DNA from: Gekko japonicus
Lineage: Eukaryota
DNA: 64,000 nucleotides
Direction: 5' to 3'
NCBI RefSeq assembly: GCF_001447785.1
Contig: NW_015163605.1
Coordinates: 212,787-276,786 of the forward strand
In this document: in pieces, positions 1-64,000 of the stretch
How positions within the stretch are numbered: position 1 is the stretch's first letter
Layout: each line of letters opens with the position of its first letter
Program-made: the position numbers and the translations under genes
The notes under the pieces: generated by a model
The model's input: the letters and a program-made list of their open reading frames with translations, nothing else
Databases searched by the model: none
What the model was told of the DNA's origin: nothing

Positions 1-1006
1 ATAACACAGGATGAGCATTAACATTTCTGTAGGCCACCTAACTACAAAGTGCAAAACGTATGCCAAAATTAGACCTAGTCAAGAATTAACACGAAGTTGC
101 TGATATTGAAAGTTTCATTGTCCAGAAAAAGATTACCCTGAAATTACTTGTGCAGATTGTGCTCTCACTGATAGTGTTTGTGTGGGTTTCTTTCTTTTTT
201 TTGCTTCTTCTAATGCTGTTTTCTGAAAACCTCTTTCATTCTGTAGTGTTTTTTTTTGTATAGTCCTGACTAGCAGCTAAAAACAACAACCCTAAAAGAA
301 ATGAAATGTAAACAATAGGCACCTCCTGTAGAAGAAACCCCCATAAATCCTGGGGTTTATTTAAGTGGTCACGATGCATTACTGTAGTAAGGCAAATGCA
401 TTTAAGAGATGACTTTTAAAAATATCCTGTTGCAGGGAAAGGCTTTTACTACTCCCTGAATACTAAAGCCGTGGCAATGTGTTCGTATACCTACTTTATG
501 CCATTAGTTTTTGTTTTTTGTTTTGACACTGGTGCTCATGTGGACTAAACATGCAAAACCATGGCAGAATACAGCCTTGAATTTGATAACGGAGGAGAAA
601 ATACTGCAATTTCTTCCATTAGCTAAGAGATCCCATCTATATATTCCTTGAAAATGGCAGAAGTTTTAGGTTCATAATTTATCAACTAGTTTACCGATTC
701 CTTCCAGTGCCTTGTGTCCCCCACCCCGTTTTAAAGATTTCTATTATGTACAAGACTTTTTAGTATGTTTCAAAATTAACTAAGTGCATACCATGTGAGG
801 CCCCTCCCAGTTGCGATGGCGAACGATCTCATTAATCTCATCTGTTATTTCTCCAACGGCAGGTACATTGTGCGTCAATTACCTAGGACATTTGGAATCT
901 GTTGTTGCTTACATTTGTAGTGGCAGTGCAGCAGCAGGGAAGAGGTGGCATTCTTAACAAATGACCTTGGAGTCGAGAAAAAGGGAGGCGGAGTCGTTGG
1001 AAACAT
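1..1006 (-). other. RAPGEF4: RAPGEF4 3' UTR / downstream region (end not determined)
   Basis: Follows the stop codon; AT-rich and free of recognisable repeats. Confidence 0.75.
356..361 (-). promoter_or_regulatory. Candidate polyadenylation signal AATAAA
   Basis: tttatt on the + strand, about 650 nt after the stop codon. Confidence 0.4.
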
Positions 1007-1134
1007 TTAAGCACGGCGTGGTTCTAGGCGATGGGACATCTGCGATAAAGTCCTCTGGTTGTCAATCACACTTAATTGCCGTACGTAACTTCGGACATCC
1101 TGATGGTTCTTATTTGCCAGAGATGCATCAGGGC
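1007..1134 (-). CDS. RAPGEF4: RAPGEF4 last coding exon (~31): (S)[41 protein letters not shown]
   Basis: TAG acceptor; TAA stop at 1007-1009; Epac C-terminus. Confidence 0.97.
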
Positions 1135-4100
1135 CTAAGGAAACAGAAATTATGTCCTGTTGGTATTCTTAGTTATAAATAAATCTGCACAGCATATACA
1201 ACTCTCTCTTCGCCACTAACAAAATCATATCTTTTTATTTGTTTATATACTTCATTCACAGTCAGCCTTTCTTGTTCAGACTCATGGTGGATCACAATTA
1301 AAAACAAATGCAACATTAATGGTACAAAACATAGAGCGAACAGTAAAAAAAACCACCTGGATTATGAAACACAGAATATTCTATATTAATATAAAATAAT
1401 ATAATCCACAAACATGCCCTATTGAAGTAAATAGACTAAATGGTAATTTTGTCTTGTTTTAATTAATTTAACTGCAATATTGCCAGTCATGCTTCATGAT
1501 ACATTATTTTAGGAGCTCAGACAACATTTACAATGTCTCAAAACTATATAGTCGGTTGTCTCCTAAAAAGACCCCAGGGCACTATGCAGTTAAAAGCTTA
1601 TGTCAAAGGGAGCAGACTAGTCAATAACCCTTGATATTAGAAGAAGATGGAAATTTTTAGTCATGACAGTACAGACATTACAATACTTACTGAAAGATTG
1701 GCTGCGGCAAAATTTCACTGTTCTGACAGTGTTGGAAATCATGCGCTAAAAGGAAAATATAATCATAATTAGATATACACAACTGTTCTGACTTGGGTGG
1801 TCCAGGCGAGCCCAGTTTTGTCAGACCTTGGTAGCTAAACATATGTGGAAGGGAGGCCACCACAGAATGCCAGGATTACCGCAGAGAGGCAGGTAATGGC
1901 AAACATGTTTGTGTGCGTGTGTATATGTAACAAAATAAATAACTAAACAAATTTAAATACTAAATAAATATAACCAACTAACTATACATACACACACATC
2001 TACCAAAAGATATTCTACAGGGCAGAATGCCCAATATTCCTTGATATGAGTAAAACAAGTCAAATTAGTTTATAATCTCACATGGTGTTCAAGTCACATG
2101 CCCACTACACACAGATGCCCCCTTTGGGGCTTTTCAGCACCCTGTTCTTGTTCCTGCTTAACTTCTTAGCTCCATCAGGTTTTCCCCTTCCTTACACGCA
2201 GTATTGTTTGCTGGTTACTGCTTTCCCAGTTTTAACCTTTTCCGTTGTTTTTTCGGATTATTTTTGTGGTGGTCTGAAAAAACATGGGGAAACTGGGGGG
2301 GGGGGAGCCCCAGTATTCTACTCCTACAATTTTTTTGCTGTAAGAGTGAGGGACAAAAATGGTGCTGGATTCAGAGAAAATAAAAATAACAAGTGGAATT
2401 AAAATACCAGGAAGCAACCCCCTTTGTCATAATGGATCCAACAATTTAGCTTCCATTTGTGCCTTCAAACTCTGTTGCTGGGAAAGCCATGTCATCCTAA
2501 ATCTCAACCCAGTGTGAGACGATGGTTACTCTGATTGAGTAATTCTAAACAGAATCATATAACCCTTTGAAGTCAACGGGTTTAGAACTCTGAACCCACT
2601 GAAGTCAAGGAGCTTAGAACTTTGTATAGGGCTGCACTGAGCTTGCCGTGAGCTCACCCAGATACATACACAGCTATCCAAGTTCAGGCTGAGGACAGCT
2701 TAGAATAGTGGCAATGGGCCAGCACATTATCTGCTAATCCGCTCCTAGACTAGGCTTCAAAACGTTATCAATATTCATGTATACCATACAGAAAAACTAC
2801 TAAGGGTTTCAAGTCAAATCCTTTTTGCATAATCTTTATGTTCCAAACCCGAAATAATGCTTGCCCCCTCTTTCTCCCCCTCCCCTTCATAAGGAGCAGT
2901 GTATGAACTCCCTTTGTCTGCATCCATAAAACCTGAAAACCAATATGCACAAATTCTCTAATCCTCATTTCACACCTCAAGGGTGAAGAGACTCAGTCAA
3001 AAGAACCAGTGGTTGATGGCGCTATTCTATCGTGCCACGGATGGAAGAGTTTGTGTGGCGGATCCTCCTCGGAATAGCCTGCGGCTGCTTTTGGCAAGGG
3101 CCATGGCAGTGATACTTGGGGAAGCACAGTATATAACGAAGTTGGTTGCTTTTCCTTCAGTGCAAGGTTCTCTAAACAGTGCTCGTCTATGTGCATATGC
3201 ATCACAGCCTTCCAAGAAGGAGACATGACACTGTCAGGAGGATTACTTGTGGGCATAGTGTTGCAGGTGGGCAGACCTCCACTGATGCCTCTCAAGGACT
3301 TTTTCAGCCCAACTGTGCACCCCACTTGCTCCAAATTCTGGGCAGGATGGGAGATACCAACTGCAATGGCAACACACCCCGGTGTCCTGGACCGAGCAGA
3401 ACCGATAGTCCATGGCTGGGTGGGGAAGCAGCTGTGTGGATATACCGAGGCATTGGATAATGTATGGCCAGGTGGAAAAGGCAGTACTCCTGTATGAAGC
3501 TGCCGGGTACTGAAACAGATCATCAGTCCATCAAGGTCAGTATTGTCTACTCAGACTGGCAGCAGCTCTCCAGGGTCTTTCGTATCACCATCAGATCCTT
3601 TTAACTGGAGTTCCCGGGGATTGAACCTGGGACCTTCTGAATGCAAGGCACAAGCTCTTCCACTGAGCCACAGCCTCTCCCCTGCATGTCTGAATTCTGT
3701 AGGACACTTCAGATTTATTAGCCGGCTAGCTTTTTAGGGTGCTTTTGAATATATTACAATTCCTTGTGCTCGTGTTGGTTTTAGAATTGTTCGTGGTGGT
3801 TACATTTTATTACGTAAATATTTAAATCAAGAATGCAGCAGTTAAAGGTACCAAATAAATAAATACATTTCAGCAGCCTTTCTCACTCCTGCATGAAAAC
3901 ATGCACTTCCCCAGATCCCCTCTTTTTAGAACAGTTCTGTCTAACCAGTTTGGTGTGGTGGTTAAGTGCGCGGACTCTAATCTGGGAGAGTCGGGTTTGA
4001 TTCCCCACTCCTCCGCTTGCACCTGGCTGGATGACCTTGGGCAAGCCGTAGCTCTGACAAGAGCTGTTCTTGAAAAAGAGCAGTTTCTGTCAGAGCTCTC

Positions 4101-7100
4101 TCAGCCCCACCGACCTCACAGGGTGTCTGTTGTGGGGAGGGGAAGGGAAAGGAGTGTGTAAGCCGCTCTGAGACTCCTTTGGGTAGTGAAGGGCGGGGTA
4201 TCAATCCAATCTCTTCTTCTTCTTCTCTTCTTCTTATTATAGCCTGTTTGTCATCCTAACAGTATAAGTGCCACATACTACTACTTGAGTGCTTAGGACT
4301 TCCTGCAAGCCCACAGGCCTTATGGGTGAGTCTGTAAATAGGGCAATGCGATCAAGTTTTGAAAATGCTGAGGTCAGATTAAAAAAATGAAAGCAAAGCT
4401 GGTTTGGCCACAGATCAAATGCCAGTCCTCCCAAAGAGCAGAAGAAGTGTTCAACCTGTACCTAAAGAGGACCGCTTCAGACTGACAGGGGATCAGACAA
4501 TATCCCCTGGTCATAAAAAGAGAGAGAAAAGATTAAGCTAGACCTCAAGTCCAGTAGCACCTTGGAGACCAACAAGATGTTTTTGGGTATAAGCATTTGA
4601 GAGTCATGGCTTCCTTCGTCAGGTACTGAATTCAGCTGTTCTACAGTATACCAACATGGCTACACTCTACACCAAGGTTCAGCTAGAATCCTTTCCTCCT
4701 GCCGTTTAGTTTTCTGCCTTCAAGAAATCTTTTTAAATAGAAGGTACTGAAATCTTGTCAGCCTCCACCTGAGATACAGGTTGAACGTATCATCTGTTCC
4801 TGGTGAGCAGCGGACCTCAGGCACAAGATCTTCATCACAAGTAAAAAAGAAAGGTTGTTGAATCCGTTGTCAAATGTGGACCATCCTTACAAGCTTCAGA
4901 GGTGGTGCTGCTTGCTCAACATGCCACATCGAATCCATTTGCTAAATTAAAATAGTTTTTAAATGGGTGTTAAAGCAGTACAGCTGCCACCAGCATTACA
5001 TTAGATCACACCGGCTTGGCGTGTAGGATGTTGCCCTCTAGAGGCTTATTGGAAGATAATTTTCACTCCAACAGTTTAAAGGGAGAGAAAAAAAAGAGAT
5101 CGAAACATACATTCTCTTAACTGATGGGTATTGAGGAAACCTGTTTTCTAAGGAAGCGGGGAGGTCAATAATTGCCTAACCATTGGAAACAAAAGTGATA
5201 CCTGCCAGCAAAATTGGCCACTGGAAAAAATGATAATAACAGAGAGATAAATAATAGTTTTATGAGAGATTCTGGTACGGCTTCACTCAGTCAGTGCTAT
5301 ACAAAACTAACAGGAGTGTAAGCTGGAATTAACGGTTTTCTTGGATGGCTAAAATTAAATTATCAGCTCATTTATAGCCTCAGAGTTACAAGTGCACTAG
5401 AATCTGAGACTCTTTGCAACTCTGAATAGATTGACATTTTGAAAGCTCCTTGCCTGCTCCTCGGCCCCCGAAGCTGTTCTTCATGACCACCGTAGGCTCA
5501 AATTCACACTTCCCTTTCAGCCTCTTCCCTGATGTTTGTGTGAAAAGCAGAAAGGCAGTTTCCAAAATTTCAGGTTTCTGAATGATAGGTGGCCATGCAA
5601 GCCTGACGTTCCAACACTTCCTATGCGTTACAGTGTAGGTAATATTTTTCAAAAACCATATCCAAAACCAACCTAAGATTTCAACCGGTTGTGGATACCA
5701 CAGAGAGCTGAGTCTTCACCTTTATAGATTATTATTGTATTTTCCATTGGAATATAGGCTACGTACCATTTTTTCAAAGTTTACTAGACTGTCGATGAAT
5801 GTCTTGTTCCCTTCATGAGTAAATGTCATGTCTGCAATGTAAAAAAAAGCGGAGCCCATATAACTGCCAGTAATTAAACTGTGACATTAAATTCAAGACC
5901 ATACACACTGTTTCTTGATGTTCATGTACCCAATTAGACTGCATTTGCACATAAAAATCAGTAAAATACCAGGCTGTTCATAGATATATAAAAAATCAAA
6001 GACTTTCCCCCACTTGTAACCACCAGAAATACTTAGATTTATGAAATAACCGTTTACTTTTCTGCTTCCATGATTTGTCAAAATGGAACCAGCAGTGTAA
6101 TCCTAAACAGAGTTATTTTCTTCTAAGCCTATTGGTTTCCATGGTCTTAAAAGAGTGTAACTCTGCTTAGGATTGCAGTGAACATCCCTCATGAGACAGA
6201 GATGACAAATTGGGCTTGCTGCATTGATCTTGCTGCATTTCCACTCATTACCTTTTAGAAGCAAAGGCATAAATGGAATTACGGGAGGTTCCTGCTTAGC
6301 CACAGTGAGTCTGTAGGCCCGATGGTTTCTTGAAGGGTCCTAAGAAAACAAAAAAATGTTCAGCCGTTTTATTTACAAACAACAACTGTTATGTTACATT
6401 GCAATGATCTTGAGGTCTAATTTTCGGAAAAGACTTCCTTAAAAACAAAGAGCCACAAATGACATCATCATCAGTTTGCCTATTCTGTATAAGTTACAGG
6501 TTCTCTAATTACAATTACAATGTCATTATTTCTGTCTGTTATCACATGGGAAAACTACAGGCATAGTGACAAACAATGTGCATATCTGAACAGAATTCTC
6601 TCATTTTTCTCTTTTGAGCTTCTGCTGGGTCAGCTCCTGTAAAGCTGTAAAACCATGACTCTGGAACAATAATGCACAATAAAATCTAAAGCCAGAATGG
6701 ACAATCAAGCAGAGATATAAAGGGACAATATAGTTTTCTAAATTTCCCAGGTCGACTTTAAGCAGGGCACACATTTTCTCAGAATGGGTTCCCTGAGAGT
6801 GTAATTTATTAGTCATACATGCCCATTTTATCAGCACTATAATGGGATCATAAACTCCTTAAAGTCAAACAAGGACACATAAAATGTTAAAAAACAGAGG
6901 AATTCAGTTCAGGTACTCAGAAACAGAATGGATCCGCGAAACTCTGTTGTCATTTACCATTAAGCTTTCAAACTCTGCATAGATCTTCTTGAACTTGCTT
7001 GGAAGTTTCTGTCAATAAAAAATAATTATATTTAGAACTCTTGTGTCAAGTCAAGGTTGATTTGACCCTGCTTTTTATGTTAAACAATACTCCCCCCCCC

Positions 7101-10100
7101 ATCAGCATGTGTGGCCCCAAGCACATGATTCTCTTTCCCCATCAGCCATGTACACGAAGTGCTGCACACCCACTTCCACATGCAAGGGCAGACTTAATTG
7201 TCACCACAGCTCTTTTAACACAGCCTTGAGATGGAAGAGACTGTTCCCTTTGCCACCCTGTTTGTAACAATGCGGCAAAGAAAAATACAGTAAGTCTCCT
7301 AGCAACCAGATTATAAATAGAGAGCCACAAACTTGGAACAGATTTGGATCCAAACCTGGGGGGGGGGGTGAGAATACCAAGAAGGGATAGATTTTCCTCT
7401 TGGTCCTCAGAAAGTTATATGGCAGCAAAGGAATCCGTTTCACCATCTGGCTTTCCCAAGAAATTTTCCGGTGGGAATTTCTATTTTTTACTATATTTAA
7501 CCCTGCAGTCATAGCAATCCAGCTACATTGTTTATAGAAAACCACTGCGTAGATTCTGGTCTAATTCTGGGACCGGGAATCCTAGTTCGGAGATTGCTCA
7601 AGGTAGTACACGTGCCCTGCCCCAAAGTTGGTGTTCCCAACAAGCCTGAGTGGTAGGTTAGGCTGAGAGAGAGTGACCGGCTCAAAGTTCAGAGAGGAAT
7701 AGGAAACTGAACCTGGGTCTCTCAGATCCTAATGTGCTTCTTGGGCAACTGTGTCATATTGGCACCATAACCCTCTGGCTTGGGTTGGAATTACTGGAAT
7801 ATTTATGCTGGTAATCAACGAACCTCTACTTCTCCAAAGGCTTTTACAGGGCAATCCTAAACCGAATTGGTAGTGGAAAGTGCTGTTCAAGTTACAGGCA
7901 ATTTATGGTGATCCCGTAGGGTTTTCAAGGCAAGAGATGTTCAGGGGCGGTTTGCCATTGCCTGCCTCTGTTTAGCAACCCTGGGATTCCTTGGTGGTCT
8001 CCCATCCAAGTACTAATCAGGGCCAACCCTGCTTAGCTTCCCAGAGCTGAGAAGGTCAGGCCAGCCTGGGTCACCCAAGTCAGGGCATGCCAAGTCACAC
8101 TTTCCTAAGTCCACTGAAATCAGTGAAGCGTATAAGGGTGTAACTCTGCTTAGGGTTGCACTGTTAGACTTACAAAGTTTTATTCAAGGTACGAGCTGTC
8201 GTGTGCACGCACACTTTTTCAAATACACTGGAAGGAAGGTAAGGGTCAAACTTATAGAACCTACGTTCCACTCTAATGTATTTGAAAAAGTGGGCCTGCA
8301 CATGAAAGCTCATACCTTGAATAAAACTTTGTTGGTCTTAAAGGTGCCACTAGACTCTAAATTTGTTCTTCTGCTTCAGACCAACACGGCTACCCACCTG
8401 GATCTACTGTTAGACTTGTTCTTCTCAAATGCCAGCCCATCATGATGTATGGCAGACTGCTTTTGAAACTGAGAGGAGTTTCCAATGCAGTCTGTGCTGT
8501 GGCTGGCAGTGCGTGTGAATCAGGCCACCAAAGGAGAAAATGTCAAGCATTCCACTGAGCCACTGCAAAGCCCTCACAGGAGCATAAATTCCCGCTAGAT
8601 CTGTAGAAGTTCCAAACAAAGCAGCAACAAAGGTAATGGACCAAATCGAAGTCAGTATTTGTAAGCTTCCTGTGCAACCCTATGCAGAGTTAGTCCAGTC
8701 TAAGCCTGCTGAAGTCAATGGTCTTGGACTGGAGTAGCACTGCGTAGGACTGCACTGCTGCTGGCCAGTGGGAACTTACCTCCCATGTCAGGGTGAGGCG
8801 GCTCACAGCAACATTGCTTAGCCCCATGATTACAGCAAAAAAAGAATTCAGGTTTTTGTATTCCTTGCAGCTGAAACAGAAGAGATGGGCAGAGTTAACA
8901 TAAAAGAGTAAGAAGTTGAGAAAGAGGAAACATAATGAAAGGATTTTTTTTTTTTTTGCAAAGTGTGGCACTTTCATGCACACTGAATACTGCACTTTGC
9001 AACTGGATTTTACTGTGTAAAATGTCAAGTCACTTGCAAATGACTACTAAAGTGAATTGAAAGTGGACTGAAAGTGCATTATTCAGCATGTGTGAAAACG
9101 CTAACAGTGGAACACAGATTGCAGAAGCACTTGCATGAAGAGTTGCTTGCCTAAGGGCAAGGCAAGGGCACTAACTGATCTTGCATTTGCCAAATGAGAG
9201 GAAAAAGAGGTCGTAGTCACTGGATGTGTCGAACCACGTTAGGAGGTAGAGCTGTCCAGCCGAACATTCCTCCCTTCTTAAAGCAGTCGCCTGGGAATCA
9301 GTTGCTGATGAAGGACTTGTTTGTAAGTAGGGATGAAATCAAAAAACACAAACTGGGAAAGTCGCTATCATATGCAAAAATGTGTATTAGAATAGCAAAC
9401 ACATCAAGTGTGCAAATGGAAATACATTTATAAGACATACAATATTACAAACCAATTACAGTGTCAACAGTTTTCCAACAATTTACAGTCCAACAGTATC
9501 AACAAATTACGAAGGGTTCGGCTTCAACTTCATTTCAATGGAAAACTCATCAGAAGTGATTACCAGCAACCATTATGTATTTGAATCCTATTTTTGCAGA
9601 TGAACAGAACATTCTCTATGTTACTATGCAGTATACTATTTGGGACTAGCCCTTCAATAGGCTTAAAAACTTTTTATACGTGGGCAAATCTCTATGTGGA
9701 GTTCTTACAGCAACTAAATGCTTCTAACAGTGACATATAATTCTTAGCACTGGTAATAATTTCTGATGAAGTTTTCCATCGAAATGAAGTTGAAGCCGGA
9801 CTCTTCGTAATTTGTTGATACTGTTGGACTGTAAATTGTTGGAAAACTGTTGACACTGTGAACTGTTGGTTTGTAATATTGTATGTCTTATAAATGTATT
9901 TCCATTTGCACACTTGATGTGTTTGCTATTCTAATACATATTTTTTGCATATGATAGCAACTTTCCCAGTTTGTGTTTTTTAATTTCTATATACTGGGAG
10001 GTTTCTGCTGTGTGGTTATTTGTAAGTAGGGATGGGCATGAACTGGCTCATGAACTAAAGGTCATGAAGAATTTTGGCAGATCAACTGGCATGAACTTTC

Positions 10101-13100
10101 GAGCAGTCCGTGGAGGTTAGTGAATGGATACACTTCCAGACAGTCTCAGCTCAAACAAAATGTTTTCCAAACTTCAAAGCAACATGGGGGAGTGGGATTC
10201 TCCAGCTTTGGAGACACTGTTGTCTATTTCAAACTAGTCATGTCAGTTTTAAGAGGCCCCCCTTCCCCTTAGCCAACATTCCTTTTTGTTCCCACTTTCT
10301 TGCACAGAGCTTCAAAATCCCACCCCCCTTGCTTGGATTTATGATCCTGTGCTTTTAAGCTTGCAATGCCAGTGGCACTGGGTTCTGCTGAGCATTCTGC
10401 ACATTGTAACTGGTCGTGCTGAGCTTGCAAAATCTCCCCCCCCCGGCTTGGATTTCTTCTGACTCTGCTTTAAGATCAGTCCTTTTAAGCTCGCAGTACT
10501 CTAGCGGCACTGGGTTCTGCTGGGCATTCTGTACACTGGGCTGGGCCTGAAAAATGTGTTGGACTTGAGAAAATGCCCCCCCTTCAGTTTGTACTGCAGG
10601 GATTCTCTGGTTTGACATCAGTCCTCTTTTACTTGCATTACCGCAGTAGCACTCTGCACACTGAACTAGTTATGCTGGGCTTGCAAATTGGGCTTGCTTG
10701 GATCATGATTCTGTACTTCGTATCAGTCCTGTTGAGCTGGCATTGCCACAATGGCACTGGTTCTGCTGGGCACTCTTTGCACTGGTACTGCTGGGCACTC
10801 TGTACATTGCACTGGTTCTGCTGGGCTTGCAAAAATGTCCCCCACCTTCAGTTTTTGCTGCAGAGATTCTCAGGGACTTTGATTCTGTTCTGTTGGGCTT
10901 CTATTGCCCTTGCTTTTTTGCTGGTTTCTTTCCTCAATTGGAAACGATGGAGGAAGAGGGCACTTTCTTTGGGGACACATAACTCAGTCCCCATAAATCC
11001 AATCCTCACCAAACTTGGACGGCAGATAGAGGAGAGTTAGCTGCAGATCACCCTGCAAGTTCAGTGTCTCTTGCACACTGGGGAAGCTGTTCTACTGCAT
11101 CACACACCTCACTAGTTTGTTTAGCTCTTAAAAGTTCATAACAGTCTGTGGTTCGCAAACCAGGCATGCCATGAACTGCATTTTTCTGGTTCATGCCCAT
11201 CCCTATTTGTAAGCATGCAATTTCACCAGATTCCCAAACAGCAGCTGGGTGTTTGTGGGTACAGGAGCCAGTTCACAGTCGTCTGCTCAACCCAGGATTC
11301 TGTGTCTCCATTTGAAAGTATGAACATGTATGTCTGGGCTCTTGACCAAGGCTTTTAATGAACAAAAATCTTTGTACTCACTTATTCTGAACAAATTACA
11401 GCACATCTTCCCTTGCTAACTCACATTCACTTTACATTTATTGCTCTTACCAAAAAAAAACCCCCAAGAAACCTGTTGCCATAGTAGCAATTTTTCTCGT
11501 GGGAAAGAACTCCACAACACTGAAGTTAATAGAAAGAAATACAACATGGCAATTTATACTTGGGAAATTTACAGACCTTCCCAAGTAGGCCGAGTAATAA
11601 GTACAAGCCTACCTTTTGCTATTTAGTTTACCAAAGCAGTGGTCCAACAAACATGGAAACTGATAGGAGAATGTCAAGCTGGCCTGTATGAGATCCAATT
11701 TCTTGTGACACTGGGAACCTGTCTCACTGCTCAACTCCCAAATTTCCCCCCAACTATCTTTTTCTTATCATGCATAATGACTGCTTGATATTTGTTAAAA
11801 AAAAATATTGGAATTTTAAAAAATAATTTATTTAGTAACATTCCCTCCTCTTTTTTTTGCTACGGATTGGGGGGGGGGAGATTTCATTTTCATTCTTTTG
11901 CACATAAGCTACTGCCCTCTACTGATCAGAACGTGCAACACCTGCTGTGTACAAACAAGCTGAAGCATGATATTTTTATACAGTCTAAAAAGAGAAGAAA
12001 TTCCTTTTACAAGTCTCTTAACTGGTGATGATCTTGAAGTTCATATTCGTTAGGCTTGGGATATTAATCCAAGTACTTTATAATGCTGACCTTCGATACA
12101 GAGTTATGTGTTATGAAATCGAGCTGGGACTGCAGTTCAGGTGTCAGGAGGGACTGTATCCAGACTCTGTTTCTCAGGATTCCTGGACCTTTGTGATTCT
12201 CACACAAATATTTAGGCCTCCAGACAAGGAGAGCAGAGGGGAGATACACAGGGATAAAGAGAGACTCTTCCTATGCTACACCCTCACCACCTTCAAACTT
12301 AGCAGTCTCTGCTGGTTCCACAGACATAGCCCCCACAGGTAAATTTTGGGGGGTGGCTGTGGTTGGTCGTGGGCCGTGGTTTTGTGATTCACAGGGAAGG
12401 CTCCCACAAATTACATATGAGTTTAGAACTCTCAGGAAAAGCTTTTCCCCAGCAGAGATTTCTTCAATATTGGTTCCATTTGGAAGGCCCTTTCTGATAT
12501 GGACCTTAAGATGTTTGCCTGTTGCTATTTTATTGGTTATTTATCTAAGTATCTATATCCCAAACTGAGTTACAACACTGTTCTCCCGTCCTCTACTTTA
12601 TCCTCACAACAAACTCCCTGTGAGGTAGGTCAGTCTGAGAGTGTATGTCTGGCCCAAAGTTACCCAGTGAACTTGTCCGACACTCTAACTGCTATGCAAC
12701 ACCTGGTCTTACTGGCATTAATACAACAGCCCTTGATTGTTGAGTATTTTGTCATATGGGATGCTGTATTATCTATTAACATGGACAAAGCTGAGAACAC
12801 TCAGCAACCCATATAGTTAAGTACTACTTACAGTGAAGACACTGCTGTTTTAGAAAATTTAGACTCTACAAATGGTCCCAGGATATATTTTTTTTAGCTG
12901 AGAACACTCAGCAACCCATATAGTTTACTGCTTACAGTGAAGACACTGCTGTTTTAGAGAATTTGGACTCTACAAATGGTCCCAGGATTTTTTTTTTTAA
13001 AAAAATCACTATTTACCCATTCATAATTTTTAAAATACTGCTTTATAGCATACCCTTGAATATTCCTATTTACATGTCATCACAATTTTTGCGATAATGC

Positions 13101-16100
13101 AAAGGCAGGACAGCGTAGTTACTACTGCATGCCATTGTAAGAAACAGAGGTTCAGATTCGTCCTAAACAACAAAGGGGGCGAGTGAGTAATTAATCACTC
13201 AGCCTCACAGATCGCCTGAGAGAATCGGAAGCAGATCTGGGGTAACAGATTCACAAAAAAGAGAAATCCGGCATAGTCTCAAAAACCCAGACAGACTGTG
13301 TGAAGATAAACTGCTTCCATCTGAAACAAATGGTCACCAGGTTTTGGCTGAGGTAAGCGAATGTCTTCTCCAATCACTGCAAAGTGCACATTTGACACCT
13401 CTGGATATTGTGACCTCGGTTGTCTATACTCACTGGGCAGCTATCTTAATAAACTTCTTCAGGAGCTGAACTCGTTTGCTGAGCTGGGAACAGAGACAAA
13501 TCTCGGTGACCACCCAGAACTGGATTTCGTTAAATCTTCGCAGAAATAGGTCCAAATTGGCTGTCGTCTTTTTAAAACTGTGCCTTCCAAATGTGTGGTA
13601 GACCAGTTCCAGCTGGGGGGGGGGGACAAAACAAAGGAGACAGGGAAGAATCAGAAGCAGGCAGAGGATTTATGTTCTTTAAAACAGTATACTGCAGTGT
13701 ATGTTGTAAAGCATACTGTTCGGTAAAACACACTTCCGTGTGATGCGCACAGGAGTGTACACAAGGAGTCTAGGAGGCTTACTCCTGGTCCTTCCTCCCA
13801 AACTAAGCATCACCCCAAATGAGAGGTGGGGTGTGTCTTTTGTCCAGCCTTTAGGGATTTTTTTTTCCTTTTTAATTTTTTAAAATTGTATGTGTGTGTA
13901 TATATGTGTATGCTTATGAGCCTGGGAGCAATGTTCCCTCTAAGCTGTGGAGTTCTTGTGAGCAAAAAATCTACTCTATGAGCTACCGGCATTCAAATTG
14001 TGAGCAAGCGATTTGGCTGCTGCATCGAACTAGTTTGCTCTGGAGCCATCTTTCCTGAGCGGAGGCAAAAATGTGTGAGCCGGAGGCTAAAAAACAGTGA
14101 GCTAGCTCACGCTAACTCAGCTTAGAGGGAACACTGCCTGGGAGTCATGGTGATTTCTGGCAACCCCTAGTGGGGCTCGGATGTTTCAAAGAGGTGGCTT
14201 ACTATTGCTTGCCTCTGAGTCCCAGGCCTGGTATTCCTTGGAGGTCACCCATCCAAGTATTTGCCAGGGTCAGCCCTGCTTAGCTTTCGAGATCTGATGA
14301 GATCGGGCTTGCCTGGGCTATCCAGGGCAAGGCAGGAAATTCTTTCTTAATGACAGGAAGATTTTCGTTTTTGCTGTTTATTCATCTTGCCAACTAAGAG
14401 AGGAAATCCCTATTGCAAGAGCTGTGATGCAGTGCAGAGTACATGTTTTGCCTGCAGAAGATTTCCTGGCCTCTCTAGTTACAGGGGGAAAGACCTTTAC
14501 TTGGCCAAGACCCTAGAGAGTCACTGCCAATTATAGTATAGAACAATGAGTTAAATGGATTAATGATCTGACTTCGGCTTCATTGAGTCATCATCTCCAG
14601 CTAATATTAAGCTTGGATGCACATAGCCCCTACTCCATTTTTGATCAGAGCACAAAGAAGGGATCCTGGTTCAACACTAACTTGGGTTACACCCATGACA
14701 GACAATGCAGGAGTGTGGCTTAGCCACAATTAGTTTCCCACCACAAAATGGAAGTCTCAGGCCAGACCAGATAGGATGCTGGGAGTTCTGCATATGAAGC
14801 ACCTGGAGATTTTTCCTTAAACAGCAGCTTATGACTGGGACTCGAAGTGCAAAGCAGGGGGTTTAAGGCCTAGCCCACATGCCATTTTCCTTACCCGAAA
14901 CAACTCCAGTGAAGAAGAAGAGATTGGATTTATACCCTGCCCTTCACTATCCGAAGGAGTCTCAGAGTGGCTTACAAACTCCTTTCCCTTCCCCTCCCCA
15001 CAACAGACACCCTGTGAGGTAGGTGGGGCTGAGAAAGCTCTTGACAGAAACTGCTCTTTTTCAAGGACAGCTCTTATCAGAACTACGACTTGCCCAAGGT
15101 CATCCAGCAGCTGCAGGTGGAGGAGTGGGGAATCAAACCTGGTTCTCCCAGATTAGAGTTCATGCTCCTAACCACTACACCAAACTGAAAACATACAACG
15201 ATACTGACTGATAAGGCTACCACCTGCATGTCTGTCCCAGTGTGGCAAACAGCAACTCCACTGGGCCATTTCAGGCCTCTCCTTCCTTTGTGCCATGGTT
15301 CTGATCCAAACTGGGTGCTGTATGCTTTATACTTAAAGGAAGAAAACACTGTGAACTTCATTCACAGAACCCCCAGCATAATGCTCAGTTTGGCCCTAAG
15401 CCTGGATTAAACTCTAATTTAAAATCGCAGTTTAGGAGGACTCCAGTTAAACTGCACATCCACATTCATGCATCCCAGGTAACTAGAACTGGCTTTGAAC
15501 TGGAATTCTATCATCACGCTCTGTGTGAAAAGGAGGGGAAAGTAAGGTGTGCGTGTGGGAGGACAACAACAGGCTTGGTTTGTCCATACTCAGGCTTGAT
15601 GCGACATCTGAATGCTTCTTGGTATAAGTCAGCTTGTATGAAATGTGAGTTGAGGCTACCCTATGCCTACCTGCACAGCAGAATGAGGTGCAAATTATGT
15701 GGTAGAGCCTTGATGAGGTAGAATAAAATATAACACATTAGACTGCAGTTTTGAGTGCAGAAAAACAGCACAGCTAAGGAGGAACTTGTTAAACTCTGAA
15801 TAAATATAATCCCTGCTCAACAAGTGTACAGTCCACCTCTGGGTTCTACTATCTAGTTCTGCTCCATGTATATAAACTAGGCCACATCCTTAGATGGGAA
15901 AGCTTGAAATGAAATAGATGGGACGCATGATTTCTCATTACCTCATGCACAGAGTTGAAGAGCTCCCAGTCGTACACTGTCATCTGGTATGCTAAGTCTT
16001 TGGAGCTCATGAGTTCAAATGTTCCCATGGTCCCAGTCGAGGGGCCTTCCTGTTCCTGCAGTGGTGTCTGTGGACAAGAATGATGACACTTTGAGACCTT

Positions 16101-19100
16101 TATTAATATGATCTCTTCCTTCTTTCTTAGGAACTCTCTTTTTCAAATGTAGAGGAGAAACATAAGGGCTTCTTCCAAAGTCAAGGATTTCTCCAGGGAA
16201 ATACTGGTGTGAGACACACACCCCACACACCCACACACATATAGTACAAAAAGATTGGCATGTGAGATGATCACATACACGCTTTCAAATGTAGAGGAGA
16301 AACATAAGGGCGTCTTCCAAAGTAAAGGATTTCTCCAGGGAAATACTGGTGTAAGACACACACACCACACCCACACACATATAGTACAAAAAGACTGGCA
16401 TGTGAGATGATCACATACACACACAAAATGTCTGCCTCACAACATCTAAACATGTTGTGAAGCAGACACATGTATGATAATCACTTAGGGTTGCCAAGTC
16501 CCCCCTGACTACCAGCGGGGGATGAGGGGGCAGGGTTGCCATATTCAGGTTGGTAAAACCCCAGAGATTTGCAGATGGAACCTGGGGAGGACACGGACCT
16601 CAGTGGGGTGCAGTGCCATAGAGTCCACCCTCCAAAGCATTTATTTTCTCCAGGGGAACTGATCTCTGTAGTATAGAGATGAGCTGTAATTCTAGGGGAT
16701 CCTCAGGTCCCACCAGGAGGCTGGCATCCCTATTTAGGATGATATCCACATAATTCTCACTTCTTGCCCTATGTAGCACTCCCTAGCATTTGTTAAACCT
16801 GATTTAACAGTGCCACTCTCAGAAGAGACACAGCCTTCGAAAACCCTGGATTCCAAAGGACTTAAAAAGGTATAACTCTAAATCACTTGACAATCAGCAA
16901 AGGTTAGTTAATTGATATCTTTGAAAGCTCTTGGGTCTTACATGGTTCCTCTCATCTCTGCTCTAAGACCCAAAGTTCTAATCAACTTCCTTTCCCAAGT
17001 GAGAATTAACTTCTATCTTCAGTGGCATTTTGATGGGGCTTAGAGGTGTATTGGTTTGATTCTAATTTGCATCCAGGTCCTGCAGTCTATACTGTGCATT
17101 AAGCACTATTTAGCTTTGCACTTCCCCATATAGCCTAGGGTGGAAAGTCTGCTTGTCAACACATGATTTCCACCCACTACTGAGGCCTCCCCCTTTTACA
17201 TCTCAGCAAGGCTCTTTTTAAACTAGTAAACTGATGAGTTTTGCAGTCAGTGCAGACAACCAGTTTAGGTCAGCACCAGTGAATAATAATTCATACAACA
17301 TGATTTCCAGACCCAGAGCTGGGCTTCATGCATGATTCCTGCAACTGAGCATGCATGGAAACATGGGATCCCTTCTGGGATAAGAAAAATCCACCTGTGA
17401 TGTACTTTGTGGAATAAGAAAAATGTACCATCTATAATGAGTTGGATCCAAGCTCCCATGAACAGAGAGACATGGCAGAACTGGATCTTTCCCACCTTTC
17501 TATCTTCCCTTGGCACTTTCTATAAAGCTGCTGTTGAGGGTTGGAGGACACTCAAGACCAAAATACCATGTGGGGCAGGCATAGCAATATTGCTATAAAA
17601 CTTAGGAGAAATCATACTAAGTCACACATTCCACTCCGTCTTGCACAAGAAGAACAAGTTATATGAACAGAACGAAACCTCTTGCAGCAATTTCAGGCGG
17701 TCCTTGTTTCAGCTTCCTGTGCCACATGGTATATTATTCTGGAGGGGAACCATGCTCCCCCCAGCAGTGGCCTTTTCAACGTTGGTACACATGAACCTAA
17801 ATCTGGCAAAAGTGTACCAAGGCTGAAAATACACACATTGTCTCTTTGAGACAAAATGGCGGCCATGCATGTTGGAAGGACTGGGTACAAAGCACCTTCT
17901 CAGTATATGTGCTAAAATAGAACCAAAAATGTCTAACAAGAGTTGGTTAGGTGTGATTTCTGAACAGGGGATGGTTGCACATTTCTGTCATTATCATTTG
18001 TTGTGGCAATATTTGTTAACAATAGTCCAAGACACACTTAGGTATTGGCATAACATTTGAATTGGGCATAAAGAAAAGAAAAATCCATTGTCTTACATCC
18101 AAATAGTAAAGTTATTCTTGGATTGCTTAAGAAACCTTATTTGCACTTTTCAAGCCTATGTACAAAGGATTTTATGTGTTTATTACATGCTTATTTTGAA
18201 GTGTTGTGCCCACACATTGGTATCTGCTGGGAAATACATGCCTGGTATGACACTGATATCATACACACATAATACAACCAGAGGGAGAAGTTTGGGGACA
18301 AAGCATCATCTAGAGACCACTAGGACCTAGCCAATGGAAACAAAAGCACAGAGAATTTAACTGGTTTACAGCTAGGCTGTAAATCTATATTGGTTTTATT
18401 CTAACTAATAAGCCTGGTACTCTGTTTCCGAAGGCAGAACCCTCAAAAGCCTTAGCAAAGACGGGGCAAGCAGATGCATGTTTTTAAAAGCTTTATGGCA
18501 GCTACTGGAAGGGAAAAGCTGCTTTTTCCTTAAAAGCAGACTTATCGGTTCTGCCAGGAGACCAGTTGCTGTCAAAAAAGAGAACAGAACATTTATAGTT
18601 CGGCTTCCTTCTCCCCTTCCTGTACTAGTGGCTATCCAGTTTATAGATTAAAAAAACACAAACTGTAAAGCCACAGTGATTTTAAGCAGTAACCAGTTGC
18701 TCCACTATGAGAACTGGTTATCACCAAATTAAAGGTAAAGGTAAAGGTTCCCTTGCTCGAAAGCCAGTCGAATCCGACTCTAGGGTTGCGGTGCTCATCT
18801 CCATTTCAAAGCCGAAGAGCCAGCGCTGTCCGAAGACATTTCCGTGGTCATGTGGCCGGCATGACTAAACACCAAGGCGCACGGAACGCTGTTACCTACC
18901 CACCAAAGTGGTACCTATTTATCTACTTGCAATTTCTTGCTTTCAAAATGCTAGGTTGGCAGGAGCTGGAACTAGAGACGGGAGCTCACTCCGTCATGCA
19001 GCACCCGGGTCTCGAACTGCTTAACTACTGACCTTTCACAGCCTGCAGTTCAGCGTCTTAACCACTTGAGCCACCGCAGCTCATATCACCAAATTACACA

Positions 19101-22100
19101 AGGGCTTATCTCTTCTCATGTGAAGGCGATAACCACGAGTGGGAGATAAGCTTTTGTAAACGAACCTATGCGCTTTTTGTTCTGGCAATGGAAATATCAG
19201 AATCAGGATCTTAAAAACTCTGTATGTTAGAGGAGGACTGGCCATTTGACTTTCTGGGAAAGTTCCTGGTGGGCTGCTGGTGGCCAGGAAGAAGCAGAGC
19301 CAAGTCACAGTCGCTCAACGAGGGTTACAGCGGTCATTGAGCTTAGGCCCTTCAGCAGGGCAGGAGGAGGCGGGAAGGTACCAGCTGGATATTAGGAAAA
19401 ACTTTTTGAGAGTCAGAGTTGTGCCACAGTGGAATCGGCTGCCTAGGGAGGTAGTGAACTCCCCCTCACTGGCAGTCTTTAAGCAGCGACTGGACAAACA
19501 CTTGTCAGGGATGCTCTAGGCTGATCCTGCATTGAGCAGGGGGTTGGATTAGATGGCCTATATGACCCCTCCCAACTCTATGATTCTATGAGGGAAACTG
19601 GTTCACTGTGGCAACTGAAGGCTCTGAGGTGAAGAAGAAGAAGAAGAGATTGGATTTATACCCCGCCCTTCACTTGGAGTCTCAGAGCGGCTTACAAACT
19701 CCTCTCCCTTCCCCTCCCCACAACAGACACCCTGTGAGGTGGGTGGGGCTGAGAGAACTCTGACACAAACTGCTCTTCTTCAAGGACAGCTGTGCCAGAG
19801 CTTGTGACTGACCCAAGGTCACATCAGCAGGTGCAAGTGGAGGAGTGGGGAATCAAACCCGGTTCTCCCAGATTAGAGTCTGCACACTTAACCACGACAC
19901 CAAACTGGCTCTGAGTGTCCCCTGTGGTGCTGGCTTGCAGCTGCCCAGCTTGGCCTGTCCATTTAGGGGCTGGCTGGGCTAGAGGAAACCCCAACTCAGT
20001 TCACGTTTAATGAGTGACCCTAGCAGACACGTAGAACCAGCAGTACAACAAACAGCCCCTCCCCGCACAAAAACGGGCGGGGCGGGAGGGAATAATGAAG
20101 CTTCTCATGCTGCCACACGCAAGCACAGGAGCCCCCCCCCCCCACTGCACATTTTTTGTATGCTGAGTGCTGGGTCACATGTTACAGCAAGTTAGGTTGG
20201 GATTTTCCCCAACCCAACTTGCATTTTAACGTACCGTCTACTCTAATCAGACCCTTAAACTTCCCAGTCTACTTTCTAAAGCTTTTGCCACATACATTCA
20301 TAAACTTTTCCAAAAGAAAAGGCAGCATAAGTATTAAAAATGTGAGTTCAAGCCAGGTAAAGTTAAAATGTTTCAAATCAAATTCATTTTAACAGCAGGC
20401 ACTGAATTCTCCCATTAAAATAAATCAGATCTGCAACTGCACAATTTTGGCTAGACTATGTTGTTATTACACTTATGAATACAGAGCAGGACTGAATGAG
20501 CCCCCTGAAGGGACCTGTACTTCACTCACCTCCATTTTCCAAAGTGTCCCCTCACTTTTCAGAAAGCCCAAAGTGGGAAAGATAGAACCCAGAGCACAGA
20601 AGTGGGGGGCACTATTATACACACATTCCACTCCCCCCCCCATACATTTACTAAGCCCAGTAAGGGCAGAGAACATAGGTTAGCAGAAAGGACAGGCTGT
20701 TTGCTAGAGAGCTGGAAAAGATTTTCTGAGCTCTCATCACCCTGTATAAGGGCTATGTCTTTCACGCTGCAAATCGTAGTCCGGCTACTGTGTTGTCCAA
20801 TTTGATGGAACTGAATTCCTTTCAAAAAAGGAGTAAATCAGAAGAATCCAGCACCTTCATGAACTGGGGGGATGTTGCAAAGAAGAATGTCTTATTCAAC
20901 TGAACTCACCGAGAGACTACCTGTTGCAAGTTTCTGCTCATGGTTAAACATATGTGTTTGCTATAAATTTTTTGTTGCATTGTTCTGTATGGTTGAGTTG
21001 AAGCTTGAGTTGAAGAAAAATGTATTTAAATTAATTTGTCTTGCAAGTTCTGTTCCTGATTTAGACCCATAGAATCCAGAGAGGCAGAGATGGTCAGCTC
21101 CTGCCGAAGTCTCTCAGCTAGTATGTAACCGAGTGAAAGCCAGCATGGTGCGGTGCTTAAGAGCAACGGACTCTAATCTGGAAAAGCGGGTTCTATTCTG
21201 CACTCCTCCACATGAAGCCAGCTGGGTGACCTTGGGTCAGTCACAGCCCTTTCACAGCTCTCTCAGCCCAAAACACAAGCCTAGCTTGCACTAAAATAGC
21301 TAGAGCGTCAGGCAGCCAGACAATCCTTCGATCTCCTGGCTATGCTACACACAATACCATACAATAATTTTTTTTAAATGTTTGTGACTGAGTGAGTCAT
21401 GCAGCCTTTGCCCCAAGTTGCTTTGCCAGCATGCTAATTAACCAAGCTGCCCAGTTAACCAAGTGCTGGTTAACATAGCTTTTTTCTGTAGTTGTACCCT
21501 GCACTTCTATTTTTGTATTGAAAAATAGACATAGTTCTAAAGATATCTTTGCACCTGAAGCAATGGTAATGTCTTTTTTGCGGTGCCTCTGAAAGGAAAT
21601 GAAGGCTACAAAGCAGCTTATTAGAAGCAAACCACAAGGCTTGGAGCAATGAAAGCTGCTTTTAATCAAGTTAAAAGGAACTGAAAGCACAGTTTTAAAA
21701 CAAACCACTCCACCCCCATCCAAGTCTGTAAAAGTGACCCCCTTAGAGAACGGCAGAATTACTTCTGGTAAATATTTGTAAATATTTTTTTTGTGTGTGC
21801 TCATAGAAAACCAGACTGTAAAAAAGATGTGAACATCTAGGATTTTAATTATAATGTGCTGAGATCCTATTTTAAAAGAGCTGTGGCTGTATCATACCCC
21901 AGCCTATATAATATTTCATCTTATTGCGTTCAACTTCTTTTTACTAAAAGAAAAACATATAGGACAGGGATACGTAATCACTTTCACATCAGAAACTTGA
22001 GTAACATTATTCTTGCATGCAGTCTCTAGTATGAAATGGGAAATAATAAACGCCCTACTTTATACAAAGATTTTATTATCTTTATTCATAGCGATGGACT

Positions 22101-25100
22101 TCTACCACACTCTTGCCTACCATGCGCTTTGAAAATCTGGAAAAGACCATTTGTTAAAAGGCTGAAAAGAAGAAAAATGCAGGCTAAGAAAGACCTGTGT
22201 CAAGGATCCTGTTCCAAAGAGAGCCTCTGAATTGGGAATGTTTGACAGAGGTTAACGTACTTACATACCAGTGAGTCAAACTGGTCTCGAGGGCATGCAA
22301 AAAGACGGCCATTAACGCTGAGAGTTGTAAACACCGAAACATCATTAGGTTTCAACACCACCTTTTCTGTAAAATAACAAAAGCATAAGAGGTATGTTAC
22401 AAAATTTACAACAGTTATCAAGGATATTAGCAACAAACTTAAGATGTTAGATGTATCTCTGGTACAGAACAGAATGGTTGACCAGGGCGGAACACTACTG
22501 TTTTCTACAGTGTAGTCACCTTCTAGTTATACCTAGTCTCATGACTGGACTATCAGTACAATCCTAAAGGCACTTCCCTGGGGGTAAACCCAATTGAACA
22601 GACTTGAATAAGATACTGAATAGACTTGCTTAGGATTGCTCTCTGCGAATACCATGCTCCTATGGTCAGACACCATGATGAACTGTGGTTTACACTGGTT
22701 AGTTGTGACTCAGGAATGCAGCTTTTCTAACAAACCATGTTGGCACCAGACCAGAAATTTCAAACTAGGGTTTGTAGCTAGTTTGTCAACCACTGTTTGT
22801 CCATAAATGGCCTGGAATTTGGGGTGTGTGTAGTAGTTTGCAAAGGATTGCCAAATTATTCAGGATGGTGAAACCCAAGGTGGGTTGTGAAGAGTTACAG
22901 AAGGATTTCACCAGATTGGGTGACTGGACAACTATGTGGCAAATTATCCTAACCAGGGTAACTAAAAAGAACCTCTATACCCAGAGGCAGTAAGCTGCTG
23001 AATACCAGCACTGGAAGGCAACATCAGCAGAAGGCCTTGGCCTTTATGATCTGTTAAATGGCCCTCAAGGGCAACTGACTGGCTGCTGTAAGAAGCAAGA
23101 TGCTGGACTAGATGAACCACTGATCCAGCAGGGATCCTCTTAACTTCTCTGTTAAATAGCACTGACCCTTGCAATTTTCTGGCCACAGAGATGGAAATAT
23201 AGGGAAGATGAAGAGAAGTTAGTGGACAAACTGGACCTTACATACAACCTGGCATTTGTTACTTATATCTGGCAGATTAACAAGAGATTGTTGCAGAAAG
23301 CATGGTTTAAACAAGCTCTGATTTAACACAGTGTATGAATGCGGCAATGTCTATACATTTCCAACAACTTTCACATGGGCCTCCTAATTCTTTACTTCTT
23401 AAAATGTGTTTCATTTGTATTCGGCCTGTCTTGCAAGGAAAACTGCAGATGAAGTTCTTTACCCAGTAATTGGCCAGGCTCAGACCAACCTAGCCAGAAA
23501 TATCAGACTTGTTTTTGGGGGCAACCACAAGATTATAAAAAGGCACGAACAGCTATCCAGATGAAGTTCATTCTCCTCTTTATAGCCTCTGGGGGATGTA
23601 CTTGGGATATCACTACGGGCATGTGATGTGTTTGCACTGCAAAAATGACCCTGGGAAGACGCATTCTAGTGTGCCTTATGGCTACAGTTGCCATCCCCCC
23701 GATGGGGGCAGGGTTTCCCCTGATTTCAGGGCCCCCAATCCACTGCTGGCCAGCTGGCCGGTGGAGGAAGCCCTGCCCCAAAGAGCCCCACCGTGCCCGA
23801 AGTGCCTGGCACAATGACATCACCTGGAGGTGACGTCATTGTGCTGGGCACGTCACGCAGGGGACACTGTAACATAGAGTGTCCCCTGCACAACTTTCCC
23901 AGCATGATGATGTCACTTCTTGGCAGGGGTCATTTTGTAGAAAAAGAGGTGCAGGAGCTCATTAGCATAACATATTAGTATAACTCATTTGCATATGCCA
24001 CACACACACCCTGACATCACCGGAAGTGTGTCAGAAGGCAATACCCACCGCTCAGGCTCCACTGGACTGTTTTGGATTGCTAGCTATTGGGGGGGGGAGA
24101 GAACGTGCAGATCTGCCCTCACAGAGGAGGGAGAGTTTGTACCTGAATAAAACTTGGTCTTAATGATGCCACTGGACTGTTTTGGATTGCAAGCTATGGG
24201 GGGGGGGGAACGCGCAGATCTGCCCTCACAGAGGAGGGAGAGCTTGTACCTGAAGGCGGGTTGGGGGGGGCTCTGCAACTTACCTGGCTGCTTCTTGCTC
24301 TGACTGAGGGCTGCTGGAAGCAGGGGGCGGGGCTTGTTGCATGTGCCCACCCCCTGGGCTCCTTACCGCCGGAGCTCCACTCCTGTGCGCTCCTGCAGGA
24401 AATGACTCCTGCTTCTTGGTGATATCATCGTAGTGTGCATGCTTTGAAGATCCAGGGAAGCAGGCTGAAGTCCCCCGCAAACAGAAGGTAAGGACCTGGC
24501 ACCCCTGCTTACGGCAAGCTTTGTGAGGCTGAAAACTAGCTACTACATGCCCCTCCCAGGTTTCTTTGTAGCTCCACCCACTCAGGCAGCCTAATGGTCC
24601 CCTTCACATGGCTATTTATTTATTTATTTATTACATTTCCCCCATCTTTCCTTTTCTAAGGAGCAGAGGGCAGCTCCTGGGATTCCCCCCCCCACCCATT
24701 TTCTGCTCACTACATTCCTTAGGCAGAGAGGGACTGACTCCTCCAAGGCTACTGCGCTTCATAGCTGAGAAGGGATTTGAACCCAGCTCTCCTTGTTCCA
24801 AGTTCAGCACTAGAACCATTTCACCGCACTGGCGATATATGATTCTGGATTAGGGATAGATCTTTGCCTGGACAACAACTACCCTCTGACCCCACCCAGA
24901 ATTTTCTCCAGTTGCTTTCGAAGTCCATGCAGTTTTCAGCTCTATTGCCCATTCCCCCTTCTCAATCCCCCTACTTGTCTCCTCCCCTTCTAGACCTGCC
25001 TAGTGTCTTCCAGTCCAATGTTCCCATGCATCCCATGCTGATGACAAAGTATTAAGATATGGCCATAATGGAAGCATGCTTGAAGTACCACTGCAGCCGT

Positions 25101-28100
25101 CATTGGGATTTATCATTCTTTTGCCCTGAGACATTAACGATACCTGAAAGCAACCAAGCTATTCTAACCCCCAGATCAGAAAAGCTGTCACGTGTGTGTG
25201 TGTGTGTGTGTGTGCGTGCGTGTGTAAAGTGCTGTCAAGTTGCAGCCAACTTATAGTGATCCTGTCAAGTTTTCAAGGAAAGAGATGTTCAGGGGTAGTC
25301 TGCCATTGCCTGCCTCTGCATAGTGACCCTGGACTTCCTTGGTGGTCTCCCATTCAAAGAGTGACCAGGGCCGACCCTGCTTAGCTTCCGAAATCTGATA
25401 AGATCAGGCTAGCCTGGGTCATCCAGGTCAGGGCTTATCACTTAGAAACTCTTTAAAAATTAACATTATAATCTGTTAAGGAAAGTAACAGCCGTTTTTA
25501 TCCATATAGTGGGTTGGATCCAGACTCATGTTTCCACAGGTGGAAACACCTTATGGGCAGAAGTTTGGGAATTGGATAAACATATGGAGCAGAGGCCCAT
25601 CAGTGGCCATTAGCCACAAGGTACAGATAGGAACTCTTGGTCTAAGGCAAGTGATGCTCTGTATTCTTGGTCCCGGGGGGTGTGTGTCAACAGTGGGAGG
25701 ACTTCTAGTGTCCTGGCCCCACTGGTACACCTCCTGATAGCACTTGGTATTTTTGTGTGTGACAGAGTGTTGGACTGGATGGGCCATTGACCTGATCCAG
25801 CATTGGCTTCTCTTATGTTCTTATGTTCTTACAGCTGCAGAAATATCAGCCTGGATCCCAGCCAGTGAATTACAATAATTCCTAGCCAAAGAATTAAAAC
25901 ACACTTCTGTTTATCACTTGGGAAAACATGTGCATCCCTGACAGGTGCAAAAGAGCTTAACTGACTTATAAACCACTCTGTCCTAGCATATATCCATTAG
26001 ATTGCCACATACACCAGTGAAGGAAATCCTATTGAAATTTCAAAACACTGAAACTACTGGCACCAATTTATTTGCAAAAAGAACAGTCCTTGACAAGAGT
26101 TCCTTTTGCATTTCAGTGTAGTTTTAATGAACTGTCAGAGTGCCACATTAAAACTGGGCCCAGCAGTATCTCAAAGCAGTGTTTCCTTTCCAAATCCTTA
26201 CCTTGGCATAATTTTCAACCTTAAAGGTCAAATATTAATCTTGTAACCAAACAAAGAAAATGGAGTGAGACGTGCTGAAGTCAGCTGTAGCTAAAAGAAA
26301 AAAAAAAGCCCTTCTCCAACAGAACACTGAAGCAGAACCCATCACAGCGTGGACACATCAGCTTGACAGAATCCTGCAACTCACTCCATTTCCTGTTTGT
26401 ACAAGCACATGTTAGACTTTGGACTTGTATTTAGAGATATGAGGATACTTCTCCTGTACTAATCTTGGGAATGTGAGTAAGACACTATTTACCTCTGTTA
26501 GAATTAGCAGATAGTCTGTTTGCAGTTTCAGGTGTAGATCCACTATACCCTCTGAACATACTTCAGCATAAGGATCAGCCAGAGGTGCTGATATCCTAAC
26601 GGAATAATCCAAATGACTATGGTACAGACTTTCCCGTTAGGTGACCTTTCTCTCTAACATTTCAACTATCAAATGCTGCAAAAATTCTGCCACTGAAACA
26701 ATGTGGAAAATTATGATCTTTGGTGGCAATTGGTTTTGTGGTGCAATAGATGCACATAAGCTTATTTTATAGGCACACAGCGATCTGGGTGTCATTCCTC
26801 AGGGTGGCTGCCTATATATCCCATTTTCACAGCATGTACACGACAATGCTTCATCACCATGATCCTCACCATTGGCAAGGGCATCCAGTGCTTTTGCAGC
26901 TGGCAGGAGGTTCCACAGGCACCACAGAGTCCTGGTGGACTATACCTGCATAATCACTGGTAATGTGCAGTTAGGCCATTTGCATATTTGAGAAACCTTG
27001 GGGTAGGTGGTCTTTCTGAGACACTGAAAGTAAAAGCAGGATAACTTGCAATTTAATAAACCAGTGTCAACCTTTATAGAAAATGGCAAGGCCATCTTTA
27101 ACCATCTTTAATGCTGTCTTTCCATACCTTATTACACTAACATACCAAAAACAAAATAGTGTCAAAAATAAACAAGTGTATCCATAATGCACAGGCCCTC
27201 CAATTAAAATCAGCTTCCATGGATTAATCAGCCAAGATTAATGTAATTATTAAATCAATTAAAGCTTACATTTTCAGTTCTTCCAATAATGTAATTATGC
27301 CATGTACTTAATCTATAGGGTATGTTCCTATCTGATATTTTAGATTTCTGATTACAAAGGGGGGAGGAGAGGAGTATGAACCTTCAACTATCTCTGCTCA
27401 TGACTCTTCCTAAGAGAGAGTGAGAGAGAGAGTCCAGTTTGTCAGATATTAAAACTAATTTGAAAAAGTCTTTTAAAAGATCAGTATGAGCCTTTCCATT
27501 CCATCATGGTCCACCGCTTCAAGGTAAATGAGGAGTGTTTAAAGATTATGCAAATGCCTTACCTCCTCCAGAGCTCATCTTTACTAATATCAAGCCATCT
27601 CCAGAGCCCAGTTTGTCAGCCACGGCACTAACAACTTCTTTAACAGAAGACACCACGGGAATTCGGATAGTGGTATAGGTGTGATCTATGCAATACACCT
27701 TGAATAAAACTTCAGACAGAAAAGAGAAACTGAATTATAAATAGAGGCTGGAACAATGGGACAGACAATATGGTGCAGAACAGGAAGGACCTCCTTCATT
27801 CTACGATCAGGGCTATTTTGGGGCAGGAACGCACAGGAACGGCGCTCCCGCTGGCTCCCAAGTTGGCCACGCCCAGCAGGACTCATTAGCATAATAGGCC
27901 ACACCGAACAGCAGAAACTCATTCGGATTGGCTACAATTAGGGGTGTGTGGCCTAAAATGCAAAAAGCCCTGGGTTTTGACAACAAACAAGGTAAAGAGA
28001 ATAAGAAGCAAAAGGTGGGTGTGGCTGGATGACCACACTTCTGGTAACATGGGGTGTGGCCTAATATGCAAATGAGCTGTGCTGTCAGGGGTGTGACCTG

Positions 28101-31100
28101 ATGTTGGGTATGGCCTATTATGCTAATAAGTTCCTGCTGGGCTTTTTCTACAAAAAAAAGCCCTGTCTACGATGGTCCTCAAAACATACCGAAAGTCCTA
28201 AACTATTTTTAACTATTGCACCTAACTCACACTGCAATCCTAATCAGAGTTACATGCTTTGACTTCAATGGATTTAGGGAGGTATAACTCTGTTTAGGAT
28301 TGCATTGCTAAACTAAGGAAATAGAGGAAGCGTCGTATGTAACCTGACTACTTGCATTCTACCTCACTATTTAAAATTATTTATTTCTTAGCCCAAGTTT
28401 GTTTACTGAACGTCGTAGCAGAACAGAGATTTGAATCTCGGTCTCCCTTGCCCTAATCCAACACTCTAATCATCATGTCATGAATGTTCATAAAATGTCC
28501 ATTTCCAGTACTTAATAGCTTCCTTCCTCTAGTTTTTCTTAATTGTAATGCAAAAGACCAGTGAGATGAATCCTTTTGGCTTTCCTACAAACCATCATTT
28601 GATAACCTTAAAATCATGCCACAGGTATGCATGTTCCTGCAATTTCTCACAGTATATTTGCTCTAAGCACTGCTTGTATCAAAAGGAACAATATAAAAAG
28701 TTATAAAGAGTAAAGATTTACAGGCTTCAATGTTTTGGGAGTATGAACCCTACATATTATTTTAAGTCAAGACCTTACCAAATTGGGAGATATTTAGATT
28801 TGGGAAGTTTCAGATACTTCTATTTCCCCCCACACACACACAACGAACAAAATGGGCTTCATCCTTTAAAACCTAGTAATATTAATGAAATTCAGTAGAA
28901 ATATTGCTGCTAAAATACATGCCCTTTTTTCAAAGTGGAGTATAAACAGTTTAAAAATGTCATAAAACTGCATATAATAGAAAAAATTGCATAAATATCT
29001 TTAAAAACGCTAATCGAAAATGAGAATTTGCCAAGGAAAATAAACGGGACAAAAAATCTTTTCAGTCATATATGAAAATCAAAAAAAAACAAAGTAGAAT
29101 CAATTATTGTTGGAAAATTTGGACTGGGAGCTCAAAAAGAAGCAGGAGAGTGACTCACAGAATTCTGTGAAGACAACAAATTGTTCACTGCAAAGAAATT
29201 TCAGGCAACTGAACAAACTACTGCATGTGTGGACATCACTGGATAGCCAATTCAGGAATCAAACAAATGACATAATTGGAAGAATATGGAGAAGCTCCAG
29301 TCTCTCGGCTAAAACAAGACCAGGAGCTAACTGTGGTAAAGACCATGAAGTGTTAATATTTAAAATTAGAATAAATCTGAAGAAAAACACCAAAACATTC
29401 ATTGTGCCAAAATGCAATCTAAGCAATGTTCTTGAAATGGATCGTATAATGAACAGATTTACATTTGTTCAAGTAAATATGAACTGGAAGAGATATGGGT
29501 TGAACCAGTGATATTATCAGCTTGCAAGACCTGAGCAAGTTTGTTAATGACAGGAAGTTTTGGAGGCCACTCATTCATGGCGTCACCATAAGTTGGAAGC
29601 GACTTGATGGCACTAAGCACACACACAGACACACAAAACGGATGCCTTTTCCCCCAAAGGTGAGTGTAAACATGTAAAAATGGCATACAATTGTTTCTAA
29701 CAGAAACATGATATAAAACACCATTAAAAATTCCAAAAGAAAATGGGAATTTGCCAAAGAAAACAGATGGGACAGAAACAGTCTTTTCAGCCATAGATGA
29801 AAAGTTAAACAAATAGAACATATATGCATACATCCCTAAGTTTAAAGCTGCAATCTGGGAAAAAAACATTTCTGGGAGTAAACCCCACTGAATAAAATGG
29901 GGATTACTTGTGAGCAGACCTGCTCCTAACTGTGTCAACTTAAGCAGCGTTATATCCTTCTTAGCCCATAGATTTCACAGAATTTAAAAGGATGTAACTC
30001 AGGTTTAGGACAGCTCCATAAGTCACTTAAAAATCAACAAGCGCATTATAATTTTTTGATTTTTGCAAAAAATGTTGTGCACTTTTGGCTGAATCTCTGG
30101 CATGGGGTTGCTTTACTAACAGATACGTCAGTATAAAGTACAGCAAAATCAGGATGAAGTGAGTTCATCTACAGTGAAGTTCATTATGGGGGTGAGTTTG
30201 GTTCAGGGCTTAGAGTATCATGCCTTAAGGCATTAGTAGACCACCCACCTGAGTTTCATTCCCTTCTAGCACCACAGTTTAAGGATCCCACACATTCACT
30301 TACTTTCATCACTTCCCCTGATAGGCTGCCGTTTTTGAGTCCTTTCATCACTTGTATTAAAGTGCTGCAAAAGAACTTTGTGCTGGAAAAACAAAACACC
30401 ATCTTCATAAGAGTGAGGAAAATCTCAGATTTATTGTACGTAATAGTAATATCCACAGACTAATATTCATACAGTAAAATACTGTACGTAATAGTAATAT
30501 CCACAGACTAACAAAATATTCATACAGTAAAATGCCTGTGTGTTCTGGCTACAGAAGGGCATCTTCAACTATGACCCTTTTAATGTGTTCAAATCCAATG
30601 GTTCACGTGTACATATAAATATGTCTCTCCATGATAAACATGTGTTTTCTAAAATACATATGATGTGGATATATAAGACAGGATTGGTTGTGACTCATTA
30701 CCACATCAGTGTGTGGTACAGATGTATCTGGCCCAAGAACAAATGGTAAAAATAGGTGCTATTTGATTTATTTATGATCTCATCTTTTCTCCAAGGAATT
30801 CAAGGTGGTTTAAATAATCCCCTATGGTTAACAACAACCTGCAGTAGGGCAGGTTGCTGAGAAAGAAAGGCCCTTCACCTAATGAATATAACAGCTGAGC
30901 AGGGATTTGAACCAGGGTCTTCCCGTCATAATCTGACACCCAACCCACTACACCACAATGGCTCTTCACTGGGTATGTGCACTGGTTGAGAAAACAATAG
31001 TTTTTATAGGGGTATTTTTATTCTTATGATCGAGTATTAAAAAATATTTACCTTTTTCTGAGGTGCTTTAGCTTCTTCTGATCTATCAAAAGCAAATAAC

Positions 31101-34100
31101 AGCATTCACTGACATTCTTTTGGAAGATTGGAACAACCATCTATCAGTCTAACGGTTATGTGTGCTTTACAAGACTTTCCTATGTAGCAGTTACAGACTG
31201 TTTGCACTCCAGTGTCACAACTAACTGGGTTCAATATGTCTGGATGCAGCCTTAGGACACTTCCAGATAGAGGTGTTAGGGAGTGCTGGACAAAGTCACA
31301 CAGGAACTCTGCTCATTGGCTGCCATTTTGCAGTACACTGCTGCTAGCACCATGGCATCTAAGACAGAACCAACCTGCCTTTTCTTTGTGATACTTCCAC
31401 AACAGCAGCTGGAAGGGGTTCTAACTAGAACTCTAGCAAACACATGTAACAGCAAACCGGGGGGGGGGGGGGGATTCTTCAGGACACAGGAATTTAGACT
31501 GAAGAATGGGCAGGGGTCATGGCTCAATAGTACATTACCTGCTTTGCATGAAATAAGTTCCTGGTTCAATACAGAGATATTGACCAGAAAGACTGACCTA
31601 GACAGCCTGACTCAGCGTCATGTGGTCGATATGTTCGGAAGCAGCAGGGCAGGGCAGGGCAGGTACTGAACCCTTTCTCCACCCACTCTTTCTCTACGTT
31701 AAATGGCTACAACCCCCATAACTTTTTAGGACCAGCAGGCTCAAAAGTGTTTTCATAAACCTTGTGTTGCCTTCTCCACCATGTTGTCTAGTAGTACAAA
31801 ATGCCTAAGATGTTTCCCAGTGTTCTTCAAGGTCCACCCCTCCAGCCCATCTTTCCACTACCTTGGCTGCTCCTTGAGGATGGCAGAGACACTGAGAGAG
31901 ACTGTGTATATTAATAGTTAATATAAACTAGTCCATCCTCTAGTCCCTCTCTCTCCAATAATATCTAATATTACACAGTTAATGCCTCACCGTCATTTCT
32001 TTCTCAGTTTTTCTGCCATTCTCAAGGAGCAGCCAATGAAGCGGAACAATGGGAGATATATATATACATATAAAATATATAAACATTCCTAAAAATAGAT
32101 TCAGGTGGGTAGCGTGTTGGTCTGAAGTAGTGTTCCCGCTAAGCTGAGTTAGTGTGCGCTAACAGTTTTTTAGCTTCCAGCTCACACATTTTTGTCCTAG
32201 CTCAGGAAGGATGACTCCAGAGCAGACTAATTTATGCAGTAGCCAAATCGCTCACTCACAACTTTAATGCCAGTAGCTCACAAAGTAGAATTTTTGCTCA
32301 CAGGACTCCAGAGCTTAGAGGGAGCATTGGTCTGAAGTAATAGAACAAAGTTTGAGTTCAATGGCACCTTTAAGACCAACAAAGTTTAATTCTGGGTATA
32401 AGCTTTTGTGTGCATGCACACTTCTTCAGGTATCTGGAAAATTGGGTATGCACATGAAAGTTTATACCCAGAACTGAACTTTGTTAGTTGTAAAGGTGTC
32501 ACTGGACTCATTCCTAAAAATGTTCTAGCTAAGTTCTTCATTGGTGGCTATTCCAAAAACAGGAATGGTTAATGGCTAATATTAGAGATCTGTAAAGAGT
32601 AAATCAGTCGAAAGTTACACTTACAGCCGTTTCATCATTTTTTCCAGCTCTGGGAGTTGGTCTTTGAGTGCTGTAATCATCCTTGTATCATCTGATACAG
32701 ACACATAAAACTCCTGGTAAATGATAAAAAATACTCTTCAAACAATAATCCAAAGAAATTGTTGATTTGTCAAGATACAATATCTTGGGGACCATGGTGC
32801 TGAAGAAAGAGGAAGTTTTCTACTCTGATACCATTTTCCCAATCAAACACAATCCCCATGCTGTGCTTTTAGCCCCAGGAGAGAAAAAGACAGGTACTCC
32901 TCCCATGACTGTATTTTTTTCACTAGTAGAGTTAATAGAAACCTGAGAAGGAAGTCATTTCATTTGGGAAAATGGCATAGGGAGAGAAAAAAGTGTCAAA
33001 ACTTCTATGATCCATATCAGCCCCTCCCTCCATTGCTTTTTTTAAGATGAACAACAGACACGTAGGGAGTTCCAGTCACAAAACTCCAATATCACATGTA
33101 GTGTGACTCTGCAAACATGACCAAACAATATGAATAATTAGTCATTGTTGTCTTGTAATCTGATCAATAAAAGTAATTTTGATTGTCATGGAAAGGTTTT
33201 AATCTACTTTCTCATCTTACAGTCAGGATTTTTTTTAAAAAAAATTATACTGTACATTTAATATTTTTATTATTTCTGAAAGATATGCTACTAGCAATTA
33301 CTAACTGCAGCTTCTATGTGAAAGTTTCCACAACATTGCTCTGTCCAGTTAACATGAGAGTCAAATGTCTAGTTCCCATGTCTTCCCAATGGACATATTT
33401 TCACAACTATTCTAACCTGACACAGTTCAAATTACGAAATAAGACACCATTTTCCAATGAGCTGGTATCTTTCTTTTCCTACGACTGCAGCCACAATATT
33501 GATTGTTGCAAAATTCACTGCGGACAGAAATATCGCTCTGCAGTTTAAAGTCATCTCCCTGGAAAGTGAATTCTAAAACTGGAGAAAATAGCCTCAACAC
33601 AGTTCTTTCGTGCCTCTCCATAAACGGTTGCTGTTATGGATTTATAACTGTTGTTTTTATAGGGTTTTGTTTATGCTGTAAACTGCCTTGAGATCTGCAA
33701 GGGAGAAAGCAGCTAATAAATGTTTAAAAATAAATATCCTTCTGAAAGCAAATGGCACCTGTAGCGGCTATGCCCCTACCTCCAGAAAGGCCATGGCAGC
33801 TTCATCTTCTTGCAGGAGATCTCCATACAAAGCAGCCCACTGCAGGACTAGGCGGATGACCCGCCTTTTATTGTTTAGGGCGTAATCCATTTTTTCTTGC
33901 TCGGTGCCTTGGGAAGGTTGAGCATGGTAAGTGCCGTGATGTCAAGGAAAACATTAGACTCGGCTAGCCTTTTATCTCCCTTTCCAGAATCCCCCAGACT
34001 TTGCTCATGACATACTTTTCAGTCAATTAGCTCTCATTCTCTAGGAAACATAACTGCCTAGGAGGAATTCACAATCAATGAGATTTTCACATGTTCCCAG

Positions 34101-37100
34101 GTTTAAAGATTTTTGTGTCTTCAGATTCTTTATGAGAAGGGGGGAAAGGTAAACCTAACGGCCATTTCATCTTAAAAGACAATGGATTGATTGTTCACAT
34201 AACGAGACATGGGTACAGTTCGTAAGTTGCCTAGGTTGCAGATCCTCTTTGTGTCATCGGGAAGAGTGGGCGCACAACTTTACCTGCACTGTGAATTTGA
34301 GGCCATGCCTGATTCAAAGGTTCCATACATGGAGATATATATCCATAAACCAATCTCCTTGATTCTCACCCTGCCCTCAAAAAAGGAGGATGAAAAGAGG
34401 ATCTAGGTCAGTGTATGGACTAGGCCTATGGTCTTAGCCAGCAAGGCAAAGATACAATACCAATATACAACATGGGTAGTGAACACAAAATAAGTAAGAA
34501 GCAATGCAGATATGTTGTTTATATTACTGCCTTATTGTCATTTCAGAATCTATGACAATCCCATTATTATGCTAGCAATTTCAACCAATAGAGATATTTG
34601 TGTTCTTCATCTTGAGATTCCTGCCTTTGTAATGCAAGCCAAAGACAATAGGGAGCCCTTGGTGTACAAGAATAGCCACAAATAACACCCACCAAGGGAA
34701 GACCATCCACAATTCACAACAATATATGCTCAAAACTGTATATTTACATTCATTGAAGTACAAAAATGGGTGAGTGGTCATAACGCAATAGAATGTCTAA
34801 TAGGCACATATCCAACAGATTGCTCATGACAATTAAACATATTTTACATATTTTACAATAAGAATGTGTTCAAAATTAACAGTAGGCTCCTCTGAAATTC
34901 CATAAATAGTGTCCATAGACCTCCAAACAGAAATTAACTGCAGCAGAAGATACCCACTCTGGAAAGAACAACAGCCAACATACGTCTCTCCCAGATATAA
35001 ATCAAAACGTTTAAATGATCTTCAACAACGGTTGATAAAATGAACCCGATTTCCAAAATAACATATGCCCAGCTCAGTAGCTTCAATGAGATCCCAGGTG
35101 AGTAACAAGGTTAAAACACCGAAAATCAGTTCAAAATAAAACAAAACAATAAAGCATAATGAACTCAACAACTAACTAATAGCTAACAACTAAAAAGTTC
35201 AAAAGCTCTCTTGAAGAGTTTGGGTAGGCAGCCCCTTTGGAATGCCATTAAGGTGAGTGGCCCTTCCTCAACTCTTCTTTGAAAGCCTTCCATAAAATGG
35301 GCAGCCACAGGAAAATCTAATCATGAACAGGAATTAGTGCACTGCATCTGGAGCAGGGGTACATAGCCCAAAGATGTTGCTGTACCATATACAGTTGCCA
35401 CATTGGATCAGATCAGGATCCTTCAGGTATGTGGCCCCCGGTCATAGTATCATAGAATCATAGAGTTGGAAGGGGCCATACAGACCATCTAGTCCAACCT
35501 CCTGCCCAATGCAGGACCAGCCTAAAGCATCTCTGACAAATATTCGTCCAGCCTCTTCTTGAAAGCTGTCAGTGAAGGGGAGCCAACCACCTCTCTAGAC
35601 AGCTGATTCCACCTTTGAACTACTCTGACCGTGAAAAAGTTTTTCCTAATATCCAGCCGATACCTTTCTGCGTGTAATTTAAACCCATTCCTTCGGGTCC
35701 TATCCTCTGCTGCCAACTGGAATAGCTCCTTGCCCTCCTCCAAATCACAGCCTTTCAAATATTTAAAGAGAGCAGTCATGTCCCCCCTCAATCTCCTCTT
35801 CTCCAAACTAAACACTCCCAGGGCCCTTAGCCTTTCCTCGTAGGGCTCAGTCTCCAGTCATGAAGAGCTTTACAGGTAAGCACCAGAATCCTGCATTATC
35901 AACCAAGAAACAAATAGCAAACAATGAAGAGTTTGTAAAATGTATTTATTTTCTTTATACTCTGCCTTTCTTCCAGAAACTCAAAGCAGAAGGGAAGTGA
36001 CATGCCCCCAGTGACTGATGGCGATAAAAAGTGCCAATAAGTCATAGCTGACTTATGGCAATGCCATCAGCTTTTCAAGGCAAAAGATGTTCAGAGGTGG
36101 TTTGCCATTGCATGCCTCCACTTAGCAACCCTGGACTTCCTTGGTGGTCTCCCATTCAACTACTAACCAAGGCCAACCCTGCTTAGCTTCCAAGACTTGT
36201 TGAGATCAGGCTAGCCTGGGCCATCCAGATCAGGCTCCCAGCAACTAGCCCCTGATAACATTCTGTGCCAATTGGCAATTCTGGAGTACTTTCCAGAGTA
36301 CATTATTTAACAACCTAAAAGCATGAAATGGGGGAGAGGGGGACCCTGGCGTTCTTGGTCACTGCTGTAGTCCAAGGGAAGTAGGGTATGTTCAGGTTTC
36401 TACTGCCAATAATTTATTGTCCAATGGCAGCATTAGCCTGGGACTCCAGTTAGGGGTAGTGGTAAGAGAAGGCAATATTCACTGCCTCCCCCATGTGTGT
36501 GTGTGGGGGTAAGCATTCAAGGGGGTGCTGTGTTCCTTTGCTATAACAAAGTCAGTCCCTTCACATTCATCTTCCTCTAGCATACTTTCTCAGACAACGT
36601 GTCGCTCTGCACAGATACCATTTATCCATTAAAAAATAACCAGAGCTGGCTTATAAAACAATGACAGCCAGTAAGAAGAGGAGGAGGAGGAGGAGGAGAT
36701 TGGATTTATACCCCGCCCTTCACTCGGAGTCTCAGAGCGGATTACAAACGCCTTTCCCTTTCCCTCCCCACAACAGACACCCTGTGAGCAATGCTCCCTC
36801 TAAGCTGTTGAGTCTTGTGAGCAAAAATTTTACTTTGTGAGCTCCTGGCATTACAGTTGTGAGTGAGCGATTTGGCTACTGCATAAATTAGTCTGCTCTG
36901 GAGCCATCCTACCTGAGCTAGGACGAAAATGTGTGAGCCAGAGGCTAAAAAACTGTGAGCTAGCTCACACTAACTCAGTTTAGAGGGAACACTGCCTGTG
37001 AGGTAGGTGGGGCTGAGAGAGCTCTTTCCAGAACTGTCCTTGGGAGAACAGTTCTTCTGACAGAACTATGGCTTGACCAAGGTCATCCAGCAGCTGCGAG

Positions 37101-40100
37101 TGGAGGAGTGGGGAATCAAACCCGGTTCTCCCAGATTAGAGTCCACGCTCCTAACCACTACACCAAACTTGTAAACCGCAGTGGGAACAGATTGCAGGTT
37201 CGGTTCTGGGTGCCATCACAGAAAAGATTCTGTCTCTGGTCACCACCTACCTTACTTCCAAAGGTGAAGGTATTCAGAGCATGGCTTCTGTAGAAGGATC
37301 TGGCTAATAGGTTCTTAACTGGTGGCTAAGTTTAAATTGGCTCTCCCATTGATTGCTCATTGACACAGGCCTTCAGAGAGTAGGGGCATTCTGAACAACA
37401 GCATTTTTTTTTGCTGATTTTTTTTAACATTTATTGAATGACAAAACATATACAGATATTGATTTAGAACTTTAAAATTATTTTAAAAATGACTCTGACT
37501 ATAGTGTCTCTCAGGTCATCTGGGATGCAATGAAGGCATTGATCAGAGGGAAGTACATTGCAATTGCTTCAATCTTCTGTGGAGACCTCCCCTCCAGTGC
37601 CCACTGTCTTTGCGAGGCTGCCGGTGAGCTGTTGAAAGGGGGGGGTTGTCACTTATTCTTCAGCCCATTCATAATTAGCTTAGTGGATGCGGCCTACTGT
37701 CTACCCCTGTTCCCAATAGATTAGTCCGTCAGCCAAACAATAGCCCTTCATATTTTTGTTTCCTTATTTGTTCCCAGTCAAGTTTGTCTATGTTCATTTT
37801 CTCTAATACGGGGTACCATTTATCCATAGGGTTAAATTCTGAACAACAGCATGGCCAAGGGAATCAGGTTGGCTTTTAAATAACCGTAGGAGCATGTTAT
37901 CACAGGTGTTACTACAGCTCACTGGATCCATTACAGTTTACTGTGGGTAGGCCTACAATCCATTTAAACTAAGGATGGTTTGCCCCACTCCCCTCTCCTT
38001 TACAGATTTTAGCTGCTGGAGCCGTGCTCTCCACAGAGAGTGTGGGAGGGTACCTGCATTTCTTCATCTCCAGTGGAGATAAAAGTAGTTTAGGGTTAGG
38101 CACTCTTGGGATAAAAACAACACAAGGGGAATGTTAAAAAGATCATCCTCTCCCCCTTTCCTGTCTCCATGTAGAAATTAGCAGCAATCTGTACGGGAGA
38201 GGGGGAGGAGTTCTTTAATGATTATGGGATAACACCTATCGTGTATTCTGCTCCCCCTAACTGTTGGGATTATTAGTGCTTCCTGAGGCAGCTGTCTCTA
38301 TCCTCAAGGGTTTCCGTAGGTAGTTGAACTCCAAATAGTTTCAAAACAGTGTTTTTAAAAAGTAGCCAGTTCATTCAGGTGTAAAATTCTATCACTTTTT
38401 GAAAGGGCAAATTTTGACAGGAAAATTAGACAGCCATGATTGTTTGGCACAGCCTTAGGTTTACTGCACGTTATAACATCTATCTTGAACTCCAATGTCA
38501 TGGTCACTAAACATGGATCTGCAAACATGGGTTTGAATTCTAGTCCCGTTCAGCTCCAAATGTGATTTTAAGCAGATTGTCTGACTGGCTGCGAGATACA
38601 GAGGGAAGGGGGGCTCATGAATAAAAGGAAAATTGAATGCAGTGGTATCCTGTGTTTCCCAGGTGGAATTAATGGCCCAGAATATTTTCCACATATGACA
38701 GTTCTGACAAGCAGAGGGCCCAATGTGACAATAATTCTTAAAATAAAGTGCTTCCTTCAAATCAAAGCATGAGAAGCTTGACATGCAATCTATGGTATGA
38801 CTCCAAAGATTTTCAGCAGCTCAAAGGGGGGGGGGAACCCCCCACAAGAAATCTAGGGAAAAAGCTCTCCAGTCTCCAGAAGATACAGTAACATGTACAA
38901 TGCGACTAAATTGGTAATTTAAGGGGGAGGGGGAAACATTTAGGAAGTGAAGCTTAATAAGCCATAATTTTATAACGGTTTCCTTGAAGTCTTAATAAAA
39001 AAAAGCTACTAGGAAATTAAGACATTCTGTCAGGACTCCCATTACAGCAATTTGGCTGCTGGGATTTGGGGATATTTATAACAACCCATATTTTAATTCA
39101 TTTTGGAAAATAGTTAGTTAAGAAAAAGGAAAGCTAGATAGGTTATTTTATGGAGGTGGGATATAGTTGCGCTTAAGCTTCAGTCTCTATAATATTTCAG
39201 ATATCCAGAAACATTTCACCGAGTCAGTCTCCTCATGCAGTTTCCACTATGCAAGCACTGTAATTATTTAATATCCTTTAACCTGCTTATTAAGTGACTC
39301 ACCGCAGGCATTACTAATTTTTCCCCCTATTCCCATTGCTCGTCTACTTATTTTTAATTCCGCTAATAATTTCTCCCATGCAAATGCTATCACAGGAAAA
39401 CTCGGGGGGGTGGGGGGAAACCCTTTCTGAAATGTTCGGGCTGCGTATCTATCAGAATAATAGCTTTATGTATAAATAAATGCCAGAGAGGCTGTAATTT
39501 CTGAAGTATTAATCAACAATGATGTTGTGACTGAATACTGATTTCGGAAAATGTTGTTGCCTCAAAACTGAAGCAAGCGGTGCCTCCTTCAGTGCAATCT
39601 GGTATCCAATTCCATTCAGGATGGAGTATGCACATGGGTGCAGATGCATGCCAAATGCCAGTCTTTACATATATATTTATACATACAGACAGATATATAT
39701 TTTTGTACTTGTTGGCCATGTTTGGCTTTAACCGATTTCGGGGGGGGGGAACCCTATGAATCCTACAAGAGTCAATGCTGACAGAGCAGCGTACATCTCT
39801 ATCCTTACAAATCTTTTTAGCAGGTAGATAGCAGGTTAACTATTGTGGCTTCTCCCAAAGAATTCAAGGAAATATAATCTGGTGAAAGTGCTGAGAACTT
39901 TCTCTGTTGACGTTTCTTAAGATCACCCCAACAAAGCTATAATTCCCAAGGTTCCCTGGGGAGAGGGAGTGAATGTTATACCAGCTTAACCCTGTGGTAC
40001 ACGTGATGAGGGTACCATATGTTTACACCATTGACACAAACCGTGGCTCCCCCAGGCTGTTTCAGTTCAAAGAAATAGCATTACGGGACAACTCTCCTTT

Positions 40101-43100
40101 CCCCTGCACACAGTCTTAGCATGAATCAGGGCCCCATACACCTGGGAAAAAATATTTTTTTAAAATGCTGAAAGCTCTGCCCATTGAGTTTCAAGTGTAG
40201 CTGAGCCCTTACTTTGATTCTTAACACTCACAATAGACCATGCAAAAGAATTCAGTACATCATGCAAAGTGATGTAGGTGGGGTGGGTTTCCCAAAGCTT
40301 ACAATTTTAATGAAACAACCAGGTATCACCTACCAGTTGAAAAGGCAGCAGAGGTGGATAGAGAAAAGAGAAACAAATGAGGAAGGATAAGCAAAGGTGA
40401 ATTTGTCTTTCCAGAAATTCTTGCAGTAACACAGTGGCCATGGTGTGTATCCAACCATACAGTTCCTCCAATTGAATGGCATTTCTGTCTGTGGAACGGG
40501 TTTGGTGATTTCCACCAATTGCTGAAGATCCCCACTTTGCCCCTTATGCTGTTGCTTAGGGTCCACTGACTTCACAGGAATTAGAAATGTCAGAGGATTC
40601 AGTGGAGAGGAGGGAGAGGGGTCGCTGTGGGCCAGCCGATCGGGGGGAGCGGAAACGCCGACTCCCTGCAAGGCCCCTTTAACTGCAGGGAGCTGGCATT
40701 TCCCCGATCTTCGCAGAGGTCAGGCGCGCGGGGAAATGCCGGCTACCTGCAGTTAAACCCCCCCCCCGGGAAGACAGGACTTGACAACCCTATCAGTGAG
40801 TGGCAGCAGGAGGCAGAAGCTCCAAAAGTCCCAAGGTCCAAAATCCACAGATGGCTGAATACTTACCACTCCTTGTCAACAACCATTGACTTTGTCCATT
40901 GACTGTGGTTAATTTTTCTCTCTGAATGAGGGGCCTTGATTCAGTGATACTCATCACAGTGGAAAAGACAGACCTGGGCAAATATGCCCCAGAGTTGTTC
41001 TCCCTTTCTCCGTCCTCTCCTGCTTCATATTATGGAACTGTAAAAACACTGCTGCAGCGAGAACGAAATCCTCTCACCTTCCAGAAACCCAGTAAGATAA
41101 ACCCACCTGCTCACAATCCATGCCCTCAAAAGCATGTGAATTATTATAATAATAATAAGAGATTGGATTTATACCCCGCCCTTCACTACCCAAAGGAGTC
41201 TCAGAGCACCTTACAAACTCCCTTCCCTTCCCCTCCCCACAACAGACACCCTGTGAGGTAGGTGGGACTGAGAGAGCTCTGACAGAAACTGCTCTTTTTC
41301 AAGAACAGCTCTTATCAGAACTACAGCTTGCCCAAGGTCATCCAGCAGGTGCAAGTGGAGGAGTGGGGAATCAAGCCCGGTTCTCCCAGATTAGAGTCTG
41401 CGCACTTAAGCACTACACTGCACACTTAACCACTACACCAAACACAAATAATTCATTAATAAAGATATAGAACACTTTTAAGTAAATGAATATGCCAAAT
41501 TTCAGTGCTGTGTGCATCTTGGCCAGTTTTTGCTTGCCGATCTAGCCATTGTGCCGCACATACACCCTGTTATCAGGGTCCTTTTATTTATTTGTTTGTT
41601 TGTTTCATTTGTATCCCGCCCTCCCTGCCAAGGCAAGCTCAGGAGGGGTTACAGGATACTAAAGGTACTATTGGTACTAATAAGTGCTAACAAGTGATGG
41701 CGGCGGTCTCTCAGCATCCTGATGGTCAACTACCACCATACTCTGGGCTCTTGCCAGGCTGTTGGTTATTAAGTTGGTGTTGGTATTGGGGCCAGGGCCA
41801 TAATACTGGGAGGTGGCACACTAATCGAAAGCCTGGTGGAAGAGCTCCATTTTACAGGCCCTGTGGAACTGTAAAAGGTCCCGCAGGGCCCTGATATCAT
41901 CTGGGAGCTCATTCCACCAGTACGGGGCCACCACAGAGAAGGTCTTGGCCCTCGTCACAGCTAGCCTGGCTTCTTTAGGGCCTGGTAGGGCCAGATGGTT
42001 TTGAGACCCCTATCTTAGTGCTCTCTGGGGAATGTGTGGGGAAAGGCAGTCCCTTAGGTAGGTCCCTGACCGTATAGGGCTTTAAAGGTAAGAATCAACA
42101 CCTTGAACCAAATCCGGTATGCTATAGGCAGCCAGTGCAGTGCTTTTAGCTGGATGTGCTCCCGCATTTTCTGACACAACATAAAAGTATACATTTACAC
42201 TGAACTGCCTGAGCTGACATTACCTTCGCACCTGCACAATTTCTTTTTAAAGGAGAAAGTAAACCCAGCCACTTTGCCTCCTCGGAACCCAGCTGCCTCC
42301 CTGCTCCCATCTCCTCTCTCCCCGCTCTATTCCTGGATGAGCACTGGGGCACGCTGCATCAAATTCACAGGCAGTACAGATGTGAGCAGCATGGTTATGT
42401 ACAATTATTCAAATCCAACACTACTGGGGGGGAACCCTCCAAAGAGGGCTTTCAAACCTGGAAGGAGAGAATGTTTAGGGATGAAGCCTATCGAGGCATG
42501 TACTGAGACAGTGGGGGCCAACGACAGGACAGAGTGTATAGTGGGGAGTCTGGACATATTTTGAAATTGAAATCAATTAGCTGCAGGCAGGATAGCTGAA
42601 CCAGTCTCAAGGAACAACCCTAAGCAGGTCTACTCAGAAGTAGGTCCCATTTTATTCAATGAGGCTTACCTCCAGGAAAGTACATTCAGGACTGCAACAT
42701 TACGGTACCATCAAGAGCAGAGTTACACCTTAAGTTCACTGAAGTCAATGGTCTTAGAAGGCTGCAACTCTGAGATTGCACTGAAAATGGAACTGCCCCC
42801 TACTTGTGGCAAATGCATACTCAGCTTTTCAGATTTCGGTACAGGGATCAACTGCAGGGATCAGTACTTGGATCATTTGCAACTGGCACACTCACATCTC
42901 ACGAGGCTGATCACTGTAAAGGAAAGCAAGCTTCCCCCCCCACCTCATTAAACAAAAAGGATATTGAGCCATCAAAGCCGGACAAAGCTGGTTATTCGGC
43001 ATGAACACACAGTGCATCATAACAAAATCATGAAAGCCAGGATCTGCGGAAAGAAGACCAAAAGCAACCACATTATGTTCCAAAAGCATGCTGTGCCACG

Positions 43101-46100
43101 ATAACTTTCTGTTTCAGTGAAAGGCTTTGTAGGTTCCCTAAATAAGACCAATGATTCAGCTTGGTCAGAGATATTTTGTATTGATTAAACATCTATAACT
43201 TAATGGGGAACTGCTTTTTGACCATCCACTGTGATGAGATACAAAAGACCAAACTACACAGGAGGTTCCACAAATGAGCTCTCAAGCTACCCCCCCCTTT
43301 CAAAAGCAGGAACGCACAGTCCCAAATCATCCTGATTCAAGCTAGGGCCCTGCATGGAGAAAAAACTTGGATGTTTATTCACAGAACTCCCGGTATCCCA
43401 TGTAGTTTTGGTCCTGATTTATAAGTGTGAAAAGCAAAACAAAAGAAATGACTGGGAGGATATTAGGTGCACCACATATAAAATGGCTAGCTAACTGATT
43501 TTTTTTCTAGAAGTCTAATGCATAAGTACCAGGTTTTCTATATGAAAGCTTAAAGGCAGTTTCAAATGTGCTTATACTGGGCATCTGAGCAACCTGACAA
43601 GAAAGGCTGATTCATTATTGTATTCAAGTCTTTCTGTTCTTTACAATGCACTTGCAATTTCAATCTTAGCTTTCTTAAAAGAACAGTTTTCTTCTAGCTC
43701 TCATGGTTTGGACATCCAAAATAATTAAGCCAAATATTAAACATTATGGGCAAATCAGAGGTTTGAGTTCATAATTTATTGAGGAATCTGGGTTACCTTA
43801 GTTTAGAATTTTGACCTTTTTTAAAAAAAACCCACAGAGTTCATACAGCTCTGATATATCTGGATCTAATTCTGATTTGCTTACAGGCCATTCCCCATGG
43901 CATTGTAAGGTCCAAGGTAATGTAAAAACAATTCACTACAGTTAATCTGCAGTGTGTGAATTGGTTAGTCTCTATCTGATGTGAGACAGTGTGGAGTCAT
44001 GGTTGAAGTGCTGGAATAGGACTAGGAAAACCCTCTATGTTCATGTAGTTCACTGGATAATCTTGGGCCATTCAGTCTAACCTACCGCACAGAGTTTGTA
44101 TGTTGATAAAATGGGGACGGAAGACCCCTTGAACTCTGGAAAAATGGCTTGATAAAAATATAACAGGCTGACAGCTACTTTTCCTTAACACTGTTCCATA
44201 TATTATCTTGGCTGGTCCTCTTGAGTATTTAACTGTTTATACAAATGTTCTATTTGCATGGGGACCATAATGTTGAGGGAACATAAGAACATAAGAACAT
44301 AAGAACATAAGAGATGCCAATGTTGGATCAGGCCAAAGGCCCACCCAGTCCAACACTCTGTGTCACACAGTGGACAGAAATACCAGGTGCCATCAGGAGG
44401 TCCACCAGTGGGGCCGGGACATTAGAAGCCCTGCCACTGTTGGCCCCCCCCCAAGCACTAAGATGACAGAGCATCACTTGCCCCAGAGTCCCTATCTATA
44501 CCTTGTGGCTAATAGCCACTGATGGACCTCTGCTCCATATGTTTATCTAATTCCCTTTTGAAGCCGTCCATGCTTGTAGCCGCCACCACCTCCTGTGGCA
44601 GTGAATTCCAAGTGTTAATCACTCTTTGGGTGAAGAAGTACTTCCTCTTATCCGTTCTAACCCGACCGCTCAGCAATTTCATGGAGTGCCCACGAGTTCT
44701 TGTATTGTGAGAAAGGGAGAAAAGTACCTCTTTCTCTACCTGCTGTATCCCATGCATAATCTTATAAACCTCAATCATGTCACCCCTCAGTCGTCGTTTC
44801 TCCAAGCTAAAGAGCCCTAAGCGCCTTAACCTTTCCTCATTGGGAAAGTGTTCCAACCCCTTTATCATTCGAGTTGCCCTTTTCTGCACTTTTTCCAAAG
44901 CTATAATATCCTTTTTAAGGTGTGGTGACCAGAATTGCACACAGAGGGAGAACCATGCCACAAGAAGATGACTCTCAGCAGTCCCGTAGCCAGGAATGTT
45001 TTGGGACGAGGCGCCAGTGCACCGGGGAACTGAATTTAAATTTAAATTAAGGGGGAGGGAGTGGGGGAGGGGAGGAGTGCACCTGGGCGGTCCCTCAGCC
45101 CCCCACCGATGGCCACGTGCCTGAGTCGTGGTTCAGACGTCGGTCCCACAGCTGAGATCAGGGCATCCATCTGGAGAATGGCTCTCCAGGTGCTGGATCC
45201 TTTCAGTTGGGGCAGCTTGCTCTCGGTGCCTGCCCCGGCCAGCTGCAGCCACCATGAGCAAAGGCAGTCCTGATTGGGAGAGCCGCAAGGCTGCACAGCC
45301 GCCAGTCCCAGAGCAACGGAGTGAGACGGTGGCAGCCTAAGCCCAGCAGGAGGAGGAGGGAAATGCGACAAGCGGGTCTGGCTGGGATGGGCTCCTTGGC
45401 TGTGCTCTGGCTGCTGGCTTTAGGTCTATATAAAACATTGCTCCATGTGTGGTATGGAGAGAGTGGAACTGATGCTGTAGCGCACACAGGCACAGCTCCT
45501 GTCTGACAGCCGGGCCAGCCACGAGGCTGTCTGGGCATTCAAGAGCACCTGCGGGCCTGTCAGTTTCTGAGAGCGCTATAAGGCTGCTATGATGTCATGG
45601 AATGTTTTGTAAATATTCAAACAGCTCTTCCTGAAAATGTGGTTCATTTATGAGCTGGGATTGCTAAGAAGAGGCAAAAGAATGAGAGGACCTAAATGAT
45701 ACAGAGATAAGGTAAGTAAACAAAAAAAGGGGCACTGTGAATAAGGAGCCCGAGAAGGTGGAAGGAGAATAAGGAAAAGGGGAATGGCAAAATGTCAAGT
45801 AGGACTTAGGGAACTAAGGGCAAGAAAAGGGGGGCTGCGTGTTGTTGTAAACAAAACAGTGTTGAGGAATAAGAGTTTTGGAAACCTGGGTATCTGGGCC
45901 AGATTGAGCTATGAGGCCAAAGAGATACTGTTGAGGACTACGTTTTACGTTTTCTTCAACCAGCTGGACAAATCATTGGTTGCAAACCCTGAATAAATCA
46001 ACAACTGAAAAGTCTACAAGCCTTGTACTGTCCTCATGGTAATCCACTGCTTCAAATCGAAGTATTGTGGTCACCCGTACTGTCTAGTACTTAAAAACAG

Positions 46101-49100
46101 CTTTCAGCTGAATGTGCACACAATCCAAATATTCAAGCCATTGTTTTTTGTGCATAACAAAACTGTTTCAGATTCTTCTTTTTTATTTGTCTGCAAACAT
46201 AAAAATTTAATTAGTCACCGCAGACATTTGCACCTCCTGCAACTGAAAAGAAAAAGGAGGAGGGAGGACAATTCATGGGTGAGATCCTTTGGACTGATTA
46301 CAAGTTCAGCCAAAAGCTATTTTCAAGTACTCACAGGCAAGGGTGACCTAGTGTTTTGATTTGGTGGCTGAAACTGCAACGTTCTGGGCTGACAATGGAA
46401 CACTGCCCCAAGACTCTCTGGAAAATAATTTCAAAAGAGGCAGCTTTGCTTTGTTTTTTACAAAATGTACCCAACAAAAATTAAAAACTTGGCACCAAGT
46501 TCTGAAACAAGGTTGTTTATGAACTCATGGAGACTGTCTTCTACTAAGTCATAACTCTGGTTTGTGTAGCTCAATACTATCTTTTCTGAGTGGTTTCAGA
46601 CACAGAAAGAACTTTCCCAGTATCTGCTACCTTATACCTTTCCCCCTGGAGATACCAGAGATTGAACCTGGAACCATCTGCATGAAAATCAGGAGTTCTA
46701 CCAATGAGCCATGGACTTGCTTCCAAAGAATGGCATCCAAAGTGGCATACAACCTCGATAAAATAAAGCATCAGGTATTGTGGATTTTAGTCAATATATG
46801 GAAAGCACCAATTACACACAATGCAAATGGAAGCCTCGACTATAGTTGTGCAGTTAGGTTCCCTACAACCCTATTAAGCAGAATTTAAGTAGCCTGTGTG
46901 AAGAACTGCAACCCTCATTTCCTATATTACTGTACAATTACTGAGTCCAGGTATAAAGTGTTTAGTCAGCCTACCTGTTCCTTCGCTTGCTTCAAGACGC
47001 ATTGTTTCTAGGAAGTGTTCTAAAATTTTCTCTGGGGTTCCTGACATCACAGTATACCTGAATGAGGAAAAGGAAAACCATCAGCAAAGAACCGGTCTGA
47101 GACTTTTGGAGGAGGAAGGAGAGGGTATAACTGTATCAAATAAATAATGTAGGTAAACTTGTTTAGCATTACCTAGACAACCTTTACAGACTTTCTTTTA
47201 ATGTTGTGATTTTTAGCATACATTAATTATTCTACATTTCATAACACCAGACAGTTTTATCACCTGACTTACAGTGCAAACCTATGCACATTTACTCAGA
47301 AGTAAATCCCACTCCCAGGTAAATATGCACCGGATTGGAGCCTTAGGTTTATTGGCTTCCATTTCAGATTGGACAAGGATAATCTGGGATCGAAAAATTA
47401 CAGAAGAAATACGAGTGAGAGCCATACTGAATCAGGCAAGTAGTCCAGCTAGTCCAGCATCCTTTTTCATACAGAAAGTAGTTAGAAAGATAGATAGAAG
47501 AGCAGGGAAGTGTTATTTCCAGTGTTTCCCAGTTTTAAGGACAAGCAGTGGCTACTTGCTAAGAGTAAGTTATGGGAGTCCAGCAGGTCCATGGTGAATG
47601 TGGCCCCTGACATTACCCTGTGGTGTGAACACTGGTGCCTCCTGTGGTAAACCGCCCAAGGTTTGGGCCATTAAATCACCCAATTTTTTAAAAAATATCA
47701 TTGTTATTGTATGTTATTTCCTATACAACGCTATTACTTCCTTCAGTATGTACCTGCATTTTCTTTCTTTTTTGAGCTTGGCATAAAAACATAAGAAGAG
47801 CCATGATGGATCAGACCAAAGGCCCATCTCATCCAGCATTCTGTTCACACAGTGGCCAACCAGCTACCTCCACAAACAAGAAGACTGAACAGCATCCCCC
47901 CAACAACTGATTTAAAGAGGCATGCTACCTCTGGTACTGGAAGGAACAGATATCCATCATGACTGATAGCCCCGTCCTCCATGAACTTGTCCACTCCCCT
48001 TTTAAAGCCTTCCAAGTTGGCAGCCATCACCCCATCCTCTGTAAAGAAGTACTTCCTTTTGTCTGTCCTGAATCTCTCACCCGTTAAGCTACAGTGAATG
48101 ACCCTGAGTTCTAGTATTATGAGGGAGGGAGAAGAGTTCCACTCTCTCCATACCACACACGGAGCAATGTTTTATATAGACCTAAAGTCAGAACAAACAT
48201 GGACTAAGCAAGTGCTGCGACATGATTACAGTTCAGACTGCTCTGAAGAACTGCTGTTTCGCAGCCCCACTTCCTTTTTTAAACCTGTAATGCACCACTT
48301 GGTGCCCATAACTTTGCATCATTTTACTGCATTCGAAGGGGGGGGGGTATGAAACTTCTTCCCTTGCCAAAAGAAGCTCCTGCTGAGAAATAAGTGGTGG
48401 AGCTGAGCTCTGGGAGCTCCTCCGTACTTTGAGAACTGGGCGTCACACAGTTCTTTTACCTGCCAGCCCCTTGGGAAGAGCAGCATTGATGTGCCATGTT
48501 AAGCCAAGTGCACGTCCTTCAGAGGTACTATCTTGGGGAGTGAAGCAGAAAGACACACGGAGAGAGTTCAGTTTGTTGAAGTTTGAATATAAAAGTGAAA
48601 ATGAAACACTCGAGGTGAAAACTAGTTGGTAGGCATACCCCCTGCATGAAATCTGTTAGTGGGGCGTGTGATTGCCCAAGAAGAGAGAGTTGGTAGGTTC
48701 ATCTATGCAGCAAGCTCTTCAAACAAACGAGCAGAGACAGGGAACTGCTGCATATGGAAAGGACCCAACTGGCATTTCTAGCAACATGCTCCTCAAACCG
48801 AAGCCAACATTTCTAAAGCGATAGGGGCCAGGGATAAAAGCTTCTTAGGCCCCGTAACTTGTGCACTGGAGAACGTTAGTAGGGCTGCCAAGTGGGGGCG
48901 GGTAAACCCCTGCTTTGGAGGCCCGATTTCCGCCGCCACGGAATTGGGCCCCAGGGGGAACCCCACCCCGGCGTGCGCGTCACCAGGAAGTGACGTTATG
49001 ACGCCGGGCACGCTGGGGGCGAGGCCACGACCATCCGAGGGGAAACTCTCCGGGATCTACCCAGGAGTCCCCTGCTGCGGAGGTAAGCTATACTTGGCAA

Positions 49101-52100
49101 CCCTAAACGTTAGAGCCAAAAAAGTTGGGTCTCGTGTTCCCCACAGCCACACAGTAGCTGCAGAGAATAGCTGATATAATAAAAAAGAGGAGAGCCCAAG
49201 CAGACTGGGCACGGTGCTGTAGTGGAAGAAAGGAATCCTGCCTTCCCACAAGCCGTTTTCTCACATGAACACACTGGAGCGGGGGAGGTTTTTTTTCCTG
49301 ATTATGCTGTTCCATGTGAAGCATCTGTGCACATGAGGCAGCAAAATCAGGGAAATGACTCCTCCCCAGCATGATTTTTCTCTCAGGAAACCAGCTGGGG
49401 GGGGGGGGGGACGGCCCCCCTTTTTAAAAAAAAAAAAAAAAGAAAAATATTTTTTGAGGAGGCCCTTACCCCTGTCTCCAGGTGTGTGAAAGATTCTTGT
49501 GATGGTGAGCCAAGAGCATTCTGAAGCTGCCCTCTCATCTTTATTGTCCAGTCCCTAATAGTGAGAGCATCTCCACAATATGGAGTTACAGTGGTTTAAT
49601 GGCCACTCCCTTTTCGCCAGGAAATTCTTGGGATTGTGGGCCTGTGAGGAGGGAGGGACGCTGGGGATCATCAGGTCATAATTGTTTAGGGCAAGCCATG
49701 CCAGTTAGTGACATAAGAACAACTATGGCTGTGTTCAGACAGGCAGTTTGGCCCGATATAGATTAAATGGGCTCGTTCACATATCCACATCTGGCAGCCA
49801 TTCCCCTGTCGCACTCCCCCTGTCATATGACGAGTTGGATACGGAGTAAATAGACAGCAGATGAATTCTGGTGCTAATGGATCCCTGCGCATTCATCCTG
49901 TGTTTCCGGATGTCTAAATGCCTCTGGTGCATGCTCAGACTGGTTCGGAAGTGTGAACCTTTCGTTCTGGCTTTGTCATGTTGTTTTAAAATGGTGGCGC
50001 AAATGTGCATGTGTGCATGTGCGCACATGTGCACCTAAGAAATGTTCTCCAAAAAGGTCAACGTTGTTATTTTTTCAAAAACAAATAAGACCAGACTGCA
50101 CACTCCGTGGTTGACGCGCAGCACTAATCTGAACGGTCAACCACAGAAGAAGCGTGCAGTGAGGCTGGATCAGGGTGGGAGTCTGGACAAAAATCTCCGT
50201 CACAAAATGCAACAGAGTGGCGCGCCCAAACCATGCCAACCTGCCAGTCTGACTGCAGCCTATGTGACTTTCTCATTTAGACAAGATATATAATGGAAGG
50301 AAAGGTTTATTTTTCAGATAGCACAGGGACAAAATATTTCCTTTTTCCTGTTCAAACTCAACAAATATGACAGTTACTCCACATGGGAATTTCTGGAACA
50401 CCATAAGATAAATTCCAAAAATCTATTTATAATTGAGAGTCAATAACCAAGAACTAAATTTGCCGCCAATAATAGCTGAAAAAAAATGTACTTTGACAAA
50501 ATCCTGAGGGTTCCCACAATGAACAGAATAAAATGAGCATGTGTGCAAATAGGGCCAACAGCAGCAAGGAAGACGTCAACAGAAGAAAGAAATAAACAGT
50601 GCAGAGAAGAGCCGGGCAAATGTATTGCCTACATGTCAAAAATTGCAGAGAACTGAAAGAGCTTTTTGATATGAAATTGAAAATAAAATATATCAAGCAA
50701 TTTCAACCAAGTCTTAACTTTAGTGAATATGTAACAGGGAGAAACAGAGACAAACACACAGAAAATAACCACTGGAGATTTTGAAAAAAAAAATCAAATG
50801 TACATTTGTGTACAAGTTGCTGGACACAAAACTGGCTAATGCCAGTTTAAATTGGTACAGTTGCATTGAGTGAGAATAGTTTTAAAAAACTGGAAAAACT
50901 CCCAAAACTCCAGGCTCAAGAATTCACAGGACATCACTTGACAAGCTCAGCTTGCCCTAACAGATAAAATGTGGAAGAGAGTTTATGGAAATCAATTTGT
51001 GCAAACCATTATCATTAAAAAGTTGTACCATATGGTAGATAATCAAACACCATATTAAAATAATCTAAAAAAAAAATAGCCATAGCAGTTTCATGTATAT
51101 GTTATTACTTACAAAAGGAACCTCAAGGCCCAATGCAAAGACAGAGAGAAAAGGATAATCTATGCAAAGTTTCATGGTAATGTTGGAGCGGATTTGCAGA
51201 AGTCTGAGTGTGAAATGTGAGCCACAGTTGAGAGATCACAGCTCAGCAAAAGCCATACACTGTGCTTATTGGAAGCTTCATCCCTGTGATCACCAAGTAA
51301 AGAATTTCTGTTTGGCATTTTGGAGAGCTGATGCCCATAGAACAATGGGCTATTGGCATGCACAACAATTAGATGTGAATACTTAGTGGAGACCCCAGTA
51401 GCCTACTATCCTATTTCAATTATTTCCACAAAAGTGCTGACCCTGGTGTCGGCATTCTCAATCATTTGAAGCAAGTGATTGTTTCCCCACGGGATTCTGC
51501 GTGCCCAGGATTTGATCCACATGTTCCTACTTCTGTGTGACAGAGTGTTGGGCTGGATGGCCTGATCCAACATTGGCTTCTCTTACGTTCTTATGAACCA
51601 TGGTTGATGATACAAAATAGTTGCNNNNNNNNNNNNNNNNNNNNNNNNNNNNNNNNNNNNNNNNNNNNNNNNNNNNNNNNNNNNNNNNNNNNNNNNNNNN
51701 NNNNNNNNNNNNNNNNNNNNNNNNNNNNNNNNNNNNNNNNNNNNNNNNNNNNNNNNNNNNNNNNNNNNNNNNNNNNNNNNNNNNNNNNNNNNNNNNNNNN
51801 NNNNNNNNNNNNNNNNNNNNNNNNNNNNNNNNNNNNNNNNNNNNNNNNNNNNNNNNNNNNNNNNNNNNNNNNNNNNNNNNNNNNNNNNNNNNNNNNNNNN
51901 NNNNNNNNNNNNNNNNNNNNNNNNNNNNNNNNNNNNNNNNNNNNNNNNNNNNNNNNNNNNNNNNNNNNNNNNNNNNNNNNNNNNNNNNNNNNNNNNNNNN
52001 NNNNNNNNNNNNNNNNNNNNNNNNNNNNNNNNNNNNNNNNNNNNNNNNNNNNNNNNNNNNNNNNNNNNNNNNNNNNNNNNNNNNNNNNNNNNNNNNNNNN

Positions 52101-55100
52101 NNNNNNNNNNNNNNNNNNNNNNNNNNNNNNNNNNNNNNNNNNNNNNNNNNNNNNNNNNNNNNNNNNNNNNNNNNNNNNNNNNNNNNNNNNNNNNNNNNNN
52201 NNNNNNNNNNNNNNNNNNNNNNNNNNNNNNNNNNNNNNNNNNNNNNNNNNNNNNNNNNNNNNNNNNNNNNNNNNNNNNNNNNNNNNNNNNNNNNNNNNNN
52301 NNNNNNNNNNNNNNNNNNNNNNNNNNNNNNNNNNNNCCCAAACCATGCCAACCTGCCAGTCTGACTGCAGCCTATGTGACTTTCTCATTTAGACAAGATA
52401 TATAATGGAAGGAAAGGTTTATTTTTCAGATAGCACAGGGACAAAATATTTCCTTTTTCCTGTTCAAACTCAACAAATATGACAGTTACTCCACATGGGA
52501 ATTTCTGGAACACCATAAGATAAATTCCAAAAATCTATTTATAATTGAGAGTCAATAACCAAGAACTAAATTTGCCGCCAATAATAGCTGAAAAAAAATG
52601 TACTTTGACAAAATCCTGAGGGTTGCCACAATGAACAGAATAAAATGAGCATGTGTGCAAATAGGGCCAACAGCAGCAAGGAAGACGTCAACAGAAGAAA
52701 GAAATAAACAGTGCAGAGAAGAGCCGGGCAAATGTATTGCCTACATGTCAAAATTTGCAGAGAATTGAAAGAGCTTTTTGATATGAAATTGAAAATAAAA
52801 TATAACAAGCAATTTCAACCAAGTCCTAACTTTAGTGAATATGTAACAGGCAGAAACAGAGACAAACACACACAAAAATAACCACTGGAGATTTTGAAAA
52901 AAAAAAATCAAATGTACATTTGTGTACAAGTTGCTGGACACAAAAATGGCTAATGCCAGTTTAAATTGGTACAGTTGCATTGAGTGAGAATAGTTTTAAA
53001 AAACTGGAAAAACTCCCAAAACTCCAGGCTCAAGAATTCACAGGACATAACTTGACAAGCTCAGCTTGCCCTAACAGATAAAATGTGGAAGAGAGTTTAT
53101 GGAAATCAATTTGTGCAAACCATTATCATTAAAAAGTTGTACCATATGGTAGATAATCAAATACCATATTAAAATAATCTAAAAAAAACAGCCATAGCAG
53201 CTTCATGTATATGTTATTACTTACAAAAGGAACCTCAAGGCCCAATGCAAAGACAGAGAGAAAAGGATAATCTATGCAAAGTTTCATGGTAATGTTTGAG
53301 CGGATTTGCAGAAGTCTGAGTGTGAAATGTGAGCCACAGTTGAGAGATCACAGCTCAGCAAAAGCCATACACTGTGCTTATTGGAAGCTTCATCCCTGTC
53401 ATCACCAAGTAAAGAATTTCTGTTTGGCATTTTGGAGAGCTGATGCCCATAGAACAATTGGCTATTGGGATGCACAACAATTAGATGTGAATACTTAGTT
53501 GAGACCCCAGTAGCCTACTATCCTATTTCTATGATTTCCACAAAAGTGCTTACCATTCTCAATCATTTGAAGCAAGTGATTGTTTCCCCACGGGATTCTG
53601 CGTGCCCAGGATTTGATCCACATGTTCCTACTTCTGTGTGACAGAGTGTTGGACTGGATGGCCTGATCCAACATTGGCTTCTCTCGCGTTCTAATGAACC
53701 ATGGTTAATGATACAAAATAGTTGCTTTTCAAATGTGGATTGTTCTATCTGAGCAGTTTTATCTACTTTGGCTTGCATCAGCTCCTTGGATATTTTCATC
53801 TGAGGCTTCAGATCTGTTCTCAAGATGAAAGCCAATATATACTTATTCTTCCTAAATTCACTGCAGTCTTTTTTAATGAGATGCAGAGTGAATAATGGAT
53901 AGTTAAGCATTATGAGAATTGGGAAATCCAAAAATTAAAATATATTTCCTTAATAATTACACTGTGTACTTTTTAAAAACTCTTCCCAGTAATTCCCCTG
54001 CTTAACTATAATGCTAAAATTGTAATATTCCTCTTACGCACAGTGAATATAGGCCCATTATGCATGGGTGTTTTGCCTCGCTTTCACCATGCACGTCCAT
54101 CGGGGTTTTCTTTTTCATTCTGCATTTCATTTCCTCCAGAGCTCAGTTTACTTTCTGTTTGCTGTTTCCCTGGGTTCTGTGAGAGTGCTTTTGTGGTGGT
54201 TTTTCCCTTGCTTTGCTTCAAGGCTGAAGGTACATCAAGAGGATACAGTTTCCCTTGGATTTCCCCCTCCACCCTGTCCCTGCTCCTTGTAGGCCACTCC
54301 TCCGATGACATTTAATTTTTTTTCAAGCAGCATGAGTCTAGTGATAGGAGACCATTGCTAGTCTCATGCCACTTCTTAAAAAAATGACTCCCCATTGGGT
54401 TGAAACTGGGTGGCAGGAGAAGGCAGCACCAAGCTGCACCTGTTTGGAGCTACTGGCTCCCTGCACACACAACGAGCCCAGCTGGGCTGTCCTCTCCTGC
54501 CCCCCAGTTTCAACCAGGCAGCAGGAGGAGGCTCCCGGCAGGCACAGCGAACTTGGCTGGGCTGCCTTCTTGGCCCAGTTCAAACCGGGCGGTATGAGAA
54601 GGCAGCGCAGAGCCTGGTGTATTTATTCTGGGCTGCAGAATAAATACACCAGAGAAAAAGAGTGGTGCTTACTGCAGGCACAGAATCCGATCAAGCTTAA
54701 AGGTTTGACTGCTCAGATTCTCTGTAGTAAGCTGTGTGTGCATAACAGGCCATATACAGTGAGGACTATACATAATATGTTGTGGGAAGCTGAAGGACCT
54801 CAGCTAGGGAGATTTGGAAGATGATGCATCGTGCACTGCTGGGCATGTGATTAGCTGATCGTTTCTTCCCAAATTTGACACACTGCATTCTTTCATAGAC
54901 AGAAAGAACACACTATTGTTTAAATCATAATATCATTGTAAATGCTTAATTGCAGCCAGCATTGACACTATGCAATGAAAACATACTTGTGTTGAAGAGG
55001 CTGGGAGCCGCCCTGATTTGAAGCCCTATTTCCAGGTGGGACCTTCTCGAGGACCAAGACATCTTGGTCATGTTCCTTCAGTCTTACTGTGTTGGCCTCG

Positions 55101-58100
55101 ACATCCTGAAAGAGAATTTTAATAAACATTCTCTAAATATAACATTTAAAAAAGAAGAAAGAATTACTTTCATGAAGTCTTAAATAAATACTGAAAGGCA
55201 ATGATTTAAAGGTTCAACCTAGCCAGGGGAAAAACAGAATACGGGATCCAATATAATGGAAGGTTGTACTTTAATTTCAGTGAAATCACAAGGGACAAAT
55301 TAATTCCAAGTCCCATAAATTTCTTTAGGAATTTCTTTCGGTCACAGCCACAGGCTGTAATTCTGTGTTCAGATAGGATGCTTTATCCCTGACTCTCAAA
55401 GAGACGTAAGGAGGCCAACCAGACATTGCTGCTTCATTTTTCTACTGATGCATCTTCCTGCATCAAACCTTCAACTTGTAAGTACACTATGATTCCTGGC
55501 AAGAGGTACTTGATAAATGCTGAATTGGTGCTTGATAAACGCTGAATTGGCACCACAGCAGCAGTAACATCAGCAGACTGTAGGCATGGTGCTGGAGCCA
55601 GCATTTCCACAGGTGCAAGGACACATTTGAAGGGCTATTTTGGGAAGCTATGCAAGGGTGTGTCTGTAAAAGTCATGTTCTTTGGGGAAACGTTTTTCTG
55701 CCCAAAGAGTACTACATGGTCTTATTTCAGCCCACTGACCTCCATAAAATGCTGTTTCTGGGGGACCCAAAAGAATGACATGACAGGGGTCTGCAACAGG
55801 ATAAGCGAATCCGTGGAAATTGCGATTTAGTCTGGATCCAACCTTATGTTTTTGTATAGGCACATTCAGTGGTTGTCCCAGAGAGTTGGCATCAATTCAC
55901 CATCTTGTTTACATCGGCAGTGAAGTAGTTTCTGCTTGTCACAACTTCTACTTATCCACATAATAGTGAAGGAAACTCAGATATACAGAGAACTGAGAAC
56001 TGAGAGGTAAACAACTGTTTGCAAGTACTTGAGGGTAAGCTATTAAGAAGGGCAAATGAATTAGTGTCTTCTTTAGTCAACACTTACCCTGAGTATTCTG
56101 TTAAAATCTTCCTTGTCTACCCTCAAGAAATGGCAGTTATCTTCTCGAAGAACAATGGAAGCTGCTCTTGGAGCATCATTTACTAATGCTAACTTGCCAA
56201 AATCATCGCCTTCGTGTAGGGTACATAACACACCCTAAAAACAACAAAACATTTATACAGAGAAGCCATAATTTAGAGTTTGTTCCATTGACACTCCATG
56301 CACAAACACTGGCTTTCCAAGCCAAGTAACCACAACAAATGCATCTGGCGGGAATTCAACAGCCAAAATAATGACTAGATAACAATACACGGCAGCTGGT
56401 TATTACTAATACTAAAGAAAAGCAAGGGCATGAAAAGAATGGGGTTTATTGTTTGAAATTTTATTCAGAGAGAGACAGACTTCTGGCTCCACTGTTGATG
56501 CCAAGTTACTATTTTGTTGGGGGGGGGTTAAGTCAATTTTTTTTAATCAGGTTTCTTTAACAACAGACTGTCAGCCTCTGATATATAGATCATACTGATG
56601 AGCCAAATGTTATTACTTACAATGTGGCTTTCGGTGATAGAGAGGTTTATGAGCTCTAGCTTTTTCTCAACATCAAATGTGAATATTTTATTTAGAACTC
56701 TTCCATCTTATCACTTTAAATATGAAAATAGAGTGGCTTCCAATTTGCAGGCAACATAACCTACAGTAAACACTTACAAATCTATCTCTTTATACAATTT
56801 ATTTATATATTATTTTAAAAGGTAACATGGGTTGTTGATAGATCCAGAGGAGTTAGCCAGGTTGTTGACTTTGTTGTTTTGAACTGTACTGGGATGGTCA
56901 TAAAACATTGCAATTTACAATCCAGAGAAAGTTATTCATGCTTAAATCCTGTTAAAATTAATGAGATAAATTTAGGGTGGATTGTGCGAGCAGGGTCTGT
57001 TCTTAGAGGTATTTACATGTAGGCGTTCCAATTAAAATTAAAGTTTCTGCCCTTGATGATCCATTTTCACATGCTGCCTCGTGTGTATTTACGTGCAAGG
57101 TATATGTATGAATGTGCCTCAATTTTTGACAAGACTTAGGAACTGCTAACTTTCTCTCAATTGAGGTATTCAAAAAAACATGTCCAGAGCTGAAAATAGC
57201 AGATCCAGACACAACAAATATATCTTTTCTCATGAGGGGCAGCAACTAACAGTGTAAACTTATGCAGACTTACACCCTTTCTAAATCCATTGAAGTAAAT
57301 GGACTTAAAAAGGGCATAACTCTGTTTAGGATTGCAATTAACCCAGTTGTTTGTATCCCACTAAAACCCCACTTAAGAATCTACAGCAGGAGAAGGGTGT
57401 GTTCCATTAAGAAGGAAATTCTCTAGTAGTTTTGTCTGGGAAGTTCTCTAGAAAATATTGGTTGTAAAACCATAGCGATTCTTGAAAAAGAGGACACTAA
57501 AACAGGAGGATATCTGTGGCTACCTGTTGGGTTGCTGGATTCTTTATGAATGGATTTTAATTGTCATACTGCTGAGACACATTGAAGTATTATATCTCAG
57601 AATTTATTGTTAGTGAGAATTTATTCTCAAGAAGATTGTGTACAATTCAATAGAGAGTAACTACAGAATAATGGATTGTAAAGATACCCCTGTGTTACAA
57701 TTATTGTGAGAATTTCTGTTAGAAGATGAGTTATATAGTTGCAATATCCTCAAATATATGATGAAAACCTGGAAATTAGAATTGTTAACTTCATGTAATG
57801 TATGCATTGGACACATGTATATTTATGGTAGAATACAACATGGTTTTATTCATCATGGTGAGTTTTGTTCTTTTGCAGTTGTACTAGCAGTGGTTCATAG
57901 AGTAATACCATGAATGTTGTGTGTCTCCCTCCCTCCTATCTTTTGGTGTAAGGGATAATTTTAAAACTGTCTCCACAGTGATGCAACCATCACTGATAAA
58001 AGCCTATGAACACTTTGCAACTTCATCATAAAGCCACTGGATATTCTAGGCTGAACCCTAAACTAAGCTTGCATCCAGTATAACAAGTATCTAGTATAAC

Positions 58101-59092
58101 AAGCATGATGGTATTTCTAGGTTTAATGTATGAGGACTACAATACCTTAAAGAGTGAATAAAGCTTAGAATGATGGCTTGCCTATCAAGTCACCTATCAA
58201 GATATCAGTCTCAGCTGTAATAAAATTAGTGCCAAATGCTGAGTAGTGGGGAGAAGGGATCAGATCTCCAAAGGAGGGTGGTTTAACTAACAAATCTTCC
58301 ACTTCAAATCTGTTGTGTATGAATTACTGCTGAATTAAAATGATCAGTGTTTGGGTACAGGAATTGTCAAGCTGACTCACTAAGAAAGCTTAAAGTATGC
58401 TGCTTATGAAAAAAAAAATCCCTTATTATGTGGGGGCGGTGGGACCAAAGAGACAATCATGACTGTATCTTGAATCAAAACTCCATCACCTGAAATGAAA
58501 AGTACACTATTAAACTGAAATGATGTTTGACTTAATTGAAATTAACATATAACATTCTTATTTCAAATATGCTCTCGTTATAATTAAAAGATTATTCCTG
58601 TGCCAGTTCTTAAACTTTTAAAATAACACATGAAAAAACTTAAAAGATAATACCTTGCCATAAATCACAACATTTACCGATCCCTTCAGAATAATGTACC
58701 AAGAAGTTCCTTCTTCTCCTTGATTAAATACTAAAAGAGAGGGAGAAAAGTTTTTTTTGTGGTCCAGTCTCTCTTACAAGGCATAATTTGAAAATAAATT
58801 GATTTTCATAGCCTATCATATAAACGTCGCAATAACAGTTCTTGCTGGTTTTTCAATAAAAGGTTTAAGGGGGAAACAGACATTTTATTCTGAAATTTTA
58901 TAGCATATCTTTTTCAAAATTTATGGTTACAGAAACCGTGTCACTTCTAGGGCGGTAATCCTAAGCATAGCTATTAGGATGTAAGTGCCATCGGGACATC
59001 CAAATAAATATGGCTCGAATAAACTTCAGCTTATGAACCTGAAACTCCAGTTCTGTTACCTGAGGTCCAATGGTTGTTACCTACTCATTTCC

Positions 59093-59140
<48 letters not shown>

Positions 59141-61030
59141 ACAAGCCATAACCCCCAATTTCTATGTAACACAGAACAGCCCAGCTGTATTATGCTTGGC
59201 CTGGGGACTAGCCCATGCCAGGCAGGGAAGACGACCCCAACACGCCATACTGGGAGGAATCAGGACACAACTTTATTGATTAACGGTTCCTCCAGTTTTA
59301 AAGCATAGGGTGGGAGTGTGGGTCTTCACTGAGAGAGTTCCAGAATGGAACATAACCCTCAGCCAGCTCCTTTACAACACAAGCTGCTGACCAAAGGGAA
59401 CCCTGGGGGTCCAGCTCCCCCTCCTCACCCCTGCACTGGGCCAGCTCCTTGAAGGCAGGTTACAGGAAGCCATTTGATAGCTACCTGGCTTACAGTGAAG
59501 CCAGATCCCCGCCCCCAGTCATCCTTGCTTCCCCCACACACACCTAGGCACAAATGGTCCCCTTGGTCAAATGGCTGGGAGCCCGTCTTCCTGTGTTTTC
59601 TGGAACTAGGTTCTGAATTTTCAGTTCTAACAATAACAACAACAAACCATTTGGCCAACATTACACACAACTGTGAAACTCATAAAATTCATTTCACTTA
59701 CAGACAGTTCCTGCTTTAGGATGTGATTCAAATACTAGAACACCTGAGAGTTCGCGTTTCACCTTAAAGCAAGATAAAAAAAAGTGTTTTTAAAACTTTG
59801 ACTTGTATTATTCCAGCTTTGACGTCTGAGTAAAAGAGCAAGGCAGCATCAGAAATACAATTCCGATGAAGAGAAGCAAATTTAGGTCAGAGACATTCAA
59901 ATTCCTGCTTGCCCTAAAACCAGCCATGAAGGAAGGGCCACAGCTCAGTAGTAGAGCACATTGTTGTGCCCGCAAAAGATTCCAAGGATCAGTTCCTGGC
60001 ATCTTCAGTTCAAGAGCATCAGGGAACACGTGTTGAGAAAGACCACAGAGAGCTGCTGCCAGTCAATGTAGACAGTTCTGAGCTAGATGGTCTGATCTGG
60101 TCTAAGTCAGCGTCATATGTTCCANNNNNNNNNNNNNNNNNNNNNNNNNNNNNNNNNNNNNNNNNNNNNNNNNNNNNNNNNNNNNNNNNNNNNNNNNNNN
60201 NNNNNNNNNNNNNNNNNNNNNNNNNNNNNNNNNNNNNNNNNNNNNNNNNNNNNNNNNNNNNNNNNNNNNNNNATACTGCCCTCCCCATGAAGCACGTTTA
60301 GAGCGGTGCACAACAAAAGGATTAAAACAATTCCTCAATTCGTACATACAAATAAATAGTATGGTTTTAAAAACAAACATATAGAGTATAGACCTATATG
60401 GCATCATATTATGAATTTGCATCCCCTTGGTGGGGGAGAAAGGTGAGAGTTAGTCAGTTGGCCAATTTCTTGTTAAAATCCCATTGCTGTCCTCAACTAT
60501 ATGATTGGCGGAACATCTCTGCCTTACAGGCCCTGCAGAACAGGTCCCGCAGGACCCTGATGTTATTCGGCAGAGTTCCACCAAGTTGTGGATTGAAGGA
60601 GAAGACAGAAGAAATTGATGATTTCAGCTAAAAGACTGCTCCAGCAGTATCAGGATCCCCTGACTGAACAGGTACTTCGAATAGATTGAATTATATTGAG
60701 GACACCATGTGTCCACTCAGTCTTTTATCAATGGGACAAAGGCAGAGGACCACTGACCACCAGCTGTGGGTAAAGTGTTTCATGCTATTAGCAGAAGGTG
60801 CTGTTGACTGAAGGCTGTGGGTGGGCGGGGCCAGCACAGTGCCCATCCAAATCACACACCCCCTTGGCGTCCACATGGAAGTAAACACAAATCAGTCCCA
60901 ACTCTCTTAATTTACCACAAACAGTAGTGAATGTAAGAGACTTACCGTGGTAGAAAGATGAGATAAAGCCTTAATGTGAAGAAGTTCTTCATATATAATT
61001 TCTAGGTCATCAACAGTTCTCTGGCCTGGC
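1007..61030 (-). CDS. RAPGEF4: RAPGEF4/Epac2 (Rap guanine nucleotide exchange factor 4), 5'-partial; 21 coding exons in the window (about exons 11-31)
   Basis: The spliced exons translate from [28 protein letters not shown] through [18 protein letters not shown] and VLVLE to [17 protein letters not shown] (Lys) in the phosphate-binding cassette is Epac2-type, whereas Epac1 has FGQLAL. All exon phases join in frame (2029 nt). Confidence 0.98.
1691..1745 (-). CDS. RAPGEF4: RAPGEF4 exon (~30), 55 nt: [18 protein letters not shown]
   Basis: TAG and GTAAGT boundaries. Confidence 0.95.
1788..1905 (+). mobile_element. Degenerate 5S rRNA-derived SINE fragment
   Basis: Similar to the better-preserved copies at 7870, 14145, 25225 and 36020. 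Confidence 0.55.
3500..3685 (-). mobile_element. tRNA-headed SINE with CR1-like tail (older family; related copies near 14415-14580 +, 46540-46715 -, 59930-60124 +)
   Basis: Head with A and B boxes (GTGGCTCAGTGG, GGTTCAATCCC) on the minus strand. Confidence 0.65.
3945..4235 (+). mobile_element. tRNA-derived CORE-type SINE (Squam3-like), full length
   Basis: TGGTGTGGTGGTTAAG...GGTTTGATTCCC A/B boxes and (CTT)n tail; several near-identical copies in the window. Confidence 0.85.
4545..4665 (-). mobile_element. Penelope-like terminal fragment with a degenerate hammerhead motif
   Basis: Minus strand GTAC-CTGACGA-...-AAAT-GCTT-ATAC; flanks resemble those of 8172-8406 and 32095-32510. Confidence 0.55.
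5767..5831 (-). CDS. RAPGEF4: RAPGEF4 exon (~29), 65 nt: (D)[21 protein letters not shown]
   Basis: CAG and GTACGT boundaries; RasGEF HEGN...VNFEK motif. Confidence 0.97.
6092..6180. repeat. Roughly 90-bp palindromic (hairpin) MITE-like repeat
   Basis: cagtgtaatcctaaacagagtta...taactctgcttaggattgcagtg; many relatives across the window. Confidence 0.7.
6252..6339 (-). CDS. RAPGEF4: RAPGEF4 exon (~28), 88 nt: [29 protein letters not shown]
   Basis: TAG and GTAATG boundaries; PxIPFMP motif. Confidence 0.97.
6958..7008 (-). CDS. RAPGEF4: RAPGEF4 exon (~27), 51 nt: [17 protein letters not shown]
   Basis: CAG and GTAAAT boundaries. Confidence 0.96.
7870..8086 (-). mobile_element. 5S rRNA-derived SINE (SINE3 / 5S-Sauria-like)
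   Basis: Minus strand GAAGCTAAGCAGGG...TTAGTACTTGGATGGGAGACC is the 5S internal control region. Confidence 0.8.
8172..8406. mobile_element. Penelope-like fold-back element with two inverted degenerate hammerhead motifs
   Basis: Arms 8172-8226 and 8278-8332 are inverted; each has the GTAT-TTGAAAA-stem-GA(A/C)A-GCTC-(A/G)TAC layout. Confidence 0.65.
8780..8870 (-). CDS. RAPGEF4: RAPGEF4 exon (~26), 91 nt: [30 protein letters not shown]
   Basis: CAG and GTAAGT boundaries; RasGEF NLNS...RL..TW motif. Confidence 0.98.
9336..10018. mobile_element. Inverted-repeat insertion (arms about 9335-9566 and 9750-9987) with 16-bp TSD; probably Penelope-like
   Basis: Reverse-complement arms of about 230 bp; direct repeat tttgtaagtagggatg at 9320-9335 and 10019-10034. 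Confidence 0.8.
10027..11205. mobile_element. Non-autonomous hAT-type DNA transposon, 1.18 kb, with an internal minisatellite
   Basis: TIRs tagggatgggcatgaac / gttcatgcccatcccta; 8-bp TSD tttgtaag (10019-10026, 11206-11213); internal gcactgggttctgctgggc repeats at about 10370-10870. Confidence 0.85.
12789..12997. repeat. Tandem duplication, period about 107 bp
   Basis: agctgagaacactcagcaacccatatagtt... at 12789 and 12896. Confidence 0.9.
13434..13612 (-). CDS. RAPGEF4: RAPGEF4 exon (~25), 179 nt: [59 protein letters not shown](H)
   Basis: CAG and GTGAGT boundaries; RasGEF core. Confidence 0.98.
13929..14136 (+). mobile_element. hAT-type MITE, about 208 bp (family A)
   Basis: TIRs caatgttccctctaagctg / cagcttagagggaacactg; TSD cctgggag (13921-13928, 14137-14144). 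Confidence 0.9.
14145..14333 (-). mobile_element. 5S rRNA-derived SINE
   Basis: Minus strand GCCCGATCTCATCAGATCTCGAAAGCTAAGCAGGG resembles 5S rRNA. Confidence 0.8.
14911..15187 (-). mobile_element. Squam3-like tRNA SINE
   Basis: Reverse complement of 3945-4235. Confidence 0.85.
15942..16067 (-). CDS. RAPGEF4: RAPGEF4 exon (~24), 126 nt: [42 protein letters not shown]
   Basis: CAG and GTAATG boundaries; start of CDC25 domain. Confidence 0.97.
16141..16420. repeat. Tandem duplication, period about 142 bp
   Basis: tttcaaatgtagaggagaaacataagggc... at 16141 and 16283. Confidence 0.9.
16486..16732. mobile_element. hAT-type MITE (tagggttgcca TIR family)
   Basis: TIRs tagggttgcca / tggcatcccta; TSD not clear. 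Confidence 0.65.
18731..19080 (-). mobile_element. Sauria SINE
   Basis: (ACCTTT)n tail and the characteristic gtggtcatgtggccggcatgact body; tRNA-like head near 19000-19080. Confidence 0.85.
19375..19590 (+). mobile_element. CR1 LINE 3' fragment
   Basis: [27 protein letters not shown]...FKQRLDKHL followed by an (attctatg) tail. Confidence 0.9.
19631..19912 (-). mobile_element. Squam3-like tRNA SINE
   Basis: Reverse complement of 3945-4235. Confidence 0.85.
21137..21270 (+). mobile_element. Squam3-like SINE, 5' part only
   Basis: Same tRNA-like head as the full-length copies. Confidence 0.7.
22269..22366 (-). CDS. RAPGEF4: RAPGEF4 exon (~23), 98 nt: (E)[32 protein letters not shown]
   Basis: CAG and GTATGT boundaries; visible in ORF 22200..22436. 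Confidence 0.97.
22860..23145 (+). mobile_element. Degraded CR1 fragments
   Basis: gaagagttacagaaggat...tggcaaat (RT-like) joined to a CR1 3' UTR tgctggactagatg...tgatccagcagg. Confidence 0.55.
23685..24506. mobile_element. GC-rich composite hAT-type non-autonomous element with an internal 110-bp tandem duplication (about 24059-24255)
   Basis: Ends gttgcca...tggcacccctg; ccactggactgttttggattgc repeated at 24059 and 24169. Confidence 0.55.
25225..25434 (-). mobile_element. 5S rRNA-derived SINE with a (TG)n tail at 25193-25225
   Basis: 5S internal promoter motifs on the minus strand. Confidence 0.8.
25580..25830 (+). mobile_element. CR1 3' end
   Basis: Ends in (ttcttatg)n; similar to the reverse complement of 44281-44550. 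Confidence 0.8.
27563..27709 (-). CDS. RAPGEF4: RAPGEF4 exon (~22), 147 nt: (I)[48 protein letters not shown]; RA domain
   Basis: AAG acceptor, GTAAGG donor; Ras-association domain. Confidence 0.97.
27808..28165. mobile_element. hAT-type MITE with octamer-motif repeats
   Basis: TIRs cagggct / agccctg; 8-bp TSD tctacgat (27800-27807, 28166-28173). Confidence 0.85.
29100..29630 (+). mobile_element. RTE/BovB-like LINE remnant (endonuclease region joined to the 3' end)
   Basis: [43 protein letters not shown] resembles the BovB endonuclease C-terminal [14 protein letters not shown] motif; 3' tail ...aagcgacttgatggcactaagcacacac. Confidence 0.8.
30304..30382 (-). CDS. RAPGEF4: RAPGEF4 exon (~21), 79 nt: [26 protein letters not shown]
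   Basis: CAG and GTAAGT boundaries. Confidence 0.96.
30434..30535. repeat. Tandem duplication of about 50 bp, just upstream of exon ~21
   Basis: tgtacgtaatagtaatatccacagactaa...catacagtaaaat twice. Confidence 0.85.
31052..31082 (-). CDS. RAPGEF4: RAPGEF4 small exon (~20), 31 nt: [10 protein letters not shown]
   Basis: TAG and GTAAAT boundaries; needed to keep frame; matches Epac2 SEDAKAPQKK. Confidence 0.94.
32095..32510. mobile_element. Penelope-like fold-back element (palindrome 32353-32510) interrupted by a MITE
   Basis: Back-to-back hammerhead-like motifs centred near 32431; homologous to 8172-8406. Confidence 0.7.
32128..32329 (-). mobile_element. hAT-type MITE family A, reverse orientation
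   Basis: TSD gtctgaag (32120-32127, 32330-32337); same TIRs as 13929-14136. Confidence 0.9.
32625..32713 (-). CDS. RAPGEF4: RAPGEF4 exon (~19), 89 nt: [29 protein letters not shown](L)
   Basis: CAG and GTAAGT boundaries. Confidence 0.96.
33780..33930 (-). CDS. RAPGEF4: RAPGEF4 exon (~18), 151 nt: [50 protein letters not shown]
   Basis: AC acceptor (U12) and GAG|GTAGGG donor. Confidence 0.97.
35445..35858 (-). mobile_element. CR1 LINE 3' fragment
   Basis: [21 protein letters not shown]...[13 protein letters not shown]. Confidence 0.92.
36020..36235 (-). mobile_element. 5S rRNA-derived SINE
   Basis: As for 7870-8086. Confidence 0.8.
36673..37169 (-). mobile_element. Squam3-like SINE interrupted by a MITE
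   Basis: SINE halves are continuous across the 36789-36994 insertion. Confidence 0.85.
36789..36994 (+). mobile_element. hAT-type MITE family A
   Basis: TSD cctgtgag (36781-36788, 36995-37002). Confidence 0.9.
37405..37835 (-). mobile_element. 5'-truncated, rearranged L1-like insertion
   Basis: 17-bp TSD attctgaacaacagcat (37388-37404, 37836-37852); poly(A) and AATAAA on the minus strand; ORF2-like [16 protein letters not shown] on the + strand. Confidence 0.8.
41159..41443 (-). mobile_element. Squam3-like tRNA SINE
   Basis: Reverse complement of 3945-4235. Confidence 0.85.
41580..42145 (-). mobile_element. Old LINE (L2-like) fragment
   Basis: (TTTA/TTTG)n tail followed by ttccaccag...gggccaccacagagaag...gggctttaaaggt...accttgaa, a pattern typical of reptile L2. 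Confidence 0.55.
42965..43043 (-). CDS. RAPGEF4: RAPGEF4 exon (~17), 79 nt: (D)[25 protein letters not shown](H)
   Basis: CAG acceptor; followed by the U12 donor ATATCCTTT. Confidence 0.96.
44281..44943 (-). mobile_element. CR1 LINE 3' fragment
   Basis: [30 protein letters not shown]...; (ACATAAGA)4 tail. Confidence 0.93.
46975..47057 (-). CDS. RAPGEF4: RAPGEF4 exon (~16), 83 nt: [27 protein letters not shown]
   Basis: Start of REM domain; CAG and GTAGGC boundaries. Confidence 0.96.
47788..48187 (-). mobile_element. Degraded CR1 3' fragment
   Basis: [13 protein letters not shown]...[10 protein letters not shown] and an acataaga tail. Confidence 0.8.
48880..49105. mobile_element. GC/CpG-rich hAT-type MITE
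   Basis: TIRs tagggctgccaagt / acttggcaacccta; TSD aacgttag (48872-48879, 49106-49113). Confidence 0.88.
50225..53725. repeat. Near-identical 1.4-kb direct duplication (50225-51624 and 52337-53725) flanking an N-gap
   Basis: Colinear copies with scattered substitutions and small indels; both abut the gap edges exactly. Confidence 0.95.
51625..52336. other. Assembly gap (712 N)
   Basis: Run of N. Confidence 1.
54987..55105 (-). CDS. RAPGEF4: RAPGEF4 exon (~15), 119 nt: [39 protein letters not shown](K)
   Basis: VLVLE lid motif; CAG and GTATGT boundaries. Confidence 0.97.
56088..56234 (-). CDS. RAPGEF4: RAPGEF4 exon (~14), 147 nt: [49 protein letters not shown]
   Basis: cAMP phosphate-binding cassette and hinge; AG and GTAAGT boundaries. 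Confidence 0.98.
58654..58730 (-). CDS. RAPGEF4: RAPGEF4 exon (~13), 77 nt: (L)[25 protein letters not shown]
   Basis: AG/GT boundaries; CNB beta-barrel motif. Confidence 0.97.
59093..59140. repeat. (AAAG)n microsatellite
   Basis: Read directly from the sequence. Confidence 0.95.
59702..59762 (-). CDS. RAPGEF4: RAPGEF4 exon (~12), 61 nt: [20 protein letters not shown]
   Basis: AG and GTAAGT boundaries; start of CNB-B. Confidence 0.96.
60125..60272. other. Assembly gap (148 N)
   Basis: Run of N. Confidence 1.
60946..61030 (-). CDS. RAPGEF4: RAPGEF4 exon (~11), 85 nt: (P)[28 protein letters not shown]
   Basis: Acceptor ttaacAG, donor ACG|GTAAGT; translation matches Epac2. Confidence 0.96.
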
Positions 61031-61173
61031 CTGTTAAGCAACAAACACACTTACATTGAACAAACCAACCCAACATAAAATGGATTGACTCAATAATGGC
61101 CTGGCCTGTTAAGCAACAAACACACACTTATATTGAACAAACCGACCCAACATAAAATGGATTGACTCAATAA
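61022..61173. repeat. Tandem duplication (75 + 77 bp) spanning the exon ~11 acceptor
   Basis: tggcctggcctgttaagcaacaaacacac...ggattgactcaataa at 61022 and 61097. Confidence 0.92.
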
Positions 61174-61534
61174 AGGAAGCCACGGCCCTCAGTTTGCAAG
61201 ACCTAAGCAAGGACGTTTGGGGGGTGTTAAACCATAAGGTCATTATAAGTCAGAAGCGACTTGAAGGCACTTAGCACACACATTCAAAACTCTGTGCAAC
61301 AATTTTGCATCCATGTAATTTATATCTATACTGCCTTTTGATTACTGCAGATTAGCAATCTTTTTTTACAGCAGAGGGTAATAACTTACATTTCCTTTTA
61401 AAAAAAACAACTACTCAGAGCCAAACTGCACGTTATATCAGAGATCAACGATTAGCTCTTCTGACTTTTTACTGAAATGGAGTCAAGGGAGGTGGATGCT
61501 AGTATTTGAGGGTAATGCTAAGGATAAAGGGTGT

Positions 61535-61823
61535 TGTAATGTATTCAGTCCCGACCGCGTGGCACCCAGGGGCTCCACGCGATCCTGCTAAACCTCGGAG
61601 CTTCGCTCCAGCGAACAATGGACTAAGCGGTTCCTAGCCCGCACCAATCCGAGGGCCTATGGAACTCTCAGCCACTGTAAATAGCCTATTACGGTATAGG
61701 GGTGTATTTTGGGGTGTGGTTTTCACATAATATAAGCCAGCCTGCGAGCCAGCTAAAGTTGTCTTGTTCTGCACTAATAAAAGTATGAGAGCTGTAATCA
61801 CTCATCAGCCTCAGTACTTTTCA
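61535..61823 (+). mobile_element. Solo LTR, 289 bp
   Basis: TG...CA ends; 5-bp TSD ggtgt (61530-61534, 61824-61828); TATAA near 61731; AATAAA near 61776. Confidence 0.8.
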
Positions 61824-62270
61824 GGTGTATTATAGGATAGGCAGGTTAGGGTTGGGTTCTTCATTCTTGGTCATCTGTAACAGAAACTCCTGAGTTCCTT
61901 AGTTCTCACCGGTGCAAGGTCTGGTTTGGATTGCATCTGTGGAGCACAGCTTCCCATTTCATGTCCTTTTCTTGGCCTGAAATCGTGAGAAAACCACATG
62001 AAAACTAAAGGGTTTTCCCAACAGGCCAAACAATGCCTCTCCTGAACCATTACAGGTCAGGAAAACAGCACGGAGGGGAAGGCTGAAGCCCTTTTCTACA
62101 TGTGCCACAGTCACAGTCAGAACTGGGCACTGCACGCAGGGGAACTGAAGCGTTCATGTTTGCAAAAGCAGAGAGTACATTATTGCTTAGTGTTCCTACC
62201 AAGTCTCTTTCAACTGCTAGCAAAGCCAGAGTTGTCAGTTAGGCCTGAGACATTGTTGAAAAGACTGAAC

Positions 62271-62700
62271 ACTGGTTCAGAATCTTTAAATTTGGGGAGA
62301 TGTGTTGAAAAGAAGCTGAAAGTTGGATTTTAATTATTTTGTCAGTGGCAAATTTTACAGCCCCAGTTCCTCTTCCTGGGGGTACACCTGTACCCCCATA
62401 TTTAGAAGAAGAGAGAAGAGATTGGATTTATACCCCACCCTTCACTACCCAAGGGAGTCTCAGAGCAGTTTACAAACTGGTTCAGAATCTTTAAATTTGG
62501 GGAGATCTATTGAAAAGAAGATGAAAGTTGGATTTTAATTATTTTTTCAGTGACAAATTTTACAGCCCTAGTTCCTCTTCCTGGGGGTACACCTGCACCC
62601 GCATATTTAGAAGAAGAGAGAAGAAATTGGATTTATACCCCGCCCTTCACTACCTAAGGGAGCCTCAGAGCAGCTTACAAACTCCTTATTCCCTCCCCAG
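62271..62700. repeat. Tandem duplication, period about 205 bp, each unit including a Squam3-like SINE tail
   Basis: actggttcagaatctttaaatttggggaga at 62271 and 62476. Confidence 0.9.
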
Positions 62701-64000
62701 GGAGATTTGTTTGTCCCCTTTGATCACTGTCTTCTGCCAAACAGTAGAAGACAGTGTTTTGTTTGCTGTTCCCTCAGTCACCCTTCCTTCCTGTTTATGT
62801 GCATGTGTTTATATTCTCTTAAAGTGTTTGTGTTGTTTATATTTTATAAATTATAAATAATTTATTATTATAAATAATGTATAAGAGAAAATGAGAGAGA
62901 GGCAGAGATGGATTTGTGGCACTCCCCGACCACCTTTTCACTCAGCAGTTGCAGTATTTTATCTCTGCCCATGGCATTTCCCACCACCAAACAGGTTGGA
63001 ATAAACTGGTATATGGAAAAACAGACGGTGCCTTGGTATTTTGATGGTGCGGTTTGGAAACCAAATGAAACTCAGGTCCTACTGAGTTTCATGACAAAGT
63101 TTCAGACTCGGATCTCCCTGGTCCTAGTCCTATCATTCTAACCACTATACAATATTGTGTTCTTGGGAAGGAGGAGGTTATGGCAGTCCGCCTATTGCTA
63201 GTGTAGGGGAGCGATCAGCCAGCTGGGCTTGTTGTCTTTTCTTTGCTGTCTTGTGAAAATGGGGTTTGTAAGTATAGCAATGGCTTCCTGCTTCCTAAGA
63301 ATGTGGTAATAGCAAAAACAACTGCTGCATTTAACAGCCTATTGGTCAAAAATACTACACCTGTATCTTTCAAGTGACAGCTTAGCTTTAACGAATCTCT
63401 ATTTGTGTGTGCACCTTTCCTGTAATCTTTACAAACAGTATTTCACCAAAGCAGGTTTACTCAAATAATCTCTTTTGTGGTTTTTCTTTTTGCAGTTGGC
63501 GAGGAATTAGCCAAGAAAGTACTGTGCCAGTCGACACGTTTTCAAATTCTGTTTATGCATTCTTGAGCTTTCCTTTAGCACGAGTGAAAATATCACATAT
63601 CAGAAGCGGCCATCAGTTGTGGAGGAGTTCCCTTCTTCTGCTTTCCCAGGTGTCATGAGGTATAATATTAGCCCTCACAGCTTCTGCAAGCCTGTGTGGT
63701 GCCCACTGATGTAGATTTCCAGGAGTCCTGCTGTGTGAAGACCTACTTTCTGCGGCAAACTCATCAGGTGAGCAATGGCCTGTTACAGCTGGGGATAATA
63801 AATGGGAGGCAGACAGAGAACCAGGCTGCACATTAGGGGAAGAAGAGAGAGTTCAGGAGAAATTATATGATCAATAAACACCATCAACTGTTTGAGTAGT
63901 CCATCAAGGTCACAGACACTCAAGTTTCTCTGTTACGGCAATGTGGACAAGAATAAGGAATTGCTCCTCAGAATCAAGCAGCCGCTGCTGTGCTTTCCGC

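Follow-up and report, generated by a model that had tools for sequence, protein, structure and literature searches.

Structure of the insertion

The stretch of DNA analysed here, referred to as the window, comprises 64,000 nucleotides of Gekko japonicus contig NW_015163605.1. A repeat search of the window detected a palindrome with arms at 32353-32429 and 32434-32510, each 77 nt long, 79% complementary and separated by a gap of 4 nt. The predicted fold of 32340-32520 has an energy of -76.8 kcal/mol on the minus strand (z -11.3) and -93.1 kcal/mol on the plus strand (z -14.7), with none of 200 shuffles being as stable on either strand. These arms and fold energies confirm the palindrome of about 158 bp that a preliminary description of this DNA had placed at 32353..32510. 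The coordinates given there for the element are right, but the true insertion is larger than the palindrome, extending over 32097-32508 with an interruption of 202 nt, and its long arm runs on beyond 32353. The locus contains the following features:

32084..32096, plus strand: left target-site duplication, 13 nt, AT-rich, identical to 32509-32521
32097..32119, minus strand: outer end ('tail') of the long arm, ending approximately 109-110 nt past the loop-II ATG
32128..32329, no strand assigned: 202-nt element with terminal inverted repeats, inserted in the long arm
32330..32429, minus strand: inner part of the long arm, with the core running from C3 (32429) to N17 (32400) and G12A at 32407
32430..32508, plus strand: short arm, a degenerate hammerhead followed by approximately 61 nt from the ATG position (32448)
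32509..32521, plus strand: right target-site duplication, 13 nt, bounding the whole insertion
32625..32713, minus strand: host exon, RAPGEF4 (Epac2)-like, with AG/GT borders (phmmer against PDB sequences, E 5e-8)

The insertion lies in an intron of the RAPGEF4-like gene, approximately 115 nt downstream of the 5' splice site of the exon at 32625..32713. The match of this minus-strand exon to RAPGEF4 indicates that the minus strand is the pre-mRNA strand, as had been proposed. A Pfam search with 16 ORFs of the window gave no match at E < 0.01. Sequencing reads aligned to 24000-40000 formed pile-ups on repeats, being derived from other loci, and are uninformative about the insertion; among the splice joints listed for them, none was at the exon.

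Following the core, the inner part of the long arm takes in the 86 nt that begin at the loop-II ATG (32415), and the tail at 32097..32119 fits the long class of 3' ends found in the family (+105 to +114). The short arm stops at approximately +61, which is 10-15 nt less than the main class; the lengths of both arms (~+109-110 and ~+61) are hand counts from the loop-II ATG of the ribozyme. Divergence of the long arm amounts to 3 of 63 columns, similar to that of other family copies, and the short arm departs from the family majority at 8 of 60 columns. The 202-nt element is flanked by an 8-nt duplication of its own (32120-32127 and 32330-32337). It occurs twice more in the window (36789-36993, 91%; 13929-14135, 84%), each copy again with its own 8-nt duplication. 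Judged by its anatomy, we take this element to be a hAT-type MITE. Its position inside the long arm indicates that the stub of the Penelope-like element (PLE) described below is the older event.

Several other repeats were observed in the window. Four 5S rRNA-like matches (7970-8078, 14217-14329, 25318-25445 and 36120-36228), two of which pass the gathering score, lie within dispersed repeats and are likely to be the heads of 5S-derived SINEs. An abundant SINE-like family, which we take to resemble the squamate Sauria SINEs, is found at 3944-4224, 14912-15187, 19632-19908, 36682-37172 and 41148-41424. A near-perfect direct duplication (50225-51624 and 52337-53725, with a spacing of ~2.1 kb) flanks an N run at 51625-52336 and may be an assembly artefact. 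Two further pairs, at 62271-62680 and 9376-9945, are a tandem one of 205 nt (94%) and a long inverted one whose arms are 92-99% complementary.

Hammerhead motifs at the locus

The two 38-mers quoted in the preliminary description (32396-32433 on the minus strand and 32430-32467 on the plus strand) are letter-for-letter correct. In the minus-strand copy, G12 is replaced by A (32407); G12 is the proposed general base of the hammerhead according to PMC6155905. The replacement sits at a CpG, in support of the earlier suggestion of CpG decay. The minus-strand copy starts at C3, with the four letters before the core being the complement of the start of the other arm. The change at G12 had thus been correctly noted, but the 5' strand of helix I, thought to be weakened, is actually missing. 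The plus-strand copy carries two core changes (A6G and G8A), and both its helix II and the palindrome of its helix III are broken. No minimal type I hammerhead with an intact core and helix I was found at the locus. An Rfam scan of the window returned 13 matches at E up to 1, with no hammerhead family among them, and the isolated 38-mers fold no better than shuffles (z -0.55 and +0.20). For these reasons the identification of the ribozyme is based on the family and not on the two local copies. Weak Rfam matches to microRNAs at 32375-32492 and 8202-8302, far below the cut-offs, reflect the hairpin.

A transcript of either strand contains one sense copy together with its near-complement, and is predicted to form a single long hairpin in which the motif is buried. 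The PLE hammerhead dimer, as it is described in PMC4209133, requires two sense copies. Because the motifs lie on opposite strands, each transcript has one sense copy and the published cis dimer is impossible; a cis dimer of the two local motifs was accordingly ruled out, and the dimer action envisaged in the preliminary description does not apply at this locus. The core mutations, the lack of a helix I 5' strand and the burial in a long hairpin lead to the prediction that both copies are inactive, and by established hammerhead rules they are likely to be dead.

Abundance and covariation of the hammerhead family

We used the region of the palindrome as a query against the 2.49-Gb genome assembly, which is vertebrate-like (CpG observed/expected ratio 0.26); this yielded 3,045 candidates, 40 of which were scored. 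An intact-core pattern gave 463 exact matches in the genome, a looser descriptor in which helix II was left free gave 4,991, and a 34-nt stretch of the arm gave 4,154, the reversed-pattern control being 0 in each case. These counts show abundance and not function; the 4,991 descriptor matches support the proposal that the family is spread through the genome. When positions 3 and 8 were left free, 830 matches were obtained, 259 of them with U3-A8. A hand count of the first 100 of these 830 gave 64 C-G, 32 U-A, 3 U-G and 1 C-A.

Among the first 40 of the 4,991 descriptor matches, the 3-8 pair was C-G in 28, U-A in 9 and mixed in 3, and an extra A preceded helix II in 39. The fourth pair of helix II was T-A in 22 and A-T in 10 of these 40, and was paired in 34 compared to a shuffle mean of 21 (0 of 5000 shuffles). 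The covariation score was 0.214, compared to 0.111 for shuffles (0 of 500), although the count of pairs with a two-sided change did not beat shuffles (103 of 500). The 3-8 and helix II swaps mark subfamilies and hence represent few independent events. Helix I pairing and the helix III palindrome were fixed by the search patterns and were unable to vary. The preliminary description had held that a family consensus without the CTGANGA/GAAA core or without helix covariation would count against it; covariation is present at the 3-8 pair and in helix II.

At the level of the family, we thus find the CUGANGA/GAAA core, the 3-8 pair and a paired helix II, and by its sequence the family motif is a minimal type I hammerhead. 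This agrees with the layout recognised earlier, that of the minimal hammerheads in PLE pseudo-LTRs. According to PMC3884650, C3 and G8 form a tertiary Watson-Crick pair, and Schistosoma PLEs are reported to have the U3-A8 form (PMC4209133), so that the swap is what selection on the ribozyme fold would yield. Our literature search found the U3-A8 core only in PMC4209133.

Copies with U3-A8 have common flanks of their own. The window contains a second fold-back of the family, at 8161..8405, with the U3-A8 core variant in both arms. The subfamily to which it belongs (8161-8405; loci L151-L175, L102 and L103) has a distinct pseudo-LTR sequence upstream, and its N17 is mostly C; in L102 and L103 it comes after an RT ORF, in partial tandem. 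This subfamily probably had a single origin. A sister family whose helix II differs is represented by a decayed copy at 4548..4665.

Identity of the element

Three walks upstream from the ribozyme, with 30 loci each, showed that other copies contain a shared pseudo-LTR upstream of the ribozyme and then an ORF for GIY-YIG and RT. Seven translated ORF pieces were searched for domains. The piece from L102 matches RVT_1 (E 2.7e-10), and those from L118 and L110 match GIY-YIG, with E-values of 1.4e-5 (above the Pfam cut-off) and 0.0011 (below it), respectively. The other four have no RT or GIY-YIG match, one giving a weak unrelated match and three none, and a PDB search with the endonuclease piece from L110 gave 0 matches. 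In related loci RVT_1 is followed by GIY-YIG, the order of an ORF with RT and, at its C-terminus, GIY-YIG. All of the ORF pieces are broken and none is full length, the window stub carries neither domain, and no intact full-length element was found among the loci walked.

In L091, the arm that comes after the ORF and pseudo-LTR matches the long arm of the window at 92.6% identity across 94 nt, and the ribozyme is located downstream of the ORF in related loci. In L123, the one clear case among 30 loci, the arm continues in frame, with one stop, into the N-terminal region of the ORF, so that the hammerhead-bearing pseudo-LTR overlaps the ORF start. The arm of the Anolis element is likewise in frame with its ORF (PMC11167929). 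We conclude that the insertion in the window is almost certainly the end of an endonuclease-bearing PLE. The family had been called non-coding in the preliminary description; its arms are instead the 3' end of an element that encodes RT and GIY-YIG.

A CX4CxxC linker is present ahead of the endonuclease in 24 of 30 loci. Linkers of the form CX2-5CxxC are reported to mark Neptune and Nematis and to be absent from Penelope/Poseidon (PMC8557442). The gecko loci thus have the linker before GIY-YIG that is found in Neptune, a motif that does not separate Neptune from Nematis, and on this one motif of the predicted protein the clade is likely to be Neptune-type. Assignment to the Poseidon clade was dropped in view of the linker in 24 of 30 loci, Penelope/Poseidon being characterised by its lack.

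In the subfamily of the window, codon 10 after the loop-II ATG is a stop, so this subfamily may have moved with the help of sister subfamilies. Just past the ORF stop, L064, L066, L073 and others have an extra 60-nt piece of the arm approximately 260 nt upstream of the ribozyme. This piece is apparently an old self-insertion, with its start some 4 nt ahead of the predicted cleavage site, and stems from one ancestral event.

A literature search gave no account of this particular gecko PLE family, no paper on Penelope/Poseidon in gecko and none devoted to lizard fold-back stubs, and a term search of the supplement text of PMC11167929 did not find the family. It may already be catalogued in Repbase/Dfam, and may already be shown in the figures or sequence file of PMC11167929, the supplements of PMC4209133 or those of preprint 10.64898/2026.07.22.740005.

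Architecture of the fold-back copies

Across 112 arms in 80 loci, the outer ends have two preferred positions, +105 to +114 (40 arms) and +70 to +79 (34 arms); another 13 lie at +60 to +64. A set of 26 distinct fold-backs (L002-L030 minus three repeats of the same places) contained 22 with one long and one short arm, 3 with two short arms and 1 with two long arms. The spacing at the junction in these 26 ranges from -24 to +24 nt, the junction positions being biased toward that of the window by retrieval with the window palindrome as query. L003 (G000:C14682) is a fold-back with two full-length arms, against the usual long-plus-short form. Exact duplications of at least 8 nt were present in 13 of 25 fold-backs, compared to 15 of 600 control pairs; with the 13-nt duplication at the locus, the copies show an inverted 5'-truncated copy, a one-sided tail and a target duplication.

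The two arms of one locus share 0.88 rare letters a pair, compared to 0.35 between loci (1 of 5000 permutations; 22 shared in 25 loci, L003 excluded). None of 63 columns separates long from short arms.

We also examined 30 arms chosen by the stretch downstream of the ribozyme, a selection independent of the ribozyme itself. Of these genomic copies, 23 continue 5' beyond the cleavage site by more than 5 nt, and 15 extend to C3 or further. Only 3 of the 30 end at most 2 nt from the predicted cleavage site 3' of N17, where the 5' ends thus show no peak. An inverted partner was found within 700 nt in 13 of these arms and within 30 nt in 9; in the sample of descriptor matches, 10 of 40 had an inverted partner within 150 nt.

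Origin of the insertion

Taken together, we consider it very probable that the locus represents one insertion made up of two short, head-to-head, hammerhead-bearing ends of a likely Neptune-type PLE, probably produced by two-sided priming and with ribozymes that are predicted to be dead. The two-sided step itself, in which both cut DNA strands would have served as primers for reverse transcription of one and the same uncleaved RNA, we hold to be rather probable. The protein of the element would nick the two strands of an AT-rich target at points approximately 13 nt apart. One nick would prime at the far start (~+110) and the other at the near start (~+60 to +75), and both cDNAs would halt at the hammerhead's 5' edge before being joined. 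CpG decay and the insertion of the MITE would have followed. The prevalence of one long plus one short arm (22 of 26) and the lack of a cluster of 5' ends at the cleavage site fit two-sided priming on uncleaved RNA. Cleaved RNA as the main template finds no support, with only 3 of 30 arms ending at that site. In work on Anolis Poseidon, the protein is reported to nick and extend both strands at AT-rich targets. The tail there is defined by a pair of internal RT start sites, of which the far one lies at +111 to +118, and the RNA template is uncleaved, ribozyme cleavage taking place only with the protein and not being needed for insertion (PMC11167929).

The main rival for the second-arm step is self-priming, in which one cDNA or template would fold back on itself at a short inverted repeat around helix I; it would leave the PLE origin unchanged, and we regard it as possible though distinctly less likely. 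Palindromes of this kind have been explained by self-priming on an antisense template (PMC3846280), and at the gecko copies the junctions are often near the 5' edge of the ribozyme, an inverted repeat of 4 nt surrounds helix I in the subfamily of the window, and helix II is itself palindromic. Self-priming would also account for the rare letters shared between partner arms, a feature that could also reflect gene conversion or subfamily structure. What self-priming alone leaves unexplained is that the second arm ends at the other preferred class of RT start in 22 of 26 fold-backs, and that some arms have widely different inner ends or spacers. We consider it improbable that the PLE protein copies the entire fold-back from a hairpin transcript, which would make it a SINE- or retrozyme-like mobile unit of non-autonomous kind. 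In favour of this reading, compact fold-backs are common (9 of 30 within 30 nt; 10 of 40 within 150 nt), some junctions are seen repeatedly in a few forms and the ORF in the subfamily of the window has its early stop. A preprint from 2026 derives animal retrozymes from PLE pseudo-LTRs, but its retrozymes are tandem repeats with a ribozyme in each unit, unlike the fold-back (10.64898/2026.07.22.740005). A unit copied whole is also at odds with the variable junction spacing (-24 to +24 nt), with the lack of arm-specific columns, with arms that are closer to their own partner than to same-side arms elsewhere, and with the continuous gradation of the copies into longer ORF-bearing pieces.

Least likely, to the point of being very remote, is that the sense-strand copy in the intron still works as a ribozyme or has been domesticated as one, cutting or regulating the pre-mRNA of the RAPGEF4-like gene. 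The copy is on the pre-mRNA strand, ~200 nt from the splice donor, and conserved intronic hammerheads are known in amniotes (PMC6155905), but G12 is A, the helix I 5' strand is absent and the motif is predicted to be fully paired within the long hairpin. Its divergence of 3 in 63 columns is no different from that of other copies, and even intact minimal PLE ribozymes are described as weak and dependent on dimers or protein (PMC4209133, PMC11167929). The locus is likely to be an ordinary dead insertion scar of short, mutated, back-to-back PLE end pieces in an intron.

Returning to two-sided priming, the thousands of stubs might be read more broadly as a genomic record of this process in a Neptune-type element, starting from two fixed RT starts on uncleaved RNA, with the hammerhead kept under selection (the C3-G8 to U3-A8 and helix II swaps of successful subfamilies) although the templates were uncut, and serving as a place for RT to stall and for the cDNAs to be joined; this we offer as a speculative reading that we doubt. 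The locus itself being ordinary, the parts worth keeping are the family-level copy statistics and the U3-A8 subfamily. PLE transposition is poorly understood, and in the sources cited here in vitro work covers only a Poseidon element. The outer ends, the long-plus-short arms, the shared rare letters and the 5' ends make two-sided priming by a Neptune-type element testable, and the natural U3-A8 subfamily forms a ready pair with C3-G8 for asking what role the PLE hammerhead plays. Annotators should be aware that palindromes of this kind may pass for MITEs or microRNA hairpins.

Comparison with known systems

Insertions of endonuclease-bearing PLEs are described as having a pseudo-LTR, an adjacent inverted 5'-truncated copy, a one-sided tail of 30-40 nt and a target duplication (PMC8557442, PMC3846280). 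The inverted truncated copy, the tail and the duplication are thus already known as typical of PLEs, and their minimal hammerheads from PMC4209133. The gecko locus resembles these units in its head-to-head inverted copy, in the tail on one arm, in the duplication around the pair and in the hammerhead within the pseudo-LTR; it differs in that both copies are reduced to the last 80-125 nt, so that no ORF lies between them.

The family is similar to the Anolis carolinensis Poseidon PAc, as reported in PMC11167929, in that the ORF begins within the helix II region of the ribozyme, two preferred ends are separated by ~36 nt, the more distant being near +110, the target is AT-rich and the RNA template would be uncleaved. 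Unlike PAc, the gecko family has the CX2-5CxxC linker that Penelope/Poseidon are described as lacking.

The locus shares its type I hammerhead, its PLE ancestry and its non-coding character with the non-LTR retrozymes described in 10.64898/2026.07.22.740005. Those retrozymes repeat head to tail in tandem, each unit bearing a ribozyme, whereas the locus is head-to-head with one sense copy per strand. Head-to-tail tandem units were not found here; the sampled copies are dispersed, single or inverted, and do not form tandem arrays, which speaks against the retrozyme type suggested in the preliminary description.

Minimal hammerheads are on record for Poseidon, Neptune and reptiles (PMC4209133). 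The gecko motif agrees with the metazoan PLE hammerheads described there in its short helix I, the lack of a loop 3 and the palindromic 15.2-16.2, in the extra nucleotide between 9 and 10.1 and the G10.1-C11.1 pair, and in its thousands of dispersed copies with opposite-strand pairs. The U3-A8 form, which in PMC4209133 is that of Schistosoma mansoni, marks a vertebrate subfamily here (259 of 830 matches).
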